From positions 135,214-199,213 of the forward strand of contig CAWDXT010000027.1 in the NCBI GenBank assembly GCA_963806265.1: a stretch of 64,000 nucleotides of DNA, written 5' to 3'. The translations under genes were made by a program, and so were the position numbers. The stretch is from an uncultured Chloroflexia bacterium. Lineage in GTDB: Bacteria > Chloroflexota > Limnocylindria > Limnocylindrales > CSP1-4. The notes under the pieces are model-generated. The model did no database searches. It was not told the DNA's origin and saw only the letters and a list, made by a program, of their open reading frames with translations. Shown here piece after piece: positions 1 through 64,000 of this stretch. Numbering within the stretch: position 1 is the stretch's first letter; the number at the start of each line of letters is the position of its first letter.

Positions 1-1620
1 GTGGCGGTACCAGCTCATATCGTGAAGCCGAGGAGACGGACCTCTTCCTCCTGTGGGGCAGCAACGCCCGGGAGACGCATCCGATCTTCTTCCATCACCT
101 CCTGAAGGGGGTGCGGCGCGGTGCCCGCGTGATCGCGATCGACCCGCGGCGGAGCTCCACCGCGCAGTGGGCGGACCTGTGGCTGGGGCTCGACGTCGGC
201 TCCGACATCGCGCTCGCCAATGCCATGGCCCGCGAGATCATCCACGCCGGGCTCGCCAACGACGAGTTCATCGGGCGCGCGACCGCCAACTTCGAGGCGT
301 ACCGCGAGGCCGTCGAGCCCTGACGCTCGAACGCGGCGAGCGCGAGACCGGGGTTCCCGCCGAGCGCGATCCGCGAGGCGGCGCACGCCTATGCCACGCG
401 CCGACCGGGCGATGCTGTGCTGGACGCTGGGCATCACCGAGCACCACAACGCCGTCGACAACGTGCTGGCGCTGATCAATCTGTCGCTGCTGACCGGGCA
501 CATCGGCAGGTACGGGAGCGGGCTCAACCCGCTCCGCGGCCAGAACAACGTCCAGGGCGGCGGCGACATGGGTGCCCTGCCCGATCGCCTGGTCGGCTTC
601 CAGCACGTCGAGAACGACGAGCTCCGGGCTCGCTGCGACGACCTGTGGGGTGTGAGCGTCCCACCAAAGAAGGGCTGGCACCTGACCGGCATGTTCGAGG
701 CGATGGATCGCGGCGAGCTGACGGTGCTGTACGTGATCGGCGAGAACCCGGTGCAGTCCGAGGCGGACCGCGAGCTCACGGAGCGCCGGCTGCGCGGCCT
801 CGACCTGCTCGTCGTCCAGGACATCTTCCTGACCGCAACGGCCGAGATCGCCGACGTCGTGCTGCCCGCCGCCGCCGCCTGGGCCGAGAGCGAGGGCACG
901 GTCACCAACTCGGAGCGACGCGTCCAGCGCGTCCACAAGGCGCTCGAGCCACCGGGCGAGGCACGCGACGACCTGTGGATCATGTTCGAGATCGCGAAGC
1001 GCATGGGCGCCGACTGGGGCGAGGCGGACGCCGGAGACCGTCTGGAACGAGGTCCGGGCGCTGGCCCCCGCATTCGCCGGCATGAGCTATGCGCGGCTCG
1101 AGAGCCGAAGGTGGGCTCCAGTGGCCGTGCTACGACGAGAGCCACCCCGGCGAGCTGTTCCTGCACTCGCGTCTGTGGGAGGACCCGGTACCCGGCAACC
1201 GCGCGCCGTTCATGCCCGTGGAGCACGATCCGCCGGTGGACAGGCTGACCGAGGAGTTCCCGATCCGGCTGACCACGGGCCGCAGGCTCGACTCCTACAA
1301 CACGGGCGTCCAGTCGAACCGCTACGCGTATCCGCGGCGCCGGGGCGAGACGATCGACCTGTCGCCCGAGGATGTCGAGCGGCTGGGCCTCGCCGAGGGC
1401 GAGCGGGCTCGGGTCGTCTCGCGGCGTGGGGAGGTGGAGGCGCCGGTGCACATCGACGACGGCCTGCGGCCCGGGCTCGCGTTCATGACGCTTCCACTTC
1501 CAGGACGACGTCGCCGTCAACCGGCTGACGATTGATGCCACGGACCCGAAGGCCGGCACGGCCGAGTTCAAGGCCACCGCGATCCGGGTCGAGAAGCTGG
1601 GGGTGGCAGCGGGCACCTGA
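1..1620 (+). pseudogene. Molybdopterin oxidoreductase catalytic subunit, formate dehydrogenase alpha-like. The 5' end lies outside the window and the reading frame is broken about five times.
   Basis: One continuous homologous peptide has to be read across three frames. The segments in order are: RGARVIAIDPRRSSTAQWADLWLGLDVGSDIALANAM (111..323 frame); TLERGERETGVPAE; MLCWTLGITEHHNAVDNV...LNPLRGQNNVQGGGDMGALP...VLYVIGENPVQSEAD...VVQDIFLTATAEIADVVLPAAAAWAESEGTVTNSERRVQRV (220..1248 frame); GGLQWPCYDESHPGE...IRLTTGRRLDSYNTGVQS (1089..1535 frame); and FHFQDDVAVNRLTIDATDPKAGTAEFKATAIRVEKL, ending at TGA 1618-1620. Confidence 0.85.
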
Positions 1621-1770
1621 CCCGAACCGCGGGCATGATCCGGGTCGACCTCGCGGGCGCACGCTCGGTCGATGCCGGCAGGCGGCCTTGACGACGTCGA
1701 CGCGCGTCGCTGATGCTCGGTCGCGATGGAGCGATCGCCTTCCCCGTCCGAGGCCGGCAGCCTGGTGACG

Positions 1771-2843
1771 ATGCTCGGTCGCAAGGTGCTCGTCCTCGGC
1801 GGCATCGCGCTGATCGGCGTTGCGGTCACGATCCTGCTCAAGCTCACCGGTGCCGACGAGGTGCTCGGTGTTCGTGGTGACCGCGATCACGCTCGCCGGG
1901 TTGGCCGGGCTCGTCGGCGAGGGCACCGACCAGCTGGGCGACCGCTTCGGGCCAGGGGCAACCGGCGTCCTCCAGTCGGCGCTGGGCAACCTGCCCGAGC
2001 TGTTCATCTCGCTGTTCGCGCTCCAGCAGGGGCTGGTCGTCCTGGTTCAGACCGCGCTCATCGGCTCGATCCTGGGCAACAGCCTGCTCGTCCTGGGCCT
2101 CGCGTTCCTCGCCGGCGGTCTGCGCAACGGTCTCCAGCAATTCGACGCCGCACCGGTCCGAACGATCGCGGTGGTCCTGGTCCTCGCGGTCGCGTCGCTC
2201 GCCATCCCGACGATCTCGACCGCGCCCGGCGGACCCGACCAGGGACACGCGGTCGAGATCTCGGTGTTCGTCTCGATCGTGCTGCTGATCGTGTTCATCG
2301 CCTCGATCCCGTACTCGCTGGCCGGCGGCCAGGGGGCGTCACGGCTCGACGAGGCGACGAGCCACGCCTGGCCGCTGACGTTGACCCTCGGGCTGCTCGC
2401 CGTCTCCGGCGTCGGGGCAGCGCTCGTGTCCGACTGGTTCGTCGAGGCGTTGCAGCCGGCGATGGCGATCGCTCGGGCTGTCGGAGGCGTTCGTGGGCCT
2501 GATCGTCGTCGCGCTCGCGGGCAACGCGGTCGAGAACGTCGTCGGCATCCAGCAGGCCGTGCGCAACCGCATGGACCTGTCGATCAGCCTGATCCAGAAC
2601 TCGAGCCTGCAGGTCGCGATCGCCCTGACGCCGGTGCTCGTGCTGGCGAGCCTGGTCATCTCGCCAACGCCCCTGACGCTGGTCCTCGCTCCGACGCTCC
2701 TGGTCGGGCTGGCGCTGACCGCGATCCTCGGTGCCCTGGTCGTGTTCGACGGTGAGGCCACGTGGCTGGAGGGGCTGATGCTGCTCGGCCTCTACGCGAT
2801 CATCGCCGCGTCCGTGTGGTACGGACCACCGCTCACGCTCTGA
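1771..2843 (+). pseudogene. Ca2+/H+ antiporter (CaCA/ChaA-type cation exchanger) with about two frame breaks near 1865 and 2470.
   Basis: TM1 is MLGRKVLVLGGIALIGVAVTILL in the 1726 frame. Next comes LAGLVGEGTDQLGDRFGPGATGVLQSALGNLPELFISLFAL (alpha-1 repeat) in the 1820 frame. Then LSEAFVGLIVVALAGNAVENVVGIQQAVRNRMDLSISLIQNSSLQVAI (alpha-2 repeat) in the 2493 frame, running to stop 2843. Confidence 0.8.
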
Positions 2844-2861
2844 GGACGCTCGGGTGGCGGC

Positions 2862-3815
2862 TCAGCCTTCGATGAACGCGAGCGCCCGGTCCAGGACCTG
2901 GTCGAACGCCCCGGGAAACGCGTGCGCGAGGTCGGGCTGCTCCTCGAGCTCGCAGGGAATCCCGTGCGCCTCGAGGAATGGTGGGATCGCACGGATGATG
3001 CCCTGGCCTTCCGGCGACTCGAGGAGGCCCATGACGATGTAGCCTCGCAGCCCGCGTGCGGCGGCCGCTTCGACGTATGGCTCGAGCGCCGCCAGGTCGG
3101 GCAGGTACGGGCCGATGACGATGAAGCCGCTGGCGCCGATCGCCCCGGACACCGCCAGCTGGATGGCCAGCCCGCCACCCATCGAGAACCCGCCCAGGAC
3201 CACCCGCGCCGGGTCGACGGCACCGCCGATGTCGAGCACGCCGGCCAGCGCCCGCACGTCGTCGGCCCCTCGTGCCAGGTCGTTCCAGACGAAGGCATCG
3301 GTCGTCAGCACCTGCGTCGACTGGGCGCAGGCCAGCATCCAGCCCTTGTCCACGATCGGCGACCAGTCGGCGGCGGCAAGGCGGGCATTCTGCGAGTTTC
3401 CGTGCAACCCGAGGAGCAGCGGCGCGCGCGTCACGCGGGGCAACGCGGGCGGGATGACGATCAGCTCCGGACGCGCCCACCGCTCGACCTCGGCCATTCG
3501 CTCCAGGCTCCGCTGCGCCAGCTCCTCGAACGCCGCGATCCCCTGCAGCGAGGCCAGGTCCTCGTCGTCGCGGATCAGCGCAGCTGGGTAGGCATGTCCA
3601 CGCTCGATCGCATCCTGGAAGGCCCCGATCGCGAGCTCCGGCTCACCGGCACGGGCGGCGAGGCACATCCGCCAGTGGTAGAGCATGCTGGGCTGGGTCA
3701 GGGTCTCCGGGTGCCGATCGAGCAGGTCCAGCGCCTGCGTGTACTCGTGCTGGCTGTACAGCCGCCTGAGCTCGCGCTGGAGCGAGCCGATGCCAACGTC
3801 CGTCATGGAGCCCAT
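2862..3815 (-). CDS. Alpha/beta hydrolase (phospholipase/carboxylesterase-like) with a helical N-terminal domain.
   Basis: Intact 317-aa ORF. It has a nucleophile-elbow-like GFSMGG motif, LLLGLHGNSQN upstream of it, and a C-terminal acid/His region (PDLAHAF). Confidence 0.7.
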   Translation of the reverse strand: MGSMTDVGIGSLQRELRRLYSQHEYTQALDLLDRHPETLTQPSMLYHWRMCLAARAGEPELAIGAFQDAIERGHAYPAALIRDDEDLASLQGIAAFEELAQRSLERMAEVERWARPELIVIPPALPRVTRAPLLLGLHGNSQNARLAAADWSPIVDKGWMLACAQSTQVLTTDAFVWNDLARGADDVRALAGVLDIGGAVDPARVVLGGFSMGGGLAIQLAVSGAIGASGFIVIGPYLPDLAALEPYVEAAAARGLRGYIVMGLLESPEGQGIIRAIPPFLEAHGIPCELEEQPDLAHAFPGAFDQVLDRALAFIEG

Positions 3816-3927
3816 CTTGGCGGGACGATGCCGACGGTGTCCACAGGGTGGTGGCGGGCATCGCCGGGCTTCGCACCTGCGCGAGCGTCGCCAACCGCCT
3901 CCGGGCGCAAACGCCTACACTCGGGTC

Positions 3928-5885
3928 ATGGACCTCCACGTCGTGGGACCCGCCGCGACCCCCGGAGAGCGGGCCGCCGTCGACGCGGTGCTCGACCCGC
4001 TGATCGGCCCTGCGACGAGCGGCTGGGCGGGGGGTGTCCGTGACGCCTCGCTGGACGGGCACGTCGCCCGTGGTGGCCACGACGCCCGTGCACGACGGGA
4101 CCTGCTGCTGCCCGCCCTCGAGGCGGCGGTCGCCCGGACCGGCTGGCTCAGCCAGGGGGCCCTCAACCACGTCTGCCGCCGCCTGTCGGTGCCGCCCGCC
4201 GAGGCCTATGGCGTGGCAACGTTCTACGCGCTGCTGCCCACGACCGAGCGCCCGCCGGTGGTCGCGCACGTGTGCGACGACCTCGCCTGCCGGCTGGCCG
4301 GCGCGGAGCAGGTCTGCGAGGAGCTCGAGCGCACGCTCGGACCGGCCGGCGAGCCGACGCATGACGGGGCGGCAACCTGGCTCAGGAGCCCATGCCTTGG
4401 CCAGTGCGAGCGACCGACCGCGTCGCTGGTGACCATCGCCGGCGAGGAGGCAGGCTCTCTCGTGGTGGGTGAGATAACGGACGCGGACGGCGTGACGGAC
4501 ACGCTGGGCTGGGCGGTCGAGCTCGCCGCCGGCGACCCGGCCCGGGTGCGCCGGGAGCTGAGCACCAGCGGTCCCGACCCGATCGAATGGGTACGCGGGC
4601 TCGCTCCGCAGGCCGGCTCCGAGGACCTTCGACTGCTCGAGCGCGTTGGCCGCGTCGACCCCACGTCCCTCGACGCCTACCGCGCCGCGGGCGGCTACGT
4701 CGCGCTGCATCGAGCGTTCGATCATCGGCGCCGAGGCCGTGATCGACGAGGTCGTCAGGTCGCGGCTGGTCGGACGCGGCGGGGCAGCGTTCCCGACCGG
4801 ACGGAAGTGGGCGGCCGTCGCGGCGGAGTCGGATCTGCCGCGCTACGTGGTGTGCAACGCGGATGAGTCGGAGCCGGGCACGTTCAAGGACCGCGTGATC
4901 CTCGAGGAGGATCCGTTCGTGCTCATCGAGGCGATGACCATCGCCGGGTTCGCCGTCGGCGCAACGCGCGGCTTCGTGTACGTCCGCGGCGAGTACCCGG
5001 TCGCCCGGGATCGCATGGCCGGCGCGATCGACCAGGCTCGGCGCGCCGGGCTGCTTGGACCGCGTGTCGATGGCCGTGACGTTGCGTTCGACATCGAGCT
5101 CCGGATCGGCGCCGGAGCCTACATCGCCGGCGAGGAGACCGCGCTGTTCGAGTCGCTCGAGGGACGCAGGCCGGAGCCGCGCAACAAGCCCCCCTACCCG
5201 GTCGAGGTCGGCATGTTCGGCAAGCCAACCGTCATCGACAACGTCGAGACGCTCGCCAATGTGCCCCTGATCCTGCGCATGGGCGGTGAGCGCGTTCGCC
5301 TCGATCGGCACCGAAGGCTCGACGGGACCCAAGCTGTTCTGCGTCTCGGGGCACGTCGTCCGACCGGGCGTCTACGAGCTGCCGTTCGGCGCGACGCTGC
5401 GCGAGGTGATCGAGCTGGCGGGTGGCGTGCCCGAGGGTCGGGCGATCCAGGCGGTGCTGCTGGGTGGTGCCGCCGGGGCGTTCGTCGGACCCGACGAGCT
5501 CGATCTGCCGCTGACCTTCGAGGATGCACGGGCCGCCGGGGTCACGATCGGGTCGGGCGTCGTGATGGTGATGGACGAGACCACGGACCTGCCAGGCGTG
5601 CTGCGCCGTATCGCCGCCTTCTTCCGCGACGAGTCATGCGGTCAGTGCGTGCCCTGCCGGGTCGGAACGGTGCGCCAGGAGGAGCTCTTGGCCCGCCTCG
5701 CCTCGGGCAACACGCTCGGCTCCGTCGATGACGAGCTGGCCCTGTACGCGGACCTCGCGCATGCGATGCGCGATGCCTCGATCTGCGGTCTCGGCCAGAC
5801 CGCGTCCACGGCGATCGAGAGCGCGATCCGCGCCGGCCTGGTCCGGTTCGACGGCCCGCAGCAACACCGGGATGGGGAGGCCCGC
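3928..5885 (+). pseudogene. Fused NuoE-like (2Fe-2S) and NuoF-like (FMN/NAD, 4Fe-4S) diaphorase module, FdsG/FdsB-like. Two frame breaks, near 4720 and 5285.
   Basis: NuoE part: GVATFYALL...VAHVCDDLACRLAGAE...SPCLGQCERPTA. NuoF part: GRGGAAFPTGRKW...YVVCNADESEPGTFKDR...GAGAYIAGEETALFESLEG...NVETLANVP...FFRDESCGQCVPCRVGT...ASICGLGQTA. The start is ATG 3928. Confidence 0.85.
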
Positions 5886-6896
5886 ATGACAGCTGTCGAC
5901 CCCGAGCGGATCTTCCGCGAGCCTCCCGCACGCCCGTCGCGGCCACCGGTGGCGCCATCGGCGCCCGAGGTCCCGTCGGTCGAGCTCACGATCGATGGCA
6001 TGAGCGTCACCGTGCCCGCCGGCTCGACGATCCTCGATGCTGCGCGGTCGATCGGGATCGACACGCCGACGCTGTGCTACCTCGAGAGCCTCACGCCGGT
6101 CAACGCCTGCCGGGTATGCGTCGTCGAGGTCTCCGGCTCCCGTGCGCTGGTGCCCGCCTGCTCGCGGAAGGTCGAGCTGGGGATGGACGTCCAGACGAGC
6201 AGCGAGCGCGTCCGCCGCTCCCGGCGGATGGTGCTCGAGCTGCTCGGATCGTCAGTGGACGTGTCGCTCGCGGGTCCGTCGGCCCCGGATGGTGACCTGG
6301 CGCGCTACATGACCGAGTACCAGGCCGAGCCGGCACGCTTCGGAGATCCGGCTCCGGCCGGCAATGCCGATGCAGGCGGGCCGGGCGCGCAGACGCTTGC
6401 CCAGCCGGTTCGGGTCGACAACGACCTCTACGTCCGTGACTACGCGCGCTGCATCCTCTGCTACAAGTGCGTCGAGGCGTGCGGTGAGGATGCCCAGAAC
6501 ACGTTCGCGATCTCGGTCGCCGGCCGCGGCTTCGGGGCCACGATCTCGACCGAGTTCGACGTCCCGCTGCCCGAGTCGGCGTGCGTCTTCTGCGGCAACT
6601 GCATCGGTGTCTGCCCGACGGGAGCGCTGATGTTCCGGTCCGAGCACGAGATGCGCGAGGCCGGCACCTGGAACGAGGCGGCCCAGCACACGACCGACAC
6701 CATCTGCCCGTACTGCGGCGTGGGCTGCACCCTCACGCTCCATGAGCAGGACGGGGACATCGTCAAGGTCACGTCTCCGATCGAGTCCTCGGTCACGCAC
6801 GGTCACCTGTGCGTCAAGGGTCGGTTCGGGTTCGAGTTCGTCCAGCTTCGCCCGAAGGGGTCGGCGCGCGAGGACGGCCCGCCGGCCGGAGGCTGA
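5886..6896 (+). CDS. NuoG / formate-dehydrogenase-alpha N-terminal Fe-S module (2Fe-2S, 4Fe-4S clusters and the Mo-enzyme Fe4S4 domain). It ends right after the Fe4S4 domain and sits in the same frame as the NuoF part with no stop between them.
   Basis: Motifs: VELTIDGMSVTVPAGSTILDAARSIGIDTPTLCYLE...NACRVCVVEV...CILCYKCVEACGE...CVFCGNCIGVCPTGAL...ICPYCGVGCTLTLHEQDGDIVKVTSP...HGHLCVKGRFGFEFVQ. A non-homologous 16-aa tail and the stop at 6896 follow. Confidence 0.8.
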   Translation: MTAVDPERIFREPPARPSRPPVAPSAPEVPSVELTIDGMSVTVPAGSTILDAARSIGIDTPTLCYLESLTPVNACRVCVVEVSGSRALVPACSRKVELGMDVQTSSERVRRSRRMVLELLGSSVDVSLAGPSAPDGDLARYMTEYQAEPARFGDPAPAGNADAGGPGAQTLAQPVRVDNDLYVRDYARCILCYKCVEACGEDAQNTFAISVAGRGFGATISTEFDVPLPESACVFCGNCIGVCPTGALMFRSEHEMREAGTWNEAAQHTTDTICPYCGVGCTLTLHEQDGDIVKVTSPIESSVTHGHLCVKGRFGFEFVQLRPKGSAREDGPPAGG

Positions 6897-7149
6897 TCGC
6901 CGGCCGCTGATCCTGGCAGAGCCGCTGAGCGCCCGGAGGCTGAGCGCCCGGCGCGTGGCTCAGGCGACGGGAGGCGGCACCGATTGGTCCGTTCTGCGCT
7001 CGATGTGGGGGTGCCCGAACGCACCACCCGAAGCGCGTGTCACACGCCGACGCACACGTTCGGCCCGAACCTGTGGGCCGGTCGGTCCCGTGTGCGACGT
7101 GCCGGTCGGCCCTTCGCGGGCGTATGTATCGAACGGCACAGTCGGTGGC

Positions 7150-9042
7150 ATGCAGGAACCTGTGTCGTCCGAGCCAGAGACCGCCGGATCCGGCCACCGC
7201 TCGACGAGCGTGAATGACCGGTCGACGCCACGGCTTCCTGGCACCTCGAGCGTGCGCGACCTCAATCGGCTGCGCTGGGCAACGATGATCCTGCCGGTCG
7301 CGTTCGTGTGGGGGTTCGAGCTCGTTCGGTTCCTCGTCCTCGACCCACGTCTGACCGGCGACGAGGGGCACGTGGCGGCGGCGATGATCATGGGCGCTGC
7401 GATCGTCACGTTCGCCATGGTCGTATCGCTGTACCTCGACCGGACGCAGAAGCAGCTGGTGGCGCAGAACAAGGATCTGACCGTCACCCATGCCGTGAGC
7501 TCCGCCGTTCGCGGCGGCCTGGCGATGCCCGAGCTTCTGGAGCAGGCGCTCGATCGGCTGATGACCGAGACGGGCGCGTTGGCCGGCGTGATCTCGGTCC
7601 GGGATGGCGAGGCGGGTGTGCTCGACGTCCGGCAGCCGGCGGCGCTGGCACCCGGGCTGAGCTGGCTGCTGCCGCTGCTGGACGAGACGACCGATCCCGG
7701 TCAGGACGGCATCCGGTACACGTCGCGCGACGGCCTCGACACGGGGATCCTGGACCTGCCGCTGACCCGCGGCGGCGACCACCTCGGCCACCTGCGGCTG
7801 GTGTTCCATCCACCGATCGAGCCCGACATCTCCGAGGCCGCGCTCCTCGACATCGCCGGCGAGATCGCCGGGGCGGTCCAGCTGAGCCTGACCGTCGCCG
7901 ACCTGCACCGTCGCGAGCGGGAGCGCGAGGCCCTGTACGAGGTCGCGCTGCAGCTGACGCGGCGTGCCGAGCTGCCCGAGATGCTGGACACGATCACGCG
8001 TCATGCCCGCGAGCTGCTGGTCGCCGAGCGGGCCGTCGTATGCCTCTCGCCCCGGGATCAGGACCCGCGCGCCGGTGCGGTCCGGGAGGCGCGCTCCCAG
8101 GGCGATGGCACGGTGGTGTGCGAGGTCTCCCGGTCGATGACCAGCGCCAACCACGCCGGCAACCCGATCTGCCCGATGGTCTCCGGAGAGCCGGCGACGG
8201 CCTGGACCGTACGCTCGTTGCGCGGACCCGATGGCGCGCTGGGCGAGCTGTGCGCGATCCGGTCAGGGCGCCCGTTCACCGCATCCGAGCAGCATCTGCT
8301 CGGCGCCCTGGCCGACATGGCGGCGATCGCCGTCCGCACCGCACGCCTCCACGAGGCCGAGGAGCAGTGGACGATCCACGCCGAGCGGGACCGGATCGCA
8401 CGCGAGCTTCACGACAGCCTCGCCCAGGTCCTGGGCGTGATCCACCTCCAGCTGCGGGCGCTCGAGCTACGTGCCATGGACGAGGCCAGCCATACGATGG
8501 CCGGGGAGCTCTCACAGCTCGCCGAGACCGCCGACGAGGCCTACCAGGACGTGCGCGAGGCGATCCTCGGGCTGCGCGAGACGATCCGCGAGGACGGGGG
8601 GCTGGAGGGCTCGCTGCGCGAGTACCTCCGCAAGTACAGCCGCCAGACCGGCATCGCCACCGGCCTGACGTGCGAGGGAGACACGCGCGGGAGCCTGAGC
8701 CCGCGGGCCGAGGTGCAGCTGCTCCGCGTGGTGCAGGAGTCGCTGACCAACACCCGCAAGCACTCGCGCGCGAAGCGCGCCACGGTGACGATCGAGTGCC
8801 AGGGGCCGGCGACGACGCTGGTCATCGAGGACGATGGCGTGGGCTTCGATCCGGCGCTGGTCACCAGGTCGATGGACGGTGGCTTCGGGCTGGCGTCGAT
8901 GCGGGAACGCGTGGAGGGGATCGGTGGCACCCTCACCGTGCATACTGCCCCGAACGAGGGGACGCGAATCATCGTTCACCTCCAGGCTGAGGACACGCGT
9001 GGCACACCTGCCCCCCAAGCTTCGCGTCTTGCTGGTCGATGA
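7150..9042 (+). CDS. Sensor histidine kinase: two N-terminal TM helices, tandem GAF-like domains, then HisKA_3 and HATPase_c (NarX/LiaS-type).
   Basis: ERDRIARELHDSLAQVLG (H-box of the HisKA_3 type). C-terminal LLRVVQESLTNTRKHS...IEDDGVGFD...GGFGLASMRERVEGIGG. The start ATG 7150 is chosen inside ORF 6742..9042. Confidence 0.85.
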   Translation: MQEPVSSEPETAGSGHRSTSVNDRSTPRLPGTSSVRDLNRLRWATMILPVAFVWGFELVRFLVLDPRLTGDEGHVAAAMIMGAAIVTFAMVVSLYLDRTQKQLVAQNKDLTVTHAVSSAVRGGLAMPELLEQALDRLMTETGALAGVISVRDGEAGVLDVRQPAALAPGLSWLLPLLDETTDPGQDGIRYTSRDGLDTGILDLPLTRGGDHLGHLRLVFHPPIEPDISEAALLDIAGEIAGAVQLSLTVADLHRREREREALYEVALQLTRRAELPEMLDTITRHARELLVAERAVVCLSPRDQDPRAGAVREARSQGDGTVVCEVSRSMTSANHAGNPICPMVSGEPATAWTVRSLRGPDGALGELCAIRSGRPFTASEQHLLGALADMAAIAVRTARLHEAEEQWTIHAERDRIARELHDSLAQVLGVIHLQLRALELRAMDEASHTMAGELSQLAETADEAYQDVREAILGLRETIREDGGLEGSLREYLRKYSRQTGIATGLTCEGDTRGSLSPRAEVQLLRVVQESLTNTRKHSRAKRATVTIECQGPATTLVIEDDGVGFDPALVTRSMDGGFGLASMRERVEGIGGTLTVHTAPNEGTRIIVHLQAEDTRGTPAPQASRLAGR

Positions 9043-9691
9043 TCAGCCGCTGTTCAGGCGTGCCCTCGCGTCCCTGATCGGCAACCAGCTCGACATGACC
9101 GTCGTGGGGGAGGGCGAGAACGGGCGTGACGCGTTGGACAAGGTGCGCGCCCTCCAGCCCGACCTGGTCGTGATGGACGTCAACATGCCCGGGGCGTCCG
9201 GCGTGGACGGTGTGTCGGCCATCCGCGCCGCCGGGTTCACGACGCCGATCGTGATGCTCACCGTGTCCGAGGACGACGACGACCTGTTCGAGTCGATCAA
9301 GGCCGGCGCCAACGGCTACCTGCTCAAGAACGTCCGCCCGGAGCAGCTGTTCGAGGATCTGCGCGGCATGATGCGCGGCGAGGCGCCGATCGCGCCCGCC
9401 GTGGCGAGCAAGCTGCTCGACGCGCTGCGGACCGGCGGCATGCCGCCCCGCGGTCACGCGTCCATGCCGGCCGAGGACAGCGTGCTCACCAGGCGCGAGT
9501 CCGAGATCCTGGAGCTGGTCGCGGACGGCCTGTCCAACAAGGAGATCGCCAACGAGCTGTCGATCACCGAGGGCACGGTCAAGAACCACGTCCACAACGC
9601 GCTCGAGAAGCTCCACCTCAGCAACCGCGTCCAGGCCGCCGCCTACGCCGTCCGCAAGGGCCTCACGACGCCCGGCGCGACGGGCGACTGA
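8999..9691 (+). CDS. NarL/FixJ-family response regulator (REC plus LuxR-type HTH).
   Basis: LRVLLVDDQPLFRRAL...PDLVVMDVNMPG...LTVSEDD...IKAGANGYLLK, then LTRRESEILELVADGLSNKEIANELSITEGTVKNHVHNALEKL. The GTG 8999 start overlaps the kinase 3' end. Confidence 0.9.
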   Translation: MAHLPPKLRVLLVDDQPLFRRALASLIGNQLDMTVVGEGENGRDALDKVRALQPDLVVMDVNMPGASGVDGVSAIRAAGFTTPIVMLTVSEDDDDLFESIKAGANGYLLKNVRPEQLFEDLRGMMRGEAPIAPAVASKLLDALRTGGMPPRGHASMPAEDSVLTRRESEILELVADGLSNKEIANELSITEGTVKNHVHNALEKLHLSNRVQAAAYAVRKGLTTPGATGD

Positions 9692-9841
9692 CACGGCCGG
9701 GCCGATCGACAGGGCATCGTTCGGCACGATCCGCGCCTGAACCTTCGGATACAGCACGCTCTCGACGGGTATGCCGGGCGACGGATTGGAGACCGCGCGA
9801 CGCGCGCCTAGGATCGGGCCACCGGACCGGATTGGCCCGGT

Positions 9842-10288
9842 GTGTGCCGTGGGGAACCGCCCGTGTCAGCTCAGCCAGTGCAGGTCCTTGTCCTGTACAG
9901 CCACGCCCTGATGGGCGAGGGGCTGGAACGCATGCTCAGGGACGAGGTCGAGGTCGAGGTCACTGCCGTCGATGCGACATCGCCGGCGGCGGTCGACGCC
10001 GCCCTGGCGTGCGAGCCGCGCGTGATCGTGGTCGAGGAGGGCGCCGGCATCGATGCGATCGAGATCGCGCGCCGATCGAGGTGCTCGCTCGTGCTGGACG
10101 TCGACATCACCACGACCTGCGCCTGGACGCTCCGCCGTGAGTCGCTCTCGTCACGGCCCGACGAGTTCCTGGCGGCGGTTCGCGGCGCGATCTCCGGCCC
10201 GGCGGACGATGGCTCGACGGCTGCCGATCGGCCCGAGCTGCACGATGCCTCGGGCGCTCCTCTGCATCCCGCCGCGATTCCGGGCTAG
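9842..10288 (+). CDS. Hypothetical protein, possibly a degenerate receiver-like domain.
   Basis: ORF of 148 aa. VQVLVLYSHALMGEGLERML...PRVIVVEEG follows the beta-alpha pattern of a REC domain, but the acidic pocket and phospho-acceptor Asp positions are replaced. Coding status is uncertain. Confidence 0.35.
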   Translation: MCRGEPPVSAQPVQVLVLYSHALMGEGLERMLRDEVEVEVTAVDATSPAAVDAALACEPRVIVVEEGAGIDAIEIARRSRCSLVLDVDITTTCAWTLRRESLSSRPDEFLAAVRGAISGPADDGSTAADRPELHDASGAPLHPAAIPG

Positions 10289-10301
10289 TCTGGCGCCCGA
10301 C

Positions 10302-10817
10302 ATGGGCGCTGCACACGACCGACCCACGAGCGATCCTCCGTTCGATCCCCGTACCACGCCGGTGGCGCGCCGTCGCGTGCTGGTGCTGATGGGCGCCGGG
10401 GCGCTGGCTGCCGGCGGTGGTCTGAGCGTCCTGCTCGAGGCGTGCGCCGGACCGCCGATCCCGGTCACGCTCGACTTCGACCCTGCCAGCCTGGCACCCG
10501 AGACACCCACCGAGGTGCCGTTCACGCTCGATACCGGGGGATCGACGGTCCAGGGCTCGACGTGGCTGGTGCGCGAGGCCGGCGGCGACATCGTGGCCTT
10601 CGATCCCCGATGCACCCACGCCCTGTGCGCCTATGCCTGGTCGGAGGAGGACCGAGAGTTCCTGTGCCACTGCCACGATGGCGCGTTCGCGATCGACGGC
10701 AAGGTGCTTTATGGCCCGCCGCCGCGAGCCCTCGACCGGTTCCCGCTTCGGCTCGAGGGTGACGTGATCGAGGTCGATGTGCCGTCCGGGTTCCAGACGC
10801 CGAGGGAGTCGCTCTAG
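10302..10817 (+). CDS. Rieske (2Fe-2S) protein with a twin-arginine-like signal.
   Basis: ARRRVLVLMGAGALAAGG (Tat-like), CTHALC...CHCHDGAF (Rieske CXH / CXXH boxes). Confidence 0.85.
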   Translation: MGAAHDRPTSDPPFDPRTTPVARRRVLVLMGAGALAAGGGLSVLLEACAGPPIPVTLDFDPASLAPETPTEVPFTLDTGGSTVQGSTWLVREAGGDIVAFDPRCTHALCAYAWSEEDREFLCHCHDGAFAIDGKVLYGPPPRALDRFPLRLEGDVIEVDVPSGFQTPRESL

Positions 10818-10907
10818 CCAGATCCTGGCCACGCCCGCGTCGTGACGATGCCGGACAGTGGCGGACGGCACCCGGCGAGGCCTCACCGAGTCACCGGGTG
10901 AGCCACT

Positions 10908-10950
10908 CGATACAGGTCCGAGGCGCGTCCATGCACCGGGTCCTGTATCG
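10908..10950. promoter_or_regulatory. Inverted repeat CGATACAGG-N25-CCTGTATCG upstream of the TPR/NHL/cytochrome genes.
   Basis: Perfect 9-bp arms at 10908-10916 and 10942-10950, in the intergenic region between the Rieske gene and the TPR gene. Confidence 0.45.
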
Positions 10951-11037
10951 CAACTCTATCCCTCCATAGATGGGCACCAGCGCCCTCGCGCGTGAGCATG
11001 GACGCAGGTCGGCACGTCCAATTCAGCCGGCCATGGA

Positions 11038-12075
11038 GTGAAGGTGCCTTCAATGTTCCGGGTCACGTCCCTGGCCGAGATGCCCCAGGCGCAGCTCAAC
11101 CGCTGGATCAAGCGGCTGGCGCTGGTCCTGCTGATCGGCGTCATCGGGTTCATCGCGTTCTATGCCGTCGACCGCTTCCGGGCGCCTGCGGCGCCGTTCG
11201 TCGATCGCGAGACGGCCGCCATGGAGCAGGCCGTCCGTGACGATCCGACGGACATCGCGTCACGCGGGCGGCTTGCCGACCTGTACCTCGCGGCCAACCG
11301 ATACGACGACGCCATCACCCAGTACACCGAGATCATCAACACGGGCAAGGAGGACGAGCAGGCCTACGTGAGCCGCGGGCTCGCGTACCAGTTCAAGGGC
11401 GACCTCGATGCCGCGAATACCGACTTCGGGAAGGTCGTCGAGATCGCCGGTGACCTCGAGATGGCCAACGTCGACCCCATGCTTCAGACCGCCTACTACG
11501 GAATCGGCTGGATCGCGCTGCAGCAGGCCCGGCCGAGCGACGCGGTCGACAACCTGGAGAAGGCGCTCGCGATCAAGCGCACCGACGCCGACACCATGAA
11601 CCTGCTCGGTCAGGCCTACGTGCAGACGAGCCAGCCGGACAAGGCGATCGAACAGCTGCGCAAGGCAATCCTGTTCGTGCCCACCGGCTGGGCCGACCCG
11701 TACCAGGGTCTGGCCGACGCCTACACCGCCAAGAGCAACGGTGCCGAGGCCGAATGGGCAGCCGCGATGGCCCAGGCGATGAACGTGGTGGCCGGAGGCC
11801 AGGGCGACACCAGCGCAGCCGAGGCCCGACTCGAGGCCATCGCCGACGGCGACGCCGGGCTCGACGCCAGGATCGGGCTGGGGCTGCTTGCAGAGGTCCG
11901 TGGCGACAATCCCGCCGCCACCACCTGGTACACGAAGGCGCTCGAGCTCGACAGCGAGAACACCGCCGCGCAGCTCGGGCTGAGCCGCGTGAGCACGGGC
12001 ACCCAGGGGCATCCCGACGTCATGGCGTCGCCGGCTGGCGACCTGGCTTCGCCCAACACCGAAGGGAGCAACTGA
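11038..12075 (+). CDS. Membrane-anchored TPR-repeat protein.
   Basis: N-terminal TM helix LALVLLIGVIGFIAFYAV followed by repeated TPR-like helices (RGRLADLYLAANRYDDAITQYTEIIN; AYVSRGLAYQFKGDLDAANTDFGKVVEI; NLLGQAYVQTSQPDKAIEQLRKAI). ATG 11053 with the upstream GGAG is an alternative start. The stop overlaps the next start (ATGA at 12073-12077). Confidence 0.8.
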   Translation: MKVPSMFRVTSLAEMPQAQLNRWIKRLALVLLIGVIGFIAFYAVDRFRAPAAPFVDRETAAMEQAVRDDPTDIASRGRLADLYLAANRYDDAITQYTEIINTGKEDEQAYVSRGLAYQFKGDLDAANTDFGKVVEIAGDLEMANVDPMLQTAYYGIGWIALQQARPSDAVDNLEKALAIKRTDADTMNLLGQAYVQTSQPDKAIEQLRKAILFVPTGWADPYQGLADAYTAKSNGAEAEWAAAMAQAMNVVAGGQGDTSAAEARLEAIADGDAGLDARIGLGLLAEVRGDNPAATTWYTKALELDSENTAAQLGLSRVSTGTQGHPDVMASPAGDLASPNTEGSN

Positions 12076-13124
12076 TGACTGCGTCCCCCGCCACCGCCGA
12101 TACCGTCCCGCCCGAGGGCGCCGGTCCGGCCGGCGAGATCGACGACGAGGAGCCGGAGGGTCGTCGCCGGAGGATCCTGCTCCTGCTGTTCCTGCTCACT
12201 GCCCTCCTGATCCTGATCGGGCTTGCGATCTGGTACCTGCTGTTCCGGCAGCCCATTCCCGTGCCGACGATCCCGGGCGAGACGATCATGCCGGGCTACG
12301 TGACCTCGATCTACGGCCCATCGCGGCCGATGGGTGTCGCGGTGACCGCCGACGGCGGCCGGATCTATGTCGGCCAGACTGCGGGCGACCTGACGGCCCA
12401 GATGTACGGCGCCCAGGGCGATCTCGAGGGGCAGCTGCTGCCGCCCCTGTCCACGGGCGACGAGCACGTACCGGTCTACGCCGCGGTGAACCCTGCAACC
12501 GGCGACGTGTACGTGACCGACCGGCCGACGGGCTCGATCTTCGTCTACGACGCCGACGGACAGTACCTCAGCACGATCATGCCGCCCGCGGGCATCGCTG
12601 GGTGGCAGCCGCTCGGCGCTGCGTTCGACTCCTCCGGGAACCTTTACGTTACGGATGTCGGTGCCGATCCTCCGGTGGTGCGGGAGCTGGACGCATCGGG
12701 CACGCAGGTACGCGCCTTCGGCCAGGACGAGGACATGTCGTTCCCCAATGGCGTGGCGGTTGACGGGGCGGGGTACGCGTACGTGACCGACAGCAACAAC
12801 GGCCGGCTGCTCGTGTTCGACCCGAGCGGCGCGATGGTCGCCAGCATCGGGCGCGGCGCCGGCGAGGGCAACCTCGGGCTGCCGCGCGGCGTGGCGGTCG
12901 ATGGCCAGGGTCGGGTCTACGTCGTCGACACCAGCGGCCAGATGGTGTTCGTGTACGCGCAGTACCAGGCCGGGTCGTCGCAGCTCGACTTCCTCGGCTC
13001 GTTCGGGAGCCAGGGCGTCGCCAATGGCCAGTTCGCCTACCCCAACGGAATCGCCGTCGATGGACGCGGCCGGCTGTACATCGCCGACACGACCAACGAC
13101 CGCGTGCAGTTGTGGAGCTATTGA
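12075..13124 (+). CDS. Membrane-anchored NHL-repeat beta-propeller protein.
   Basis: TM helix ILLLLFLLTALLILIGLAIWYLL followed by about six NHL-like blades (PMGVAVTADGGRIYV; NLYVTDVG; FPNGVAVDGAGYAYVTDSNNGRLLVFD; LPRGVAVDGQGRVYVVDTSG; YPNGIAVDGRGRLYIADTTNDRVQLW). Confidence 0.85.
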   Translation: MTASPATADTVPPEGAGPAGEIDDEEPEGRRRRILLLLFLLTALLILIGLAIWYLLFRQPIPVPTIPGETIMPGYVTSIYGPSRPMGVAVTADGGRIYVGQTAGDLTAQMYGAQGDLEGQLLPPLSTGDEHVPVYAAVNPATGDVYVTDRPTGSIFVYDADGQYLSTIMPPAGIAGWQPLGAAFDSSGNLYVTDVGADPPVVRELDASGTQVRAFGQDEDMSFPNGVAVDGAGYAYVTDSNNGRLLVFDPSGAMVASIGRGAGEGNLGLPRGVAVDGQGRVYVVDTSGQMVFVYAQYQAGSSQLDFLGSFGSQGVANGQFAYPNGIAVDGRGRLYIADTTNDRVQLWSY

Positions 13125-13228
13125 GCCCAGGTCAGTGGGAGGGAGGTGGGATTCGGAGCCCTGCGATGCCGCCGATCGAGGCGGCCCCGTCAAGCACAGC
13201 TACCACAGAGAAAGGAGGTGAGGACAGT

Positions 13229-14448
13229 TTGAGAAGGCTGATGCTGCTCATCGCGGCCGGAAGTCTCTGGCTGTTCCTTGCCGCGGTCCCGGTCTTCGCG
13301 GACGGTGGACCGCATGTGGCTGCGATCAACAACGGCACCGGCGGCGTCAACGCCGACAGCTGTGCCGGCTGTCACCGCGCGCACACGGCGCAGGGCCTGT
13401 ATCTCCTCGTTGAGAGCTCAGGCACCGCGCTGTGCACGAGCTGCCACGGCGACTGCCGGCACCGGCGCGACGACCAACGTCGAGCGCGGCACCCAGTACA
13501 CCCTCGGCACGGCCGACGTGCGTGGCACCACGCTCCTCGGGTACCTGCGAGGGGGTGGCTTCGTTACGGCCCGTATCGGGTCCGGCCAGGTCGCACGCGC
13601 TGGCGTCGACGAGCACGTCACGGCGTCTCGCAGCGGGCCAAGGTCCCGGTGCGAACGGCCGGCTCGCAGCCCGTGACCTCCGCCCACCTGCCCAACGTGG
13701 GCGGCGTGGTCGGAGCGGCCGACGGCGTGGCCTGGGGCAACGGCCCCAACAGCGCCACCGCCTATGCCGGGCCCGAGGTCGAGCTCGAGTGCGGGACCTG
13801 CCACAACCCGCATGGCAACGGCCAGTATCGGATCCTGAACCCGATCCCGGCGCCGGTTTCGACCGGTACCGACGACATTCGTCGAGGCCGGCACCGAGGC
13901 CCCCGTCACCGACGCGGCGCTCCCGCCCGCCGGCGACACGCGCAACTACACCATCATCCAGACGCTGAACGGCACGGGCACGCTCCTCGCGAGCCAGGTT
14001 CAGGCCCTCGGCGTCGCGGCCACGGCCGGTGACTACTGGCGGCGGTACGTCCCGTGGAACGCGGCCAGCGGTGGCGTCACGACGCCCCCAACGGCGAGCC
14101 CGCGACGTTCACCACGCAGATCGCGACGTGGTGCCTCACGTGCCACTCCCGGTACCTCAGCCAGGGGTGGGACACGCAGGAAGACGACGCGATCTACACC
14201 TACCGGCACACCTCGACCAACACCACGCGCAACTGCGTCACGTGCCACGTTGCGCATGGCTCCAACGCCCAGATGACGGGCGACTACTCCGCGAACATGG
14301 ACTACCCGGGCGGCGCCGCCGCCCCGGTGGGCGACAGCCGACTCCTGAAGATCGACAACCGTGGCACCTGCCAGGCTTGTCACGATCCGACGGGGACGAT
14401 CGTCGTGGGACATTCGTCGGCCCTACGCCGGCGCCGTTCCTCCCCTAG
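13229..14448 (+). pseudogene. Secreted hexahaem c-type cytochrome (paired-CXXCH type) with about 4-5 frame breaks. The 3' end is either 14448 or 14527 depending on frame.
   Basis: RBS AAAGGAGG at 13211-13218, then TTG 13229 / ATG 13241. Signal peptide LMLLIAAGSLWLFLAAVPVFA. Haem motifs CAGCH, CTSCH, CGTCH, CLTCH, CVTCH and CQACH are spread over ORFs 13112..14032, 13278..13676 and 14054..14527, and the homologous-looking text continues across those frames. Confidence 0.75.
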
Positions 14449-14523
14449 CGACCACTCGGTGGTGGCCGGCGACGAACGTCACGGCCACCACCTCCCAACC
14501 AGGCACATCCAACCAGGATCACG

Positions 14524-16476
14524 ATGAGCACGTCCCGCCGCCACGAACATCGAACATCCCTGGTGCTCCTGCTCTCGATCGTGGTCGTTCTCGCCGCGTC
14601 CGGGCTGACGCCGCTCGTGCCTCACGTGCGCGCCGTCGATCCGAGCCCGACACCGGCCGGGAGCCCGTCTCCCGCTCCGAGCCCGACCCTGACCCCGAAC
14701 CCGACGCCGACGCCGCGACCTGATCCATCGCCCGATCCGGCCCCGACGTCGTCGCCGAGGTCAACCATTGCGCCGGCGACCTCTCCGTCGGTCGACCCCT
14801 GCGCATCGCCAGCCGCGAGCCCAGGCGCCACGGCTGAAGCGAGCCAGTCCGCCGACCCCTCCGCGAAGCCGTCGGCGTCCCCCTCAGGGTCGCCATCGGC
14901 GACACCGCCCGAGTGCCCCTCTCCATCGCCGACCTCGTCGCCGGTCGTTGACCCGTCGTCTCCACCCGCTTCCGTGCCGCCCTCGGCGAGCCCCTCGGTG
15001 CCGCCTGGGCCGTCGCCATCGCCCACGCCGGGCACGTCGATTGAGCCATCGCCGTCCGGCTCTGCCCTCCCATCCGAGTCGGCAATGCCATCCGAGTCCG
15101 CGGCGCCATCGGCGTCGCCGGAGCCCTCCGAGTCGATCGCCCCGTCGCCGTCCCCGGCGGCCCTGGGCATCGTGGTCGGACACAGATGGGTCGACGAGAT
15201 CGCGACGACCGGGAAGGTCGCCAAGGCCGGGGTGATGGACGCCGACCTGGGCGCGATGGACCGGTTCGTCGTCTATCGCGTCCGGTTCCAGGTGTCGAAC
15301 ACGAGCGACGAGGCGGTTGAACTCACGCCCGTCCTCGAGGCCGGGTACGGCGCCCAGCCCACGGGCTGGTTCACCGTTCCCGCCGTCGATCCCCTGTACG
15401 GCAACCCGTTCTACGTGGCATCCGATGACGGCAAGGTGTTCGTGGCCCGGTCGGCCGCCATCGCTGCCGCCAAGCTGCGGGACGCCAAGGGTCCGCCGGC
15501 CACCAGGAGCCAGACGCAGGATCTCGCCCCCGGCGATGCCAGCGCCGAGCCGGCCGGCAGCCCGCACACCCGACAGCACGCCGGCTCCGGATGCCAGCCC
15601 CGCACCGGAGCATGCATCCGGCGGCCCGGGGTTTCCAGCTCGGGCCTGAACCCGGCGCCCCCGATCACGCTGCCCGCCAACAGCTTCACCGAGGTCGAGT
15701 TCGCGGTGCGTGCCACCGTGAGCGCCGCGTGGTCAGGGGTGTACGCGTTCCGCCTCCAGCCCGTTGCCGAGACGATCGACCCTGGGCAGCCCCTCGTCGT
15801 CACGATGCGGGAGCGCCCGACGATCCAGCTCACGCTCCCGCGCTCGGCCACGAACGACGCTCGAACCTCGTTCGGGGGCAACCGGTACTCGCTTGCCACG
15901 CCCGTCGCCACCACCGGCCCGCAATACCGTCTGGTGGCCGACGTGCGTCTGGCGGCAACCGTCGATCCGACGTCGCCGCACATCGAAAGCTCGCTCGCCG
16001 ACGACGGCTGCGCGGCCTGCCATTCGGCCCATCGGGCCGCCCAGCAGCCGCTGATCATGAACACCTATCGCGCCGACCCGCTTCGATCGGCGACCGAGCC
16101 CTATGACGGGGCCGACTTCGCGCTGTGCATCCAGTGCCACCAGGAATCGCCGTTCGCCGACACCAGCGGGAGCGCGAACCCGCTCACCGACTTCCCCGGC
16201 CACGGGTATCACCTCGGCATGATCGAGAACGACGGCACCGGTGGCCTGGAGATCGACACCCCGGGCGACGGGCAGGGCAATGCCCTGTGCGCCGAGTGCC
16301 ACTACAACCTGCACGGTACCCCGAGCTCGGAGCGTGGCCTGGTGATCTTCGCGCCCGACGTTGAGCCCTTCAACGGTGTGCTCACGTACGACGCGCCGAC
16401 CCAGTCGTGCACGCTGACGTGCCACGGCCGGGACCACGACGGCCTCACCTTCGCGGTGCCCTCCTCGGGGAGCTGA
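14524..16476 (+). CDS. Secreted multihaem c-type cytochrome with a roughly 180-aa Pro/Ser/Thr/Ala-rich linker.
   Basis: Signal peptide MSTSRRHEHRTSLVLLLSIVVVLAASG. Low-complexity PSPTPAGSPSPAPSPTLTPNPTPTPRPDPSPDP... covers roughly 14640-15170. The C-terminal part carries CAACH, CIQCH and CAECH plus a CTLTCH (CX3CH) motif at 16408-16425. Confidence 0.8.
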   Translation: MSTSRRHEHRTSLVLLLSIVVVLAASGLTPLVPHVRAVDPSPTPAGSPSPAPSPTLTPNPTPTPRPDPSPDPAPTSSPRSTIAPATSPSVDPCASPAASPGATAEASQSADPSAKPSASPSGSPSATPPECPSPSPTSSPVVDPSSPPASVPPSASPSVPPGPSPSPTPGTSIEPSPSGSALPSESAMPSESAAPSASPEPSESIAPSPSPAALGIVVGHRWVDEIATTGKVAKAGVMDADLGAMDRFVVYRVRFQVSNTSDEAVELTPVLEAGYGAQPTGWFTVPAVDPLYGNPFYVASDDGKVFVARSAAIAAAKLRDAKGPPATRSQTQDLAPGDASAEPAGSPHTRQHAGSGCQPRTGACIRRPGVSSSGLNPAPPITLPANSFTEVEFAVRATVSAAWSGVYAFRLQPVAETIDPGQPLVVTMRERPTIQLTLPRSATNDARTSFGGNRYSLATPVATTGPQYRLVADVRLAATVDPTSPHIESSLADDGCAACHSAHRAAQQPLIMNTYRADPLRSATEPYDGADFALCIQCHQESPFADTSGSANPLTDFPGHGYHLGMIENDGTGGLEIDTPGDGQGNALCAECHYNLHGTPSSERGLVIFAPDVEPFNGVLTYDAPTQSCTLTCHGRDHDGLTFAVPSSGS

Positions 16477-16484
16477 TCCGCTCC

Positions 16485-16502
16485 CCTGTATCGCCCGATA
16501 CA
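16485..16502. promoter_or_regulatory. Palindrome CCTGTATCG-CC-CGATACA carrying the same half-site as 10908-10950.
   Basis: It lies 9 bp after the cytochrome stop (16476) and about 200 bp upstream of the TPR/resB operon start. The 2-nt spacer is too short for an RNA hairpin loop. Confidence 0.45.
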
Positions 16503-16706
16503 CGCCGCGGGCCGGATATCCACCGAACAGCCCTCCCGGGTCCCGGTCGAAATGTGCGGGCTGGCGGATGGGCCGCGGACCGATCTCCTCCGGACAATCT
16601 CATCAGGTGTCAGGCCGCGCGGTGCGCGGCACCAGATGAGGGATCCACAGATGAACCGGCTACCAGTGCGCAACCTGCGTTGCGCGCGCCCCACGGGAGG
16701 CCTTCG

Positions 16707-17957
16707 GTGAATGCGCGCGTGCTCCCGGCCACGGGTCGGGCCGCGGTGGAGAACGAGCTGCTCGCGCAGCTCGGGCTGCCGCCAAGCGCCTCGCCCGAGG
16801 ACATCGATTCAGTTCACCAATCCGCGAGCGAGTACCTCGCGGCTGCGCCCTCCGGCCTCCGTGGCTGGGCCCACGCCCAGGCCACGGCGCTCGATGCGGC
16901 GTACCTCCAGCTAACCGACCCGGTCGGTCTCCAGGGCTCGGCCCTCAGGAGCCCGGCGAGGCCGCCGACGGTCGTACCCGGCGGGCCGGCGACACCTCCG
17001 GCCCGCCGGGATTCCGTCCCGGCCGCAGAGCTCGCAACCGTCGCAGCGGCGGAAGCGGACGACGAACAGGAAGACGCACCTGTCTCCGACGCGAACGGGA
17101 CAGACTTCGACTCGCTGTATGCCTCGGTCACCCCCAGCGCCCACGCCGACATGGCCGGCGACGCGCAGCGCGTCGGCTCGCACAAGCCCCGGAAGGCGAC
17201 CGCCATCGCGGGCGCCGTCGCCGCCGAACCGGCCGCGACAACCGGACCAGCATCGGCGTCGGGTGGGATCTGGAAGCGGATCGCGCTGGCCGGTGCGGCG
17301 GTCGTGGCCGTGGTCGCCATCGCCGTTGGCGCCAACGCGGTCGTCAACGGCTCTCCGACCGATGCCACCGGGACCGACGGTGCCGCGGCACAGGCAACGG
17401 CTCCGGCGATCGACCAGGCGAAGGTCAGCAGCCTGATGGAGCAGTACCAGGCGAACCCCAAGGACACGACCGTGCTCCTGGCCCTGGCCGACGAGTTCTA
17501 CGCCGGGCAGGAGTACGACACCGCGGGTACCTGGCTGGACAAGCTGCTCGCCATCCAGCCCGAGAACGTGCAGGCGCTGCTTGCCCGGGGTGCCGTGAGC
17601 TTCAACCTGGGCGACCTGCCGGCCGCCGAGACGACCTGGAACAAGGTCGTCGCGATTGCCCCCGACAACGCGGAGGTCCACTACGACCTCGGCTTCCTGT
17701 ACCTGAACCAGACGACGCCCGACTGGGCGGGCGTTCAGCGCGAGTGGACGCTGGTGGTCAAGCTCGACCCCGGCTCCGATCTCGCTACGACCGTCCAGTC
17801 CCACCTCGACGCCCTTGCCGAGTCGTCGATGCTGCCGGCATCACCGGCCGCGTCAGGCTCGCCGGGCGGAGCGTCACCCGCTGTCTCACCCGTTGCGTCC
17901 CCGGTGGCAACGCCCGCGGCCTCGGCCGAGGCACCTGCCGCGAGCCCGCAGCCATGA
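16707..17957 (+). CDS. Single-pass membrane TPR protein with a Pro/Ala/Ser-rich C-terminal tail, possibly a cytochrome-biogenesis accessory protein.
   Basis: GGGAGG RBS at 16695-16700 and GTG 16707. TM helix IALAGAAVVAVVAIAVGANAVV. TPR-like region LALADEFYAGQEYDTAGTWLDKLLAIQPENVQALLARGAVSFNLGDLPAAETTWNKVVAIAPDNAEVHYDLGFLY. It lies immediately upstream of resB. The function is inferred only from this context. Confidence 0.65.
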   Translation: MNARVLPATGRAAVENELLAQLGLPPSASPEDIDSVHQSASEYLAAAPSGLRGWAHAQATALDAAYLQLTDPVGLQGSALRSPARPPTVVPGGPATPPARRDSVPAAELATVAAAEADDEQEDAPVSDANGTDFDSLYASVTPSAHADMAGDAQRVGSHKPRKATAIAGAVAAEPAATTGPASASGGIWKRIALAGAAVVAVVAIAVGANAVVNGSPTDATGTDGAAAQATAPAIDQAKVSSLMEQYQANPKDTTVLLALADEFYAGQEYDTAGTWLDKLLAIQPENVQALLARGAVSFNLGDLPAAETTWNKVVAIAPDNAEVHYDLGFLYLNQTTPDWAGVQREWTLVVKLDPGSDLATTVQSHLDALAESSMLPASPAASGSPGGASPAVSPVASPVATPAASAEAPAASPQP

Positions 17958-18050
17958 GCGGCCACGGTGGACGGGCAAGGATGCTCACCCATTCACGAAT
18001 CCGGCCGGTGACCGTTGTGTCGCCGCTGGGCCGGTAGGAGGTCGTCGGAC

Positions 18051-19517
18051 ATGACCCACGAGGTTGGCTCCCGGCCGCTGTCCAAGGCGACCCCACCGGC
18101 CGCCCGCCCGGCGGCCAAGCCGAGCGCAATGGATTACGTGGACCGCGGGCTCGAGGCGCTATGGTCGTTCCTGACCTCGATGCGGCTGGCCATGGTCCTG
18201 CTGCTCGCGCTCGCGGCGCTCGGCGTGATCGGGTCGATCGTCGTGCAGGCGCCCCAGGGCGTGCTGAGCGACTCGTCGGCCAAGGCCGACTTCCTGGCCG
18301 AGGTCCGCCCCAAGTACGGCGGCTGGACGGGGCTCATGGACACCTTCCAGCTGTTCGACATCTTCAACTCGCTGCTGTTCAGGATCCTGATGGCGGGGCT
18401 GACGATCAGCCTCATCGCGTGCTCCATTCACCGGACACCGGGCATCTGGCGCACGATCACCAGGCCGCGGCTGGACGTCGGCGCCGGCTTCTTCGAGCAC
18501 GCGCCCCAGCACGAGGCCGTGGTCGTGCGGCACACCCCGGCGGAGACCCTCTCGATCGTGACCGGCGTCCTGCGCCATCGCCGCTACCGCACGCTGTCGA
18601 GCGATGACGGCACCATCCACGTTTACGGCGACCGGTTCCGCTGGGCCCTGTTCTCGGGGCTGATCGGCCATCTCGCGTTGGTGGTCATCCTCGCGGGCGT
18701 GATCATCGGCGCCTACTTCGGCTACCGGAACTCGAACTTCACGATCGCCGAAGGCAGCACCCTCGCGGTGGGCGCCGAACCCGGGCTCGAGCTGCAGCTG
18801 ATCGACTTCACCGACAGCTACTACCCCGACACCGGTGCCCCCGAGGACTACGCGAGCCAGGTCGTCCTGTACAAGGACGGGGCCGAGGTCGCCCGCCAGA
18901 CCATCCGGGTCAACGACCCGCTCCACTACGGCGACACGACCTTCTACCAGGCGTACTTCGGCCCGGCGGCCGTGATGACGATCAAGGATGCGAGCGGGAA
19001 CGAGGTCTACAACGAAGGCGTCCCGCTGGCCTACTCGGCCGAGGGCGGCCGACGGGCCGCGATCTTCCTGATCCCCGGCACCAGCTACACGGGCGAGCTC
19101 GTGTCGACGCTCGGAACCACGGACGCGGACATCAAGCCGGGACAGATGCAGGTCACGCTGTATTCACGCGACAGCGGCTCGGTCGTCGACAGCCAGGTCG
19201 TCGATCAGGGCACGGCGGCGACGGTGGGCGACCTGACCGTGACCTTCGATCGCGAGAGCCAGTTCACGGGGCTCAGCGTGTCGCGGGACCCCGGTGTGAT
19301 GCTGGTCTGGCTGGGCGGCGCGCTGCTGTTCGGTGGGTTCGCCCTCCGGTTCCTCCTCCCGCACAAGCGCGTCTGGGCGCGCATCACCCCGCGCGGCAAG
19401 GACGGCGCCGTGCTCGCGATGGCGAGCCTCGGCAGCCGCGACGCGGCGCTGGGCACCGATTTCGAGAAGCTCGTCAGCGACGTCCGCGCGGCGCTCCAGG
19501 CGCCGGCGCGGGCCTGA
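18051..19517 (+). CDS. resB: Cytochrome c biogenesis protein ResB/CcsB (System II).
   Basis: AGGAGG RBS at 18036-18041. LWSFLTSMRLAMVLLLALAALGVIGSIVVQ matches the typical ResB N-terminus. It has a large extracytoplasmic domain and a C-terminal TM helix, and lies adjacent to ccsA. Confidence 0.85.
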   Translation: MTHEVGSRPLSKATPPAARPAAKPSAMDYVDRGLEALWSFLTSMRLAMVLLLALAALGVIGSIVVQAPQGVLSDSSAKADFLAEVRPKYGGWTGLMDTFQLFDIFNSLLFRILMAGLTISLIACSIHRTPGIWRTITRPRLDVGAGFFEHAPQHEAVVVRHTPAETLSIVTGVLRHRRYRTLSSDDGTIHVYGDRFRWALFSGLIGHLALVVILAGVIIGAYFGYRNSNFTIAEGSTLAVGAEPGLELQLIDFTDSYYPDTGAPEDYASQVVLYKDGAEVARQTIRVNDPLHYGDTTFYQAYFGPAAVMTIKDASGNEVYNEGVPLAYSAEGGRRAAIFLIPGTSYTGELVSTLGTTDADIKPGQMQVTLYSRDSGSVVDSQVVDQGTAATVGDLTVTFDRESQFTGLSVSRDPGVMLVWLGGALLFGGFALRFLLPHKRVWARITPRGKDGAVLAMASLGSRDAALGTDFEKLVSDVRAALQAPARA

Positions 19518-19530
19518 GGGAGTACCTGTC

Positions 19531-20610
19531 ATGGCAAAGATGTCCGAATACGCGTTCGTGGCGGCGATCCTGTCCACGGGCCTCGCGACGCTGCTCTACC
19601 TGATGTACGCGCTGTCAGGGCTGCGGGCGGCGCGGATGCAGACGGCCGGCGGCCCGGCCAACGGCGGGGTGCTGGGCTTCGTGTCCGGCCCGCGCACGGC
19701 GGTGATCGGCCGCTACGCGACGATCGTGGGATGGCTCGCGGTCCTGGCGATGTTCGCGAGCCTCGTGTTCCGCACCATCGCCACGGGCCATGGCCCGTTC
19801 GCCAACATGTACGAGTTCTCGATGGCGTTCGCGTTCGGCGTGCTGGCCACCTACATGTGGTTCGAGCGCCGCTACCACCAGCGGATCCTGGCGCTGGTCG
19901 CGCTGCCGGTCGCGCTGCTGATGATGATCTACGCGGCAACGATCCCGGCCGACATCGAGCCGCTCGTGCCCGCCCTCCAGAACAACCTGCTGCTGACCGT
20001 CCACGTTGCGGTCGCGATCGTCGCCTACGGCTCGTTCGCCATCGCGTTCGCGGCCTCCGCCCTGTACCTCGTTCAGACACGGTCCGGTCCCACGTTCCTG
20101 ATCGGTGCCGCGGTCGGGCTGGTGACCGGTGTCGCGTTCCTGTTCACGTCGGGCGTCGGGGAGGCGGTGTTCGCCGGCATCGCCATCTCGCTGGCCGCCT
20201 ACTTCGGAACCTGGCTCGTGCGCCGCTTCGTCCTTCGCTCGGACGCTGACGCTACCGAGGCGGGGCTCGAGGAGTCCGGCGGTCGCTGGGGCCTGCCCAG
20301 GCCGCAGGTGCTCGACGAGATCGGCTACCACGCGGTCGTGGTCGGCTTCCCGTTCCTGACCCTGACCATCATCCTCGGCGCGGTCTGGGCGAACGTCGCC
20401 TGGGGCTCCTACTGGAGCTGGGACCCCAAGGAGACGGCGTCGCTGGTGACCTGGTTCATCTACGGCGCCTACCTCCACGCGCGGGTCATGCGCGGCTGGC
20501 GCGGCAACCGTGCCGCCTGGCTGCTGGTGCTCGGCTTCGAGGCCACCCTGTTCACCTACTTCGGCAACTACTTCTTCGGCGGGCTCCACAGCTACGCCGG
20601 CCTGGGCTGA
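19531..20610 (+). CDS. ccsA: Cytochrome c assembly protein CcsA/ResC (System II haem handling).
   Basis: Polytopic membrane protein with the WWD-type motif WGSYWSWDPKETASLVTWFIYGAYLH. Confidence 0.9.
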   Translation: MAKMSEYAFVAAILSTGLATLLYLMYALSGLRAARMQTAGGPANGGVLGFVSGPRTAVIGRYATIVGWLAVLAMFASLVFRTIATGHGPFANMYEFSMAFAFGVLATYMWFERRYHQRILALVALPVALLMMIYAATIPADIEPLVPALQNNLLLTVHVAVAIVAYGSFAIAFAASALYLVQTRSGPTFLIGAAVGLVTGVAFLFTSGVGEAVFAGIAISLAAYFGTWLVRRFVLRSDADATEAGLEESGGRWGLPRPQVLDEIGYHAVVVGFPFLTLTIILGAVWANVAWGSYWSWDPKETASLVTWFIYGAYLHARVMRGWRGNRAAWLLVLGFEATLFTYFGNYFFGGLHSYAGLG

Positions 20611-20632
20611 GCCCGGCAGGGGAGCGATCGAG

Positions 20633-21235
20633 ATGAGCGCTGCTGGAGTCACGGTGCGGCACGATCGCAACGGGACCAGCCGGCTCCAGACGGTCGTCGT
20701 GGTCGTGATCACGGCGATCGTCATCGGGGCGGCGGCATGGTTCGTCAGCGGCCGGGGTGGCGACGATGGCGTCACGTCCGTCGACCTGTCGGGTGAAATC
20801 GCCGGGGCCGCCCCTGCCCTGGGCGCCATCCCGCCGGACTTCAGCGCGCAGACGTACGACGGCCAGAAGGTCGCCCTGTCGGACTACGCAGGGCAGCCGA
20901 TCTGGCTGACATTCGGCGCGTCGTGGTGCCCCGACTGCCGGACCGAGGCAACCGATGTCGAAGCCACCTACCAGGCGTACAGGGACCAGGGTCTGGTCGT
21001 GCTCGGCGTGTTCATCGACGAGAGCGCCGACGACATCGCCAGCTACGCGAAGCTGGCCGGTCTGACGTTCCCGATCGCGGTCGACCAGAACGAGCTGGTG
21101 GCCTCGACCTATCGAACGATGGGCATCCCGACCCACTTCTTCATCGGCGCCGACGGGCGGGTCAAGGAGATCCGCGTCGGGGCCCTGCCGAAGTCCGAGA
21201 TGGAGCGTGCCGTCTCGGAGATCATCAACCAGTAG
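20633..21235 (+). CDS. resA: Membrane-anchored thiol-disulfide oxidoreductase, TlpA/ResA family.
   Basis: TM anchor VVVVVITAIVIGAAAWFV, thioredoxin-fold motif WLTFGASWCPDCRTE, and GIPTHFFIGADGRV. Confidence 0.85.
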   Translation: MSAAGVTVRHDRNGTSRLQTVVVVVITAIVIGAAAWFVSGRGGDDGVTSVDLSGEIAGAAPALGAIPPDFSAQTYDGQKVALSDYAGQPIWLTFGASWCPDCRTEATDVEATYQAYRDQGLVVLGVFIDESADDIASYAKLAGLTFPIAVDQNELVASTYRTMGIPTHFFIGADGRVKEIRVGALPKSEMERAVSEIINQ

Positions 21236-21254
21236 CGACGTGACGGGTCCCAGC

Positions 21255-23087
21255 ATGCCCGGCGACGAGGGCCCCGAGGTGTCCGGGACCGATGCCGCCG
21301 ACACGCCGGGGCCGGACGCGCGCATGACCGACCCGCCGCCGGCCGTGCCGGCGGACACATCGGCGGTGGAATCGGCAGACGCTTCGCCGGCAACAGCCGG
21401 GGAATTGGCAGACGCGGCGCCGGCAGACGCGGCGCCGGCAGACGCGGCGCCGGCAACCGCCGCGTCGGAGACCTCCGGACCGGGGGCGCCCTCGACCGAG
21501 GTGTCGTCGGCCGACGCGTCGGAGCCGCCTCGACGTCGTCATCCGTTCTACCTGCGGGGACGACGCATGCGGCTGCCTCGGTCGCGCCGCGGCCTGTTCG
21601 CGCTGCTGCTCGTGCTGTCCGCGATGGGCGGCATCGCGACGTTCTCGGCGGTCACGTTGCTCAACTGGACCGAGACCGCCGACTTCTGTGGCCGCTGTCA
21701 CACCATGGCGCCCGAGCTCGCGGCCTATGAGGCCGGTCCGCACCGCGACGTCGCGTGCGCCGAATGCCACGTCGAGCCCGGTGTGGGGGGCTGGATCAAG
21801 GCCAAGCTCAATGGCACCCGCCAGCTGGTCGAGGTCGTGCTCGGCACCTTCCCGGAGCCGATCCCGCCGCCCGACCACTCGCTGCTGCCGGCGGCCTCCG
21901 ACACGTGCCAGAAGTGCCACTCGGTCGAGGCGCACCCGGTGACGACGCTCAAGACCGCCACCATCTACGCCGAGGACGAGGAGAACACGCGCCAGTTCGT
22001 CGGCCTGCTGGTCCGACCCAACGGCGGCAACCCGTTCGATGTGACCAAGAGCGTCCACTGGCACGTGCTGCGGAACGTCGGCTACTGGTCCCCCGATGTC
22101 AACGGCGCCCGGATCGACCTGGTCGAGGAGACCACCGAGGACGGGCACATCGACCAGTACATCAGCCAGGGCCAGATCACCGACAGCTCGAACGTCGACC
22201 CCGACATCGATGCCATCAAGGCCAGCCAGACGCAGACGACGATGTCCTGCTACGACTGTCACAACCGCGTCGGTCACCCGATCCCGAACCCGCGCGCCGG
22301 CCTCGACCAGGCGATGTTCACCGACGTGATCGACCCGACGCTCCCGTACATCAAGCGCGAGGGGATGCGGATCCTGTGGTCCAGCTACCCCGACGAGCAG
22401 GCGGCCGACGCGGCCGCGGACGAGCTGGCCAACTTCTACCGGGTGAACTACCCGGACGTTGCCGAGACCAGGGCCGACCAGATCGACGAGGCGATCAGCG
22501 AGATCAAGACGTTGTACCGGCTCACGGCCACGCCCGAGATGAAGGTCACGGCGAAGACCTATCCGGACAACCTCGGCCACCTCGACTTCCCGGGCTGCTT
22601 CCGATGCCACGACGGCGGCCATTTCCTGGTCGTCGACGGTGTCGCCACCAACAAGACCATCCCCGCGACCTGTGACACGTGCCATACCTTCCCGCAGCTG
22701 GGACCGGCCGTTGCCAGCCTGCCGCTTGGCGAGCCCCCGTCGACGCACGACGACGAGCTGTGGGTGTTCAACCACAAGAACGTGGCCGAGAGCCTCGATC
22801 CGGGTGGCACATCATGCGGCGAGTGCCACGCACGCGACTACTGCGTGAACTGTCACTCGACGGGTGCCGTAACGGTCGATCACGACGAGATGGCCACCAA
22901 CCACGCCAAGGTCATCCGTGACCAGGGCAACACGGCGTGTGCGTACTGCCATCAGCCGGTGTTCTGCGCCCGGTGCCACGACGAACCGGTGCTTCCGATC
23001 ACGACCCCCTTCTCCGAAGGCCCCGGGTCGAGCGCGCTGCCGGACCAACCGGCCGGCGTCAGCTGGCCGCTCACCCCGAGATCATGA
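21255..23087 (+). CDS. Membrane-anchored decahaem c-type cytochrome with a NapC/NirT-like N-terminal module.
   Basis: TM helix LFALLLVLSAMGGIATFSAVTLL, then CGRCH, CAECH, CQKCH, CYDCH, CFRCH, CDTCH, CGECH, CVNCH, CAYCH and CARCH. The layout TETADFCGRCHTMAPE...PHRDVACAECH is typical of NapC/NirT/CymA-type proteins. Alternative starts are GTG 21240 and ATG 21324. Confidence 0.85.
   Translation: MPGDEGPEVSGTDAADTPGPDARMTDPPPAVPADTSAVESADASPATAGELADAAPADAAPADAAPATAASETSGPGAPSTEVSSADASEPPRRRHPFYLRGRRMRLPRSRRGLFALLLVLSAMGGIATFSAVTLLNWTETADFCGRCHTMAPELAAYEAGPHRDVACAECHVEPGVGGWIKAKLNGTRQLVEVVLGTFPEPIPPPDHSLLPAASDTCQKCHSVEAHPVTTLKTATIYAEDEENTRQFVGLLVRPNGGNPFDVTKSVHWHVLRNVGYWSPDVNGARIDLVEETTEDGHIDQYISQGQITDSSNVDPDIDAIKASQTQTTMSCYDCHNRVGHPIPNPRAGLDQAMFTDVIDPTLPYIKREGMRILWSSYPDEQAADAAADELANFYRVNYPDVAETRADQIDEAISEIKTLYRLTATPEMKVTAKTYPDNLGHLDFPGCFRCHDGGHFLVVDGVATNKTIPATCDTCHTFPQLGPAVASLPLGEPPSTHDDELWVFNHKNVAESLDPGGTSCGECHARDYCVNCHSTGAVTVDHDEMATNHAKVIRDQGNTACAYCHQPVFCARCHDEPVLPITTPFSEGPGSSALPDQPAGVSWPLTPRS
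21407..21451 (+). repeat. 15-bp tandem repeat x3 (GGCAGACGCGGCGCC) inside the decahaem cytochrome N-terminal tail.
   Basis: Read directly. It encodes ADAAPADAAPADAAP. A degenerate copy lies at about 21374-21388. Confidence 0.9.
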
Positions 23088-23184
23088 GGCGCGGTCATCA
23101 TCGCTGACCGGCGCGCATCGCCAACCTGAACACCCCGCACGGCGGTCCGGATCGCGCCCGGATCCGCCGGCCCGAGGAGGAGCG

Positions 23185-24078
23185 CTACGCCCGCCCGACC
23201 GTGACCCGGTCCGGGCGGGCGTAGACGTTGAAACCGTCGCCGCGCAGGAACCCGACCAGGGTCACGCCCAGCCGCGCCGCCGCCTCCACCGCGAGGTCGC
23301 TGGGCGCCGACACGGAAGCCATGATCGGGATGCCGGCCACCGCTGCCTTCTGAACCAGCTCGAAGCTGGCCCGGCCGGAGACCAGCAGGATCCGGTCATG
23401 GAGCGGGAGCCGGCCATCGAGCAGCTGGCTGCCGATCAGCTTGTCCAGGGCGTTGTGGCGCCCGACGTCCTCGCGCAGCGCGATGAGCGCGCCAGCGTCA
23501 TCGAACAGGCCGGCAGCGTGCAGCCCTCCGGTCGCCTCGAACACCGCCTGCGCGTCGCGCAGCGCGCCGGGCAGCCCGAGCAGGACCTGGGGCGCCACCC
23601 GCGGTCCGTCCGGGATCGGCTCGCAGCGGACCTCCACGGCGTCGAGCGACGCCTTGCCGCAGATGCCGCACGACGCGGTCGCCACGAAGTGACGCTCGGC
23701 GACCAGTGACGCGTCGAACGGCCGAGCGAGGTGGACGGTGACCTCATCGTCGGGCTGGGCGTGCTCGCCGGGCTCGCCGATCGTGATCGCCTCGATGACA
23801 TCGGCCGCGTCGATCAGTCCCTCCGAGCACAGGAACCCGACCGCGAGCTCCGCCTCGTGCCCGGGCGTCCGCATCGTCACGGCAACGTCGACCGGTGGCT
23901 GGCCCGGACCGCACGCGCGGATCGCCATCGGCTCCTCGCCCGCGAGGCGATCGCTCCAGGTTGCGACCTTGCCGGCGCGATAGGTCGTGATCGTGACCGG
24001 GGACGCCTGGCGCGGGGTTGGGGCAGGGGCGCCGGGCGACCCGGGGGCGGGAAGGGCTGGATCGATGGGCGTGGCCAC
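23185..24078 (-). CDS. fdhD: Formate dehydrogenase accessory sulfurtransferase FdhD.
   Basis: MRTPGHEAELAVGFLCSEGL...ASCGICGKASLD...GGLHAAGLFD...EDVGRHNALDKLIG...LLVSGRASFELVQKAAVAGIP. The start is set at GTG 24078 because the longer ORF overlaps the convergent-frame gene at 24178. Confidence 0.9.
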   Translation of the reverse strand: MATPIDPALPAPGSPGAPAPTPRQASPVTITTYRAGKVATWSDRLAGEEPMAIRACGPGQPPVDVAVTMRTPGHEAELAVGFLCSEGLIDAADVIEAITIGEPGEHAQPDDEVTVHLARPFDASLVAERHFVATASCGICGKASLDAVEVRCEPIPDGPRVAPQVLLGLPGALRDAQAVFEATGGLHAAGLFDDAGALIALREDVGRHNALDKLIGSQLLDGRLPLHDRILLVSGRASFELVQKAAVAGIPIMASVSAPSDLAVEAAARLGVTLVGFLRGDGFNVYARPDRVTVGRA

Positions 24079-24177
24079 GACCGCGATCCTACTCGCGATG
24101 GCCCGCGAGGTCACCCTCCCCCATCCGGACACCGTGGTCGACGGGGGGCTGCGGGCGAGGCGGATACTGGGGGTCGC

Positions 24178-24663
24178 ATGAACGCCGATCGCTTTCCCCA
24201 GGGCGCCCAGCGGGCGTTCGTCGCCGCGGCGCGCCAGGCGGTGCTCGCGACGACCGGACCCACCGGGCGGCCGCGACCAGTGCCCGTGTGCTTCGTCCTG
24301 CTCGACCGCCCGGACCCGACGGGGGCCCCGAGCGTCACTCGTCTCTATACCCCGCTCGACGAGAAGCCCAAGCGAAGCGCCGACCCGCGCGCCCTGGCCC
24401 GCGTCCGGGACATCCTCGCCCGACCCGCGGTCTCGATCCTGTTCCCGCGCTGGGACGAGGACTGGAGCCGGCTCGGCTGGGTACGGATCGATGGCCTCGC
24501 CGCACTGGTCGAGCCACCGGCGAGGGCCGACGGGAGCGAGCATGCGGCTGCCATCACCGCCCTCCGGGCCAAGTACCCGCAGTACCTGGCGCAACGCCTC
24601 GAGCGCCGCCCCCTGATCCGAATCGAGATCCAGCGCACCGTCACCTGGGGCCGGCTCGACTGA
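24178..24663 (+). CDS. PPOX-class (pyridoxamine 5'-phosphate oxidase fold) probable F420-dependent enzyme.
   Basis: AVLATTGPTGRPRPVPVCFVL...LYTPLDEKPKRSADPRALARVRDILARPAVSILFPRWDEDWSRLGWVRIDG matches the pattern of the small actinobacterial PPOX/F420 family. Confidence 0.7.
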   Translation: MNADRFPQGAQRAFVAAARQAVLATTGPTGRPRPVPVCFVLLDRPDPTGAPSVTRLYTPLDEKPKRSADPRALARVRDILARPAVSILFPRWDEDWSRLGWVRIDGLAALVEPPARADGSEHAAAITALRAKYPQYLAQRLERRPLIRIEIQRTVTWGRLD

Positions 24664-24690
24664 TCGAACGTCGCCGCGGAAGCGTCGGGC

Positions 24691-26064
24691 TCAGGCGACC
24701 GGCGTTCGCTCCAGGTAGACCGCCTCCGCGACGGGACGCAGGCAGTGGGTCATCGACATCGCCTGCAGGTAGCCGCCGGCGTTGAGGATGGCGACGGTCT
24801 CGCCCTCGGCGAGGTCGGGCAGCGGATAGTCCTCCGCGAACACGTCACCCGCCTCGTTGATGTGGCCGGTGACGGTGACCAGCCGGGTCCGCTCGCGGAG
24901 CGGGGCCCGGACCGGCAGGATCTCCTGCGCGTAGCGATAGATGAAGTACGCGCAGTTGACGTTCCAGCCGAGATCGAGACCGACGAACGTGAGCTCGCCG
25001 CGACGCTCGATCGACACCACCTCGCCCAGCAGCACCGCCGCATCCTTGAGCAGGTAGTCGCCGGGCTCGAACGCGGCCGTCACCTGGTACGGCGCGAGAT
25101 GACGGCGGACGATCGCGGCATAGGCATCGAGATCGACCGGCATCTCGCCCGCCCGTGCGATCCGGCCCAGGCCACCGCCGACGTTGACCTCTCGGATCGG
25201 ACAGCCCGCCGCCAGCAGCCGGTCCAGGAGCCGTGTCGCCGCCGCCAGCGCCGCTTCGAACCCATCGAGCTGGTCGCCGAGCCAGCCCGACCCCGCATGG
25301 AAGTGCAGCGTGTCGACGACCAGGCGGTGGCGCCGAACGACGCCGATCGCATCGTCAACCCGGTCCGGCGTCACACCGAACTTGGTCGGCCGCCCACCCG
25401 AGTACGCCAGGTGCTCGGTGTAGCCGGCGCCTGCACCGGGATCGATGCGTATGCCCACCGTTCGGCCCGGGGCCCGCCGGCCCACGCGCTCGAGCTGGCT
25501 GACCGCGTCGAGGTTGAGGCGGATCGGGTGCGCGAGCAGCACGTCGAGATCACGCTCGGAGACGTTCGTCCCGGTGTGGCTGATCTCGTCCGGCCGCCAG
25601 CCGTTGGCCAGGGCGTGGAGCACCTCGCCGGGCGAGCAGGCGTCGATGCCGATGCTGCCCGGCTCGCCCGGCGCGCCGAGCGAGCGCAGGACGGCCAGGA
25701 TCCTGGGGTCCGGGTTGGCCTTGAGCGCGAAACGGACCACGAACGGGATGCCGGACCGCTCGAGAGCGGCCTGGAGCGTGCGCGCGTTCTCGACGGGCCG
25801 TGCAAGGTCGTACGCGAACAGGGGCGTGCCACGCTCGCGGGCCAGCGCCTCGAGATCGGTTCCGTTGAGCGACAGGCGATCGCCGACCACGTCGAGACCG
25901 GGCCGGCGCCACCAGGTGGGAGCCGTGGCAGGAGCCCGTGGAGCCTCTGCCGGTGAGGCCTCTGCCGGTGAGGCCTCTGCCGGTGAGGCCTCTGCCGGTG
26001 AGGCCTTCGCCCATGAGGTCGCGGCCCGCGAGGTCTCCGCCTGTGAGCCCTCGCCGAGGGTCAT
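24691..26064 (-). CDS. PLP-dependent group IV decarboxylase (diaminopimelate/ornithine/arginine decarboxylase family) with a repetitive N-terminal extension.
   Basis: GTPLFAYD...VRFALKANPDP...GIDACSPGEV...LHFHAGSG...NVGGGLG...EPGDYL...NAGGYL. ATG 26064 overlaps the upstream stop (ATGA). GTG 25890 is an alternative start that would exclude the repeat. Confidence 0.8.
   Translation of the reverse strand: MTLGEGSQAETSRAATSWAKASPAEASPAEASPAEASPAEAPRAPATAPTWWRRPGLDVVGDRLSLNGTDLEALARERGTPLFAYDLARPVENARTLQAALERSGIPFVVRFALKANPDPRILAVLRSLGAPGEPGSIGIDACSPGEVLHALANGWRPDEISHTGTNVSERDLDVLLAHPIRLNLDAVSQLERVGRRAPGRTVGIRIDPGAGAGYTEHLAYSGGRPTKFGVTPDRVDDAIGVVRRHRLVVDTLHFHAGSGWLGDQLDGFEAALAAATRLLDRLLAAGCPIREVNVGGGLGRIARAGEMPVDLDAYAAIVRRHLAPYQVTAAFEPGDYLLKDAAVLLGEVVSIERRGELTFVGLDLGWNVNCAYFIYRYAQEILPVRAPLRERTRLVTVTGHINEAGDVFAEDYPLPDLAEGETVAILNAGGYLQAMSMTHCLRPVAEAVYLERTPVA
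25941..26060 (-). repeat. 15-bp periodic tandem repeat: about 4 near-perfect copies of GCCTCTGCCGGTGAG, then degenerate copies.
   Basis: Read directly on the plus strand. On the minus strand it encodes (ASPAE)n at the N-terminus of the PLP decarboxylase ORF. Confidence 0.85.
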
Positions 26065-26360
26065 GCGCGAGCCCCGCGCCGGTCGCGGGGCGGCCTGGCG
26101 GCCAGGATCGCGCGCCGCGTGACGGGGTCAGCGAACGGATCAGGACCATCGGCAACCGGTGTCCCGATGGCGGCCAGGAGTCGCTCGGTCGCACCGGCGA
26201 TCTCGTCCACCGCGGCCCGGAACGCCTCCTCGTTCCGTCCCGACGGTGTTCGGTAGCCGCTGATCTTGCGCACGTACTGGAGGGCTGCGGCCTGGGCCTC
26301 GCCCGTGGTGGCGGGTCCGGCGTCCCCGGGACGCCGGAGCTGGCGAATGCTGCGACACAT
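26061..26360 (-). CDS. DUF2277-family small protein.
   Basis: MCRSIRQLRRPGDAGPATTGEAQAAALQYVRKISGYRTPSGRNEEAFRAAVDEIAGAT resembles the conserved MCRNI...AALQ(Y/F)VRK pattern of that family. Confidence 0.65.
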   Translation of the reverse strand: MCRSIRQLRRPGDAGPATTGEAQAAALQYVRKISGYRTPSGRNEEAFRAAVDEIAGATERLLAAIGTPVADGPDPFADPVTRRAILAARPPRDRRGARA

Positions 26361-26572
26361 GCGCGCAGCGTAGCGCGCCGGAAAGCGGTGCGCGGGCGGC
26401 AACACGGCGCTGGACGAACCGGCCCGCGGGGCGCATCATCTGCCACGGCCACATTGGCCGGGGATTTCATCGAGACCGGGCCCACGCATCGGGTCCGGTC
26501 TCATTCGTTCCGGCGCCGTGGACCCCGATCGCGGATCGCCGCGGCCGGTGAGTGCGGGTATCCTCGGCTGCG

Positions 26573-27961
26573 ATGGACCGCTGGCAGACGATCATCGAGC
26601 CGTTCCGGATCCATGCGGTCGAGCCCATCCGACTGACCACGGAAGCCGAGCGCGAGCGAGCGCTCGAGGCGGCCGGCTGGAACCTGTTCAACCTCCATGC
26701 CGACGACGTGCTGATCGACCTGCTCACCGATTCCGGTACCGGCGCGATGAGCCGTGACCAGTGGGCCGCGGTCCAGCATGGCGATGAGAGCTACGCGGGC
26801 AGCCCGTCGTGGTACGCGTTCCTCGAGGCCGTCCAGGACCTGTTCCCCTTCCGGCACGTGATCCCCACCCACCAGGGGCGGGCCGCCGAGAAGATCCTGT
26901 TCAGCGTCGTCGGCGGCGCGGGCAGGATCGTGCCCAACAACACCCACTTCGACACGACCCGCGCCAACGTCGAATGGTCGGGCGCCGAGGCGGTCGACCT
27001 GGTGATCCCCGAGGGCCACCAGCCGGCCGCGATCCATCCGTTCAAGGGCAACATGGACGTCGCCGCGCTCGAGGCGCTGCTCGCGGAACGGGCCGACGAG
27101 GTGCCCGTGGTGTTCGTGACCATCACCAACAACTCCGGTGGCGGCCAGCCCGTTTCGCTCGACAACCTGCGTCAGGTCCGGGCGGTCTGCGACCGATACC
27201 GGAAGCCGCTGTTTCTCGACGCCTGCCGGTTCGCCGAGAACGCCTGGTTCATCAGGATGCGCGAGCCCGGTCAGGCGGACCGACCCGTGATCGACATCGT
27301 GCGCGAGATCGGCTCGCTGGCCGACGGCATGACCATGTCGGCCAAGAAGGACGGCCTGGCCAACATCGGCGGCTGGCTGGCGATGAACGACGACGCGCTC
27401 GCGGCGCAGTGCCGCAACCTGCTGATCCTGACCGAGGGCTTCATCACCTACGGCGGGCTGGCCGGACGCGACCTGGAGGCGATCGCCCAGGGGCTGCGCG
27501 AGGTGGTCGACGAGGACTACCTGCGCTACCGGATCCGGTCGACCGCCTACCTGGGCGAGGCGCTCGACGCCGCCGGGATCCCCCTCGTCAAGCCCATCGG
27601 CGGACACGCGGTCTATCTCGATGCCCGGGCGCTGCTGCCCCACATCCCGCCGCTCGAGTACCCCGGCCAGTCGCTCGCGGTCGAGCTGTACCGGGCGGGC
27701 GGCATCCGCGGCTGCGAGATCGGGAGCGTCATGTTCGGTCGCCATCCCGACGGCAGCGAGACGCCCGCGGCGATGGAGCTCGTGCGCCTCGCGATCCCGC
27801 GCCGGACGTACACGCAGAGCCACATCGACTACGTGATCGAGGTGGTTCGTGATGTCGCCGCGCGGGCAGGCGATCTTCGGGGGTACCGGATCGTGGACGA
27901 GCCGGCGGCGCTCCGTCACTTCACCGCATCCTTCGCCCCGGTCGAGACCGCGTCTCGTTGA
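26573..27961 (+). CDS. Beta-eliminating lyase (tryptophanase / tyrosine phenol-lyase family).
   Basis: IIEPFRIHAVEPIRLTT...NLFNLHADDVLIDLLTDSGTGAMS...PTHQGRAAE...HFDTTRAN...MSAKKDGLANIGGWLAM (PLP lysine context). Confidence 0.85.
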   Translation: MDRWQTIIEPFRIHAVEPIRLTTEAERERALEAAGWNLFNLHADDVLIDLLTDSGTGAMSRDQWAAVQHGDESYAGSPSWYAFLEAVQDLFPFRHVIPTHQGRAAEKILFSVVGGAGRIVPNNTHFDTTRANVEWSGAEAVDLVIPEGHQPAAIHPFKGNMDVAALEALLAERADEVPVVFVTITNNSGGGQPVSLDNLRQVRAVCDRYRKPLFLDACRFAENAWFIRMREPGQADRPVIDIVREIGSLADGMTMSAKKDGLANIGGWLAMNDDALAAQCRNLLILTEGFITYGGLAGRDLEAIAQGLREVVDEDYLRYRIRSTAYLGEALDAAGIPLVKPIGGHAVYLDARALLPHIPPLEYPGQSLAVELYRAGGIRGCEIGSVMFGRHPDGSETPAAMELVRLAIPRRTYTQSHIDYVIEVVRDVAARAGDLRGYRIVDEPAALRHFTASFAPVETASR

Positions 27962-28824
27962 CCGTGCCCGACCTCTCGCAGCTGTCCGACGTCAGCGGCT
28001 GGCTCAGCACCAACGGCCTCCTGCTGGCGATCGGCGCCATCGTCCTGCTCATCGTCTACCGCCTGGCACGACCGAGGATCCACCGCCTGCTGGTCCACGC
28101 GATGGCTCGCCAGGAGGGCCTTCTCGGCGGCGACCCCGCACGCACCGACGAGGTGGAGCGCCGCGCGGCCACGGTCGAGGACCTGCTGGCGAAGCTGCTG
28201 CGGATCGCGGTGATCGGAACCCTGCTGGTGCTCGTGCTGGGATTGTTCGACCTGTGGTCGGTGCTCGCGGGCCTCGGGCTCGTTCTCGCGGCCATCACGC
28301 TCGCCGGCCAGGACATCGTGCTCGACTACCTGATGGGCCTGCTGATCCTGCTCGAGGGCCAGTACTTCAAGGGCGACATCGTGACCATCAACGGCATCAG
28401 CGGCACGGTCGAGGAGGTCGGTCTCCGGCGGACGGTGCTGCGGGACTATGGCGGGATCGTCCACTCGATCTCCAACGGCACCATCCGGACGTCGTCCAAC
28501 ATGACGCGCACCTACGCAGTCGCGATCGTGCTCGTCGAGGGGATCGCCGATCAGGACATCGAGGCGGCCATCGAAGCGCTGGAGAAGGTCGCGCGGGACA
28601 TGGCCGGCGACGAGGTCCTCGCGAGCTCGTTCATCGAACCCCCGGCGTACACGGGGACGACCAGCCTCAGCGCCCTCGGGGCGACGTTGCGACTGTCCGC
28701 CCGGGTGCAGCCCGACGCTCGCTTCCGGACCGAGCTCGAGATGCGGCGGCGGGTCGCAGCGGGGTTGGCAGCCGCCGGGATCCAGCCGATCCGACCGGTG
28801 CGCACTCCCGACGTCGGCCCCTAG
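27958..28824 (+). CDS. Small-conductance mechanosensitive channel (MscS family).
   Basis: Three TM helices, then LLILLEGQYFKGDIVTINGISGTVEEVGLRRTVLRDYGGIVHSISNGTI (MscS beta-domain signature). The start is TTG 27958 or GTG 27964. Confidence 0.8.
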   Translation: MTVPDLSQLSDVSGWLSTNGLLLAIGAIVLLIVYRLARPRIHRLLVHAMARQEGLLGGDPARTDEVERRAATVEDLLAKLLRIAVIGTLLVLVLGLFDLWSVLAGLGLVLAAITLAGQDIVLDYLMGLLILLEGQYFKGDIVTINGISGTVEEVGLRRTVLRDYGGIVHSISNGTIRTSSNMTRTYAVAIVLVEGIADQDIEAAIEALEKVARDMAGDEVLASSFIEPPAYTGTTSLSALGATLRLSARVQPDARFRTELEMRRRVAAGLAAAGIQPIRPVRTPDVGP

Positions 28825-28845
28825 ACCGGCCGATCGGGCGCGCCG

Positions 28846-30123
28846 TCACGCCTGCAGGCTGATCGTCCCCGCCTGCTTGTCGATCACGATCGGCAGCTGG
28901 GTCAGCGGTCGTCGAGTCGGTCCGCCCAGCACCGCACCATGGTTCGCGGGGTCGAAGGCTGCGCCGTGGCAGGGACACAGCAGGACCTGGTCTCGCGCGT
29001 CCCAGCCGACGGGGCAGCCCTGGTGGGTACAGGTCGCGTCGTAGGCCACGTACTTGCCGCTGTTGAGCCTGATGATGATCGCGGGATCCCCGCCGATGTA
29101 GGGCGACGGGGCGTCGAACGGGATCGCGACCTCGGTCGCACCCCGTCGATCCACGGCCTGCGTCGTGGTCAGCTTCACGCCGGCGGCGGTGCCGGAGCCG
29201 CCCCCGGACACGGGGGCCGCCGACGCTCCGGCGTCGGGCGCGCTCGACGGCGCCGCGGAACCGGCACCACCTGCCGTGCCGTCGCTGCCACCGGCGACCG
29301 TGCCGTTGCCATTGTCGGCCGGCCCGACGGCACCGACGGCACCCGCGTCGCCCAGACCCAGGGCGGTCGTCGGCGGCGAGCTCGGCCGCAGGAATCGGAG
29401 CGGGACGGCGAGCGAGGACAGCGCGATGGCGAAGGCGCCCAGCGCCCCCGCCTGGAGCATCGTTCGTCGCATCGGCGAGGCCTCGACCTCGACGCCGCGC
29501 CGGCTCCAGCCGTCGTAGCGCACGTTCAGCCAGTCCTCGTTGACCCACGCGCCCAGCTCGCGAACGGACCGGTGCACCAGCAACCCGGCGTCGCCGGCCA
29601 GCGCGAGCGTTATCCAGCCGAAGGCGTATGGAAGATCCGGCCCGTAGTAGTAGGGCGTGGTCGACCACGAGGCAGTGAGCCAGAACATCAGCGACAGCAC
29701 GGCTCCGCCGATGGCAGACAGGCGGAACGCCAGCCCGGTCAGCGCCCCGAGACCGATCGCGATCTCGGCCAGTGCGATGAGCAGCCCGATCTCGAACGCG
29801 AACGGCTCCATCGCCCTGACCAGCGGCGACAGCGGCGAGATGCGGACGAAGTCGGCCATCTGGCCGTAGATGGAGGCCGGGTTCGCGGAATCGAAGAAGG
29901 TCGGGTCGATGAGCTTGTCGAAGCCCGCATAGACGAACGTGATCCCGAAGAAGAACCGGAGCGGGAGCAGCGCGAGCGCAGGCACCGTCGCCTGCTCGAG
30001 CTGCTCCCGGAGCGACGGTCCGGGCTCGTCGCTCACAGGTGATCCGCCTGACCAGGCTGGCTGTCCCCCGCTGCCGGATGGACGGTACTGGGTGCGCCGC
30101 GACCCTCGTTGTCGACGGCTCAT
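28846..30123 (-). CDS. DoxX/DoxD-like membrane domain fused to a C-terminal Rieske (2Fe-2S) domain.
   Basis: N-terminal part: LLPLRFFFGITFVYAGFDKL plus 4 TM helices. An internal Tat-like RRTMLQAGALGAFAIA follows, then a Gly/Ala/Ser linker. C-terminal part: CTHQGCPV...CPCHGAAFD. Confidence 0.75.
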   Translation of the reverse strand: MSRRQRGSRRTQYRPSGSGGQPAWSGGSPVSDEPGPSLREQLEQATVPALALLPLRFFFGITFVYAGFDKLIDPTFFDSANPASIYGQMADFVRISPLSPLVRAMEPFAFEIGLLIALAEIAIGLGALTGLAFRLSAIGGAVLSLMFWLTASWSTTPYYYGPDLPYAFGWITLALAGDAGLLVHRSVRELGAWVNEDWLNVRYDGWSRRGVEVEASPMRRTMLQAGALGAFAIALSSLAVPLRFLRPSSPPTTALGLGDAGAVGAVGPADNGNGTVAGGSDGTAGGAGSAAPSSAPDAGASAAPVSGGGSGTAAGVKLTTTQAVDRRGATEVAIPFDAPSPYIGGDPAIIIRLNSGKYVAYDATCTHQGCPVGWDARDQVLLCPCHGAAFDPANHGAVLGGPTRRPLTQLPIVIDKQAGTISLQA

Positions 30124-30291
30124 TGCAGGCGGAGCTCGATGCGCGTCACGCGTGGACCTCAGATGAAACGGGGGCGCCTACCGGACTGGGCGCCCCCGTG
30201 ATGCAACCGTAGGTCGGGACCACACGACACAGATGTGTCCTCGATGAGGAAACTCACATCTGGGCGGCACGTTTGCGGTGGCCGGCAGGCG

Positions 30292-31560
30292 TCAGGCCGG
30301 CGGGAGGTGCAGGCCCTGGACCCGCCGCCACGCCCGGTCGATCTGCGTCTCCTTGAGGCGGCCATCGTCCACCGCCGCGGCGACCGCGTCGACGACGCGG
30401 CCGATGATCGCCTCGTCGTACGTCTGCTGGTTCGCGATCAGGAGCAGATCGTTGCCGGCGTCCAGCGCGAGGACCGCCGCCTCCTCGGTGCCGTACGCGG
30501 CCGAGATCGCCTTCGCCTGCAGGTCGTCGGTGATCACGGCACCGTCCCAGCCAAGCTGGTCGCGAAGCAGGCCGGTCACGACCGCATGCGAAAGCGAGGT
30601 CGGTCGATCCGCGGCAAGCCGCTGATCGATGACGTGGGCAGCCATGACGACGTCGGCGAGTCCTGCGGCGATCAGCCGCCGGAATGGCTCGAGCTCAACC
30701 CGGCTCCAGGTTGCCGACACGTCCACCGTGCCGTCATCGGTGTTGCCGGTCGCGCTGCCGATGCCCGGGAAGTGCTTGAGCGTCGTGCGAACCCGAGCGG
30801 CGCGATGTGCCCGGCACTCGATCGAGGCCATCCGGACGACCACGTCCGGGTCTGCCGAGAACGAGCGCCCCAGCGCGCCGATGGCAGGGTTCTGCGGGTT
30901 CAGGTCGAGGTCGACGACGGGCGCCAGGTTGAGGTTGATCCCGGCGTCCGCGAGCGTGCCGGCGATCGTCCGTGCCCAGCGACGAGCGCGGGCCGAGGTG
31001 CCCTGCCCGATCTCGGCCTCCGAGGCCACGGCCGGAAACCCGTAGCGCGGCGAGAGCCGGGTGACGAGCCCGCCTTCCTGGTCGACCGCGATCAGGATGT
31101 CGCGACCCGCGGCCGACCGCAGCTCGGCACACAGTCGCGCGACCTGTGACGGCGACGTGACGTTCCGCACGCCGCCCGACGCCTGGTCCCGATCGAACAG
31201 GATCACCCCGCCCAGGCCGCGTCGGGCCAGGGCCTCGGCCACCCACGGCGCATCGGACAGCCGCCGACCCTGGAACCCGACCACGATCAGCCCCCCGATC
31301 TTGTGCCGGAGCGACGGCGCCGGGCTCGGTGACGGGGAGAACTCGGACGGCGGCGGCAGGCTGGGGGTGGTGACAGGAGTGGCGCTCGACGTACCCGACG
31401 GGCTCGGCGAAGCGGACGGTCGAGCCGGCGTTTGCTGGCCCGACGGTGCGGCCGACCCGGGCTCGGGTATCACGCCGCACGCCGCCAGCAACCAGGCGAC
31501 GGTCGCCGCCGCCATGCCCGACAGGACCTGCCGGCGAGAGAGACGCGGGGACGGGCTCAC
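30292..31560 (-). CDS. Glycoside hydrolase family 3 N-terminal-domain lipoprotein (NagZ-like beta-N-acetylhexosaminidase).
   Basis: Tat/lipobox-like N-terminus SRRQVLSGMAAATVAWLLAAC, GGVILFDRD, AVDQEGG, KHFPGIGSATGNTDDG. Confidence 0.8.
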   Translation of the reverse strand: MSPSPRLSRRQVLSGMAAATVAWLLAACGVIPEPGSAAPSGQQTPARPSASPSPSGTSSATPVTTPSLPPPSEFSPSPSPAPSLRHKIGGLIVVGFQGRRLSDAPWVAEALARRGLGGVILFDRDQASGGVRNVTSPSQVARLCAELRSAAGRDILIAVDQEGGLVTRLSPRYGFPAVASEAEIGQGTSARARRWARTIAGTLADAGINLNLAPVVDLDLNPQNPAIGALGRSFSADPDVVVRMASIECRAHRAARVRTTLKHFPGIGSATGNTDDGTVDVSATWSRVELEPFRRLIAAGLADVVMAAHVIDQRLAADRPTSLSHAVVTGLLRDQLGWDGAVITDDLQAKAISAAYGTEEAAVLALDAGNDLLLIANQQTYDEAIIGRVVDAVAAAVDDGRLKETQIDRAWRRVQGLHLPPA

Positions 31561-31617
31561 GGCGGGATTGTGCGGCCACCGGGTCCTTCGCGTCGCGGAC
31601 GAGCTGGGTGGGCAGCC

Positions 31618-32221
31618 TCAGTGGCTGCCGAGCCGCCACGAGATCGAGCCCGTATAGCAGTGCCCGAGGGCGGTGCACAGGCCGCGCGTCATGTCCCAGG
31701 TTCGACCCGCGACATACGGCCCTCGATCCACGACGGGCGCCGTGACCTGCCGCCCGTTGGCCGGGTTGCGGAAGGTGACCAGGGTGCCGCAGGGCAGCGT
31801 TCGATGGGCCACGCCGATCAGCGTCCTGGTGAAGCAGCTGCCCACACGCCGTGTGATGGCCGATGAACCCCGGGCCATACCAGCTGATGTTCGGATCGAA
31901 GTGCCACACGTTCTTGTGAACAACGCCTGCATTCGGCGCCGGCTGCACCACCCTGGGCCGCGTGGGCACCGAGCTGCCCTGTCCGCGTTCCTCGAACGTC
32001 GAATCACGCCCGAGCCGGTTGGCCGAGCGCTGCGCTGGGTCGAGTTGTGGAATCGTCGTCGCCGGCGAACCGGCGGGCAGAGACAGCGACACTGCGCGCA
32101 TGGACGCAGGATCGATGGTCCGGGCGGAGCTCGGGGCACTCGAGCCCGCGGGTTCTGGTACGGCGACCAGGGCGCTCGCGGCCATGAGTGCCGCGATCGC
32201 GACGATGAACCTGGTTCGCAC
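31618..32221 (-). pseudogene. RlpA-like double-psi beta-barrel (DPBB) secreted protein with one frame break near 31830.
   Basis: Signal peptide MRTRFIVAIAALMAASALVA...ISWYGPGFIGHHTACGQLL is in the 32221 frame. It continues as TRTLIGVAHRTLPCGTLVTFRNPANGRQVTAPVVDRGPYVAGR in the 31618..32139 frame. Confidence 0.75.
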
Positions 32222-32455
32222 GATGCCCGGACAGGCTACCCGAGGCTGTCAAATCGCGCACGCGATCGATCAAGGCCGTTGTGCGCGCTGGCTCCTATGC
32301 GTGCGATTCCAGCTCGAGCACGGCGTCCAGGGCAAGTCGGAGCAGCAGGTCGCGACCGGAGATGTGACGCTGCCAACCCCGATGCTCCCACGCGTCTCCC
32401 GACAGATCGTCACCCGCACGAGCCTGCCGCGGTGGGATCGACGTACGCTACGCCG

Positions 32456-33403
32456 ATGACGGCCGTCGAGCGCATCGTCGCCCCAGACGCGGAGCGGTCG
32501 CTCCCCATCGACGTGCCGCTCGACCTGCGCCGCACGCTCGGCATCCATCGACGGGGACGCGGGGATCCCGCGCTCCGGATCGAGGCGTCAGGGTCGACCT
32601 GGCGCGCGACCCGGACGCCGGACGGGCCAGCCACATTGCTGGTGGGGATGCATGGTGGCGCCGTTCGCGGGCGGGCGTGGGGACCCGGTGCGGGCTGGGT
32701 CCTGGAGCACCTGCCGGAGCTGGTCGGGCTCGACGATCGGCCGCAGGACCTGGTGCCGGTGCATCCCCCCGTCGCGGAGGCAGCGAGGCGGCTCGCGGGG
32801 ATGCGCCTCGGTCGAACGCTCGCGGTGCTCGAGGCGCTGGTACCCGCGATCCTCGAGCAGAAGGTCACGGGCGAGGAGGCCCGACGCGCGTACCGCGCCC
32901 TGCTGTGGACCTACGGCGAGCCGGCACCCGGCCCGCCGGGACTCCGGCTGCCACCGGCGGCGAGCACCCTGGCGGCGCTCCCGTACCACGCCTTCCACCC
33001 GCTTGGGCTCGAGCGCCGCCGGGCCGATCTCATTCGGGCCGTCGCGCGGGAGGCCCCACGCCTGGAGCGGCTCGCGGTCGCGGCCGGCGGACCCGACGGC
33101 AATCCCGGCGCCGCCTACGCGATGCTGCGGGCGTTCCCCGGGATCGGGCCATGGACGGCCGCCGAGGTGGGGATCCGCGCGTTCGGCGATCCGGACGCGG
33201 TGAGCGTCGGCGACTACCACCTGCCGAGCATGGTGACCTGGACGCTGGCCGGTGAGCGACGGGGAACCGACGAGCGCATGCTGGAGCTGCTCGAGCCGTA
33301 CCGTGGCCAGCGGGGCCGGGTCCTGCGGCTGCTCGAGCTGGCAGGCATGACGGCGCCGCGGCGTGGGCCACGGTTGGCCGCCCGCCGCATCGACCGCATC
33401 TGA
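32456..33403 (+). CDS. HhH-GPD superfamily DNA glycosylase (AlkA-like 3-methyladenine glycosylase II).
   Basis: LEALVPAILEQKVTGEEARRAYRAL...LRAFPGIGPWTAAEVGIRAFGDPDAVSVGDYHL (helix-hairpin-helix and catalytic Asp region). Confidence 0.75.
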   Translation: MTAVERIVAPDAERSLPIDVPLDLRRTLGIHRRGRGDPALRIEASGSTWRATRTPDGPATLLVGMHGGAVRGRAWGPGAGWVLEHLPELVGLDDRPQDLVPVHPPVAEAARRLAGMRLGRTLAVLEALVPAILEQKVTGEEARRAYRALLWTYGEPAPGPPGLRLPPAASTLAALPYHAFHPLGLERRRADLIRAVAREAPRLERLAVAAGGPDGNPGAAYAMLRAFPGIGPWTAAEVGIRAFGDPDAVSVGDYHLPSMVTWTLAGERRGTDERMLELLEPYRGQRGRVLRLLELAGMTAPRRGPRLAARRIDRI

Positions 33404-33440
33404 TCTCGCGAGCGAGACCGTGCCGGGGACCGCGCTCGCC

Positions 33441-34661
33441 TCAGCCCGCGGGTGGCGCCTCCTCGCGCATGCCCCACGGTGAGCCGTAGGCCCTGAGCAG
33501 GTCGAGGAACGGGACGGGATCGAACGCCTCGGGACCCAGCACCCCGGCACCCGACCAGGTTCCGGTGGCCAGCAGCTCGAAGGCGACGATCGGGTTGATC
33601 GCGGTCTGCCACACGACGGCCTGCGCACCGTACTCGGCCATGCAGGTCTCGTTGTCGACCACGTGGTACAGGTAGACGGCCCTCGGGGAACCATCCTTGC
33701 CCCTGCCCGTGACCCACGTGCCGGCGCACGTCTTGCCGTGCATCCGGTCGCCCAGGCCGGCGGGATCCGGCAGGCACGCCGCCACCACGTCGCGCGGCGA
33801 GACCTCGACCCCGCCGACCTTGACCTTCTCGGTGCGGTCGAGGCCCAGCAGGTGGAGCGTCCTGAGCACGCCGATGAACTCGTCGCCCAGGCCGTACTTG
33901 AACGTGACCCGTTTCGCGTTCACCCAGCGCGGCACGAGCAGGACCTCCTCGTGCTCGACGTTGACGCATTCGACCGGACCGATCCCGTCCGGGAACTCGA
34001 ACGTCTCGGCCTCGCTGAACGGCGGGGTCGTGTGCCAGTTGCCGTTCTCCCAGATCACCGGAGGGTTCAGGCACTCCTCGATCGTGGTCCAGATCGAGAA
34101 CGAAGGTGCGAAGTCGTAGCCATCGACGGTCAGGTTCGCCCCGTCGCGGATGCCAACCTCGTCGATCTCGCTGAACAGGTGGTCCTGCGCGTAGCGCGCG
34201 AACACATCCGACAGACCGGGCTCGACGCCCATGCCGACCAGCGCCAGCCGGCCGGCGGCCTCCCAGTCGGCGGCCTTCGCAAACTGCGCATCGCCCAGCT
34301 TCTCGCCGCTCAGCTCGTAGGGGCGATCCGGGTGTGGATGCGAGAGCGACATCGCCATGTCCATGTAGTCGACACCGGCCGCGAGGCTGGCGTCGAAGAT
34401 GGGCATCACGAAGCGCGGATCGACCGCGTTGAGCACATGCGTGATCCGATGCTCGCGGATCAGGGCGACCATCGCATCGACATCGGAGGCATCGACGCGG
34501 GCACCCGAGAACCGGGCGTCACCGGCGACCTGTGTCAGCGCGTGCTCGAGCCTCGCCGGGTCGTAGTCGGCGATCACGATGTGCTCGAAGAAGTCGCGTC
34601 GTGCGGCGATTCCAACCGCGGCGCTGCCCACCCCACCGGCGCCGATGATCAGGATGCGCAT
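33441..34661 (-). CDS. Saccharopine dehydrogenase family (NAD(P)-binding) protein.
   Basis: MRILIIGAGGVGSAAVGIAA Rossmann start. The length and the C-terminal Sacchrp_dh-like region fit the family. The ORF is intact at 406 aa. Confidence 0.75.
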   Translation of the reverse strand: MRILIIGAGGVGSAAVGIAARRDFFEHIVIADYDPARLEHALTQVAGDARFSGARVDASDVDAMVALIREHRITHVLNAVDPRFVMPIFDASLAAGVDYMDMAMSLSHPHPDRPYELSGEKLGDAQFAKAADWEAAGRLALVGMGVEPGLSDVFARYAQDHLFSEIDEVGIRDGANLTVDGYDFAPSFSIWTTIEECLNPPVIWENGNWHTTPPFSEAETFEFPDGIGPVECVNVEHEEVLLVPRWVNAKRVTFKYGLGDEFIGVLRTLHLLGLDRTEKVKVGGVEVSPRDVVAACLPDPAGLGDRMHGKTCAGTWVTGRGKDGSPRAVYLYHVVDNETCMAEYGAQAVVWQTAINPIVAFELLATGTWSGAGVLGPEAFDPVPFLDLLRAYGSPWGMREEAPPAG

Positions 34662-35029
34662 CTGGTCACCTCAGTTCGTGCTGCCTTGACGCCGGCCCCG
34701 GACTGCGGGCGGGATGCGGCCGGCTGGATGCCTGGCTCCATGATGTCAGGGCGATCACCTTCCGGTGGTGTCCGTTCCGGGTGCCGGCGCCAGGGTCGAC
34801 GCCTCCGGCTCGAGACCCCTGCCGTCGGACCCCTGATCGCCGCCCGGCGCCCGCGCGACGGCAGCCATCGGCCAGCTCTCCGCAATCGGGTACGCGCCGC
34901 GATGGGACAGCCGGCGCCTGTCGCTCAAAAGGGCCGTCATGCCGGCGTCCGGCGTCCGGCGTCGGGACGGCATGCATCGAGGGGCGCCGTGGTTGATTCG
35001 GCAACGTACGCTGGGACCCAGGCAACCTG

Positions 35030-35845
35030 ATGCAAACCGGCCTGCGAACCGTCACGATCCTCCTGACCGTCTCGCTCCTGCTGGCCTGCGCGCCCGTGGC
35101 CGGAGCAAGTCCGATGCCCGCGTGGTCTTCGGGAATGTCGCGGCCCGTTTCCGCGGCGCCGCGGCCGTCCGGCCCGTTCCGTCTCGACCTCGCCCGGCCG
35201 AGCGACTTCGTCGCGCAGACGAGCTTCGTGCGCTGCGTTGGCGCGAGCGTGCAGATGATGCTCAACATCGAGCGACCCGGCACCGACCGCTCCTCACGCA
35301 CCCAGGGCCGGCTGCAGAGGCTGGCTCGGTCGCTCAGCGGGCCGGCGCCGGCCGGCTTCGTGCGCCACGGAGCCAGCATCCGCGGCTGGACCGCCGCGCT
35401 CAACATCGAGAGCAGCGAGCCATACCGCATGGTGGGCGCCGACAGCCTGCAGGAGGCGATGCAGCTCGCGGCCAGGGCGATCCGAACATGGAACCGTCCG
35501 GTCGGCCTGCTCGTGTGGCGAGGCCGCCATGCCTGGGTGATGAGCGGCTTCGTGGCAACGGCGGATCCGGCGCTGACCGATGACTTCCGGGTGACTCGCG
35601 CCTACATCCTCGACCCGCTCTATCCACACGGCTCGTCGGTCTGGGGTGCCAGCCCGCAGCCGGGGACGGCAATCCCGGTCTCGAGAGTCGGCGCGCAGTT
35701 CGTGCGCCGGGATACGTCGAGCATCTGGAGCGGACTGCCGCTGATGGGCGCGCTGGCCGGCCGGTACGCGCTGGTCGTGCCCGTCGCGCCAGGGCCGCCC
35801 GTCGCATGGCTGGATCACATGGCGCTGGCCACGATCGACCTGTAG
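35030..35845 (+). CDS. Secreted or lipoprotein hypothetical, possibly with a papain/C39-like cysteine peptidase fold.
   Basis: Signal/lipobox ILLTVSLLLACAP. Candidate Cys context FVRCVGASVQMML and His context WRGRHAWVMSG. I recognise no confident family. Confidence 0.5.
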   Translation: MQTGLRTVTILLTVSLLLACAPVAGASPMPAWSSGMSRPVSAAPRPSGPFRLDLARPSDFVAQTSFVRCVGASVQMMLNIERPGTDRSSRTQGRLQRLARSLSGPAPAGFVRHGASIRGWTAALNIESSEPYRMVGADSLQEAMQLAARAIRTWNRPVGLLVWRGRHAWVMSGFVATADPALTDDFRVTRAYILDPLYPHGSSVWGASPQPGTAIPVSRVGAQFVRRDTSSIWSGLPLMGALAGRYALVVPVAPGPPVAWLDHMALATIDL

Positions 35846-35866
35846 CCGTCCCGCATGCGGCGCCGG

Positions 35867-35915
35867 GATCGCCGGCAGATCGGCGGATCGCCGGCAGATC
35901 GGCGGGATCGCCGGC
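35867..35915. repeat. Direct repeat (GATCGCCGGCAGATCGGCG, two copies plus a partial copy) in the 100-bp spacer upstream of metH.
   Basis: Read directly: gatcgccggcagatcggcg gatcgccggcagatcggcgg gatcgccggcgg. Confidence 0.7.
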
Positions 35916-35945
35916 GGCCGCCCGAGCGGTAGCATCTAGCGCACC

Positions 35946-38900
35946 ATGGTGGCCGCCGCCGCTCACCCCCCGCTGACCCGCGCCGCGCGCATCGACGCGC
36001 TGCCCGCGCTGCTGACTCAGCGCATCCTCGTCCTGGACGGGGCGATGGGCACGATGCTCCAGCAGCACCGGTTCTCCGAGGCCGACTTCCGCGGCGCCCG
36101 ATTCGCCGACCACGCGCGGGACCTGGTGGGCGACAACGACCTCCTGTGCCTGACCCAGCCCGACGCCGTGCGGGCGGTCCACGCCGCCTATCTGGCGGCA
36201 GGTGCCGACATGGTCACGACGAACTCGTTCACGGCAACCCGGATCGCCCAGGCCGACTACGGCCTGTCCGACGTCGCGGGCGAGCTCAACGAGGCGGCGG
36301 CAACCCTGGCCAGGGCGGCGGCCGACGACGCCGAGATGCGCGACGGTCGACCACGCTACGTGGCGGGTTCCCTGGGACCGACCAATCGCACCGCCTCGAT
36401 CTCTCCCGACGTCAACGATCCCGCTGCCCGCAACGTCACGTTCGAGGACCTGGCTGCTGCCTACCGCGAGTCGGCCATGGGGCTGATCGCCGGTGGCGCC
36501 GATCTGCTGCTGGTCGAGACCGTGTTCGACACGCTCAACGCCAAGGCGGCGATCTTCGCCGTCGAGGGCGCGTTCGAGACGCTCGGCCTCCGGCTGCCGG
36601 TCGTGATCAGCGGCACGATCGTGGATGCCTCGGGCCGGACGCTGTCGGGGCAAACCCTGGAGGCGTTCTGGACCAGCATCAGGCACGCCGATCCGATGCT
36701 CGTTGGACTCAACTGCGCGCTCGGCGCGAGGCAGCTGCGCGAGCACGTCGAGGAGCTGGGCCGGATCGCGGACGTGCCGGTCGCGGCGTACCCGAACGCC
36801 GGCCTGCCCAATGAGCTCGGTGGTTACGACGAGACGCCGGATCAGACCGCGACGGCGCTGGGCGAATGGGCGCGTGCCGGGCTGGTCAACGTCGCCGGCT
36901 CGTGCTGCGGCAGCACGCCGGAGCACACCGCGGCGATCGCAGCCGCGGTGGCGGGTGTGCCGCCCCGCGTCGTACCCGAGGTGCCGGCGAAGACCCATCT
37001 CTCGGGCCTCGAGCCGCTCGCGATCCCGATGCCCGGCAACGCGTTCGTCAACATCGGGGAGCGGACCAACGTCACCGGATCGCGCAAGTTCGCGCGGCTG
37101 ATGACGACCGCCCTGGGCGGTGACGCCGATGCCGCTGCAGCCGAGGACGAAGCGGTTGCGATCGCACGCGAGCAGGTGGCGAACGGCGCGGTGATCATCG
37201 ACGTCAACCTCGACGAGGCGATGCTGGACGGGGTCGCCGCGATGACCCGCTTCCTGCGCCGGCTGGGCAGCGAGCCCGACGTCGCCAGGGTGCCGGTCAT
37301 GATCGACAGCTCGCGCTGGCCGGTGATCGAGGCCGGGCTTCAACAGCTTCAGGGTCGCGGCGTGGTCAACTCGATCTCGCTCAAGGAGGGCGAGGACGAG
37401 TTCCTGCGCCAGGCTCGCCTGTGCCGCCGATACGGGGCCGCCGCGGTCGTCATGGCGTTCGACGAAAAGGGCCAGGCCGACTCCGTGGAGCACCGGGTCG
37501 CCGTGCTCACCCGCGCCCACCGGCTGCTGACCGAGCAGGCCGGGTTCACGCCCGAGGACATCATCCTCGACCCCAACATCTTCGCCATCGCAACCGGCAT
37601 CGAGGAGCACGCGGGCTACGCCGTCGACTACTTCGAGGCCACGCGGCGGCTCAAGGCCACGCTTCCCGGTGCCCGCATCAGCGGCGGCGTCTCGAACGTG
37701 TCGTTCGCGTTCCGCGGCAACAACCCGGTGCGGGAGGCGATCCACGCCGTGTTCCTGTACCACGCGATCGCAGCCGGCCTGGACATGGCGATCGTCAACG
37801 CCGGCGTGATCCCCCAGTACGACGACATCGAGGAGGACCTCCGCGCGCGAGTGGAGGACGTCGTGCTCAATCGACGTCCCGACGCGACGGACCGCCTGCT
37901 GGAGATCGCGCCCCGGTACGCGGGTGGTGTCGCGATGAGCCGTGCCGAGGACGACCTCGGATGGCGCGAGCTGCCCGTCAACGAGCGCCTCACGCATGCG
38001 CTGGTCGAGGGGATCGACGCCTGGATCGAGGAGGACACCGAGCTCGCACGCTTCCAGGCGACCCGTCCGCTGGACGTCATCGAGGGACCGCTGATGGCGG
38101 GCATGAACGTCGTCGGTGACCGGTTCGGCGCCGGCAGGATGTTCCTGCCCCAGGTCGTCAAGTCGGCCCGCGTGATGAAGAAGGCCGTCGCCTACCTCAC
38201 GCCCTACCTGGAGGAGGAGCGGTCGGGCACGGGACGACGAGCCGGCACGATCGTGATGGCCACGGTCAAGGGCGACGTGCATGACATCGGCAAGAACATC
38301 GTGGGCGTCGTGCTGGGCTGCAACGACTACGAGGTGATCGACCTCGGTGTCATGGTGCCCGCGGCACGGATCCTCGAGACGGCGCGCGAGGTGAACGCCG
38401 ACCTGATCGGGCTGTCGGGCCTCATCACGCCCTCGCTCGACGAGATGGTCCACGTCGCCGGGCTGATGGAGCGCGAGGGCATGACCACGCCGCTGCTGAT
38501 CGGAGGTGCGACGACGTCCCGGGCGCACACCGCGGTCCGGATCGAGCCCGCCTACTCCTCGCCGGTGGTGCACGTGACCGACGCGTCGCGTGCGGTCGGC
38601 GTGGCCGGCGCGCTGGTCGACGCGACGGCTCGTGACGCGTTCGCCTCGAGGGTGCGCGACGAGTACGCGGCGATCCGCGACGAGCGTGCCGGGCGCAACC
38701 AACGGGAGGAGCGGCTCTCGATCGCGGACGCCCGGGCCAACCGGCTTCGCCTGACGTGGCCGCGCGGAACCGCCCCGTCCCAGCTTCCTGGGTGTCCGGA
38801 CCTTCGACCGCTACCCGCTCGCAGAGCTCGTTGCCCGCATCGACTGGACGCCGTTCCTCGCCACCTGGGAGCTGCGGGGCCGCTACCCCGCGGTCCTCGA

Positions 38901-39681
38901 TGACCCACGGATCGGCGCTGTCGCCCGCGACCTTCACGCCGACGCCCTGCGCCTCCTCGACCGCATCCTCGCCGAGGACCTGCTGACGGCATCCGCCGCG
39001 GTCGGCTTCTGGCCAGCAAACGCGACGCCGGACGACGATATCGTGCTGTGGACCGACGAGTCTCGCACCATCGAGCTCGCTCGCATCCCGGCGCTGCGGC
39101 AGCAGATGTCCAAGCGGGACGGCCGGCCCAACCTGTCGATCGCCGACTTCGTGGCACCCGGCGGGATCCCGGACCACATCGGCGCGTTCGCCGTCACGGC
39201 GGGCACGGGCGTCGACGACCTGGTCCGCTCGTTCGAGGCGGCACACGATGACTACAGCGCGATCATGGTCAAGGCGCTCGCCGATCGCCTGGCCGAGGCG
39301 TTCGCCGAGCGGATGCACGAGCAGGTGCGGCGTGAGCTGTGGGGCTATGCCCCCGACGAGTCGCTTTCCAACGACGACCTGATCGCGGAGCGGTTCCAGG
39401 GCATCCGGCCGGCGCCCGGCTACCCGGCCACGCCCGATCACACGGTCAAGGGAACGCTGTTTCGCCTCCTGGAGGCCGAGACGCGCGCGGGCATTCGCCT
39501 CACGGAGACGTTCGCGATGCTGCCGGCGGCATCGGTCTCCGGCCTCTACCTGTGGCATCCGGACAGCCACTACTTCGGAATCGGACGAATGGGCGCCGAC
39601 CAGCTCGAGGACTACGCTCGCCGGGCCGGGATGTCCGTCGAGGATGCGGCACGCTGGCTGGCACCGAACCTCGCGAGCTGA
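35946..39681 (+). pseudogene. metH: Cobalamin-dependent methionine synthase MetH with one frame break near 38760.
   Basis: Hcy-binding module ([13 protein letters not shown]...GLNCALG...[11 protein letters not shown]). Pterin module ([11 protein letters not shown]). B12 module ([23 protein letters not shown]...GLSGLITPS). The AdoMet activation module continues in the +1 frame ([24 protein letters not shown]...IRPAPGYPATPDH...YFGIG). Confidence 0.9.
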
Positions 39682-39719
39682 GCCCATCTGCCCATACGGC
39701 GCGTAGCCGGGAGAACAGG

Positions 39720-40076
39720 ATGCCCAGGATGCCGACCTTCGAGAAGTCGCCGCCCGAGCTCGTCGCGCGCTTCGACGCAGCGTGCGACCGTCACCCGCAG
39801 GGAGCGCGCCGCAAGATGTTCGGCTACCCGGCCCTGTTCGTGGGCGGCAACCTGGCCACCAGCCTGTACCAGGAACGCTGGGTCGTCCGGCTCGGGCCGG
39901 CAGACATCGAGGCCCTGCGGGCCATCCCGGGCGCCGGTGACTTCGCCCCGGTGCCCGGCCGGACGATGCGCGGTTGGGCGACGCTGCCGGGCAGCGTGGT
40001 CGAGGACGAGGGGCAGCTCGACCTGTGGCTGGGGCGGGCCCTGGCGTTCGCCGAATTGCTGCCGCCCAAGCGTTGA
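39720..40076 (+). CDS. TfoX N-terminal-domain family protein.
   Basis: RKMFGYPALFVGGNLATSLYQERWVVRL...MRGWATLP pattern. The RBS GGGAGAACAGGA precedes ATG 39720. Confidence 0.6.
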   Translation: MPRMPTFEKSPPELVARFDAACDRHPQGARRKMFGYPALFVGGNLATSLYQERWVVRLGPADIEALRAIPGAGDFAPVPGRTMRGWATLPGSVVEDEGQLDLWLGRALAFAELLPPKR

Positions 40077-40230
40077 CGGCGGCGCCCGGGATGGCTTGCG
40101 CTGCTCGCCTATGCTTATGGCAGGCCCGTCGTCGGGCAGAGCACGTTACGGCATTCTCGATCCACCCCTGTGCGGAACTCCTCCGTGGTCGATCGCGGTA
40201 CCGTCGAAACCATAGGAGCGGATCGATCCC

Positions 40231-40596
40231 ATGAACGTCGACAAGACGCTCACCTGCGCCGATTGCGGCCAGACCTTCACCTTCACCGCCAGCGAGCAGG
40301 ACTTCTACGCGGAGCGCGGATTCACCGAGCCCAAGCGCTGCCCGGCGTGTCGCGCAGCCCGCAAGGCGGCCCGCAACGCCGAGGGCGGCTACGGCGGCTA
40401 CGGCGCCGGTGGTGGCTACAGCGCCGGTGGCGCGTACAGCGCGGGCGGCTACGGCGATGCCGCGCCGCGGCGGGGCCCGCGCGAGATGTTCCCCGCGACC
40501 TGCTCATCGTGCGGGCAGGAGACAGAGGTTCCCTTCCGGCCGACGTCCGGCAAGCCGGTGTACTGCAGCACCTGCTTCGCGCAGCGCCGGGCCTGA
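40231..40596 (+). CDS. Double zinc-ribbon protein (CxxC...CxxC at each end) with a Gly/Tyr-rich low-complexity linker.
   Basis: LTCADCGQTFTFTASEQDFYAERGFTEPKRCPACR, then GGYGGYGAGGGYSAGGAYSAGGYG, then ATCSSCGQETEVPFRPTSGKPVYCSTCF. Confidence 0.7.
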   Translation: MNVDKTLTCADCGQTFTFTASEQDFYAERGFTEPKRCPACRAARKAARNAEGGYGGYGAGGGYSAGGAYSAGGYGDAAPRRGPREMFPATCSSCGQETEVPFRPTSGKPVYCSTCFAQRRA

Positions 40597-40600
40597 GCGG

Positions 40601-40804
40601 ATGACCGACCCACGTAGATCGGGACTTCCGTCCCGCCGCCCGAACCCGGAGCCTGATCGCCTTCGGCACGTCATCGCCGAGTACAAGCACCGCGCCCAGC
40701 GCATCACGTGCGAGTGCGGCTGGACGGGCAGCTCGGAGATGCACGACGGGCGGACGTCCGAGTGGAGCCGCCACGTCGCGGAGATGCGACAGGCCTCGGC
40801 CTGA
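40601..40804 (+). CDS. Hypothetical small protein (67 aa).
   Basis: ORF directly downstream of the zinc-ribbon gene, in GC-typical codon usage. No recognisable family. Confidence 0.35.
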   Translation: MTDPRRSGLPSRRPNPEPDRLRHVIAEYKHRAQRITCECGWTGSSEMHDGRTSEWSRHVAEMRQASA

Positions 40805-40829
40805 TCAGGAGGCGGCGCGTTTGCGCCGC

Positions 40830-42062
40830 CTACTGATTGTTCGCGAGAACCGCCAGCGCCTTGAGCAGCTGCGTGTCCTGTGACGACGCCAGCTGCGATG
40901 CGGTCATCGACTGCACGTCACCCGGGAACTCGATCGACGCGTTGTCCGGCAGCGCCACCGTGATGTCGGGCTCAAGGCCCTCGTGCCAGATCGGGCGGCC
41001 GTCGCGGGTCAGCCACTTCTCGACGCCGATCCGGAGCGAGGATCCGTCGGCCAGGTCGAACCGGCCGAGCACGGTGCCGGTCCCGAACGTCTTCTCGCCG
41101 ACCACGGTTCCACGACCGGCATCCTGGATGGCCCCGGTGACGATCTCGGCCGAGCTCGCGGTGTTGCCGTCGGTCAGCACGACCAGCGGCCCGCTCGTCC
41201 AGAGCCCGCCGGGCTCCACGGGAATGTCCTTCTCCACGCCGCTCGCGTCGACGCTCCGATAGACGATCCCGTCGCCCACGAACTGGCTCGCCACGCCCAC
41301 GGCCTCGTTCACGTACCCACCGGGGTTACCCCGCAGGTCGAGGATGATCGCCGTGGCTCCGTCCGCCTTCGCCGCCTTGATCGCGTCCTGGACGCCCTTC
41401 GTGGCACCGGTGGCGAACTGGTCGAGGCGGATGAGGGCGGTCTTCTGGCCGGGCACCATCGACCACTCCACCAGCGGCAGGTCGAACTTGCGCCGCACGA
41501 TCGTGACGTCGAACGGCTTGCTGCCCGCGCGGTCGATCGTGAGCGTCACCGACTCACCCTCGGGCCCGCGGATGCTGCTGATCACCTGGTCGATCGACTG
41601 GCCCTCGGTCGTGGTGCCATTGACCGCCGCGATCCGGTCGCCACGCATCAGCCCCGCCTCCTCGGCAGGCGTGTTGGGGATCACCGTGTTCACGACCGGC
41701 CCGTTGCTGTCGTTGGTGCTGACCTGGATGCCAATGCCCACGAAGGTCCCGGACAGCGACTGGTCGACCGCCTTCGACTCGGCGGCGGTGAGGAACGTGG
41801 TGTGACCCTCGTCCCCGACCGCCTTGGTCATGCCATCGATCGCCGCATAGGCCATCGCCTGGTTGTCGAGGCTGGGAGCATCCACGTAGTGCTCCTGGAT
41901 GATCTTCCACGCCTCGTTGATCAGGTCGATCTCCTGGCCCGCGCTCGTCCCTGACTCCGATGTCGAGGCCGACGTGCCCGGAGGCGTTGCCTCCGGGGCG
42001 ATGGTCGCGTGACCGACCGCGATGCCGCCCGCAAACAGCGCGACGCCCAGCACGGCCGCCAT
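40830..42062 (-). CDS. S41 carboxy-terminal processing peptidase with a PDZ domain. The N-terminus probably extends to about 42298 through a frame break near 42130.
   Basis: TFVGIGIQV...PAEEAGLMRGDRIAAVNG (PDZ), LDLRGNPGGY, TDGNTASSAEIV (Ser nucleophile context), GEKTFGTGTV. The upstream ORF 41921..42298 (MTDSADPTAGLPP...) joins the in-frame RRFVTGAMAAVLGV membrane anchor if one indel is assumed. Confidence 0.85.
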   Translation of the reverse strand: MAAVLGVALFAGGIAVGHATIAPEATPPGTSASTSESGTSAGQEIDLINEAWKIIQEHYVDAPSLDNQAMAYAAIDGMTKAVGDEGHTTFLTAAESKAVDQSLSGTFVGIGIQVSTNDSNGPVVNTVIPNTPAEEAGLMRGDRIAAVNGTTTEGQSIDQVISSIRGPEGESVTLTIDRAGSKPFDVTIVRRKFDLPLVEWSMVPGQKTALIRLDQFATGATKGVQDAIKAAKADGATAIILDLRGNPGGYVNEAVGVASQFVGDGIVYRSVDASGVEKDIPVEPGGLWTSGPLVVLTDGNTASSAEIVTGAIQDAGRGTVVGEKTFGTGTVLGRFDLADGSSLRIGVEKWLTRDGRPIWHEGLEPDITVALPDNASIEFPGDVQSMTASQLASSQDTQLLKALAVLANNQ

Positions 42063-42419
42063 GGCCCCGGTGACGAAGCGGCGTGCGCCCCGCCGGCCCC
42101 TGGCCTTCGCTGGCGGCGGGGTGGGAGCGCGGGTCCCGGCGCTGGCGGTGGCGCCACCGGCGCGGCGCCGGCCAGGCCGTCCGCGACTGGCCTGGTGCTG
42201 GAGGTGGTACCTGGGGCGCCGGCCGGCTCGAGCGTGGGCTGGGGCGTGGGCGCGGGATCCGGCGGCAAGCCGGCAGTGGGATCAGCTGAGTCGGTCATGG
42301 GCCTCGTGGTTTGCGGGCGCGCCGGGCCGGCGGGCGTTGCACAGCATGACGCCTCAGGTTTCAGCCCGGGTGGCGGACGGGTGAAGTTGCCTTACTGGCG
42401 CCGCTCGGACCAGGCTGAC

Positions 42420-43184
42420 TCAGCGGTCGTCACGGACGAGTCGCCTGGCCGCGCGGGTGGCACGAACGAAGTGCCGCAGATGCGAGATCGGCCGGACGTG
42501 GCTCGGCTCGCCCGCGTAGATGGTGGAGATCGGTACCCAGTCGAGCGTCCAGCCCCGGCGAAGGCAGACGGCGATCATCTCGACCTCGAACTCGAACCCG
42601 GTTTCCGCGCTGTCGAGCGTGGCCGTCATGAGCCGCCGACCGAGCAGCCGGTACCCGGACTGGTTGTCGGCGATCGGCTGACCGACCGCCCACGAGAAGG
42701 CCGCGGTCCCGAGGCGGTTCGACAGGCGGCGAACGGGCGGCATCCGGTCGAAGTCGCGACGGCCGATGATCAGCTCCGGGCGTGGCCCGGCAGCGCCGGG
42801 AGCGGCGAACGCGGCCACGAACCGCGGGATCTCGTCCGGGTCGTGCTGACCATCGGCATCGAGCGTGACCACGGCGTCCCAACCGCCATCGAGCGCATAC
42901 CGGAACCCGGCCCGCAGGGCGGCCCCCTTGCCCTGGTTGGGTCGCTGCCGGATGACCTCCGCCCCGGCGGATTCCGCGACATCGGCCGTGTCGTCGGTCG
43001 AGCCGTCGTCGACGACCACGACCGGCAGGTGGCGGGACGCGGCCTCGACCACGTTCCCGATCCGCGGCCCCTCCTGGTACCCCGGGACCAGGGCAAGGAT
43101 GCGGCCCGCGGCGTTGGCTGCGCTCCGCTCGGTGCTGGCTGGGCTCCGCGACGGTGCGGACGGACGGTGGCCTGATGTGGGCAC
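42420..43184 (-). CDS. Family 2 glycosyltransferase (polyprenol-phosphate sugar transferase-like).
   Basis: VVVVDDGSTDDT...NQGKGAALRAGF...VTLDADGQHDP...NQSGYRLL. Confidence 0.8.
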   Translation of the reverse strand: MPTSGHRPSAPSRSPASTERSAANAAGRILALVPGYQEGPRIGNVVEAASRHLPVVVVDDGSTDDTADVAESAGAEVIRQRPNQGKGAALRAGFRYALDGGWDAVVTLDADGQHDPDEIPRFVAAFAAPGAAGPRPELIIGRRDFDRMPPVRRLSNRLGTAAFSWAVGQPIADNQSGYRLLGRRLMTATLDSAETGFEFEVEMIAVCLRRGWTLDWVPISTIYAGEPSHVRPISHLRHFVRATRAARRLVRDDR

Positions 43185-43260
43185 GTCGTCAGGTCACGTT
43201 GGTTTCGCGCTCGCCGAGGGTTGCACGGTGCTTCATCGACATGGCCTCGGCACCAAGGTA

Positions 43261-44466
43261 TCAACCGGCGGCGTCGCCTCGCTGGCGCGGGAGCCACACG
43301 CTGATCGCTGACGGGTGCATCGTCTCCCGGACGACGGACTCCAGGTTCTCGGTCAGGTGATCCACCTCGACCCCTTCCTGAAGGTGGTTCGCCAGGCGGC
43401 GAACGACGCGCTCGGACTCGTAGCCCGATCGATGGAAGCGTCGGTCCACTCGGCGCAGGACGCGACGACGGACCGGGTTGAACAGCGCGGCCGCCAGCAG
43501 CGTGGATCCCGCGACGAACAGCGGCGGCTGCTCGCCCAGCAGCTGGGTGGGCAGCCACACGGCGCCGGCGACGTAGACGACGCCCAGCGTCAGGATCACC
43601 AGCGCGTATCCGACGGTCCGGGAGATGATCCGATCGATCTCGAACAGCCGGTAGCGGGCGATCGCGATCGTGATCGAGATCGGGATGAAGTACAGCGACA
43701 CAACCAGCGCAAGGGAATACAGCCCGGGCAGGAGATCCGGCACGAAGAGGCCGCTGGCCAGCACGACCGCGAACATGGTCGTGGCGAACAGCACCCACTT
43801 GATCTGCGTCCGAACCAGGGATCCGGCTCGCCGGTAGCGGACCACGACTGCTGCGATCCCGCCGACCAGCAGCGACACGAGCCCCAGCCCGAACAGGGAC
43901 CAGAACGGACTCTCTTCCACGTCCGCCGCGGGCAGGAAGCCGATCGGGTTCGCGATCGTCCAGTCTCCCGACTCCGACGTGAGCTCGGTCGAGAAGACCG
44001 CGGAGACGACCGCCTGCGCGGCATACACCACCGCCACCACCCCGGCCCAACGCCAGCGCGAGGAGGGAAACCGGCCGGTCGGGAACAGGAACAGCAACAG
44101 GAGCAGCGGCAGCAGGATCCCGATCCACCAGCCGAGGGACTCCCACATCACCGCGAACGCCTCAGCCGCCGAAAGTGATACCGGCGGCTCCGTCGGGGTG
44201 ATCACCTGGGACACGGCGGACACCATGCCGGCCGCCCCGAATGCGAGCAGCAGCCAGCCGATCCTCTGCCCGTCCCGGCGCGTGATGATCAGGGAGCCCA
44301 ACGCCGAGTACAGGGTTGGCAGCCCGAGAAACGCCGCATCCTCGAACCCGACTGCCGGACCGCCATACCAGAGCACAAACAGGACGAGACTGCCCACGGC
44401 CACCACCGCGGTCCAGCCCCAGAGGAACGGCCGCACGACGTCATGCATCGGCGGCAAGGGTCGCAC
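43261..44466 (-). CDS. Polytopic membrane protein resembling the sensor portion of actinobacterial histidine kinases. No kinase domain is present.
   Basis: About 9-10 TM helices, then IARYRLFEIDRIISRTVGYALV and a short cytoplasmic tail. No H-box or HATPase motifs occur before the stop. Confidence 0.55.
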   Translation of the reverse strand: MRPLPPMHDVVRPFLWGWTAVVAVGSLVLFVLWYGGPAVGFEDAAFLGLPTLYSALGSLIITRRDGQRIGWLLLAFGAAGMVSAVSQVITPTEPPVSLSAAEAFAVMWESLGWWIGILLPLLLLLFLFPTGRFPSSRWRWAGVVAVVYAAQAVVSAVFSTELTSESGDWTIANPIGFLPAADVEESPFWSLFGLGLVSLLVGGIAAVVVRYRRAGSLVRTQIKWVLFATTMFAVVLASGLFVPDLLPGLYSLALVVSLYFIPISITIAIARYRLFEIDRIISRTVGYALVILTLGVVYVAGAVWLPTQLLGEQPPLFVAGSTLLAAALFNPVRRRVLRRVDRRFHRSGYESERVVRRLANHLQEGVEVDHLTENLESVVRETMHPSAISVWLPRQRGDAAG

Positions 44467-44566
44467 GCCACCGTGACGGTAGCGTTACGAGGCGGGGCCG
44501 CGAGTCATTCGCGTGGCGCGCGAGCCGCGTGATCCAGCTGCGGCCAGCCGTTCCTGGCCGGCCCTG

Positions 44567-45246
44567 TCAGGAGGCGAGCTGGAACGAGTTCACGACCGAC
44601 ATCGCGTCCGGCAGGAACTGCTCGAACTGGCTGCCCTCGAAGTCATCGATGTCCACGATCAGCGTCCCACCGTCGGGAAGATCGAGCGCGAACAGCCGCA
44701 GCCGCTCGTCACCGGCGATCACCCAGCGCAGCCCCGTCCCCGAGTTGACGAGGAGCGGCACCGTGGGCAGGCCGTTGGCAAACGAGCACGACTGGGTCCA
44801 GCCGTTGCGGATCCTGATGTCGACGGAGCTGCCGATCAGGCCACCGACCTGGACCATGGCGGGGCTCGTGACGGTGAGCCCGTCCAGGCCGCGGATCCAG
44901 CTCATCAGCTCGACCGACGACGTTCCCACGGAGGGCTCCGCCTCCACCGGGCACGACGGATCCTGGGAGGCTGCGCTCACGCCCCGGAACAGGTGGATGC
45001 CGAGCAGGTCCTGGCCGGCCGGCCGGAGCTGCAGGTAGTCGGCGGTGTCAGTGGCCAGGGCCCAGCCATCGGGCACGGTGAACGTGACGCCCGGCTGGAA
45101 CACCGCCGAGGCATGTGTTCCGGCCGGCAGCGGCGAATTCGAACGGGCCCGGTCGGTGCCTGGGTCGCGGACGACCCACACGCCGAGGCAAGGACGCTGG
45201 TGAGCAGCACGAGGATCAGGGCAAGGGTCCGGGAACCACGACGCAT
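44567..45246 (-). pseudogene. Lipoprotein of unknown function with one frame break near 45145.
   Basis: MRRGSRTLALILVLLTSVLASACGSSATQAPTGP (lipobox) is in the 45327 frame. It continues as ARSNSPLPAGTHASAVFQPGVTFTVPDGWALATD... in the 44567..45478 frame. The break lies at a GGGCCC run. Confidence 0.65.
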
Positions 45247-45359
45247 GCGGCACGCTCCGGGGCAGATGCTGGCGGACGCCCGAGCATTGTGCCCAACACT
45301 GCGCCGCCGTGCCCGCGGTGGGTGCACACTTTCGGAACCGCTGCAGGAGGAGATCGCCC

Positions 45360-46946
<1,587 letters not shown>

Positions 46947-46971
46947 CGCCGGCCCTGCGAGCCCGGGTGGC

Positions 46972-48006
46972 TCAGGCGCCTGCCGACGTCCCCAGCGCTG
47001 CGGCGATGCCGGCGATCTGGCCAGGCGTGACGCGGCAGCAGCCACCGATCAACGAGGCGCCACGCGCCCTCCATTCCAGCGCCGCGGCAGGATCGACGTC
47101 GGTGCCGATCGCGGGCGTCCAGCGGCGCGCGGTCGAGTCCCAGGCCTCGCCGCTGTTCGGATAGACGACGATGGGCAGCGTCGTGGTCACCCGGATCCGA
47201 TCCACGAGCTCGTCGACATGCTCGGGCGCCGTGCAGTTGACACCGATCGCGGCCACCGCGCTGGACGCCGCCGCAGCGGCGACGGCCTCCTCGATCGGCG
47301 CCCCGCTTCGAAGACGAGCTCCATCGGCGCACGAGACGCTGACCCAGGCCACCGCCCCGGGCAGCGAATTGAGGAGCCCCGTGATCGCCGTGACCTCGTC
47401 CAGGTCGGGGATCGTCTCGACCGCCAGCAGATCGGCGTCGGTTGCCGCCAGACTCTCCAGCCGCTCCCGGTGGAAGTCGGTCAGCTGGGTCACCGAGAGC
47501 CCGTAGCGGCCCCGGTACTCCGAGCCGTCCGCGAGCATCGCGCCATACGGTCCGACCGAGGCGGCGACGAGCAGCGGCTCCCGTGCCTCCCCGCCGGCTG
47601 CGGCGATCTCCGACCGATACCGGCTGCGCGCCGTTGCGGCGAGGGTCACGCTCCGCCGGAGCACCTCGATGGCCTCGCCATGGTCGATCCCGCGCTCGGC
47701 AAGCCCCTCGAACGTGGCCTGGTAGCTGGCCGAGATCGCAACCTGCGCGCCGGCACGGTAGTAGGCCAGGTGGGCCGCGACGATCGCCTCTGGATTCTCG
47801 AGCAGCAGGCGCGCGGACCACAGGCGATCGGCAAGGCTCTCGCCCTGCGCCTCCAGCTGGGTGGCGAGCCCACCGTCCAGCACGAGCGGTGCCCCGCTCG
47901 CCAGTGCCTCCCGGAATGCCCGTCCGTGCATGTCGCGGATCGTGCCACGAACCATTCGCGGGCGCGACAGGATGCGCGACGGAGGCATGCTCGATCGGGT
48001 GCCCAT
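46972..48006 (-). CDS. mmuM: Homocysteine S-methyltransferase.
   Basis: LVLDGGLATQLE...LWSARLLLENPEAIVAAHLAYYRAGAQVAISASYQA...GVNCTAPEH...LIGGCCRVTPGQI. The start is uncertain (Met codons at 48006, 47988, 47955 and 47931). Confidence 0.85.
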   Translation of the reverse strand: MGTRSSMPPSRILSRPRMVRGTIRDMHGRAFREALASGAPLVLDGGLATQLEAQGESLADRLWSARLLLENPEAIVAAHLAYYRAGAQVAISASYQATFEGLAERGIDHGEAIEVLRRSVTLAATARSRYRSEIAAAGGEAREPLLVAASVGPYGAMLADGSEYRGRYGLSVTQLTDFHRERLESLAATDADLLAVETIPDLDEVTAITGLLNSLPGAVAWVSVSCADGARLRSGAPIEEAVAAAAASSAVAAIGVNCTAPEHVDELVDRIRVTTTLPIVVYPNSGEAWDSTARRWTPAIGTDVDPAAALEWRARGASLIGGCCRVTPGQIAGIAAALGTSAGA

Positions 48007-48073
48007 CCGTCCCCTCGAGGCACTGCGCGGCGGGGCGCGTCCCGGATTGACCCGGCCGGGTGCATGACCTATT

Positions 48074-48092
48074 CTCGATAATCGATGATCAG
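48074..48092. promoter_or_regulatory. Candidate operator C: the same heptad repeat, upstream of the SDR-MBL operon.
   Basis: CTCGATA ATCGATG ATCAG. It shares the exact 12-mer TCGATAATCGAT with operator A (62835-62846) and the exact 11-mer AATCGATGATC with operator B (62900-62910). Confidence 0.6.
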
Positions 48093-48891
48093 CGGAGGAA
48101 CGACGGTGCCCCTACTCGACAGGTTCAGGCTCGACGATCGCGTCGCCCTCATCGCCGGCGGCGGGGGCGCCATCGGGTCCGCGATCGGCACGGCGCTCGC
48201 GAGCGCCGGCGCCAGGGTGGTGGTCTGTGACCACTCGGAGGAGCGTGCACAGGCCGCGGCCGACCGGGTCTGCCGGGCCGGTGGCACCTGCCTGGGCGTC
48301 CATGCAGACGTGACCCGGGAGGCCGATGCCGAGCGGATCGTCAGGGAGGCCGTCGACGCGTACGGGCGCCTGGACATCATCGTCAACGCCGTCGGTGGCG
48401 GCGCCGGCAAGGTCCTGTTCGACGCGGAGGCCTACCCACGCGACGCATGGGACTGGATCATGGAGCTCAACGTCCGGAGCACGCTGGTCGCCACCCAGGC
48501 GGCGGTGCGCCAGATGATCGAGAGTGGCAACGGTGGCCGCGTGCTCAACATCTCGTCGGTCCGCGCCCTGCTGGGGATCAACGCCGGCTACTCCGCGTAT
48601 GTCGCCGCCAAGGGCGCGGTCGCCTCGCTGACCCGGCAATGGGCGACCGAGTGGGCGAAGCACGGCATCACGGTCAACGCGATCTCGCCCACGTTCGTCG
48701 ACACGCCGCAGGTGGCGATGCTGCTGGACGACCCGGCATTCAAGTCCGGCATCGAGAGCCGCATCCCGATCGGCCGGATCGGCACCACCGACGACCTGGT
48801 GGGCGCGGCGTTGTTCCTGTGCTCGGATGCGTCGTCGTTCATCACGGGCCAGATCCTGGGCATCGACGGCGGCCTGACCGCGACCCAGTAG
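48085..48891 (+). CDS. Short-chain dehydrogenase/reductase (SDR).
   Basis: ALIAGGGGAIGSAIG, NAVGG, YSAYVAAKGAV (YxxxK). GTG 48106, preceded by GGAGGA at 48094-48099, is the more likely start. Confidence 0.85.
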   Translation: MISGGTTVPLLDRFRLDDRVALIAGGGGAIGSAIGTALASAGARVVVCDHSEERAQAAADRVCRAGGTCLGVHADVTREADAERIVREAVDAYGRLDIIVNAVGGGAGKVLFDAEAYPRDAWDWIMELNVRSTLVATQAAVRQMIESGNGGRVLNISSVRALLGINAGYSAYVAAKGAVASLTRQWATEWAKHGITVNAISPTFVDTPQVAMLLDDPAFKSGIESRIPIGRIGTTDDLVGAALFLCSDASSFITGQILGIDGGLTATQ

Positions 48892-48956
48892 CCCGGACAC
48901 GAACAGGAGGCTCGGGCAGCGCGCGCGAAGCGTCGCCCGGCGCTCGGAGGAGACAG

Positions 48957-49874
48957 ATGCAGACGAGCATCGCGCTCGAGATGGAGCAGGTCACCGGCAA
49001 GGTGTTCACGAACACCCGGCTGCGGGGCTGCAACCCGAGCTTCGTGACCACCTCGGAGGGCGTCGTCGTGATCGACACGCCGCAGCTGCCGACCAAGGCG
49101 GTCGCCATGCGCCAGCTGGCCGAAACGCACGGACCCATCCGGTACCTGATCAACACCGAGCACCACGTCGACCACATCTTCGGCAACTACTTCTTCAAGG
49201 GCGCCGGCACGGTCGTCAACCACCGGGCCCTCTGGGAGCGGTTCATGGTGGTGTTCCCCGACCTCGACCCGTTCGCCTATGCGTACGAGTCGATCCCGGG
49301 CGACAACCCCAAGGGCACGGATCTCGACGATCCGGGCGCGGTGGACCTGTGGCCGGATCGCGACGAGTACTACGCGGATCCGAACAAGGGCAAGATCGTG
49401 TTCACCGGCGACCTGACGCTCCACGTCGGCGACCACACGTTCAACCTGCTGCACACGCCGGGCCACACCCCCGGCCAGCTCGCCGTCCACGTGCCCGAGG
49501 AGGGCGTCGTGTTCACGGGTGACACGATCTTCTCGGGCTGCCAGACCTGGCTCATGACCTCCGACGTGGCCCAGTGGCTCGACGCCCTGGAGCGGATCCG
49601 GACGCTCGACTTCGAGACGATCGTGCCGGGGCACGGACCGGTGGTCAGCAGGGACTACCTCGACGTCCAGCGCTCGGTGCTCATGGAGTGGAAGACGGCC
49701 GTCGCCACGGCGATCGCGAAGGGGTGGTCACGGGAGGAGACGATGGAGCGCGTCCACTTCCGCGACCGCTTCGGCCCCGTGGACATCGGGCAGGGCTACA
49801 TGATGGATCACATCCAGACCCTGAACGCGGCGTCGCTCTACGACAAGCTCACCGGGGCGATCCCCGGCGCCTGA
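48957..49874 (+). CDS. MBL-fold metallo-hydrolase.
   Basis: VVIDTPQ...LINTEHHVDHIFGN...LLHTPGHTPGQLAVHVPEEGVVFTGD...VPGHG. GGAGGA RBS lies at 48946-48951. Confidence 0.85.
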   Translation: MQTSIALEMEQVTGKVFTNTRLRGCNPSFVTTSEGVVVIDTPQLPTKAVAMRQLAETHGPIRYLINTEHHVDHIFGNYFFKGAGTVVNHRALWERFMVVFPDLDPFAYAYESIPGDNPKGTDLDDPGAVDLWPDRDEYYADPNKGKIVFTGDLTLHVGDHTFNLLHTPGHTPGQLAVHVPEEGVVFTGDTIFSGCQTWLMTSDVAQWLDALERIRTLDFETIVPGHGPVVSRDYLDVQRSVLMEWKTAVATAIAKGWSREETMERVHFRDRFGPVDIGQGYMMDHIQTLNAASLYDKLTGAIPGA

Positions 49875-49922
49875 GCAGGCGGGACCATGCGCCAAGCGGG
49901 TGACTGCGCAGTCGCCCCGGAC

Positions 49923-49938
49923 CTGCCGTCGACGGCAG
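49923..49938. terminator. Perfect 16-bp palindrome CTGCCGTCGACGGCAG between the convergent MBL and PPDK-like genes. Possible bidirectional terminator stem.
   Basis: Read directly. No U-tract is present, so intrinsic-terminator status is uncertain. Confidence 0.35.
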
Positions 49939-49941
49939 CCC

Positions 49942-52119
49942 CTACGCTCGGCCGGCAGCAACCTCGTCGGCCCGGTTTCGGCCGGCCAGTCGAATGAGGT
50001 CCTCGTGGAGCTCGAACCACACCGAGTGGTAGCTGTCCACCCGTGGTGACGCCACGAACCGGCCGTCACCGCCCTGGGCGGCCTCGTTGGCGCGGTCCAG
50101 CCGGGAGCGGTAGATGCGGAGCCGCGCCGGGCCTCCTTCGAGGCCATCGAGCCACGAACCGGCGTCGGCGTGGAGGGCGGCGAGGTCGGCCATGACGCTG
50201 GCGTCGTAGTCGGCGTCGCCGTGGTCGTTGAACACCTGCTCGCCGTCGATCTCGCGCATCTGCCAGGCCGTGACGGTGGCCTTCATGCGCTGGTCCATGG
50301 CGAGGAACGCGTCGAGCGCGGCGGCTGCTCGCTCGGCACCCCAGGCTGCCGCGTCCCCTGCCAGGCGCTCGCCGGCGGCAGACTTGCCGCGATCGGTCAG
50401 CCGGAACGAGCCGGCGGCTGCCTCCGCGAGCCCATCTGACACCAGGTCGTCGAGGAGTCCGGTCGCGGTTGCCTCGTCGCCGCCGATCGCGGCCGCGAGC
50501 GCGTCGGGCGCCGCATAGCCCTTGATCGCGAGCGCGCGAATGGCGGCGTCAAGCGGGTCGCCGTCGATCGCGCCCGGCTCGTCGGGCGCGGCCGTTGTCC
50601 GCGGGCTCACGGCGGCTGGCTCGGTCGCGGAGGCTGGCTGCTCGGTCGCGGAGGCCGCATCGATCTCGATCCCGAGCTCACGGGCCCAGGCCAGCAGCGT
50701 GGCCGCCTCGGGCACCACCTCGACCCGGCCCCCGACCGCGCCCTCGAACACGTCGCCGGTTGCGCCATCGATCGTGATCGTCTCGCCCGCGGCGAGACGC
50801 CGCCCGTCGATCTCGATGTGATCTCCCGACACCACCAGGTGAGAGGCTCCCACCACCGCGGGGATCCCCCAGCCGCGTGCAACCACCGCCGCGTGGCTGG
50901 CGAGGCCGCCGCTCGCGGTGAGGATCCCGGCCGCTCGCGCCATGCCGTGCACGTCGTCGGGCGAGGTCTCGGCCCGGACGAGGACCACGGCTCGGCCGGC
51001 GTCGGCGGCCTCGATCGCGCCATCGGGCGTGGTGACGATCTCGCCCGTGGCCACGCCGGGCGATGCCGGCAGGCCCCTGGCCAGCGGCACCGCATCATCG
51101 CGGCCGATCATCGTGGTCGGCGGATCGGCGAGGATGGCGGCGACACGCCGCACCGCCTCGTCGCGCGTCACCGGGAGCTCGTCATCCTCGGCCATGTCGC
51201 GCGCGATCCGGAGCGCAGCCTGGGGGCTGCGCTTGCCGACCCGGCACTGGAGCATCCACAGGCGCCCGTGCTCGACCGTGAACTCGATGTCGCACAGGTC
51301 CGCGTTGTGCCGCTCGAGCCGCGCCGCGTGCGCCCGCAGCTGCGCTGCCACGTCGGGCATCCGCTCGTCGAGGACCGCGAGCGGCTCGGTCTGATGGGCT
51401 CCCGCCACGACGTCCTCGCCCTGCGCATTGAACATGAAGTCGCCGTACGGCTCCGGGGCACCGGTAGCCGGGTTGCGCGTGAACAGGACCCCGGTGCCCG
51501 AGTCCACGCTGCGGTTCCCGAACACCATGGCCTGGACGGTGACCGCCGTGCCCAGCTCGTCCGGGATCCCCTCCCGCTGGCGGTAGGTGCGTGCCCGGGG
51601 GCTGTTCCAGGACCGGAACACGGCCTCGATCGCGCCCCGCAGCTGGACCCACGGGTCGGCCGGCACGTCGGCCACGCCCACGATCTCGCGGTACATGGCC
51701 TCGAACCGCTTGCGGCAGTTGGCGGCGAACTTCGGGCTCGACGCCCGATCGGCCAGACCGTCGGTGGTCGCGTCGTTGAGCCCGAGGTTGAGGATCGTGT
51801 CCATCATCCCCGGCATCGACACCGCGGCCCCGGAGCGCACGCTGACCAGCAGCGGGTCGGACGGGTCACCGAATCGATGGCCCACCACCTGCTCGATGTG
51901 CGTCATGTGCTCGCGCAGCTCCGCATCGAGGCCATCCGGCCAGCCATGCGCGAGGTACTCGTTGCAGGCGTGGGTGGAGATCGTGAACGCCGGCGGCACC
52001 GGCAGCCCGAGCTCGGCGGCCATGACCGACAGGTTCGCTGCCTTGCCTCCCAGCAACGACCTGACCTCCGCGAAGGTCATGTCGTCGAGGCGGTCGTCGC
52101 AGTCGAACACGTAGGTCAC
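49942..52119 (-). CDS. Pyruvate,phosphate dikinase-like protein. It has the ATP-grasp nucleotide domain and the swivel phospho-His domain, but the PEP/pyruvate TIM-barrel is replaced by an unrelated domain of about 200 aa.
   Basis: LLGGKAANLSVMAAELGLPVPPAFTIST...LLVSVRSGAAVSMPGMMDTILNLGLND...GTAVTVQAMVFGN...GTGVLFTRNP...GEDVVAG...IEFTVEHGRLWMLQCRVGKR. The swivel is TASGGLASHAAVVARGWGIPAVVG (His about residue 409). Residues about 520-725 (LAIKGYAAPDALAAAIGGDEATATGLLDDLVSDGLAE...WFELHEDLIRLAG) have no PPDK barrel motifs. Confidence 0.8.
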   Translation of the reverse strand: MTYVFDCDDRLDDMTFAEVRSLLGGKAANLSVMAAELGLPVPPAFTISTHACNEYLAHGWPDGLDAELREHMTHIEQVVGHRFGDPSDPLLVSVRSGAAVSMPGMMDTILNLGLNDATTDGLADRASSPKFAANCRKRFEAMYREIVGVADVPADPWVQLRGAIEAVFRSWNSPRARTYRQREGIPDELGTAVTVQAMVFGNRSVDSGTGVLFTRNPATGAPEPYGDFMFNAQGEDVVAGAHQTEPLAVLDERMPDVAAQLRAHAARLERHNADLCDIEFTVEHGRLWMLQCRVGKRSPQAALRIARDMAEDDELPVTRDEAVRRVAAILADPPTTMIGRDDAVPLARGLPASPGVATGEIVTTPDGAIEAADAGRAVVLVRAETSPDDVHGMARAAGILTASGGLASHAAVVARGWGIPAVVGASHLVVSGDHIEIDGRRLAAGETITIDGATGDVFEGAVGGRVEVVPEAATLLAWARELGIEIDAASATEQPASATEPAAVSPRTTAAPDEPGAIDGDPLDAAIRALAIKGYAAPDALAAAIGGDEATATGLLDDLVSDGLAEAAAGSFRLTDRGKSAAGERLAGDAAAWGAERAAAALDAFLAMDQRMKATVTAWQMREIDGEQVFNDHGDADYDASVMADLAALHADAGSWLDGLEGGPARLRIYRSRLDRANEAAQGGDGRFVASPRVDSYHSVWFELHEDLIRLAGRNRADEVAAGRA

Positions 52120-52183
52120 GGAAGGTCCTCCTCGCTGTGCGCACGACGCCGGTCGCCGACGGCCCCGTGCCCGGACACAGGCG

Positions 52184-53228
52184 TCACGGGTGGACGATGA
52201 TCTTGATCGCGTGCTGCCCCCGGTCGCCGAAGGTCTCGATCGCCGCCGGGTAGTCGGCGAGGTCGAAGGTGTGCGTGATCAGCTCGCGAACGCGCATCCG
52301 GCCCCCGACGATGAGCGGCATCACGTGGCGCATCTCGCCCGCCGACGCACGCGACCCGACCAGCTCGAGCTCGTCGAGCACCAGGCGCTGCAGGCCAAGC
52401 CCGACGTCGGTGGTCGGGATGCCCACCACGCGCGCAGCGGCCACCACGACGCAGCATGTCGAGCCCCCAGCGGATCGTCTCGGGCACCCCGGCGCACTCG
52501 AGGACGACGTCGACGCCCAGGCCACCGGTGCGTTCCCGGATCTCGGCCGCGGGATCGCCGGCCTCCGAGTCCACGATCTCGAAGCCGAGCTCGGCCGCCC
52601 GGGACAGTCGCCAGCCGCGGCCCACGACGATCACGCGCCCGGCCCCGCGAATGCGAGCCGCGTCCGCGGACAGCAGCCCGATCGAGCCGGCGCCGATGAT
52701 CGCGACCGTGTCACCCGGCCGGTTGCCGCCGCGGTTGGCGACGTGGAGCGCGATCGACGCCGGATCGACGAGGGCGCCCTCGTCGAACGAGAGCTCGTCG
52801 GGCAGCGGGAACACCGCCTTCACGCCGTGCACCACGTAGGTCGCGTCGGAGCCCTGGACGTTGTGCCCGTACTGGCGGTGCAGCCCTGGCTTGCCGTAGC
52901 TCTCGCACAGGTTGTAGCGGCCTTCGACGCACATCCGGCACACGCCGCACGCGTCGTGGCTGGTGCCCGCCACCCGGTCGCCGACCTTCCAGCCGTATCG
53001 CTCCGCGCCCGGACCCAGCGCGACCAGCTCACCGGCCCACTCGTGGCCCGGGATGAACGGGAACGACGGCGGCCAGAAGCCCGGATAGTCGCCGTGGATC
53101 AGGTGGACGTCGGTGCCGCAGATCGACACCGCCCGAACCCGGGCCATGACCTGGTCGCGGCCGGGGCTGGGGACCGGGACGTCCTGGATCTCGAGCCGCC
53201 CGGGCCCGGCGACGACCAGCGCCCGCAT
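52184..53228 (-). pseudogene. Zinc-dependent medium-chain alcohol/polyol dehydrogenase with one frame break near 52440.
   Basis: MRALVVAGPGRLEIQDVPVP...ICGTDVHL...GHEWAGELV...CGVCRMCVEGRYNLC...IIGAGSIGLL. It continues as VVGIPTTDVGLGLQRLVLDELELVGSRA...ITHTFDLADYPAAIETF in ORF 52184..52525. Confidence 0.85.
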
Positions 53229-53307
53229 CGTGCCCGGCGTGGGAGTTCCGGGCGTTGGGGTCTTGGGCGTAGGCCCTTCGGACGCGCTGGCTCCGGGCGT
53301 GGTCACG

Positions 53308-55572
53308 TCACGCCACCTCGCCCGTGCGGTCCCGCTCCTGGATGGCTCGCCACACGCGCTCCGGCGTGAGCGGCAGGTCACGGATCACGGCGCCGCACGC
53401 CTCGCGCACCGCGGCGGCCACGGCCGGCGCGGTGCACAGCAGCGCACCCTCGCTCATCCCCTTGGCACCGAACGGCCCCGGCCCGTCGGCGTTCTCGACC
53501 GTCTCGCTGACCATCTCGAGCGGCAGGTCCATCGAGGTCGGGATCCGGTAGTCGATGGCGCCCAGGTTCCGGATCCGTCCGGCATCGTCGTAGATGTAGT
53601 GCTCCATCAGGGTGTGACCGAGGCCCATGATCGCGGCCCCCTCGTCCTGCATCCGGACCTGGAGCGGGTTGATCGAGCGCCCCACGTCGGACACCGTCAC
53701 GTGCTTCACCAGCGTGACGTCGCCGGTGTCCTCGTCGACCCTCGCCTCGATCGCGGTGCAGTTGAACTCGAAGAACGCCGGAGCGCCGCCCAGCGGGTGA
53801 CCGGGCTCCGCCTCCTTGCGCGCCTCGCCGTTGCCGATCAGCTCGCCGCCCAGGCGACCGAGCCCCGGCTTGAGCACCTCGAGCACGGTGAGCTCCCGGT
53901 CCGGCAGGTGAATCACGCCACCCTCGACCGTGATCTGCGATTCGTCGAGCTCGTGGAGCCGCGCCGCCATCGCGCGCAGCTGTGCCTGGATCGAGCGGCA
54001 GGCGCTCAGGACGGCATTGCCCATGAGCACGGTCGAACGGCTGGCCGAGGTCTGCTGGTCGTAGGGCACGACCGCGGTGTCGCCCATGACCACCGTGACC
54101 CAGTCGAGCGGGGCGCCCAGCTCCTGGGCGGCGATCTGGGCCAGCACGGTCCGGGCCCCCTGGCCCATGTCGGAGGTGCCTGCGAACACGACCACGCTGC
54201 CGTCGGCGAGCAGCCGGACGGTCGAGTACGACAGGCCGGTCGTCGGGCCCGACTTGATGCCCACGGCGATCCCCCGCCCGTGGCCTGCCGGCAGGGGCGT
54301 GTCCCAGCCGATCAGCTCGGCTGCCTTCTGAACGCTCTGCTCCCACTCGCCGTCCGCGGGGGTGTCGAACGGGATGAAGGCATCGCCCCTGTGCGCGAGG
54401 TTCATCAGGCGCAGCTCGAGCCGGTCGATGCCCAGGGCGCGGGCACCCTCGTCGAGGTTCGACTCCACGCCCCAGTTCACCTGCGGGTAGCCAAAGCCGC
54501 GGAACGCGGTCGAGGGCGTGGTGTGCGAGAGCACGCTGCGGGCGGCGATCCGGGCGGCGGGCACGTTGTACGGGCCGCAGGCGGGATAGCTGCCCTTGCC
54601 CACCACCCGGTCCGCGATGTCCGCGTAGGCCCCGATCAGGTAGTCGGCCTTGATGTCCTGGAAGGCCAGCGTGCCGTCCGCCTGGAACCCGGTGCGGACG
54701 CGGACCTCGCACGCGGCGCGACGCACGGCCTGGAACGTCTGCTCCAGGGTCAGCACGAGGCGGACGGGTCGACCGGTGCGAAGCGCGGCGAACGCCACCA
54801 GCGGCTCGTACTTCGCGTGCTGCTTGCCGCCGAACCCGCCACCCGGGTCGGGAGCGATCACGCGCACCCGCGACAGCGGCAGGCGGAGCACCTCGGCGAT
54901 CACGCGCTGGAGCCAGTTCGGATGCTGGATCGAGCTCCAGACGCGGATGCCGTCCCCGTCCGGCGCGGCCATGAACGCGTGCGGCTCGATGGCGAACTGG
55001 GTGACCATCGGGAAGGTGTAGCTGTTGTCGATGACGAGGTCGGCCGTCGCCGCATCGACATCGCCCCATCCGACGCGGTGCTCGCGCAGGACGTTGGTCG
55101 CGGCCAGCGGATCGTCGGGACGCAGCGCCGGGTCCTGGACGAGCGGCGCATCCGGCGCGAGCGCGGCCGCGACCGTGAACACCGCCGGCAGCTCCTCGTG
55201 GTCGACCGCGACCAGGCCGGCCGCCTCCTCGGCCGCGTCTCTCGTGTCCGCGACCACGATCGCGACCGGGTCGCCGTGGTACTTGGTCTCGCCCACGGCG
55301 ATCACGGGCCGATCGGTGAACTGGGGACCGAAGCGCGGCACCGGCTGGGGCAGGTCGCCGGCGGTCAGGACCGCCCGGCAGCCGGGCACCCGTAGCGCAG
55401 CGGCGGTGTCGATCGCGTTGATACGAGCCCGGGCGACGTCGAGCGTCACGAGCTTCGCCTCGAGCATGTCCGTGGGGCGGATGTCGGCAACGTACGGCTG
55501 GGCGCCGGTCACCCGGCCGATCCCGCCGACCCGGTTGGGCGAGCTGCCGACGCGACCCTCGAGCACGCTCAT
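53308..55572 (-). CDS. Xanthine dehydrogenase-family molybdopterin-binding large subunit (CoxL/aldehyde-oxidase-like).
   Basis: RVTGAQPYVADI...AVGETKYHGDPVAIVVA...DPGGGFGGKQ...FRGFGYPQ...GTSDMGQGARTVLAQIAA...PFGAKGMSEGAL. There is no CODH-type VAYRCSFR loop. The start ATG 55572 overlaps the small-subunit stop. Confidence 0.9.
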   Translation of the reverse strand: MSVLEGRVGSSPNRVGGIGRVTGAQPYVADIRPTDMLEAKLVTLDVARARINAIDTAAALRVPGCRAVLTAGDLPQPVPRFGPQFTDRPVIAVGETKYHGDPVAIVVADTRDAAEEAAGLVAVDHEELPAVFTVAAALAPDAPLVQDPALRPDDPLAATNVLREHRVGWGDVDAATADLVIDNSYTFPMVTQFAIEPHAFMAAPDGDGIRVWSSIQHPNWLQRVIAEVLRLPLSRVRVIAPDPGGGFGGKQHAKYEPLVAFAALRTGRPVRLVLTLEQTFQAVRRAACEVRVRTGFQADGTLAFQDIKADYLIGAYADIADRVVGKGSYPACGPYNVPAARIAARSVLSHTTPSTAFRGFGYPQVNWGVESNLDEGARALGIDRLELRLMNLAHRGDAFIPFDTPADGEWEQSVQKAAELIGWDTPLPAGHGRGIAVGIKSGPTTGLSYSTVRLLADGSVVVFAGTSDMGQGARTVLAQIAAQELGAPLDWVTVVMGDTAVVPYDQQTSASRSTVLMGNAVLSACRSIQAQLRAMAARLHELDESQITVEGGVIHLPDRELTVLEVLKPGLGRLGGELIGNGEARKEAEPGHPLGGAPAFFEFNCTAIEARVDEDTGDVTLVKHVTVSDVGRSINPLQVRMQDEGAAIMGLGHTLMEHYIYDDAGRIRNLGAIDYRIPTSMDLPLEMVSETVENADGPGPFGAKGMSEGALLCTAPAVAAAVREACGAVIRDLPLTPERVWRAIQERDRTGEVA

Positions 55573-56135
55573 TGGTCCAACCCGTCCGCGCTGCTGCGCG
55601 CGCCGGCACGTGCGCCACCGGCGGTCGCGGCGGCGTCGACGGCCATCGTTCTGGAGGGGTCCACCGAGCCCGCAGCGACGGCCTGCACGGCCTCGGTGAT
55701 CTGCTCGTACCCGGCGCACCGGCACAGGTTGCCGGCCAGCCCTTCCTGGATCTGGTCGACCGTCGGGTCGGAGACGCGGCGCAGCAGGTCGTCCGCGGCC
55801 ATCAGCTGGCCCGGGATGCAGAAGCCGCACTGGGTAGCGCCGTAGTCGAGGAACGCCTGCTGGATCGGGGACAGCTGCCCGTCGGGACGGGCGAGGCCCT
55901 CGACCGTGGTGATCGCCCCACCGTCGGCTTCCACCGCGAGGACCAGGCACGAGTCGACGATGTGGTCGTTGAGCCGGACGGTGCACGCCCCGCACTCGCC
56001 GACCAGGCAGCACTCCTTGGTCCCGGTCAGCGCGAGGTCGTCGCGCAGGACCTCGAGCAGGGTATGGTGCGCGGCCACCTCGAGCGAGCGGACGCGTCCG
56101 TTCACGGTCATCTCGATCGGGATCAGCTCGGTCAT
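55569..56135 (-). CDS. (2Fe-2S)-binding small subunit of the molybdenum hydroxylase.
   Basis: TGTKECCLVGECGACTV...CLVLAVEADG...TQCGFCIPG...LCRCAGY. Confidence 0.9.
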   Translation of the reverse strand: MTELIPIEMTVNGRVRSLEVAAHHTLLEVLRDDLALTGTKECCLVGECGACTVRLNDHIVDSCLVLAVEADGGAITTVEGLARPDGQLSPIQQAFLDYGATQCGFCIPGQLMAADDLLRRVSDPTVDQIQEGLAGNLCRCAGYEQITEAVQAVAAGSVDPSRTMAVDAAATAGGARAGARSSADGLDQ

Positions 56136-57004
56136 CGTGCTCGCTCCTCGGCCGCCAGCCGGCTGGTCGCTGTCGCCAGCGCCCGCCAGCCGAGCACGCG
56201 CAGCATCGCGAGCCGGTAGTCGGGGCCGGCCCGCATCGAACGTGGGGACGGGCTGGCGTCGACGAACATGCGCTCCAGGATCGAGGCGCGGTCGACATCG
56301 GGCGCCGATGGGTCCGCGAGGACGCCCGTCGTGTCGGTGACCAGGAGCGGTCGCGGTCCGACGCTGCCGTAGGCGAGTCGCGTGACCCCGGCCGCATCGA
56401 CGCCACAGGCCAGCGTGACCGACGCCAGGTCGTGCCCACGGCGCCGCGTCCGCCGCTGGTGCGCCGAGCCCATGCGCGGCCAGTCGAGCGGCAGCTCGAT
56501 CGAGGTGACCAGCTCGCCACGCCCGAGCGTGGTCACGCCCGAGCGCACGAACAGCTCGTCGATCGGGATCCTGCGGCGGCCGTCGGGACCCGTCACCACG
56601 ACCTCGGCCCCGTAGACGAGCAGCGAGGGCGCGGTGTCCGCGGCGGGCGACGCGTTGCACAGGTTTCCGGCAAGCGTCGCGCGATTTCGGATCTGGACGG
56701 AGCCGACCACGGCGGCCGCCTCGGCCAGCGCCGTGAACCGGCGCCGGACCCGCACGTCGGCAGCGATGTCGGTCATCACCGTGGTTGCCCCGATCACCAG
56801 CCGCCCGTCAACCTCGCGGATCGCCGGATCGAGCTCGCGTATGCGCTTGACGTCGATCACGACCGACGGGCGGGCCGAGCCGTCCCGAAGCCGGATGATC
56901 AGGTCCGTGCCGCCCGCGATCAGCCGTGCGTCGGTGCCGTGCTCGGCGAGCAGGGCCACGGCGTCCGCCATGGCCCTGGGTCGCTGGTAGCTGAACGCCC
57001 GCAT
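56132..57004 (-). CDS. FAD-binding medium subunit of the molybdenum hydroxylase (CoxM-like).
   Basis: ARLIAGGTDLIIRL...IRNRATLAGNLCNASPAADTAP... Confidence 0.9.
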   Translation of the reverse strand: MRAFSYQRPRAMADAVALLAEHGTDARLIAGGTDLIIRLRDGSARPSVVIDVKRIRELDPAIREVDGRLVIGATTVMTDIAADVRVRRRFTALAEAAAVVGSVQIRNRATLAGNLCNASPAADTAPSLLVYGAEVVVTGPDGRRRIPIDELFVRSGVTTLGRGELVTSIELPLDWPRMGSAHQRRTRRRGHDLASVTLACGVDAAGVTRLAYGSVGPRPLLVTDTTGVLADPSAPDVDRASILERMFVDASPSPRSMRAGPDYRLAMLRVLGWRALATATSRLAAEERAR

Positions 57005-57015
57005 CGCCGCCGCTC

Positions 57016-57909
57016 CTACAGGATCCGATCGACCTCATCCAGGAGAACCTGGGGGGTCGCCGCGCGGATGAAGAAGAACGGCCGCTCGCAGAAGCTGGCC
57101 ACGAAGGCCGCGCGCCGCTGGCGCAGATGATCGTTGTCGAGCATCGGGATCACGTGCCCGGGCGCCAGCAGCTCGTTGGTCAGGAAGTAGTTCTGGAGGC
57201 TGTGCAGGAACTGGAACTGCGCCTCGAACGGGATCAGCTCGTTGGCCGCGGCATCGAAGTTGCCGTCGATGGCGGGCACGATGACCAGGTCGATGTTCGG
57301 CGCCTCGCCCTCGTACATCGCCCAGGTCGGCATCACCGGGCCCCAGAACTTCTCGACGCCCTTGTTGGGTGCGGCCTTGTCGGAGCGCTCGGTGCCCTCG
57401 GTGCGCTTGACGAGGAACGGCTCGACCGAGCCCATCACCGCCCGGCCGTCCTCGCTGACGACCGTGGTCTCCGAGGCAACCTGGAGCCCACCGCGAACGC
57501 CGGCCTCGATGAGGCCCATCGACTTGCCATGGTTGGACTCGCCGCCCAGGAACAGGAAGGTCCTGCCGCGGTACTGGACGGCTGCGCTGTGCGAGGGGTG
57601 GAGGCCCACGTCCTCCATGCGCAGCGCGAGGACCGCCACGATCACCTTCTGGAGGGGGCCCGCGGGCCAGGGCCCGGTGAACGTCACCGTCCGCCCGTCG
57701 TAGCGCACCGCCTTCTCGCCGTCCTGGTGCCACGTGATGTCCGGGGCCGCCAGCGTGATCTCGGGCGAGATCCGAACGTCGGCGAGGCGGTAGTTGAGGA
57801 ACGTCAGGTCGTCGAGCACGTGGTCACGGGGCGCGCCGCCGTAGACGTCCACGCGGAGGCGTGCGGCGCCGGCCGAGAACTCCTCCGTCAGTTGCAGCTG
57901 ATCGTTCAT
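57016..57909 (-). CDS. HPr kinase/phosphorylase C-terminal-domain-like P-loop protein.
   Basis: LHPSHSAAVQYRGRTFLFLGGESNHGKSMGLIEAGVRGGLQVASETTVV lines up with the HprK-type pattern H-A-S-x-V...G-x-S-G-x-GKS...G...L-V-x-D-D. The start ATG 57909 is chosen inside ORF 57016..58167. Confidence 0.6.
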   Translation of the reverse strand: MNDQLQLTEEFSAGAARLRVDVYGGAPRDHVLDDLTFLNYRLADVRISPEITLAAPDITWHQDGEKAVRYDGRTVTFTGPWPAGPLQKVIVAVLALRMEDVGLHPSHSAAVQYRGRTFLFLGGESNHGKSMGLIEAGVRGGLQVASETTVVSEDGRAVMGSVEPFLVKRTEGTERSDKAAPNKGVEKFWGPVMPTWAMYEGEAPNIDLVIVPAIDGNFDAAANELIPFEAQFQFLHSLQNYFLTNELLAPGHVIPMLDNDHLRQRRAAFVASFCERPFFFIRAATPQVLLDEVDRIL

Positions 57910-57952
57910 GCGGTCCTTTCGGGGTCGGGTTGCGGGTCGACGGGCACGCAGA

Positions 57953-58705
57953 TCATGGGGCGGGCGCCGCCTGCCGGTCTCGCCGGTCACCGGCGGCCGG
58001 CCTGCGCGGCGGCGACGGTGGTCGCTGTGGCGCGAGCGGGGCCGTGGCGGCCGAGTCCCAGGCCGCCCGAAGACGGTCTGCCGTGGTGGCGAAGTGCTCG
58101 CGATACGTGCGATCGGCCTCGATCGGATCCCGGCGCCGGAGCGCGTCCAGGATCGGCTGGTGCTCATCGGCCACCGAGCGACGTTCCCCGCCCGGGACCG
58201 CGAGCGTGATGTACGTGCGTGACGACGGCTCGAGCGTGCGCCAAACGCGGTTCAGAGTCTGGTTGCCGGACAGGACGATCACGCGCCCGTGGAACTCGGC
58301 GTCGGCCGCCGCCTCGGCCCGCGCATCGCCGGCGTCGGCGGCTGCTCGCATCGCGGCGATCATCGCCTCGAGCCCGTCGATGTCCTTCTGTGTCAGATGC
58401 GGGATCGCGAGTCGAGCGCCGAGCGACTCGAGCTCGGCACGGATCGCGAACCCCTCGAGCAGCTCGTCCGTCGTGGGACGGCGGACGCGGGCTCCCCGGA
58501 AGGCCGTGGTCTCCACGACCCCCAGCGCCTCGAGGTCACGTAGTGCCTCGCGGACGGGCGCCTGGCTGGTGCCCAGGTCACGGGCGACCCGCGTCTCGAC
58601 GATCCGGTCTCCGGGCGCATAGCGGCCGTCGATGATCGCCTCCAGCAGGTGGTCCTTGACCTGGTCGCTCAGGACGCTGCGTGAGATCGAGGGCTGGGGG
58701 GGCAT
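57953..58705 (-). CDS. GntR-family transcriptional regulator (FadR/FCD subfamily).
   Basis: LSDQVKDHLLEAIIDGRYAPGDRIVETRVARDLGTSQAPVREALRDLEALGVVE (wHTH), followed by an all-helical FCD-like domain (EFHGRVIVLSGNQTL...ADEHQPILDAL). Confidence 0.85.
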   Translation of the reverse strand: MPPQPSISRSVLSDQVKDHLLEAIIDGRYAPGDRIVETRVARDLGTSQAPVREALRDLEALGVVETTAFRGARVRRPTTDELLEGFAIRAELESLGARLAIPHLTQKDIDGLEAMIAAMRAAADAGDARAEAAADAEFHGRVIVLSGNQTLNRVWRTLEPSSRTYITLAVPGGERRSVADEHQPILDALRRRDPIEADRTYREHFATTADRLRAAWDSAATAPLAPQRPPSPPRRPAAGDRRDRQAAPAP

Positions 58706-58715
58706 GATCGGCGCC

Positions 58716-60497
58716 CTAGGAACCGACGCCCACGAGCGGGCGGTCCGGAGCCGTTGACAGGATGGTGACGACACCCTTCCTGGGGTTGCTGGCGTCGACC
58801 CGGATCCGGTCCCCGGTCTTGATGCGCGTGGTCCCCATCGAGGTGCCGACGACGGCAGGGATGCCGTACTCGCGCGCCAGGACGGCCGGATGGGACGCGG
58901 TGCCGCCGGCGTCGGTCACCACCGCGATGATCTTGCCGTACAGCACCTGCCAGGCCGGGTTGGTCATCTCGCACACCAGGATCTCCCCGTCCTGCAGGCC
59001 GTCGAACTCGCTCTCGGACAGGACGACGCGGGCGACCCCTTCGATCACGCCGGGAGACCCGGCGATGCCTTCGACCGTGTCCTGCTGTCCTTCGGCCGAG
59101 CGATGGAACTTCTCGGGGAAGCCCCACAGACCGAGGTACGGGAACGCCAGCTGGGTCTCGGTCGCCGTGCCGACCCAATCGCGCGGACGCGTCCGCTCCG
59201 CCTCGGCGCGCCTGGCCCGCGCCGCAGCGACGATCGCGCGGCCGTCGATCCCGGTCGGATCGCCGATGAACGCTCGCAGCTCGTTGTAGTGGAACATGAT
59301 CACGTCGTCGGGGCGGTCGAGCACCCCCATGTCGACCAGCTTCTCGCCGAGCGCGATGAGCACCAGGCGGACGTGCGCGTTGGCACCCTGGTCGATGTAG
59401 AAGTGATGGTCCGGCGTGAGCGGCGCCATCCGAAGGTTGATCTCGTTGGCGGCGCGCATCTCCTCGAGCGCCTCACCCTCGAGCCCCTCGAGGATCTCCG
59501 TGGCCGCCGCGTCGATGTCGGCCTTCAGCTTCGCAACGGCGCGCGGATAGTCGTAGCCCGACGCGTACTGGTCGCGGACGAGCTGGATCACCGGCGTCAT
59601 GTCCTCCCGGAAGCTGGGGAAGATGAACTCGTGGCTCCAGACGGCGTGCCAGCCGAACTCGTTCTGATACGGCACCACCCGCTCGTCGATGAAGCGGCGA
59701 CCCCTGTCGCTGGCCTTGAGCGCCGGGATGATCTCGACCGCGGACGGGCTCCCGAACGCCGCCGCGAGCTCGGCGTCCGCCTTGACCTCCTCCTTCATCT
59801 CCCACAACGCCCGGATCTTGTCCCAGTTGCGGTCGCTCGCCGATGCCTGCAGCCGGCCCAGGAGGACCTCGTCGATGCTGCCATGGGTCTTCTCCATGAC
59901 CGCCCGGAGGTTGAGGGTGGCGCTCAGCTGCGCGAAGTTCAGCATCCAGTGGATCTTCCAGTGGCGATCGTGCATGTCGATCGCGTCCTCGAGCAGGACC
60001 GCGACCTCCGCGAGGCTCATCTCGTCCTTTCGATCGAGCATGCTCTCGAGGTAGTCGAAGTTGCGCTGCATCTCGGGCACGAACCGCGTCCGCCACCACT
60101 CGACGAACCGTTGGCCGTAGACGGGCAGGACCGCGCCGAGGTAGGCCCCGATCCGTCCCGCGTACGCATCGTCCCGGGGCACGATCGCCCGAGTGGCAAG
60201 GTCGTACTCCTGGGTCACGACCTCGAGGCCGTTCTCGGCAGGGATCGCCGCCGTGTACAGGTAGCCGTTGACGTTCTTGTAGATCCAGTCCGTCGCGAAC
60301 GGCGTCCCGAAGCGCCGGAACATGTGGTCGCAGCTCAGCCACCAGCCACCGATGTCCTCGTACATCGGGCTCAGCGGCTTGGGGCAGTGGAGATCGTCGT
60401 AGACCCAGAACAGGAGCTGCTCGGTCTCCGACGACCATTCGATGGGGAACGACGCATCCCCCAGGAACTGGTCGAGGACTTTCTCCTTCAGGGGCAC
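58716..60497 (-). CDS. PEP-utilising-enzyme mobile (swivel phospho-His) domain protein with a helical N-terminal region of about 450 aa and unknown function.
   Basis: C-terminus GVIEGVARVV...GEILVCEMTNPAWQVLYGKIIAVVTDAGGTASHPAVLAREYGIPAVVGT. The N-terminal region has no ATP-grasp motifs. The overall layout recalls the His-carrying subunit of phenylphosphate-synthase-type enzymes. Confidence 0.7.
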   Translation of the reverse strand: MPLKEKVLDQFLGDASFPIEWSSETEQLLFWVYDDLHCPKPLSPMYEDIGGWWLSCDHMFRRFGTPFATDWIYKNVNGYLYTAAIPAENGLEVVTQEYDLATRAIVPRDDAYAGRIGAYLGAVLPVYGQRFVEWWRTRFVPEMQRNFDYLESMLDRKDEMSLAEVAVLLEDAIDMHDRHWKIHWMLNFAQLSATLNLRAVMEKTHGSIDEVLLGRLQASASDRNWDKIRALWEMKEEVKADAELAAAFGSPSAVEIIPALKASDRGRRFIDERVVPYQNEFGWHAVWSHEFIFPSFREDMTPVIQLVRDQYASGYDYPRAVAKLKADIDAAATEILEGLEGEALEEMRAANEINLRMAPLTPDHHFYIDQGANAHVRLVLIALGEKLVDMGVLDRPDDVIMFHYNELRAFIGDPTGIDGRAIVAAARARRAEAERTRPRDWVGTATETQLAFPYLGLWGFPEKFHRSAEGQQDTVEGIAGSPGVIEGVARVVLSESEFDGLQDGEILVCEMTNPAWQVLYGKIIAVVTDAGGTASHPAVLAREYGIPAVVGTSMGTTRIKTGDRIRVDASNPRKGVVTILSTAPDRPLVGVGS

Positions 60498-60576
60498 CGG
60501 TGCTACCTCCTTGCCTGCCTTGCGTCGTCCCGGCGACGTGTTCCCAGCCGTTGGCCAGTGCGTTCCCGGCCGTTGG

Positions 60577-61416
60577 TCAGTGCGCCGGGGGCGCGGCGCG
60601 CGTGATCATCTTGAAGCGCTGCATGTTCTCGGTGATCGCCACCTCCGTCGGGAGCCGCTCCATGCTCGAGGCGCCGAAGAACCCGGCCACACCGTTCGTA
60701 TGGTCGAGGATGAACTGCGCGTCATCCGGCTCCGCGATCGGGCCACCGTGGCAGAGCACGATGACGTCCGGGTTGACCGCCACCGCAGCATCCCGGATCG
60801 CCTGCACCCGCTCGGCCGACGCCCCGAGCGTGAGCGCGGTGGTGGCACCGATCGCGCCCTTGGTGGTCAGGCCCATGTGGGCCACGACGACGTCGGCCCC
60901 TGCCCCGGTCATCGCCGTCGCCTGCTCCGGGTCGAACACGTAGGGCGTCGTGAGCAGCCCGGCGGCATGCGCCGCTCGGATCATCTCGACCTCGAGCCCG
61001 TAGCCCATGCCGGTCTCCTCGAGGTTCTGGCGGAACTGCCCGTCGCACAGGCCAACCGTCGGGAAGTTCTGGACGCCGGAGAAGCCGACCCGTCTGATCT
61101 CTTCGAGGAACACCGGCATCAGCCGGAACGGATCGGTGCCGCACACGCCGGCCAGCACGGGCGTCTCGCGAACGACGGGCAGCACCTCGCCCGCCATCTC
61201 CATCACGATCGCGTTGGCGTCGCCATAGGGCATCATCCCGGCCAGGGATCCCCGGCCGGCCATCCGGTAGCGACCCGAGTTGTAGATGATGATCAGGTCG
61301 GCGCCGCCGGCCTCGGCACATTTCGCCGACAGCCCGGTCCCGGCACCCGCACCCATGATCACGCCGCCATCGGCGAGCGTCCTCCGCAGCCGCGCGAGCG
61401 CCTCCTGGCCGGTCAT
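60577..61416 (-). CDS. PEP-hydrolase-like TIM-barrel protein (TIM-br_sig_trns family; Tm-1 C-terminal-domain homologue).
   Basis: [51 protein letters not shown]...[12 protein letters not shown]...[11 protein letters not shown]...[12 protein letters not shown] 61416 overlaps the upstream stop (ATGA). Confidence 0.75.
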
Positions 61417-62672
61417 GCTCCTCCTCCATGGATCGAGGCCGTGGCCGGATGAGTCTCCGACCACGCCCGGTACAGCTCGTCGAGCCGGTCCGCCATCGCT
61501 CCTGCAAACGCCGGGTCGTTGATGTCGGTCGCCATCTCGACCACCTCGACGTCCCCGCGGAGACCGGCCCTGAGCTCCCTGACCAGCGCCGCATCGGCGG
61601 CCGGGTCGTGGAACGGCGCATCGGGCACGTCGATCATCGACACGCCGGCCGTCGGGATGAACACCGCCAGCGGACCGCCCGCGGCGTTGAGCTTGCGGGC
61701 CAGGATGCGACCCAGCTCGGCACATTCCGCCTCGGTGGTCCGCATCAACGTGACGGACGCGTTGTGGCGATACAGGTTGCGGTCGCGGAACCGGTCGGGG
61801 ACCGTGTCGAGCGGCCCGAAGTTGACCATGTCCAGCGCGCCCAGCGACACCACCTGGGGCAGCCCCAGCGCTCCGGCGGCCTCCAGCCGGTCGGGCCCGG
61901 CCGACAGCACGCCGCCCACGAGCTCGTCGGCCAGCTCGGTGGTCGTGATGTCGAGCGCCCCCGTGATGAACCCGGCGCGCATCAGCGCCTCCATCGCCTG
62001 GCCACCGGCACCCGTGGCGTGGAACACCAGCACCTCGTAGCCGCGCGCCTCGAGGAGCTCGCGCGCGACCGTGACGCATGGCGTCGTGACGCCGAACATG
62101 GTCGCGCCGATGAGCGGCCTGCCGGGAGCCTGCGTGCCGCGCGACGATGCCGAGCGTGCCATGCCTGCGATCGCGGCCGCGGCATTGTCCAGGATCCGCT
62201 CGGAGATCGCGTTGAGGCCCGCGATATCGACCACCGAGTACAGCATCGCGATGTCGCTGGTGCCGACGTAGGCGCGCGTGTCGCCCGAGGCCATCGTCGA
62301 CACGAGCAGCTTCGGGACGCCGATCGGCAGAGCCCGCATCGCGGCCGAGATGAGCGACGAGCCTCCCGACCCACCGAGACCCACGATCCCGTCGAGCCGA
62401 CCCTCGGCGTGGAGCCGTCGCGCAACCTCCACCGCGCCCCGGGTCATCGCCTCGACGGCCGGGCCACGGTCGCCCGCCGCGGCCAGCGCTGCCCGGTTCT
62501 CGCCCGCGGCGGCTGCCACCGCGTCGGCCGTGATGTCGGCACCCGTCGATGACCCCATCACGCCCGCGTCGACGACGAGCGCGTCGCAGCCGAGCTCGCG
62601 GATCCGGTCGCGGAGGAACTCGTGCTCGGCAGCCTTGGTGTCGAGCGTTCCGAGGACCACGACGACCGCCAT
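61413..62672 (-). CDS. UPF0261 family protein (Tm-1 N-terminal-like ATP-binding domain).
   Basis: [24 protein letters not shown]...[34 protein letters not shown]...[12 protein letters not shown]...[16 protein letters not shown]...[16 protein letters not shown]. Confidence 0.75.
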
Positions 62673-62833
62673 TCGCCACCTTTCCCCGCACGATCCGGCC
62701 CGGCCGGGCCCCGCCTGCGGCACACGTTCGGGCACCCTCGCAGCGCCTGCGCCCCCGGCCCCGGGCACCGAACGCAGCCGTCCGGGCCGGGTGCCTTGCT
62801 GCCGGGTCCTCGGCGCGCTGGTACCCTCGTGAC

Positions 62834-62856
62834 ATCGATAATCGATTGTCGATAAC
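62834..62856. promoter_or_regulatory. Candidate operator A: three tandem 7-bp units built on the palindromic hexamer ATCGAT.
   Basis: ATCGATA ATCGATT GTCGATA AC sits in the 307-bp divergent intergenic region between the UPF0261 operon (minus) and the transaldolase gene (plus). It is AT-rich in a very GC-rich background. Confidence 0.6.
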
Positions 62857-62897
62857 GGTAGGTCGGCCGGCCCGGTCAGTCAAGCCGAACCGGGCGT

Positions 62898-62926
62898 ACA
62901 ATCGATGATCGATGATACCCGATCGG
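62898..62926. promoter_or_regulatory. Candidate operator B: the same heptad repeat.
   Basis: ACA ATCGATG ATCGATG ATACCCG ATCGG, 42 bp downstream of operator A. Confidence 0.55.
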
Positions 62927-62979
62927 CGTCACCCGGAAGGCTGGCCGGTCAGCCGCACGCGAGCGCTGAGGTGCCTTCG

Positions 62980-64000
62980 ATGAGCCCAGCCCCGACGGCA
63001 GCAGGAAGCCCCCTCCTGCGCATGACGCAGACGACCCCGACCCAGTACTGGAACGACTCCTGTGCCGCGGACGACCTCGAGTACGCGATCGATCGCGGGG
63101 CGACCGGCGCCACGTCCAATCCCAGCATCGTGCTCGAGGTGATGCGCTGCGAGCGCGAGCGCTGGGAACCTCGCGTCTTCGAGCTTGCGGCCGCGCACCC
63201 CACGTGGTCCGAGGTTGAGCTCGCGTGGGCCATCAGCGAGGAGATCGCGGTCCGCGCCGCCGGCGTGCTTGCGCCCGTCTTCGAGCGAGCGGAACACCGG
63301 GCCGGGCGGCTGTCATTCCAGGTGGACCCGGCCGACCACCGGGATCCCGATCGCATGCTCGAGCAGGCCGTCCGGTTCGCTGCGCTGGCGCCCAACATCC
63401 AGGTCAAGTTCCCGGTGACGGCTGCCGGCCTCGTGGCGATCGAGGAGGCAACCGCGCGCGGCATCAACATCACGGCCACGGTCTCGTTCACGGTCGCCCA
63501 GGCGATCGCCGCCGCCGAGGCGGTGGAGCGTGGCCTCGACCGGCGCCCGGGCGGCGGCGACGACGGCCATGTGATGGCACCGATGGTCGTGCTCATGATC
63601 GGCAGGCTCGACGACTGGATGAAGGTCCTGGTCGAGCGCGACGCGCTGGCCGTTCATCCGGCGGCGCCGGCGTGGGCCGGGATCGCGGTGTTCAAGCGAG
63701 CGTATGCGCAGTTCCGCGAACGCGGCTATCGGTCGCGTCTGCTGGCGGCTGCCTATCGACACCGGCTCCACTGGACCGAGCTTGTCGGCGCGGACGCCAG
63801 CCTCACGCTGACCCATGCCTGGCAGGTGCGCTTCAATCGCAGCGGAATCGATCCCGGATCCGCGGATCGACATCCCGGTGGATCCGGCGCTCGTCGACGA
63901 CCTGTACCGCCGCGTCCCCGACTTCCGCCGCGCCTACGACCCGGACGGCATGACGCCGGACGAGTTCGAAGGCTACGGTGCGAGCGCCCGGACGCTGCGT
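62980..64000 (+). pseudogene. Transaldolase-family protein. The 3' end lies outside the window and there is one frame break near 63855.
   Basis: This open frame is not in the ORF track because it has no stop inside the window. MTQTTPTQYWNDSCAADDLEYAIDRGATGATSNPSIV...LSFQVDP...IQVKFPVTAAGLVAIEEATARGINITATVSF. After GIDP the homologous text (RIDIPVDPALVDDLYRRVPDFRRAYDPDGMTPDEFEGYGA) continues in another frame. Confidence 0.75.

Follow-up and report, generated by a model that had tools for sequence, protein, structure and literature searches.

A conserved multihaem cytochrome cluster in Limnocylindria, candidate for an electron conduit between quinol and the cell surface

Positions 10302-23087 of the window, i.e., the whole 64,000-nucleotide stretch of DNA analysed here, carry a conserved gene cluster whose predicted products could form a haem-protein electron conduit between quinol and the cell surface of a bacterium presumed to have no outer membrane, a reading to which we give about even chances. 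Most likely, the cluster represents a Limnocylindria-wide module predicted to build a chain of c-type haems and one [2Fe-2S] centre outside the cytoplasmic membrane, reaching outward. What we infer is the order of the carriers, their position at the surface, and that extracellular donors or acceptors (Fe(III), Mn(IV), humics) are used.

Gene content and conservation of the cluster

Pfam and NCBIfam profiles delineate ten co-directional genes, all on the + strand, in the order Rieske, TPR1, NHL propeller, hexahaem, stalked cytochrome, TPR2, ResB, CcsA, ResA and decahaem. They are listed below with the three genes upstream.

7150..9042, +, membrane sensor histidine kinase: 2 TM segments (hydrophobicity scan), GAF, HisKA_3 and HATPase_c (Pfam)
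8999..9691, +, NarL/LuxR-type response regulator: Response_reg and GerE (Pfam)
9842..10288, +, small conserved protein of 148 aa, predicted cytoplasmic: no TM segment, conservation by tblastn
10302..10817, +, Rieske [2Fe-2S] protein (RieskeA): PF00355, E 4e-9; RRRVL Tat motif
11053..12075, +, TM-anchored TPR protein 1 (TPR1): TPR families, one N-terminal TM segment
12072..13124, +, TM-anchored six-bladed NHL beta-propeller: NHL 105 bits, 6-bladed propeller families
13166..14448, +, secreted hexahaem cytochrome, one gene, ~400 aa: Paired_CXXCH_1
14524..16476, +, stalked cytochrome: N-terminal TM/signal segment, linker, beta-rich middle domain, C-terminal 4-haem domain
~16707..17957, +, TM-anchored TPR protein 2 (TPR2), putative start codon: TPR families, weak TPR_CcmH_CycH match
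18051..19517, +, ResB/CcsB, System II cytochrome c synthase subunit: PF05140, 245 bits
19531..20610, +, CcsA/ResC, System II haem-handling subunit: TIGR03144, 231 bits (cut-off 187.6)
20633..21235, +, ResA-like TM-anchored thiol-disulfide oxidoreductase (WCPDC): AhpC-TSA, Redoxin and Thioredoxin families, TM segment
21240..23087, +, TM-anchored decahaem with an NrfH/NapC/NirT-type N-terminal quinol-dehydrogenase module: Cytochrom_NNT, 49 bits (cut-off 24.1)

A preliminary description of this DNA had named the ten gene classes of the block and the kinase/regulator pair in this order, as the profile matches bear out, but did not list the 148-aa ORF and had counted eleven genes instead of ten, the hexahaem cytochrome being a single gene split by five frameshifts. 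Its short or overlapping junctions hold in part: the start codon of the NHL propeller overlaps the stop of TPR1 (ATGA), and intergenic distances extend from -4 to ~230 nt. In hydrophobicity scans, each non-polytopic protein has one N-terminal TM or signal segment, and every cytochrome carries a signal peptide or a TM anchor, in line with the export claimed earlier. Likewise, the block lacks a terminal reductase gene as described, no reductase family being matched inside it with Pfam and NCBIfam. Pfam also detected no beta-barrel family in the block; the cluster encodes no outer-membrane component, and the window holds no linked oxidase or carbon-fixation genes.

The NapC/NirT-type N-terminus ascribed to the decahaem withstands scrutiny: besides the Cytochrom_NNT match, the protein matches the NrfH structure 2j7a (E 2e-6), and of its 10 CxxCH sites the first is an invariant CxxCHxM, with 11 further invariant His. 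In common with NrfH, NapC, NirT and CymA, it has an N-terminal TM helix and then an NNT-type haem module whose first haem site is CxxCHxM. However, those proteins hold four haems in ~160-190 residues whereas the decahaem holds ten in ~600, with two extra non-haem inserts of ~110 residues each and an extra cytoplasmic low-complexity N-terminus of ~110 residues, and it scores far under the NCBIfam cut-offs for NrfH, NapC and TorC. Its orthologues are 64-90% identical over more than 100 clusters.

The hexahaem family combines 6 CxxCH motifs with 6 further His, and these 12 invariant His for six haems mean that all haems can be bis-His and that an open catalytic site is not implied. Identity is 58-88% over more than 100 clusters, and haem density is one per ~63 residues. 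A confident AlphaFold2 model (pLDDT 78.6) matched no PDB fold, including OmcS, OmcE, OmcZ, MtrC and OcwA. The stalked cytochrome, previously given as a 3-4-haem protein on a Pro/Ser/Thr linker of ~180 aa, indeed has 3 CxxCH and one CTLTCH (CxxxCH type) and a linker of 189 aa (29% Pro, 24% Ser, 14% Ala). Related loci L002, L003, L005 and L083 share the conserved CT[LM][TIV]CH motif with the window. Orthologues bear 4 or 8 haems, with the middle domain present or absent, and are 38-44% identical in the haem domain.

Some 50 orthologues of RieskeA conserve an RRR[VM]L motif, a lipobox-like LL[EQA][AG]C and the cluster ligands CTHALC...C.CH[DE]G; the protein is probably Tat-exported and lipid-anchored. 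Its closest solved structure is the small b6f-type Rieske 5cxm (E 1.3e-11). RieskeA resembles such small stand-alone proteins in its ~110-residue domain and its CTH..C / C.CH ligand and disulfide pattern, but differs from them in lying in a multihaem cytochrome operon. Complex-bound Rieske subunits retain an uncleaved TM anchor, whereas the signal of RieskeA resembles the Tat-lipoprotein type.

An RRRR stretch precedes the TM segment of the NHL propeller (residues 35-53). In TPR2, the TM segment lies at residues 295-313 of a long ORF, with a predicted layout in which a long N-terminal part is cytoplasmic and the TPR domain external; the orthologue in L003 carries an extra Cupredoxin_1 domain. 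The TPR domains proposed earlier are present, but their designation as scaffolds is less secure: weak CcmH/CycH-type matches (for TPR1 28 bits, below the 42-bit cut-off) point to another option, and these proteins may be apocytochrome chaperones instead.

The cluster gene order is repeated in at least 77 loci from different species, all within Chloroflexota/Limnocylindria, a class of soils, sediments and lakes, and the arrangement is therefore not due to chance. The same order also occurs in more distant loci. CcdA joins ResA, ResB and CcsA in relatives, and a MAG named 'Mn-Chloroflexi-1' is the source of one related locus, an anecdotal observation, the name being no evidence of function. A Rieske/cytochrome b/decahaem complex (bc block) directly adjoins the cluster in ~25 of the 77 loci; none lies beside it in the window, L008, L009, L018 or L074. 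The loci of relatives that were read have no terminal reductase or oxidase attached to the cluster, contrary to the concern raised at the outset that orthologous clusters might always accompany a known reductase. The System II genes had been called dedicated, a qualifier that we drop: they may be the only maturation genes of the organism, and loci L037, L038 and L040 have the TPR-NHL-cytochrome core without them nearby. No publication on the cluster was found in the literature searched.

Resemblance to described electron-transfer loci

Among described systems, the Uet and OmcE-type loci come closest to the cluster. The preliminary description had set the cluster apart from Mtr, Pcc and Omc systems; sequence, profile and fold searches indeed found no cluster cytochrome related to Mtr, Pcc or Omc proteins, but the design is less unprecedented than this suggests, since multihaem cytochromes together with a beta-propeller, TPR proteins and ResB/CcsA also occur in Uet and OmcE loci.

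Uet (undecahaem electron transfer), known from 'Ca. Tenderia electrophaga'/Tenderiales and some Gallionella, is a candidate for electron uptake on the basis of genomics and expression only. Likened by gene content, it too places several multihaem cytochromes with doubled CXXCH beside NHL beta-propellers; CcsA and CcsB of System II are encoded at the same locus, as is an NrfG-like TPR protein. It has a cupredoxin-domain protein, whereas in Limnocylindria this domain appears only in some relatives, fused to TPR2. Its outer-membrane beta-barrel UetC, peptidyl-prolyl isomerase, triheme c7 proteins and undecahaem are all absent from the cluster, whose own features are the Tat Rieske lipoprotein, the NrfH-type decahaem, ResA (with CcdA in relatives) and the stalked cytochrome.

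The minimal OmcE locus lies next to resB/ccsB, frequently with TPR proteins close by, and encodes two multihaem cytochromes, two beta-propeller lipoproteins and a small nanowire cytochrome. The cluster resembles the OmcE/OmcS nanowire loci of Desulfuromonadia in that its propeller, TPR proteins and ResB/CcsA accompany multihaem domains, here of six and four haems, and in its all-bis-His haems and low haem density. It differs from them in that the hexahaem model has no PDB fold match and no beta-barrel secretion or anchor protein is present; single-sequence and profile searches with the cluster cytochromes matched none of OmcS, OmcE and OmcZ.

The model for Thermincola has a decahaem at the membrane, cytochromes associated with the wall and, terminally, a cytochrome at the surface. 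The systems of Thermincola and Carboxydothermus (ImdcA/PdcA/CwcA/OcwA) resemble the cluster in concept, with these same three stages in a cell lacking an outer membrane. None of the three cluster cytochromes matched OcwA, which is in the PDB.

The proposed electron path and its alternatives

In the conduit reading, the decahaem would exchange electrons with menaquinol through its NrfH-like head, and in many relatives the neighbouring Rieske/cytochrome b/decahaem complex would provide a second link to the quinol pool. The secreted hexahaem, probably kept at the membrane by TPR1 and the TM-anchored NHL propeller, could pass electrons on as a pure wire of six bis-His haems. The lipid-anchored Rieske protein might act as a higher-potential side carrier, and the variable cytochrome on its ~190-residue Pro/Ser stalk would be the distal end, facing the environment. 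ResA, ResB and CcsA (with CcdA in relatives), perhaps helped by the TPR proteins, would attach the haems, including that of the unusual CxxxCH site.

This path is favoured by the domain assignments, the NrfH-type head, the export segments and the hexahaem in which all haems can be bis-His, by a gene order kept in 77 species and in more distant loci, with no terminal reductase or oxidase attached and no beta-barrel in the block, and by the use of NHL, TPR, cupredoxin and CcsAB proteins beside multihaem cytochromes in candidate loci for extracellular electron transfer (EET). The contrast between conserved inner parts (hexahaem, decahaem) and a variable stalked cytochrome is also counted in its favour. 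On the other hand, it is weakened by a hexahaem conservation that is unusually high for a surface protein, and by the possibility that System II is the only set of the genome, in which case its co-location with its main client cytochromes would be unremarkable. The frequent adjacency of Rieske/cytochrome b genes suits an internal respiratory chain equally well, and the literature searched, where Limnocylindria are mainly aerobic heterotrophs, makes no mention of EET in the class.

The main rival, which we regard as possible but on balance unlikely, is such an internal respiratory island. The cluster would be the operon by which the lineage matures cytochromes c in general, together with the principal client proteins, and the Pro/Ser stretch would be only a flexible tether; the multihaem cytochromes would shuttle electrons at the membrane surface from the decahaem and Rieske/cytochrome b modules to oxidases encoded elsewhere. 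Membrane-tethered cytochromes c shuttle electrons in this manner in other monoderms. The bc-type complex directly adjoining ~25 of 77 loci, the single System II set per locus, the very high conservation of hexahaem and decahaem and the strong purifying selection on them, as for core respiratory parts, and the aerobic or microaerobic lifestyle of the class in the literature searched all agree with it. Yet at least 20 haems in three extra cytochromes and a 190-residue stalk exceed what bc-to-oxidase transfer needs, the loci read link no oxidase gene to the cluster, several lack the bc block beside it, and, like environment-facing proteins, the distal cytochrome differs from locus to locus in its domains and its number of haems.

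A conduit might also run inward: electrons would be drawn from Fe(II), Mn(II), minerals or reduced humics outside the cell and pass through the Rieske lipoprotein and the cytochromes downhill to an oxidase, and through the decahaem or the bc complex uphill to the quinone pool. We hold this to be rather improbable. In its favour, electron uptake is the role proposed for Uet, the nearest of the described locus types that combine NHL, cupredoxin, TPR, CcsAB and multihaem cytochromes; the Cys residues of the Rieske protein follow the disulfide-forming pattern of the bc/b6f and arsenite-oxidase type, and L003 has a TPR2 with a fused cupredoxin domain. Against it, NrfH-type modules are known quinol oxidisers, the window has no linked carbon-fixation or oxidase genes, and the 'Mn-Chloroflexi-1' MAG, which could anecdotally be invoked for this direction, offers a name and not functional evidence.

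The frameshifted hexahaem gene and the upstream genes

Three-frame translation and flips in GC3 phase place five indels in the hexahaem gene, near 13451, 13620, 13875, 14090 and 14407. The homology-guided reconstruction retains all 6 haem sites and aligns along 100% of its length with intact orthologue P0121 at 88% identity; intact orthologues are 402 aa long. After frame correction, substitutions relative to L001 and L031 affect 18-19% of third codon positions and 3.3-3.6% of first and second positions, a third-position skew that exceeds that of the intact neighbour genes. A NuoEF-like gene in the window is frameshifted too, and MetH probably likewise. Given the intact orthologues, the third-position substitutions and the other frameshifted genes, the five frameshifts are in all likelihood assembly errors, and the objection in the preliminary description that they might be real falls.

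That the locus is decaying, with real frameshifts and a pathway inactive in the source organism, is accordingly very improbable to us, even though five indels in 1.2 kb far exceed the density in the rest of the window, one of the five recurs in L001 and L031, and the bc block of L001 is missing from the window. The other indels differ among the three assemblies, and the relatives are MAGs whose 'contig_N' record names are taken as a sign of long-read assembly.

NrfH-type proteins in known systems are usually paired with a catalytic cytochrome, and there are weak NrfH, NrfB and DmsE-type matches, but a reductase of soluble substrates (nitrite, hydroxylamine, sulfite, tetrathionate etc.) with one catalytic cytochrome and the NrfH-like decahaem as quinol dehydrogenase is most improbable in view of the lack of any CxxCK motif or NrfA, HAO, OTR or MccA family match, the full 12 invariant His for the six haems of the hexahaem, the 11 invariant non-motif His and invariant Met of the decahaem, and a stalk and variable haem number ill-suited to an enzyme.

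Upstream, the kinase/regulator pair would set expression of the cluster; in many relatives the sensor histidine kinase gene neighbours the cluster, with a divergent orientation in distant loci L083 and L084. Between the NarL-type regulator and the Rieske gene lies the 148-aa ORF, whose product matched nothing in Pfam or the PDB. In most of the 77 loci, tblastn places it ahead of the Rieske gene or TPR1, and in L037, L069 and L071 it also precedes the Rieske gene of the bc complex.

Gene content of the cluster and frameshifts in the hexahaem gene

The cluster spans window positions 10302-23087 and comprises ten genes, one fewer than the preliminary description had counted, while the gene classes, order and strand proposed there were all confirmed by Pfam and NCBIfam.

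Genes of the cluster, assigned with Pfam and NCBIfam
10302-10817, +, Rieske protein (RieskeA, Tat-type)
11053-12075, +, TPR1, a TM-anchored TPR protein
12072-13124, +, NHL propeller, in ATGA overlap with TPR1
13166-14448, +, hexahaem cytochrome
14524-16476, +, stalked cytochrome
about 16707-17957, +, TPR2, the second TM-anchored TPR protein
18051-19517, +, ResB (PF05140, 245 bits)
19531-20610, +, CcsA (TIGR03144, 231 bits against a cut-off of 187.6)
20633-21235, +, ResA, a ResA-like redoxin with WCPDC
21240-23087, +, decahaem cytochrome (Cytochrom_NNT, 49.2 bits against a cut-off of 24.1)

G+C content is 69-73% across the whole window, and the GC3 phase indicates plus-strand coding across the entire block, on which ground minus-strand genes were rejected; a reductase hidden inside the block was rejected on the Pfam and NCBIfam assignments. 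A promoter and terminator scan of the block returned nothing above shuffled background. Upstream of the block, Pfam identified a GAF/HisKA_3 kinase and a NarL-type regulator. Between this pair and the Rieske gene lies a small ORF of 148 aa that is conserved among relatives, for which no family match was found and a sequence search of solved structures gave nothing useful.

A hydrophobicity scan placed one N-terminal TM or signal segment in each of the Rieske protein, TPR1, the NHL protein, the hexahaem, the stalked cytochrome, ResA and the decahaem, and an internal TM segment in TPR2. Both TPR proteins gave weak, sub-threshold matches of the CcmH/CycH type. The System II pair, ResB/CcsB and CcsA/ResC, is present in the window. 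Of its thiol-reducing branch, the ResA-like redoxin is encoded there. CcdA (DsbD_TM) occurs in neither the window nor the closely related locus L001, but most relatives encode it between TPR2 and ResB. The TPR2 orthologue of another related locus (L003, 14042-15526) has a Cupredoxin_1 domain (E 9e-10) at its C-terminus; the TPR2 of the window has none.

The reading frame of the hexahaem gene shifts five times, near 13451, 13620, 13875, 14090 and 14407. Homology-guided reconstruction yielded a full-length protein with 88% identity to intact 402-aa proteins of the public protein collection and with all six CxxCH motifs kept. The two closest relatives, L001 and L031, share 91% DNA identity with the window in this gene; substitutions affect 18-19% of third codon positions in the corrected frame and 3.3-3.6% of the first two, a third-position skew greater than that of the intact NHL, ResB and decahaem genes. 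Indels cluster in the hexahaem gene of all three assemblies (window 13240-14450, L001 1866-3074, L031 10001-11208), where one, at about 13452, is common to the three and the others differ. In most other species, the gene is intact and reads in a single frame. The relatives are MAGs with records named 'contig_N', which we take to indicate long-read assemblies.

Given the intact orthologues, the third-position skew, the differing indels, the other broken genes of the window and the presumed long-read origin of the assemblies, we conclude that the five indels are consensus errors. The full-length match to intact proteins, along with the same skew and differing indels, led us to reject a pseudogene. 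A base-modification motif or strain heterogeneity are possible causes of the pile-up; the 11-mer GACATTCGTCG occurs at two of the frameshift sites in the window and nowhere else in the 64 kb.

Other genes of the window are also interrupted. A NuoE/NuoF-like gene (3901-6896) is read in three frames, with two frameshifts near 4700 and 5290, and runs into a Fer2/Fer4/Molybdop_Fe4S4 protein that breaks off behind the 4Fe-4S domain and resembles a shortened FdhA/NuoG N-terminus; this pair flanks the cluster in many relatives too. MetH (35940-39681) is divided between two ORFs overlapping by 149 nt, one with the S-methyl_trans, Pterin_bind and B12-binding domains and the other with the activation domain, probably through another assembly frameshift.

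The cytochromes and the Rieske protein

The hexahaem belongs to a family of 364 clusters at E<=1e-30, recovered from 1.84 billion representatives. Twelve His are invariant, six within CxxCH motifs and six others, one of which lies in the invariant mature N-terminus ADGGPH. Together they could ligate six haems in bis-His fashion and leave no site open. A first AlphaFold2 model, built from close homologues only, was poor (pLDDT 57) with meaningless Foldseek matches, and was rebuilt with a diverse alignment (pLDDT 78.6, pTM 0.82, only residues 19-52 of low confidence). Against the PDB, the best Foldseek match of this second model had an E of 1.7 and none was a cytochrome, in a comparison made with a model lacking haems and a loop-rich fold of the kind that Foldseek handles with difficulty.

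The preliminary description had assigned a NapC/NirT-type N-terminus to the TM-anchored 10-haem cytochrome, and the Cytochrom_NNT match bears this out, covering profile positions 4-99 of 174, that is, the first half of the module only. A TM segment (residues 115-133) precedes a CxxCHxM haem-1 site as in NrfH. All 121 sequences compared share this site (C161-H165-M167) and 11 His outside the motifs. The protein matches the NrfH structure 2j7a (E 2.2e-6), and falls below all the NCBIfam equivalog cut-offs compared (NrfH 50/134, NapC/NirT 21/311, TorC 27/478). Since these scores are so far below the thresholds, the decahaem is best classed, from its sequence, as a new subfamily with a predicted quinol-dehydrogenase head and none of the named enzymes.

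About 50 orthologues of RieskeA keep the Tat motif, a lipobox-like Cys and the CTH..C / C.CH ligand and disulfide pattern. The closest solved structure is the small b6f-type Rieske protein 5cxm. In some relatives a bc-type operon beside the cluster encodes a second Rieske protein, RieskeB, with a classical uncleaved TM anchor where RieskeA has the lipobox-like Cys. Based on this difference and on the nearest structure, RieskeA is probably a free-standing carrier with a lipid anchor, rather than part of a bc complex. The Rieske protein of such a complex has an uncleaved TM anchor and is encoded with cytochrome b, and RieskeA fits neither description; a plain bc-complex subunit was thus rejected, as the anchor is of a different type and the window lacks cytochrome b.

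The stalked cytochrome is the variable member of the set. Its linker counts 189 residues (Pro 29%, Ser 24%, Ala 14%), its haem number is 4 in the window and in the related locus L002 and 8 in L003 and L005, and a beta-rich middle domain is present or absent according to species. Identity between species is only 38-44% in the haem domain, whose last haem site is a conserved CxxxCH, CT[LM][TIV]CH. About 60 residues of the middle domain in the window (15450-15630), 'RDAKGPPATRSQ...ACIRRPG', have no counterpart in L003 or L005 and fall where the DNA alignment to L001 is interrupted; this stretch may be a variable loop or a pair of compensating frameshifts.

Conservation and genomic neighbourhood

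The best homologues of the cytochromes bear source names like 'Candidatus Limnocylindrales bacterium' or 'Chloroflexota bacterium', and the 77 related loci belong to Chloroflexota MAGs of soils, sediments, aquifers, permafrost and lakes; the one exception in labelling is L006, a short contig filed under Actinomycetota. On these grounds the window is assigned to class Limnocylindria. By tblastn, these 77 loci share a stable order, namely small ORF, RieskeA, TPR1, NHL, hexahaem, stalked cytochrome, (TPR2), CcdA, ResB, CcsA, ResA and decahaem. Two loci with more distant members of the hexahaem family, L083 and L084, retain TPR1-NHL-hexahaem, and the full-length L083 also retains the run from the stalked cytochrome through TPR2, CcdA, ResB, CcsA and ResA to the decahaem. 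In both, the kinase/regulator pair is divergently oriented and the Rieske gene is absent.

In about 25 loci the cluster has a second operon as its immediate neighbour, either beyond the decahaem gene or ahead of the small ORF. Its genes are those for RieskeB, cytochrome b and a decahaem with a C-terminal anchor, and a gene for a PCYCGC-motif protein often accompanies them. Window and L001 align colinearly at about 84% identity, except that the window lacks exactly this bc-type block of ~4 kb, which is also absent beside the cluster in L008, L009, L018 and L074; no cytochrome b was found in the window by tblastn. The block absent from window positions 23087-23185 corresponds to L001 11806-15742 (PCYCGC protein, RieskeB, cytochrome b, C-terminally anchored decahaem), and lies between the decahaem gene and fdhD in both L001 and L002. 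It was either deleted or moved in the lineage of the window.

In the gene tables of the relatives examined, no nitrite, hydroxylamine, sulfite or molybdenum reductase or oxidase was attached to the cluster, so that its orthologues are not constantly tied to a periplasmic reductase, an association that would have spoken against the conduit proposed in the preliminary description.

In three loci (L037, L069 and L071), the small ORF is also found upstream of the bc-complex Rieske gene, and two of them, L037 and L071, hold a second copy upstream of the cluster's Rieske gene or TPR1, which suggests an old duplication of the small-ORF/Rieske gene pair.

Proposed electron path and known systems

The reading best supported is that of an extracytoplasmic haem chain tied to the quinol pool. 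The conduit put forward earlier is partly upheld. The observations comprise the genes present, their export signals, the ligand counts and the synteny, and we infer every mechanistic step beyond them. The NrfH-like decahaem would exchange electrons with menaquinol, as likely does the neighbouring bc-type complex in many relatives. The secreted and conserved hexahaem could serve as a relay; lacking an anchor itself, it is probably kept in place by the NHL propeller and TPR1, both TM-anchored. The distal end would be the variable cytochrome with its long Pro/Ser stalk, and the Rieske lipoprotein a putative side carrier. System II would attach the haems, perhaps with help from the TPR proteins. 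The conserved inner and variable outer parts, the stalk, and the lack of a catalytic site, of a linked reductase or oxidase and of a beta-barrel would all suit a conduit leading out of a cell that has no outer membrane.

The main rival holds that the cluster is an internal respiratory and cytochrome-maturation island, which would agree with the frequent proximity of the bc complex and with the very strong sequence conservation, while the variable, stalked outer cytochrome and the lack of a linked reductase or oxidase fit the conduit.

The cluster was compared with the systems named in the preliminary description. First, searches of all PDB chains by phmmer and with a 59-sequence profile matched the hexahaem to no nanowire cytochrome, nor did a sequence search with the haem domain of the stalked cytochrome. 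Neither sequence homology nor fold similarity to OmcS, OmcE or OmcZ was found in the hexahaem, the fold having been compared on a haem-free model, and the claimed difference from Omc nanowires holds at these two levels. By these tests of sequence, profile and predicted fold, the hexahaem does not appear to be a relative of OmcS, OmcE, OmcZ, MtrC or OcwA. It is improbable, in our estimate, that the hexahaem represents a new fold and, with the invariant His of its mature N-terminal tail, forms a polymer or a stack with the stalked cytochrome, as a haem wire across the cell wall that the membrane-anchored NHL and TPR proteins nucleate and hold. Such a wire would be a nanowire invented independently in Chloroflexota without an outer membrane. 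If true, this would mean electron exchange with minerals, humics or partner cells by an abundant soil and freshwater class.

Second, as regards Mtr/Pcc complexes, no porin or beta-barrel family matched any gene of the block or of the relatives' gene tables, and cytochromes of the MtrA/MtrC type gave sub-threshold matches only (Mtrc-MtrF_II-IV_dom 18-24 bits against 30, decahem_SO 20-30 against 192, chain 6r2q_A at E 0.021), in line with the proposed distinction from porin-cytochrome conduits. Third, none of the flavin-based EET genes Ndh2, PplA, EetA/B, FmnA/B and DmkA/B figures among the Pfam assignments within the block, and for the block that distinction likewise stands. Finally, the Gram-positive pathways of Thermincola and Carboxydothermus have the concept in common with the cluster, but not the proteins.

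Closer parallels lie in accessory genes. The Uet cluster of Tenderiales and Gallionella encodes the NHL proteins UetH/I, the cupredoxin UetF, CcsAB and a TPR NrfG-like protein. Compared with this published description, the block similarly has an NHL protein, a TPR/NrfG-like protein and CcsAB beside multihaem cytochromes (MHCs), but lacks the 11-haem protein (UetJ), the PPIase (UetB), the beta-barrel (UetC) and the triheme c7 proteins (UetDEG). OmcE nanowire loci combine two beta-propeller lipoproteins, two MHCs and OmcE, adjoining resB/ccsB, and the outer-membrane cytochrome clusters of Desulfovibrio ferrophilus are a third type of locus with recurring accessory logic. All three are diderm systems with a beta-barrel, and the roles of their accessory proteins are hypothetical. 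In the relatives, the RieskeB-cytochrome b-decahaem genes form an operon separate from the cluster. The cluster would be an MHC conduit locus whose accessories are a propeller, TPR proteins and System II. We found no description of it in the literature on Limnocylindria or other Chloroflexota; the Ardenticatena paper describes a different heptahaem.

Limnocylindria (alias Ellin6529 or CSP1-4 relatives) are represented by MAGs from soils, sediments, aquifers and lakes. They are among the most abundant soil and freshwater bacterial classes and are regarded as plain aerobic heterotrophs; to our knowledge, their respiration has no cultured model. The cluster is widely conserved in this abundant, uncultured class, and its hexahaem is without a detectable structural relative. 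If the cluster is an extracellular conduit, a large group so far overlooked would contribute to the redox cycling of iron, manganese and humics. The cluster would then be a third design for passing a cell wall that has no outer membrane, after the Thermincola-type cytochromes and flavin-based EET, and would add a hexahaem whose predicted fold matches no solved structure and a haem chain that includes a Rieske lipoprotein. On the ordinary reading, the cluster would be the island that encodes the core functions of the class in respiration and cytochrome maturation, and the hexahaem and decahaem well-conserved marker genes for metatranscriptomics.

The remaining genes of the window belong to housekeeping metabolism. 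FdhD is encoded on the minus strand from 23185 to about 24000. Positions 1086-1535 encode the C-terminal molybdopterin-dinucleotide-binding domain of a molybdoenzyme. The segments 3-323, 451-1051 and 1086-1535 differ in coding phase, a pattern that points to a single larger gene, frameshifted, at the edge of the window (1-1535). On the minus strand (28846-30177), a protein also present in L001 fuses an N-terminal DoxX/DoxD membrane domain to a C-terminal Rieske domain.

Follow-up and report, generated by a model that had tools for sequence, protein, structure and literature searches.

Haem-binding sites that depart from the canonical CXXCH motif are known in multihaem cytochromes. For instance, one branch of MtrA carries CX3CH at haem 1, and tetrahaem cytochromes c3 carry CX4CH; in cytochrome surveys, both spacings are counted as genuine haem sites. 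The maturation of atypical sites may involve enzymes of their own. In Wolinella succinogenes, System II isoenzymes are divided among NrfI for CXXCK, CcsA1 for the CX15CH of MccA, and CcsA2 for general use. For E. coli, it is reported that System I can handle CX3CH with no dedicated lyase. Neither CX3CH sites nor accessory ResB/CcsA pairs are new in themselves. Other described systems resemble the present one by their gene content or by their place in the cell. In Candidatus Tenderia and in Gallionella, the Uet cluster, for which a role in extracellular electron exchange has been proposed, encodes the undecahaem UetJ, the extracellular tetrahaem UetA, trihaem cytochromes, and NHL-repeat proteins. 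In Thermincola potens, a monoderm, the cell-surface cytochrome OcwA binds nine haems and is related to NrfA.

The locus described here lies in a window of 64,000 nt from an uncultured soil bacterium, a Limnocylindria-type member of the Chloroflexota (assembly GCA_963806265.1, contig CAWDXT010000027.1, positions 135,214-199,213 of the forward strand). Its features are collected in Table 1. The best explanation overall, to which we assign a probability of about 0.6, is that the gene encodes an exported, stalked four-haem cytochrome belonging to an electron-transfer module, and that an odd loop within it results from indel errors.

Table 1. Features of the cytochrome gene and of the surrounding module, in coordinates of the window.
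Feature	Position	Strand	Remarks
TPR protein	11038..12075	+	First gene of the module
NHL-repeat beta-propeller protein	12081..13124	+	
Hexahaem cytochrome	13154..14448	+	Five frame switches, near 13451, 13610, 13875, 14085, and 14408
AGGA, putative ribosome-binding site	14515..14518	+	Five bases 5′ of the ATG; read from sequence
Gene for exported 3+1-haem cytochrome	14524..16476	+	650 aa; stop codon within the coordinates
Sec-type signal peptide, residues 1-37	14524..14634	+	VRA then VDP, likely signal peptidase I site
Pro/Ser/Ala/Thr-rich stalk, residues 38-215	14635..15168	+	178 aa; two Cys (C93, C131), also in G050
Ig-like beta-sandwich region, residues 216-475	15169..15948	+	Haem motifs absent; divided by a disordered loop
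Loop insert	15508..15615	+	About 36 aa; what is left of a degenerated 18-nt tandem repeat (PDASPA type); pLDDT <50
Stretch one base out of register	15569..15631	+	Suspected extra C in CCC 15569-15571 and missing G in GGGG 15628-15631
C-terminal module, probably four-haem, residues 484-650	15973..16473	+	8 Cys and 10 His, all invariant
Haem site 1, CAACH	16009..16023	+	
Haem site 2, CIQCH	16126..16140	+	
Haem site 3, CAECH	16288..16302	+	
Probable haem site 4, CTLTCH (CX3CH)	16408..16425	+	Consensus C-x-L-x-C-H; invariant H638 follows
Second TPR protein	16707..17957	+	Real start near 16707, not 16407
ResB/CcsB of the module's System II	18015..19517	+	Pfam ResB, E = 1.4e-72
CcsA "type A" paralogue	19531..20610	+	WGSYWSWD motif intact
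ResA-like thiol-disulfide oxidoreductase	20510..21235	+	
NapC/NirT-type multihaem cytochrome	21207..23087	+	Downstream gene in 51/53 long loci

The start of the gene is supported by an N-terminus that is conserved among homologues. The signal peptide has a basic n-region (SRRHEHR) and a 17-residue hydrophobic core, LVLLLSIVVVLAASGL, with a hydropathy maximum of 2.8. The motif VPxVRA(V/L)DP is kept in 13 homologues, and cleavage would occur between VRA and VDP; the protein thus carries the export signal that is expected of a c-type cytochrome, whose haem is joined to the protein outside the cytoplasm. The public gene call for this cytochrome lacks both the signal peptide and the stalk. A sequence-only reading of the window had described an open reading frame with a long Pro/Ser/Thr linker, followed by a domain of about 270 residues without haem motifs and by a C-terminal part with CAACH, CIQCH, CAECH, and a final CTLTCH. 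All of these elements are present, the last motif at exactly the position given there, and in residues 40-215 Pro, Ser, Ala, and Thr account for 78% of the sequence (54 P, 46 S, 25 A, and 13 T; n = 176).

The long linker is a genuine trait of the family. Twelve full-length homologues combine a signal peptide with a PT-rich region, about 100-130 aa in length, and in the closest relative, which comes from an independent assembly (G050), the linker is longer still, at about 237 aa. The possibility that the linker is a product of assembly collapse or expansion, raised in the same reading, was rejected because the tandem arrays that it contains are all small (6 nt in 6.5 copies and 18 nt in 3.7 copies) and because the linker of G050 has matching Cys. 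The protein has neither a cell-wall anchor nor a lipobox or a sortase signal. In the beta-sandwich region, AlphaFold2 gives a pLDDT above 90 for both halves; there is no Pfam family match for it, and Foldseek searches against the PDB return generic Ig-like matches only. Comparison with the G050 orthologue gives a dN/dS of 0.13 for the haem module and of 0.13-0.26 for the beta region, and the gene is under purifying selection.

The cytochrome gene belongs to a conserved module of nine genes that spans about 12 kb. Chloroflexota and Actinomycetota supplied 53 loci that were 14 kb or longer, and in 51 of these the order NHL, hexahaem cytochrome, CX3CH cytochrome, TPR, ResB, CcsA, ResA, and NapC-type decahaem cytochrome is found on one strand. 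L030 has an intact syntenic copy. In the NapC/NirT-type cytochrome of the window, nine CXXCH motifs passed a local coding-score filter, while an earlier reading of the sequence had counted ten. A Rieske protein and a two-component system are encoded upstream.

In the arrangement that we propose, the protein would be exported by the Sec route and would then display, in this order, a flexible stalk (about 180 aa), an Ig-like beta-sandwich region, and, at the C-terminus, a compact module with four haems. These would be bis-His haems, three of them attached via CXXCH and the last one via CTLTCH. The NapC/NirT-type protein would act as a quinol dehydrogenase that feeds the hexahaem cytochrome and, through it, the stalked tetrahaem cytochrome, with the NHL propeller and the two TPR proteins assisting the process and the module's ResB, CcsA, and ResA maturing its cytochromes. 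Judging from gene content, the module most likely carries electrons through the cell envelope to or from an acceptor or donor outside the cell, as a quinol dehydrogenase, a multihaem relay, and NHL and TPR helpers are found together in one operon, which is the gene content expected of an extracellular module. The data demonstrate the anatomy of the protein, its conservation, the gene linkage, purifying selection, and the frame anomaly treated below; from these we infer the haem occupancy of the CX3CH site, the location at the cell surface, and both the direction and the partner of electron flow.

The module might instead serve respiration or detoxification within the envelope, acting for example on soluble nitrogen, sulfur, or metal species, with the stalk only tethering the protein near the membrane. 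This would agree with the generic matches of the beta-sandwich region, with the failure to find a porin, a mineral-binding domain, or a known terminal reductase, and with the upstream Rieske protein and two-component system, which fit many respiratory chains. No substrate and no terminal reductase or oxidase was identified for the module. Nevertheless, the combination of a NapC-type dehydrogenase, small multihaem cytochromes, and NHL and TPR proteins resembles Uet, extracellular clusters of the Desulfovibrio ferrophilus type contain a similar ensemble, and a PT stalk of about 180 aa could be long enough to span a cell wall. On balance, we consider a pathway confined to the envelope somewhat unlikely, and exchange with an external partner is retained as the preferred role.

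The sequence-only reading had also pointed to positions 15500-15650 as compositionally out of character and as a possible site of compensating indels. The coding signal does drop in this segment (...TRSQTQDLAPGDASAEPAGSPHTRQHAGSGCQPRTGACIRRPGVSSSG, at about 15503-15645): in the frame of the gene, the codon-usage log-odds fall below zero only in 16-codon windows starting at 15554-15602. In these windows, no other frame is clearly better by codon statistics, and +1 is not clearly favored. More can be learned from relatives and from repeats. At the position of the insert, G050 has an 18-nt DASPVA repeat of 12.5 copies that is in frame with the downstream GVSSSG, and the window contains copies of GATGCCAGC at 15535 and 15590, that is, at a spacing of 55 nt (3 × 18 + 1). 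Because of this repeat and this spacing, HTRQHAGSGCQPRTGACIRRPG is read as a +1-shifted stretch between two homopolymers. The +1 frame of that stretch reads DSTPAPDASPAPEHASGGPG, with the hexapeptide units DSTPAP, DASPAP, and EHASGG, and the linker of L030 matches window positions 15527-15607 in the +1 frame. By contrast, frame 0 gives two Cys and an Arg-rich stretch that are not seen in the 15 homologues aligned there.

The suspicion of compensating indels is thus borne out as a +1/−1 pair, located in a lineage-specific repeat insert and not in conserved sequence. The insert is missing from all 15 aligned homologues; since these have no residues at this place, the DNA of the window is extra here, and indels inside conserved sequence can be discarded. 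A mobile or repeated element was also rejected, as the 146-nt stretch tested occurs just once in the 3.1-Mb assembly, apart from chance matches of 16-40 nt. The shift does not affect the folded domains. If the indels were corrected, the peptide DSTPAPDASPAPEH would belong to the protein.

The odd segment is most likely, from its sequence context, a pair of homopolymer indel errors of a long-read assembly that fell within a repeat-derived disordered loop. It could also be real, a +1/−1 pair of mutations fixed in a tolerant loop, in which case the protein would be as assembled. In effect, the frame is open, the third-position GC of frame 0 is 0.83-0.97, the loop is disordered and varies in length among relatives, and low-complexity loops do undergo compensated frameshifts. 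We nevertheless regard fixed mutations as unlikely, as both candidate sites are homopolymer runs, the two added Cys would be placed in an exported haem protein and occur in none of the 15 aligned homologues, and frame breaks are found in other genes as well, five of them in a neighboring gene that is under clear purifying selection. That neighbor, the hexahaem gene, has an intact orthologue in L030 and a dN/dS of 0.13 in the homology-defined frame with the shifted segments included, by which an old pseudogene is ruled out. The second ResB and the second CcsA of the genome are each broken across two frames, and comparable breaks occur in the related MAGs that were checked (G001, G050, and G063); many related MAGs are contig-poor assemblies, which we take to be long-read. 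We therefore treat the two indels as probable errors rather than real mutations. Clustered frameshifts in this and related contig-poor MAGs can mimic both pseudogenes and odd protein segments.

The terminal CTLTCH motif had been described as fitting CX3CH rather than CXXCH, and its Cys and His prove to be conserved when homologues are aligned. The motif is invariant in 16/16 aligned homologues, and it is found in 53/54 close homologues and in 127/140 more distant cluster representatives (50% identity), the remaining 13 of which are truncated or frameshifted. Therefore, it is no chance occurrence. In the family, which comprises 194 clusters at 50% identity, the Cys, Leu, Cys, and His of C-x-L-x-C-H are conserved throughout, and the motif lies 9-20 residues from the C-terminus in 49/53 sequences, with a few members having an extra C-terminal domain beyond it. 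A subfamily with 7+1 sites ends with the same terminal motif. The eight Cys of the module all lie within the four motifs, while six further invariant His are possible distal ligands; with three CXXCH and one CX3CH, the protein has what is expected of a multihaem cytochrome, namely at least two CXXCH and enough distal ligands. As expected of a variant haem site, both Cys and the His are kept at a fixed spacing in diverged homologues. Since it is conserved and always closes the module, CX3CH is, by the alignments, a hallmark of the family, and CTLTCH very probably serves as haem site number four.

Haem count and ligation are deduced from motifs because no structure matches the module by sequence or fold. 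AlphaFold2 gives it a pLDDT of only 68, a PDB search with a module-only profile yields nothing significant, and Foldseek against the PDB finds nothing; in these searches, no PDB cytochrome scored significantly. The full profile retrieves PT-linker matches and a weak match to 7tfs_A (a 232-aa cytochrome c, E = 0.003), which we take to be OmcE. This match falls at profile positions 355-389, which we place in the additional haem block found in the 7+1 subfamily, outside the present protein. Among domain families, the doubled CXXCH domain Paired_CXXCH_1 (PF09699) reaches 19.9 bits against a gathering cut-off of 20.6, with a precomputed match for some homologues; TIGR01905 scores 15.3 against a cut-off of 25.2; and MtrC/MtrF domains II/IV (PF22113) reach 18.2 bits against a gathering cut-off of 30. 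A trihaem protein, in which CTLTCH is haem-free, the C629/C633 pair is disulfide-bonded or holds a metal, and the only part of H634 and H638 is that of distal ligands to other haems, would suit the non-canonical spacing, a module that is weakly modeled and has no structural relative, and the fact that six spare invariant His alone do not determine how many haems are bound, but it is very unlikely, given that Cys, Cys, and His are co-conserved at fixed spacing in about 180 diverged sequences, that a His follows CTLTCH by four residues as in CAECH...H, that CX3CH is accepted as a haem site in surveys of other multihaem cytochromes, and that the 7+1 subfamily retains the terminal motif.

With a fourth haem site at CTLTCH, the question of its maturation arises. 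The genome has the ResB/CcsA/ResA system that a c-type cytochrome needs, and in fact two ResB/CcsA sets: ResB, CcsA, and ResA lie directly downstream in the module, and the second ResB and CcsA are elsewhere. Two CcsA paralogues occur in most genomes of the genus. In essentially every genus genome that has both, the haem module is 4-5 kb from the higher-scoring paralogue, and where a genome has the other paralogue alone, the haem module is missing. Thus, a paralogous CcsA/ResB set is tied to an atypical cytochrome, as would be expected of a dedicated lyase, and this conserved linkage is compatible with one for CX3CH. Nevertheless, two further cytochromes, whose haems (6 and about 10) are canonical, are encoded in the module, and therefore the extra set may only supply maturation capacity. 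The WWD motif was considered as a discriminator of the two CcsA paralogues and was discarded, as it is canonical in both. Taken jointly, the module's ResB/CcsA could be a synthase specialized for the terminal C-x-L-x-C-H, and the stalked tetrahaem protein the outermost, possibly glycosylated, element of an undescribed monoderm-type conduit shared horizontally between soil Chloroflexota and Actinomycetota; we put this forward as a speculation with the odds well against it.

The present analysis defines an uncharacterized family of cytochromes, with about 190 clusters when grouped at 50% identity and with the terminal CX3CH as its signature. The family is found mainly in abundant uncultured Chloroflexota of soil and sediment, and the module with its own haem-attachment genes also occurs in Actinomycetota. 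It thus provides a concrete system, open to cloning, in which to ask whether System II synthases tell one haem-motif spacing from another and by what route electrons are wired through the wall in bacteria without an outer membrane.

In comparison with known systems, the protein is like other variant-site cytochromes in having CX3CH, with three residues between the Cys, amid canonical CXXCH motifs. Unlike in MtrA and the cytochromes c3, with which no similarity of sequence or fold is detectable beyond the motifs, the variant site is here always the last motif and has its own consensus, C-x-L-x-C-H, and the hosts, Chloroflexota and Actinomycetota, rely on System II. As in Wolinella, there are two ResB/CcsA sets, one of which is tightly and widely linked to an atypical-site cytochrome, for which it may be specific; in contrast to Wolinella, the same module also holds the canonical 6- and approximately 10-haem cytochromes, and both CcsA have a normal WWD. 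The gene content is like that of Uet and of the NHL clusters of Desulfovibrio ferrophilus, with small multihaem cytochromes, NHL propellers, and helpers in one operon. However, those systems belong to diderms and include a beta-barrel porin, which is lacking from the present module; a PT stalk and Ig-like domains are found in its place. Finally, the protein resembles OcwA, which is likewise a multihaem cytochrome that is exported and for which a place at the end of a conduit across a thick envelope has been proposed, but it differs from OcwA in its four haem sites, its PT stalk, and its beta-sandwich region.

The open reading frame of the stalked four-haem cytochrome was found as the sequence-only reading had described it, and direct re-reading bore out both its haem-free middle region and its four C-terminal haem motifs (see table). 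A motif scan detected no haem motif in residues 216-475, and all eight cysteines of the C-terminal haem module lie within the four motifs. The mean hydropathy in the hydrophobic core of the signal peptide reaches 2.8. Pfam gave only sub-threshold cytochrome matches, namely Paired_CXXCH_1 at 19.9 bits (cut-off 20.6) and the MtrC/MtrF domain at 18.2 bits (cut-off 30), and in the NCBIfam scan nothing exceeded the cut-offs. Against the orthologue in the genome of the closest relative (G050; 84% identity across residues 369-650), dN/dS is 0.13-0.26, and the gene is under purifying selection. The protein-collection record of the product has only 434 aa; thus, the public gene call starts too late and lacks both the signal peptide and the entire PT stalk (14524-15168). 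Several database homologues of 360-413 aa look likewise truncated, or cut by contig ends.

Coordinates of the cytochrome gene, its motifs, the adjoining genes and the related repeat (window positions unless a contig is given)
Feature	Position	Strand	Remark
TPR	11038-12075		start of gene order
NHL propeller	to 13124		after first TPR
Hexahaem cytochrome	13154-14448		after NHL
Target ORF	14524..16476	+	650 aa; after hexahaem cytochrome
AGGA	five bases 5′ of target ATG		read from sequence
Sec-type signal	residues 1-37		basic n-region, hydrophobic core, VRA then VDP
CAACH	16009-16023	+	C-terminal part of target
CIQCH	16126-16140	+	C-terminal part of target
CAECH	16288-16302	+	C-terminal part of target
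CTLTCH	16408-16425	+	C-terminal part of target
TPR (second)	16707-17957		3′ of target
DASPVA repeat, locus L110	G050:C8 6828-7052	reverse complement	inside beta-sandwich loop of orthologue

The last of these motifs had been proposed to be a CX3CH rather than a CXXCH site, and the homologues sustain this; the condition set beforehand for refuting it, an absence of the cysteines from homologues, does not hold. A search of a 5.8-billion-protein collection gave 173 relatives of residues 216-650. The 12 that are full-length (500-563 aa, 46-60% identity) share the plan of the target, with a signal peptide (in which VPxVRA(V/L)DP is conserved in the alignment), a PT-rich stretch, a beta region and the haem module. 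In the homologue alignment, C629, T630, L631, C633, H634 and H638 are invariant; the same holds for all three CXXCH motifs and for H486, H503, H560, H563 and H597. In a set of 54 homologues, CTL[TVMR]CH is present in 53, in 49 of them 9-20 residues before the C-terminus; the sole non-carrier, with only one CXXCH, is apparently truncated or broken. When 1.84 billion cluster representatives were scanned exhaustively by HMMER, with the 176-aa haem module as query, 194 proteins were found at E ≤ 0.001. C-x-L-x-C-H occurs in 127 of the 140 newly found representatives, the other 13 being fragments or having a tail of frame-shifted text. Since it is kept across homologues, the CX3CH motif is a family hallmark and very probably the fourth haem site of the target. 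Within the genome of the window, no other multihaem ORF has a CX3CH. CX3CH belongs to the accepted variant spacings: cytochrome surveys count it, and it has been described for an MtrA branch, so the motif in itself is not new. The target is a multihaem cytochrome whose variant site is of a known type, a kind that is uncharacterised yet ordinary. The homologues form two subfamilies, with 3+1 (CXXCH plus CX3CH; including the target) and 7+1 haems. The 7+1 relatives (P0022-P0072) have 620-830 aa and four extra CXXCH between the first and second haem sites of the 3+1 form.

The long linker noticed from the sequence alone was also recovered, with Pro, Ser, Ala and Thr making up 78% of residues 40-215. 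An origin by assembly collapse or expansion is ruled out by its tandem arrays, which are all short, by the PT stretch aligned in all full-length relatives, and by the ~237 residues, including both stalk cysteines, ahead of the beta region in the G050 orthologue; judged from these comparisons, the linker is genuine. Two stalk cysteines, C93 (14800-14802) in DPCASP and C131 (14914-14916) in PPECPSP, are common to G050 and missing from the linkers of other homologues.

With 54 aligned sequences, AlphaFold2 predicts a confident beta-sandwich (pLDDT >90) at residues 216-315 and 365-430, a disordered loop between the two halves (pLDDT <50) and a weakly modelled haem part. Foldseek of this model against the PDB retrieved generic Ig-like domains only (E > 0.03). 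Modelled alone with 119 sequences, the haem module reached a pLDDT of 68 and found no PDB fold match, and its profile gave nothing significant against PDB sequences. The only cytochrome match of a larger profile in that set was 7tfs_A, a 232-aa cytochrome c that we take to be OmcE (E = 0.003). This match spans profile positions 355-389 and appears to fall where the 7+1 subfamily has its additional block, outside the target protein.

The segment at 15500-15650 is indeed compositionally out of character, as had been suspected. The codon-usage log-odds of the target frame is negative only in windows starting at 15554-15602, where no alternative frame is clearly better, and 36 extra residues (~329-364; nt 15508-15615) are found in none of 15 other aligned homologues. 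Genomic matches in relatives break at the same point, and the genome of the window holds no second copy of this DNA. At the insert position, G050 carries an 18-nt tandem repeat, GACGCCAGTCCGGTGGCC, in 12.5 copies, which encodes DASPVA and shares its reading frame with GVSSSGLNPAP further downstream. The window keeps degenerate copies: GATGCCAGC is seen in frame 0 (15535) and in frame +1 (15590), a spacing of 55 nt, or 3×18+1. Read from 15572, the +1 frame gives the units DSTPAP, DASPAP and EHASGG, and the PT linker of the homologue at L030, a syntenic locus with an intact module, matches 15527-15607 in that frame. The frame-0 text HTRQHAGSGCQPRTGACIRRPG contains two cysteines seen in none of the 15 homologues. 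Taken together, the insert position, the frame of the G050 repeat, the 55-nt spacing, the +1 units and the L030 match show that HTRQHAGSGCQPRTGACIRRPG is a loop of repeat origin read out of frame; the shift has to occur at the CCC run 15569-15571, and the original frame is regained at the GGGG run 15628-15631. The compensating indels that had been proposed are thus borne out, with the correction that their site is a lineage-specific insert and no conserved sequence is hit. The beta-sandwich loop itself is a hotspot for repeat expansion in this sublineage.

The shifted segment is probably an assembly artefact (probability about 0.7), a reading favoured indirectly by frame breaks in the neighbouring hexahaem gene, in a second ResB/CcsA and in related MAGs. 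The hexahaem gene has five frame switches relative to the intact L030 orthologue (near 13451, 13610, 13875, 14085 and 14408), and the genes adjoining it are unbroken. Its counterpart in G050 switches frame at least five times, with some of the sites shared. In the homology-defined frame, dN/dS between the two is 0.13, with 0.17 and 0.23 for the two window-shifted segments, values that exclude old, inherited frameshifts. The value of 0.13 indicates a functional gene, so its breaks look like assembly errors that are clustered and in part systematic. The second ResB and second CcsA of the genome are each divided over two frames (G000 C20:38314-39568, C24:54500-55098), in CcsA immediately 5′ of the WSRYWGWD motif, which again points to indel errors in this assembly. 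In two related MAGs, G001 and G063, other module genes are broken. Many relatives are contig-poor 'MFD' MAGs, presumably long-read assemblies, and L030 comes from what we assume to be a short-read MAG. The genome of the window has 3.1 Mb in 38 contigs and an estimated completeness of 63%, possibly a consequence of indel errors. Elsewhere in the window, the coding signal at 4778-5316 changes frame at ~5315, probably through another frameshift, just 5′ of an ORF (5286-6896) whose start lies midway through a NuoF-like protein, the SLBB and NADH_4Fe-4S domains coming first.

The second TPR gene is followed by ResB, CcsA, a ResA-like thioredoxin and a NapC/NirT-type multihaem cytochrome. Upstream of the module lies a two-component system, where the sequence-only reading also placed a Rieske gene. 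L030 has an identical order with every gene intact, and CcdA in addition. From GTDB species representatives, 80 loci were fetched, 53 of them of at least 14 kb; in 51 of these, NHL lies upstream, and ResB, CcsA, ResA and the NapC-type cytochrome follow downstream in the same orientation. Loci with the conserved order include MAGs labelled Actinomycetota. Within the genus, the haem module occurs in 42 of 61 genomes. The higher-scoring CcsA paralogue is 4-5 kb away in essentially all carriers, with the second paralogue elsewhere; where the second paralogue is the only one, the module is absent. Both paralogues retain the canonical WWD motif. This linkage fits a maturation system dedicated to the module, but it is no proof of CX3CH specificity because the module also has ~16 canonical sites. 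Relative to the L030 orthologue, the module CcsA has an insert of ~59 aa (20089-20265), present in G050 too and hydrophobic enough for additional membrane helices. Module-linked CcsA matches across the genus show two span lengths, ~590 and ~785 nt.

What stands out in the target is that its link to a second System II set is conserved and that it is widespread in uncultured soil lineages. Its electron direction, partner and surface retention can only be inferred. The favoured reading, by analogy and on account of the gene combination, is that the target acts as the distal part of an electron conduit that spans the envelope. This combination, a NapC-type quinol dehydrogenase, small multihaem relays, NHL/TPR helpers and a stalked exported tetrahaem protein, is like that of the Uet cluster and also resembles Desulfovibrio ferrophilus-type extracellular electron-transfer clusters. 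In contrast to both, the module of the window is without a porin, in keeping with a lineage that is commonly considered to have no outer membrane.

Follow-up and report, generated by a model that had tools for sequence, protein, structure and literature searches.

We read the cluster described here, with a probability of about 0.55, as a catabolic module in which an ATP-dependent dikinase for small molecules would act jointly with a molybdenum hydroxylase. Its substrate would be a hydroxylated aromatic or N-heteroaromatic compound, a class that we infer. The gene cluster itself is real and strongly conserved in soil Chloroflexota. The initial annotation had placed ten tightly packed genes on the minus strand of the window (the whole stretch of 64,000 nucleotides that was analysed), and all ten were confirmed, with corrections to the alcohol dehydrogenase (ADH) and to a 297-aa protein, P297. 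The window belongs to the MAG of a Limnocylindria-like member of the Chloroflexota and not to an actinobacterium. The features are as follows.

61413..62672, minus strand: UPF0261 (Tm-1/MarK family) ATP-binding protein, 419 aa (Pfam PF06792 and PF23189)
60577..61416, minus strand: PEP-hydrolase-like TIM barrel (PF09370), 279 aa (Pfam E 7e-131)
58716..60497, minus strand: 593-aa substrate-binding and swivel-His subunit of HpeH/PpsA/CreH architecture (PF00391)
57953..58705, minus strand: GntR/FCD transcription regulator, 250 aa (Pfam GntR and FCD)
57016..57909, minus strand: P297, 297-aa P-loop protein with a PEPCK/HprK-type fold (predicted structure)
56132..57004, minus strand: FAD subunit of the Mo hydroxylase, 290 aa (PF00941, FAD_binding_5; PF03450, CO_deh_flav_C)
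55569..56135, minus strand: 2Fe-2S subunit, 188 aa (PF00111, Fer2; PF01799, Fer2_2)
53308..55572, minus strand: molybdopterin subunit, xanthine dehydrogenase family, 754 aa (PF01315; PF02738, Ald_Xan_dh_C/MoCoBD_1; PF20256, MoCoBD_2)
53231..53297, minus strand: scar left where a PF04199 cyclase gene was deleted, separating the genes of the Mo subunit and the ADH (comparison with the related locus L005)
52184..53228, minus strand: Zn-dependent alcohol dehydrogenase, frameshifted (ADH_N and ADH_zinc_N)
49942..52119, minus strand: 725-aa truncated PPDK (PPDK_N and PEP-utilizers, Pfam)

Three junctions have 4-bp ATGA overlaps: UPF0261/PEP-hydrolase (61416-61413), FAD/2Fe-2S (56135-56132) and 2Fe-2S/Mo (55572-55569). 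The remaining intergenic gaps are 10-79 bp. Pfam searches confirmed the domains claimed for the UPF0261, PF09370, 593-aa, GntR, FAD, 2Fe-2S, Mo and 725-aa proteins.

We compared 80 related loci from one class-level lineage, of which 52 were long enough for judging the core genes; UPF0261 and PF09370 were scored over 44 loci. The expected co-conservation was borne out. In the 52 Limnocylindria loci, a near-invariant core consists of the 593-aa protein, GntR (50/52, position unchanged), P297 (50/52), the FAD/FeS/Mo subunits (52/52) and the 725-aa truncated PPDK (51/52, and one partial). ADH (42/52), the PF04199 cyclase and the UPF0261/PEP-hydrolase pair are accessory to this core. UPF0261 was present in 19 of 44 loci and PF09370 in 14, each time beside UPF0261; the other 30 loci lacked PF09370 while retaining the whole core. 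In most loci, a divergently oriented operon contains genes for transaldolase, split transketolase, cupin and an ABC transporter; the window has a transaldolase gene at 62842-63996. A methylmalonate-semialdehyde dehydrogenase gene was found in 17 loci. One MAG carries two copies of the cluster (L029 and L034), as is often the case for catabolic paralogues.

Since one class supplied all 80 loci, the adjacency might be inherited synteny of genes without functional coupling. However, the core is constant while the flanking genes vary, and the 725-aa gene is inverted or moved yet still nearby in six loci (L008, L011, L070, L072, L079 and L084). The ensemble recurs in Thermomicrobia, and the same ensemble has been published from Proteobacteria and Actinobacteria. 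The core neighbourhoods, the Ensifer genetics and the Thermomicrobium roseum cluster, both described below, already contradict mere synteny, which we consider extremely improbable.

The 593-aa protein has the PEP-utilizers domain PF00391 at its C-terminus (residues 502-570), with a predicted catalytic His536 within GGTASHPAVLARE. Precomputed annotation assigns PF27448 (Rph_4th) to it, and its residues 377-570 align with residues 681-859 of rifampin phosphotransferase (5fbs). Rph_4th with a swivel His is the architecture of the HpeH/PpsA subunit (PMC12167813), shared with CreH, of two-component dikinases. The initial annotation had allowed that the 593-aa and 725-aa proteins might be ordinary members of a characterised enzyme. 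For the 593-aa protein the architecture agrees with this, but its score falls far short of the cutoff of every curated dikinase family (171 bits versus 578), which counts against our main reading. NCBIfam PRK08296 spans its full length with a sub-cutoff score.

The 725-aa protein lacks a PEP/pyruvate barrel, as had been noted: Pfam found PPDK_N and PEP-utilizers only. It consists of an ATP-grasp domain, its own swivel His409, a disordered linker, and a winged-helix and helical domain (residues ~520-725). The His motif was kept in 119 of 120 homologues, both for this protein and for the 593-aa protein. The match to PPDK (1ggo, E 9e-123) extends to about residue 528. Membership of a characterised family was indicated for the first 470 residues, which pass the Rv1127c/VadK model NF004531 (525 bits, cutoff 456; NCBIfam). 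The C-terminal domain was modelled with pLDDT 87; its winged helix resembles DtxR/MntR (E 0.0025), and the rest had no PDB match. A stand-alone 206-aa Diaphorobacter protein adjoining a truncated PPDK shares 34% identity with this domain (E 4e-26). In Mycobacterium, Rhodococcus, Streptomyces, Novosphingobium and Diaphorobacter plasmids, the domain is encoded by a separate gene of ~200 aa beside truncated PPDKs. In R. opacus B4, its homologue is fused with a PEP-utilizing enzyme. The separate genes and this fusion together provide Rosetta-stone support for our main reading.

VadK, a truncated PPDK that autophosphorylates on the His equivalent to His409 (PMC13400623), has been described as a regulatory histidine kinase and not as a catalytic subunit, which counts against our main reading. 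The 725-aa protein could likewise be an autophosphorylating regulator whose winged helix binds DNA or partner enzymes to tune flux, with the 593-aa protein receiving phosphate from elsewhere. Its VadK family membership, the regulation of methylcitrate-cycle enzymes by VadK through interaction, the DtxR/MntR-related fold and the 'MarR family' annotation of the C-terminal domain's homologues all fit this alternative. We nevertheless think it unlikely because no other ATP-grasp gene was found in the cluster or the 64-kb window, because R. opacus B4 has the C-terminal domain fused with a PEP-utilizing enzyme, and because of T. roseum and Ensifer (below). The 593-aa swivel-His protein likely has the 725-aa protein as its ATP-grasp donor. 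The two dikinase genes are at opposite ends of the cluster, 6.6 kb apart, whereas the HpeHI genes are adjacent; this counts against our main reading.

A syntenic cluster is on the megaplasmid of T. roseum, in the order ABC transporter, UPF0261, PF09370, GntR, cyclase, PPDK_N, FAD, 593-aa homologue (45% identity), Mo, 2Fe-2S. The PPDK_N protein there is ATP-grasp only, and so an ordinary ATP-grasp subunit takes the place of the Limnocylindria 725-aa protein. Between the window and T. roseum, the Mo subunit is only 36% identical, which argues against our main reading.

Published relatives of the cluster's parts are the two-component small-molecule dikinases HpeHI, CreHI and PpsAB, VadK, MarK, and the Ensifer adhaerens 3hpd system. 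In 3hpd, conversion of 3-hydroxypyridine by the Mo hydroxylase HpdA requires both orf9 ('pyruvate-phosphate dikinase') and orf10 ('PEP-utilizing protein'), with a GntR gene nearby at the next position (bioRxiv 10.1101/2020.01.08.898148). The pairing of a Mo hydroxylase with a histidine-relay small-molecule kinase was thus already known from 3-hydroxypyridine breakdown, and the earlier statement that no characterised pathway had such a composition was wrong. Its proposal that the phosphotransfer proteins are tied functionally to the Mo enzyme gained support from the 3hpd genetics and from our comparative genomics. Unlike 3hpd, the cluster has no ring-cleavage dioxygenase or SRPBCC subunit, which counts against our main reading. 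Another point against it is that a phosphorylated intermediate was not detected in Ensifer (bioRxiv 10.1101/2020.01.08.898148). The target of the dikinase might therefore be the enzyme or a cofactor instead of the substrate.

The closest solved structure to the Mo subunit was 4-hydroxybenzoyl-CoA reductase alpha (1rm6, 329 bits), followed by quinoline 2-oxidoreductase (225 bits). It scored below cutoff against all NCBIfam equivalogs. The XdhC_XDHase model gave 182 bits with the 2Fe-2S subunit (cutoff 217). The FAD subunit has only two Cys and therefore lacks a 4Fe-4S insertion.

The ADH gene is 1045 nt long, not a multiple of 3. Compared with the intact L005 orthologue, a 1-bp insertion at ~52431 splits it over two frames; either this is a pseudogene or the assembly contains an error here. 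In L005, the Mo subunit and ADH genes are also separated by a 299-aa PF04199 cyclase gene, of which only the first codons (GTGACCACG) remain in the window. The best models for the intact ADH orthologue were IolM (scyllo-inosose 3-dehydrogenase) and threonine dehydrogenase, both sub-cutoff. The IolM-like ADH and the conserved divergent transaldolase/split transketolase/ABC transporter operon suggest chemistry on sugars or cyclitols more than on aromatics, which counts against our main reading. The substrate could then be a sugar, polyol or cyclitol phosphorylated on an aliphatic hydroxyl, as by rifampin phosphotransferase and glucan-water dikinase, with the Mo enzyme as an aldehyde oxidoreductase and the products passing to transketolase and transaldolase. 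The methylmalonate-semialdehyde dehydrogenase genes and the scores of the NCBIfam glyceraldehyde dehydrogenase models (321, 130 and 166 bits) would agree. However, the T. roseum cluster has FAA hydrolase, ABM monooxygenase, VOC and cyclase genes, with no transketolase or transaldolase gene found there; 10 of 52 loci do without ADH; Peripla_BP_6 transporters carry aromatic acids too; and every characterised two-component dikinase has phenols as substrates. A sugar-type substrate therefore seems improbable.

The function of UPF0261, earlier regarded as open, is no longer so, because the family member MarK is a phenol kinase that depends on ATP (PMC12624787). The UPF0261 protein matched Tm-1 (E 4e-95) and MarK (9mpy, E 2e-71). 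Its D11-T12-K13 corresponds to the MarK ATP motif D14-T15-K16; G195, H219 and H304 of MarK have equivalents, and T196, F283, I285 and H348 were not retained. MarK and HpeHI/AcvAB are interchangeable phenol kinases, which supports our main reading.

The initial annotation had proposed the PF09370 barrel as a trans acceptor replacing the missing barrel of PPDK, in one machine with UPF0261, two swivel-His carriers and the ATP-grasp. PF09370 and the PPDK barrel do belong to the same PEP/pyruvate-domain superfamily by structural classification. In the window and about one third of loci, the UPF0261/PF09370 pair immediately precedes the 593-aa gene, and its T. roseum copies are 66% (UPF0261) and 76% (PF09370) identical, far above the other genes. 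The absence of the pair from 30 of 44 full-core loci excludes an obligatory role, though. PF09370 always accompanies UPF0261, whose relative MarK is a self-sufficient kinase, and the known two-component dikinases need no barrel. A single machine is quite improbable.

P297, called HprK-like before, had no sequence match in Pfam, NCBIfam or PDB. Its AF2 model (pLDDT 79, pTM 0.80) was nearer to PEPCK than to HprK: Foldseek gave ATP-PEPCK as best match (E 1e-6, TMq 0.45) and HprK/P at E 3e-4 to 5e-3. A profile match covers T. thermophilus PEPCK 177-236, K88 and H107 align with the PEPCK Mn ligands, and the P-loop GGESNHGKS occupies residues 122-130. The predicted fold alone links P297 to the PEPCK/HprK superfamily, where it would resemble a mini PEP carboxykinase. 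The HprK-like control proposed in the initial annotation gained no support. With only 187 matches among 1.84 billion representatives, it appears by sequence to be a lineage-restricted family without annotation.

For the dikinase-coupled hydroxylase, we propose that the ATP-grasp of the 725-aa protein would bind ATP and pass a phosphoryl group to His409 of the same protein, to His536 of the 593-aa protein, or to both, the winged-helix/helical domain serving as an adaptor that holds the two proteins together. The rifampin-phosphotransferase-like domain of the 593-aa protein would bind the substrate, whose hydroxyl would receive the phosphoryl group. The FAD/2Fe-2S/Mo enzyme would hydroxylate the same molecule. 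Enzymes of this family use nucleophilic Mo-OH attack, and an O-phosphate ester, being less electron-donating than a phenolate, might open a ring carbon to it. The phosphate would be taken off afterwards, with P297, PF09370 and an adjacent MBL hydrolase as candidates. The operon would be under GntR/FCD regulation, and ADH, the cyclase-family hydrolase and the UPF0261 kinase with the PF09370 barrel may be exchangeable accessories that tailor side reactions.

The ten minus-strand genes at 49942-62672 have the boundaries that the initial annotation had drawn. Three of their junctions are 4-bp ATGA overlaps, and the remaining gaps are 10-79 bp. Pfam recovered every domain that had been named in them, but the reading frame of the Zn-ADH proved to be broken, and the 297-aa P-loop protein, hereafter P297, matches no family. 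The proteins of the window were compared by tblastn with 80 loci, and counts were limited to loci long enough to judge (Table).

Table. Genes of the cluster and number of judged loci that hold them
61413-62672 (-), UPF0261 protein; 19/44 loci
60577-61416 (-), PF09370 barrel; 14/44 loci
58716-60497 (-), 593-aa swivel-His protein
GntR regulator (-), between the 593-aa and P297 genes; 50/52 loci
57016-57909 (-), P297; 50/52 loci
53308-57004 (-), FAD, 2Fe-2S and Mo subunits of the Mo enzyme; 52/52 loci
52184-53228 (-), Zn-ADH; ADH in 42/52 loci
49942-52119 (-), 725-aa truncated PPDK; 51/52 loci, and one partial

The genes had been treated as one system, and they are indeed co-conserved in related genomes, the core being kept in nearly all loci judged. 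From the counts, therefore, the phosphotransfer proteins, P297 and the Mo enzyme form the core, and the UPF0261/PF09370 pair, the ADH and a cyclase are accessories. The order across loci is 593-aa gene, GntR, P297, FAD, FeS, Mo, (cyclase), (ADH) and 725-aa gene; in the related loci L008, L011, L070, L072, L079 and L084 the last of these is inverted or moved, yet lies within a few kb. All 80 of the best genomic matches to the 593-aa protein came from Chloroflexota MAGs, mostly Limnocylindria, and an actinobacterial source, to which the G+C content would point, was rejected on this ground. One MAG, MFD04716.bin.3.834, carries two complete copies of the cluster (L029 on CAWBGT010000005 and L034 on CAWBGT010000027), and by sequence the loci are of two subtypes, whose P297 shares about 85% or about 59% identity with that of the window. 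The cluster is real and clearly beyond chance.

In most, indeed nearly all, related loci the Mo subunit and ADH genes are separated by a PF04199 cyclase gene (17233-18132 in L005, the closest related locus). The cyclase gene is deleted in the window, where its first codons, GTGACCACG, alone are left at 53231-53297. The Zn-ADH (53228-52184, 1045 nt) switches frame at about 52431 through a 1-bp insertion in a GCGCGCG run when compared with the intact L005 orthologue; the break is either a genuine pseudogene or an assembly indel. Rfam detected no riboswitch or RNA in the window, and consensus scans of 49000-63500 detected no promoter or terminator, which is unsurprising because of the 70% G+C (69-73% in the window).

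The initial annotation knew of no characterised pathway with this composition and held UPF0261 to be of unknown function. Both statements are outdated because of the literature on Ensifer adhaerens and on MarK, a UPF0261 protein that uses ATP to phosphorylate phenols and takes over the function of AcvAB/HpeHI (PMC12624787). In E. adhaerens HP1, HpdA1-4 turns 3-hydroxypyridine into 2,5-dihydroxypyridine only with orf9, a "pyruvate-phosphate dikinase", and orf10, a "PEP-utilizing protein mobile subunit"; knockout of either abolished growth, and the adjacent orf7 is a GntR gene (bioRxiv 10.1101/2020.01.08.898148). No phosphorylated intermediate was detected there, and the role of orf9/orf10 "remains to be clarified"; orthologous clusters have been described in Actinobacteria, Rubrobacteria, Thermoleophilia and Proteobacteria. 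By gene content, the cluster in the window is alike: an XDH-family Mo hydroxylase stands beside PPDK-like, PEP-utilizing swivel and GntR genes. Unlike it, Ensifer has a four-component HpdA with a separate signal-peptide SRPBCC subunit, followed by the maleamate pathway; scans of the cluster proteins and of the flanks covered gave neither an SRPBCC subunit nor maleamate-pathway genes (hpdBCDE). The window cluster, for its part, adds P297 and an extra domain fused to the PPDK-like protein.

A syntenic cluster is present in Thermomicrobium roseum DSM 5159, on megaplasmid NC_011961.1 at 56118-72461 (L085), beside a formate dehydrogenase operon. Its genes run: Peripla_BP_6 ABC transporter, UPF0261, PF09370, GntR, cyclase, 323-aa ATP-grasp-only PPDK_N, DUF4202-like, FAD, FAA hydrolase, ABM monooxygenase, 564-aa homologue of the 593-aa protein, Mo and 2Fe-2S. 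Identity to the window is 66% for UPF0261, 76% for PF09370, 44% for GntR, 45% for the 564-aa/593-aa proteins, 36% for Mo and 48% for 2Fe-2S. P297 is lacking, and a canonical ATP-grasp-only subunit, the 323-aa protein, takes the place of the 725-aa protein of Limnocylindria. The 205-aa DUF4202-like protein is unrelated to the C-terminal domain of the 725-aa protein or to a 206-aa Diaphorobacter protein described below. The T. roseum and Ensifer cases contradict the view that the arrangement is inherited synteny and nothing more, which is very improbable. The window cluster belongs with the dikinase-dependent Mo hydroxylase clusters.

The 725-aa protein has, by Pfam, PPDK_N and PEP-utilizers domains alone, with no PEP/pyruvate barrel. 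It aligns with PPDK (1ggo, E 9e-123) until about residue 528, and its residues 1-470 pass the NCBIfam model NF004531 (Rv1127c/VadK) with 525.2 bits against a cutoff of 456, over profile positions 18-463 of 534. VadK (Rv1127c) of Mycobacterium tuberculosis is a truncated PPDK that autophosphorylates on its swivel His. It purifies together with Rv1126c, a partner of about 200 aa encoded alongside it in the operon, and 2 M NaCl is needed to part the two (PMC13400623). Like VadK, the 725-aa protein is without the barrel and keeps the catalytic histidine, the invariant His409, within GGLASHAAVVARG, a motif found in 119 of 120 homologues. Unlike VadK, which is associated with the methylcitrate cycle, it sits in a Mo-hydroxylase cluster, and the partner of about 200 aa seems to be fused to its C-terminus, as plasmid homologues suggest. 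A PPDK encoded on a Rubrobacter plasmid proved to be full-length and of the housekeeping type.

Residues 470-725 comprise a disordered linker, a winged helix with weak relatedness to DtxR/MntR (E 0.0025), and helices that form a domain matching nothing in PDB (model pLDDT 87); when the C-terminal domain was searched by fold, the matches were all local ones to winged helices (E >= 0.07). A role for the 725-aa protein as a VadK-like regulator with a DNA-binding wHTH is conceivable, though we consider it rather unlikely. The C-terminal domain (window 49945-50562) has 34% identity (E 4e-26) with a Diaphorobacter protein of 206 aa that stands alone and whose gene is flanked by those of a truncated PPDK and a PEP-utilizing enzyme. 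Truncated PPDK genes also have a homologue of about 200 aa as direct neighbour in Mycobacterium branderi, M. avium, several Rhodococcus, Novosphingobium and Streptomyces, and in M. branderi a PEP-utilizing enzyme also adjoins the pair. Stand-alone genes of this kind are carried by many actinobacterial and proteobacterial plasmids (for example, L089:9306-9926 and L092:7983-8585). The domain also occurs in other fusions: to the N-terminus of a PEP-utilizing enzyme in R. opacus B4 and to an AMP-binding protein on Rhodococcus pLW3. The fusions place it at the 5' end of the gene for a 793-aa PEP-utilizing enzyme (L091) and at the 3' end of an AMP-binding gene (L087). Their variety speaks for a physical link, made by this domain, between the truncated PPDK and its acceptor protein. 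The plasmid homologues suggest that the domain corresponds to the Rv1126c-type partner of VadK; if Rv1126c is in this family, then the 725-aa protein would be a fusion of VadK-like and Rv1126c-like proteins.

In the 593-aa protein, an Rph_4th domain (PF27448, precomputed) is followed by a PEP-utilizers swivel domain (PF00391), and residues 377-570 align with residues 681-859 of rifampin phosphotransferase. The invariant His536 lies within GGTASHPAVLARE, a motif again present in 119 of 120 homologues. The best NCBIfam match, to PRK08296.1-5, is a full-length alignment far under the cutoff (171 bits versus 578). Two-component small-molecule dikinases, HpeHI, AcvAB, CreHI and PpsAB(C), are found in catabolic clusters and use ATP to phosphorylate phenolic substrates by way of phospho-His, with AMP and Pi as products; their substrate-binding/His subunits HpeH, PpsA and CreH share about 45% identity (PMC12167813). 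Like these subunits, the 593-aa protein has a RIF-binding-like domain and a swivel His in GGxxSH near the C-terminus. The likeness is one of architecture; in sequence the protein is far below the cutoffs of the curated dikinase families.

As in HpeHI, CreHI and PpsAB, the ATP-grasp activity would come from a second protein. No ATP-grasp-only I/B subunit is encoded beside the 593-aa gene, and the sole ATP-grasp in the window is that of the 725-aa protein. Unlike the I/B subunit of about 40 kDa, this partner has the N-terminal two-thirds of PPDK, its own swivel His and a fused adaptor, and its gene is 6.6 kb from the 593-aa gene, whereas HpeHI-type genes are neighbours. Unlike in the two-component dikinase clusters, no biotin carboxylase, P450 or UbiD carboxylase is encoded downstream. 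The R. opacus B4 cluster was not adopted as a true CreHI orthologue, since CreI, in the HpeHI paper, is described as PEP-synthase-like.

The Mo enzyme fits the xanthine dehydrogenase family, with FAD_binding_5, two 2Fe-2S domains, and hammerhead and MoCoBD_1/2 domains in three subunits. Its subunit sizes and best NCBIfam matches resemble those of E. coli-type XdhABC, although no subunit reached an NCBIfam equivalog cutoff. The nearest solved structure to the Mo subunit is HcrA of 4-hydroxybenzoyl-CoA reductase (329 bits; next 225), and the subunit is about as near to the E. coli-type XdhA model. Unlike in that reductase, the FAD subunit has 290 aa and 2 Cys and no 4Fe-4S insertion, and the reductase models TIGR03194, TIGR03195 and TIGR03193 were all under cutoff. 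At the position of the xanthine-binding Glu802 (GGGFGGK-E), the Mo subunit has Gln, as read by eye.

The most likely function, to which we give a probability of about 0.55, is that the dikinase phosphorylates an aromatic or heteroaromatic hydroxyl, the Mo enzyme hydroxylates the same molecule, and the phosphate is removed later. The domain content, the invariant histidines, the co-conservation, the fusions and the genetics in Ensifer are established; the class of substrate, the parts played by P297 and PF09370, and the following order of steps are our inference. The ATP-grasp of the 725-aa protein would load a swivel histidine, either its own His409 or His536 of the 593-aa protein, which the fused adaptor domain would dock. 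The 593-aa protein would then pass the phosphoryl group to the hydroxyl of a small aromatic or heteroaromatic substrate, the Mo enzyme would hydroxylate that molecule, and the phosphate would be taken off afterwards. By our own reasoning, esterification of the phenolate would lower the electron density of the ring and so expose it to nucleophilic attack by Mo-OH, the usual reaction in this enzyme family. The cluster contains no ring-cleavage genes, which counts against this reading.

The genes divergent from the cluster bear on a different substrate. Upstream of it is an operon of transaldolase, Peripla_BP_6 ABC transporter, cupin and split transketolase (L001:620-9118 and L005:4191-7672), of which the transaldolase alone (62842-63996, +) is within the window; in 17 loci the operon also has a CoA-acylating methylmalonate-semialdehyde dehydrogenase. 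This conserved operon and the IolM-like ADH make a sugar or cyclitol a further, though fairly improbable, candidate substrate beside the aromatic or heteroaromatic hydroxyl.

The UPF0261 protein has both the N and C domains and the ATP-site D-T-K of MarK (Saro_1862) and Tm-1. With 322 bits against Tm-1 and 244 bits against MarK, it is nearer to the former. The equivalents of Gly195, His219 and His304, by which MarK grips the phenolic ring and its oxygen, are kept, whereas the acetovanillone pocket residues T196, F283, I285 and H348 are V, M, N and I, as in Tm-1. Also unlike MarK, it is paired with a PF09370 barrel. There are no carboxylase genes near the UPF0261 gene that would make an acvCDEF-type linkage. 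In L001 (Chloroflexi bacterium RBG_16_70_13), just a 170-aa UPF0261_C fragment (9401-9913) precedes the 593-aa gene, and in several further loci UPF0261 occurs but PF09370 does not, which points to decay of the pair. The initial annotation had made the PF09370 barrel a trans-acting acceptor; since the barrel is missing from 30 of 44 complete clusters, it is unlikely to be the core mechanism.

P297 had been described as HprK-like, a label that did not hold: there was no match in Pfam, NCBIfam or PDB sequences, and its predicted fold is nearer to that of PEPCK. In a Foldseek search with its predicted model (pLDDT 79, pTM 0.80), ATP-dependent PEPCK was best (E about 1e-6, TMq 0.45) and HprK/P second (E 3e-4 to 5e-3). 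The model thus predicts for P297 the fold and P-loop of both enzymes. The profile match to PEPCK is marginal (E 0.12) and covers only the K/H/P-loop segment of the 297 aa; in it, the PEPCK Mn ligands correspond to K88 and H107 of P297, and the P-loop comes next at 122-130. All these residues are invariant in alignment A1. Unlike PEPCK (PEPCK_ATP, about 530 aa, with an N-terminal OAA-binding domain), P297 is half that size, and unlike HPr kinase/phosphorylase it has the P-loop alone, with no HprK_C sequence match or HprK signature. A search of 1.84 billion representatives gave only 187 matches, mostly fragments, and the family is confined to this lineage. Long P297 "fusions" were frameshift merges with the neighbouring GntR/FCD or FAD/FeS/Mo genes. 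None of the hypothetical proteins in the T. roseum and Diaphorobacter clusters is related to P297. P297 may be a dephosphorylating or phosphate-recovering enzyme, a small-molecule kinase, or a PDRP/HprK-style regulator of the swivel domains.

A bolder scheme, to which we give little credence, is that the cluster runs a phosphate protecting-group cycle around the Mo hydroxylase. A His relay of the VadK-like ATP-grasp/His, the Rv1126c-like adaptor and the HpeH-like carrier would O-phosphorylate a hydroxy-(hetero)arene and so render it acceptable to the Mo centre. P297, as a mini-PEPCK, would return the aryl or enol phosphate to ADP, or carboxylate it as PEPCK does in reverse; ATP would be regained, not lost through a phosphatase.

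Just past the 725-aa gene are an SDR (48085-48891, +), which recurs by the cluster in 20 related loci, and an MBL-fold hydrolase (48930-49874, +), a candidate phosphoesterase that recurs in 12. A beta-eliminating lyase of the tryptophanase/tyrosine phenol-lyase family is encoded 22 kb from the cluster (26552-27961, +). Such enzymes yield indole or phenol, which are possible substrates for this kind of pathway. The window also encodes a MetH-type B12-dependent methionine synthase of 987 aa (35940-38903, +) and a stand-alone homocysteine S-methyltransferase (46972-48006, -).

Among the dikinase-dependent Mo hydroxylase clusters, this one appears to be set apart by a VadK-type fusion as the putative ATP donor, a lineage-specific P-loop protein of predicted PEPCK fold, and the recurrent, optional UPF0261/PF09370 pair. 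It brings together in one operon four recently characterised or enigmatic families: VadK-type truncated PPDKs, HpeH-type carriers, UPF0261/MarK and PF09370. The fusions provide a testable hypothesis on VadK-like proteins and their partners of about 200 aa outside mycobacteria; if the protecting-group scheme is true, VadK-type truncated PPDKs would generally be ATP-donor subunits of small-molecule dikinases, not stand-alone regulatory kinases. Since 2020, HpdA has been known, without explanation, to need PPDK-like and PEP-utilizing proteins. The cluster shows that coupling of a dikinase to a Mo hydroxylase is widespread and ancient in soil Chloroflexota. T. roseum DSM 5159, a cultured thermophile with a syntenic version, is a practical experimental model whose cluster would let the biochemical reason for the coupling be tested directly. 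If phosphorylation gates Mo-dependent hydroxylation, electron-rich heteroaromatics would be activated here by a new principle.
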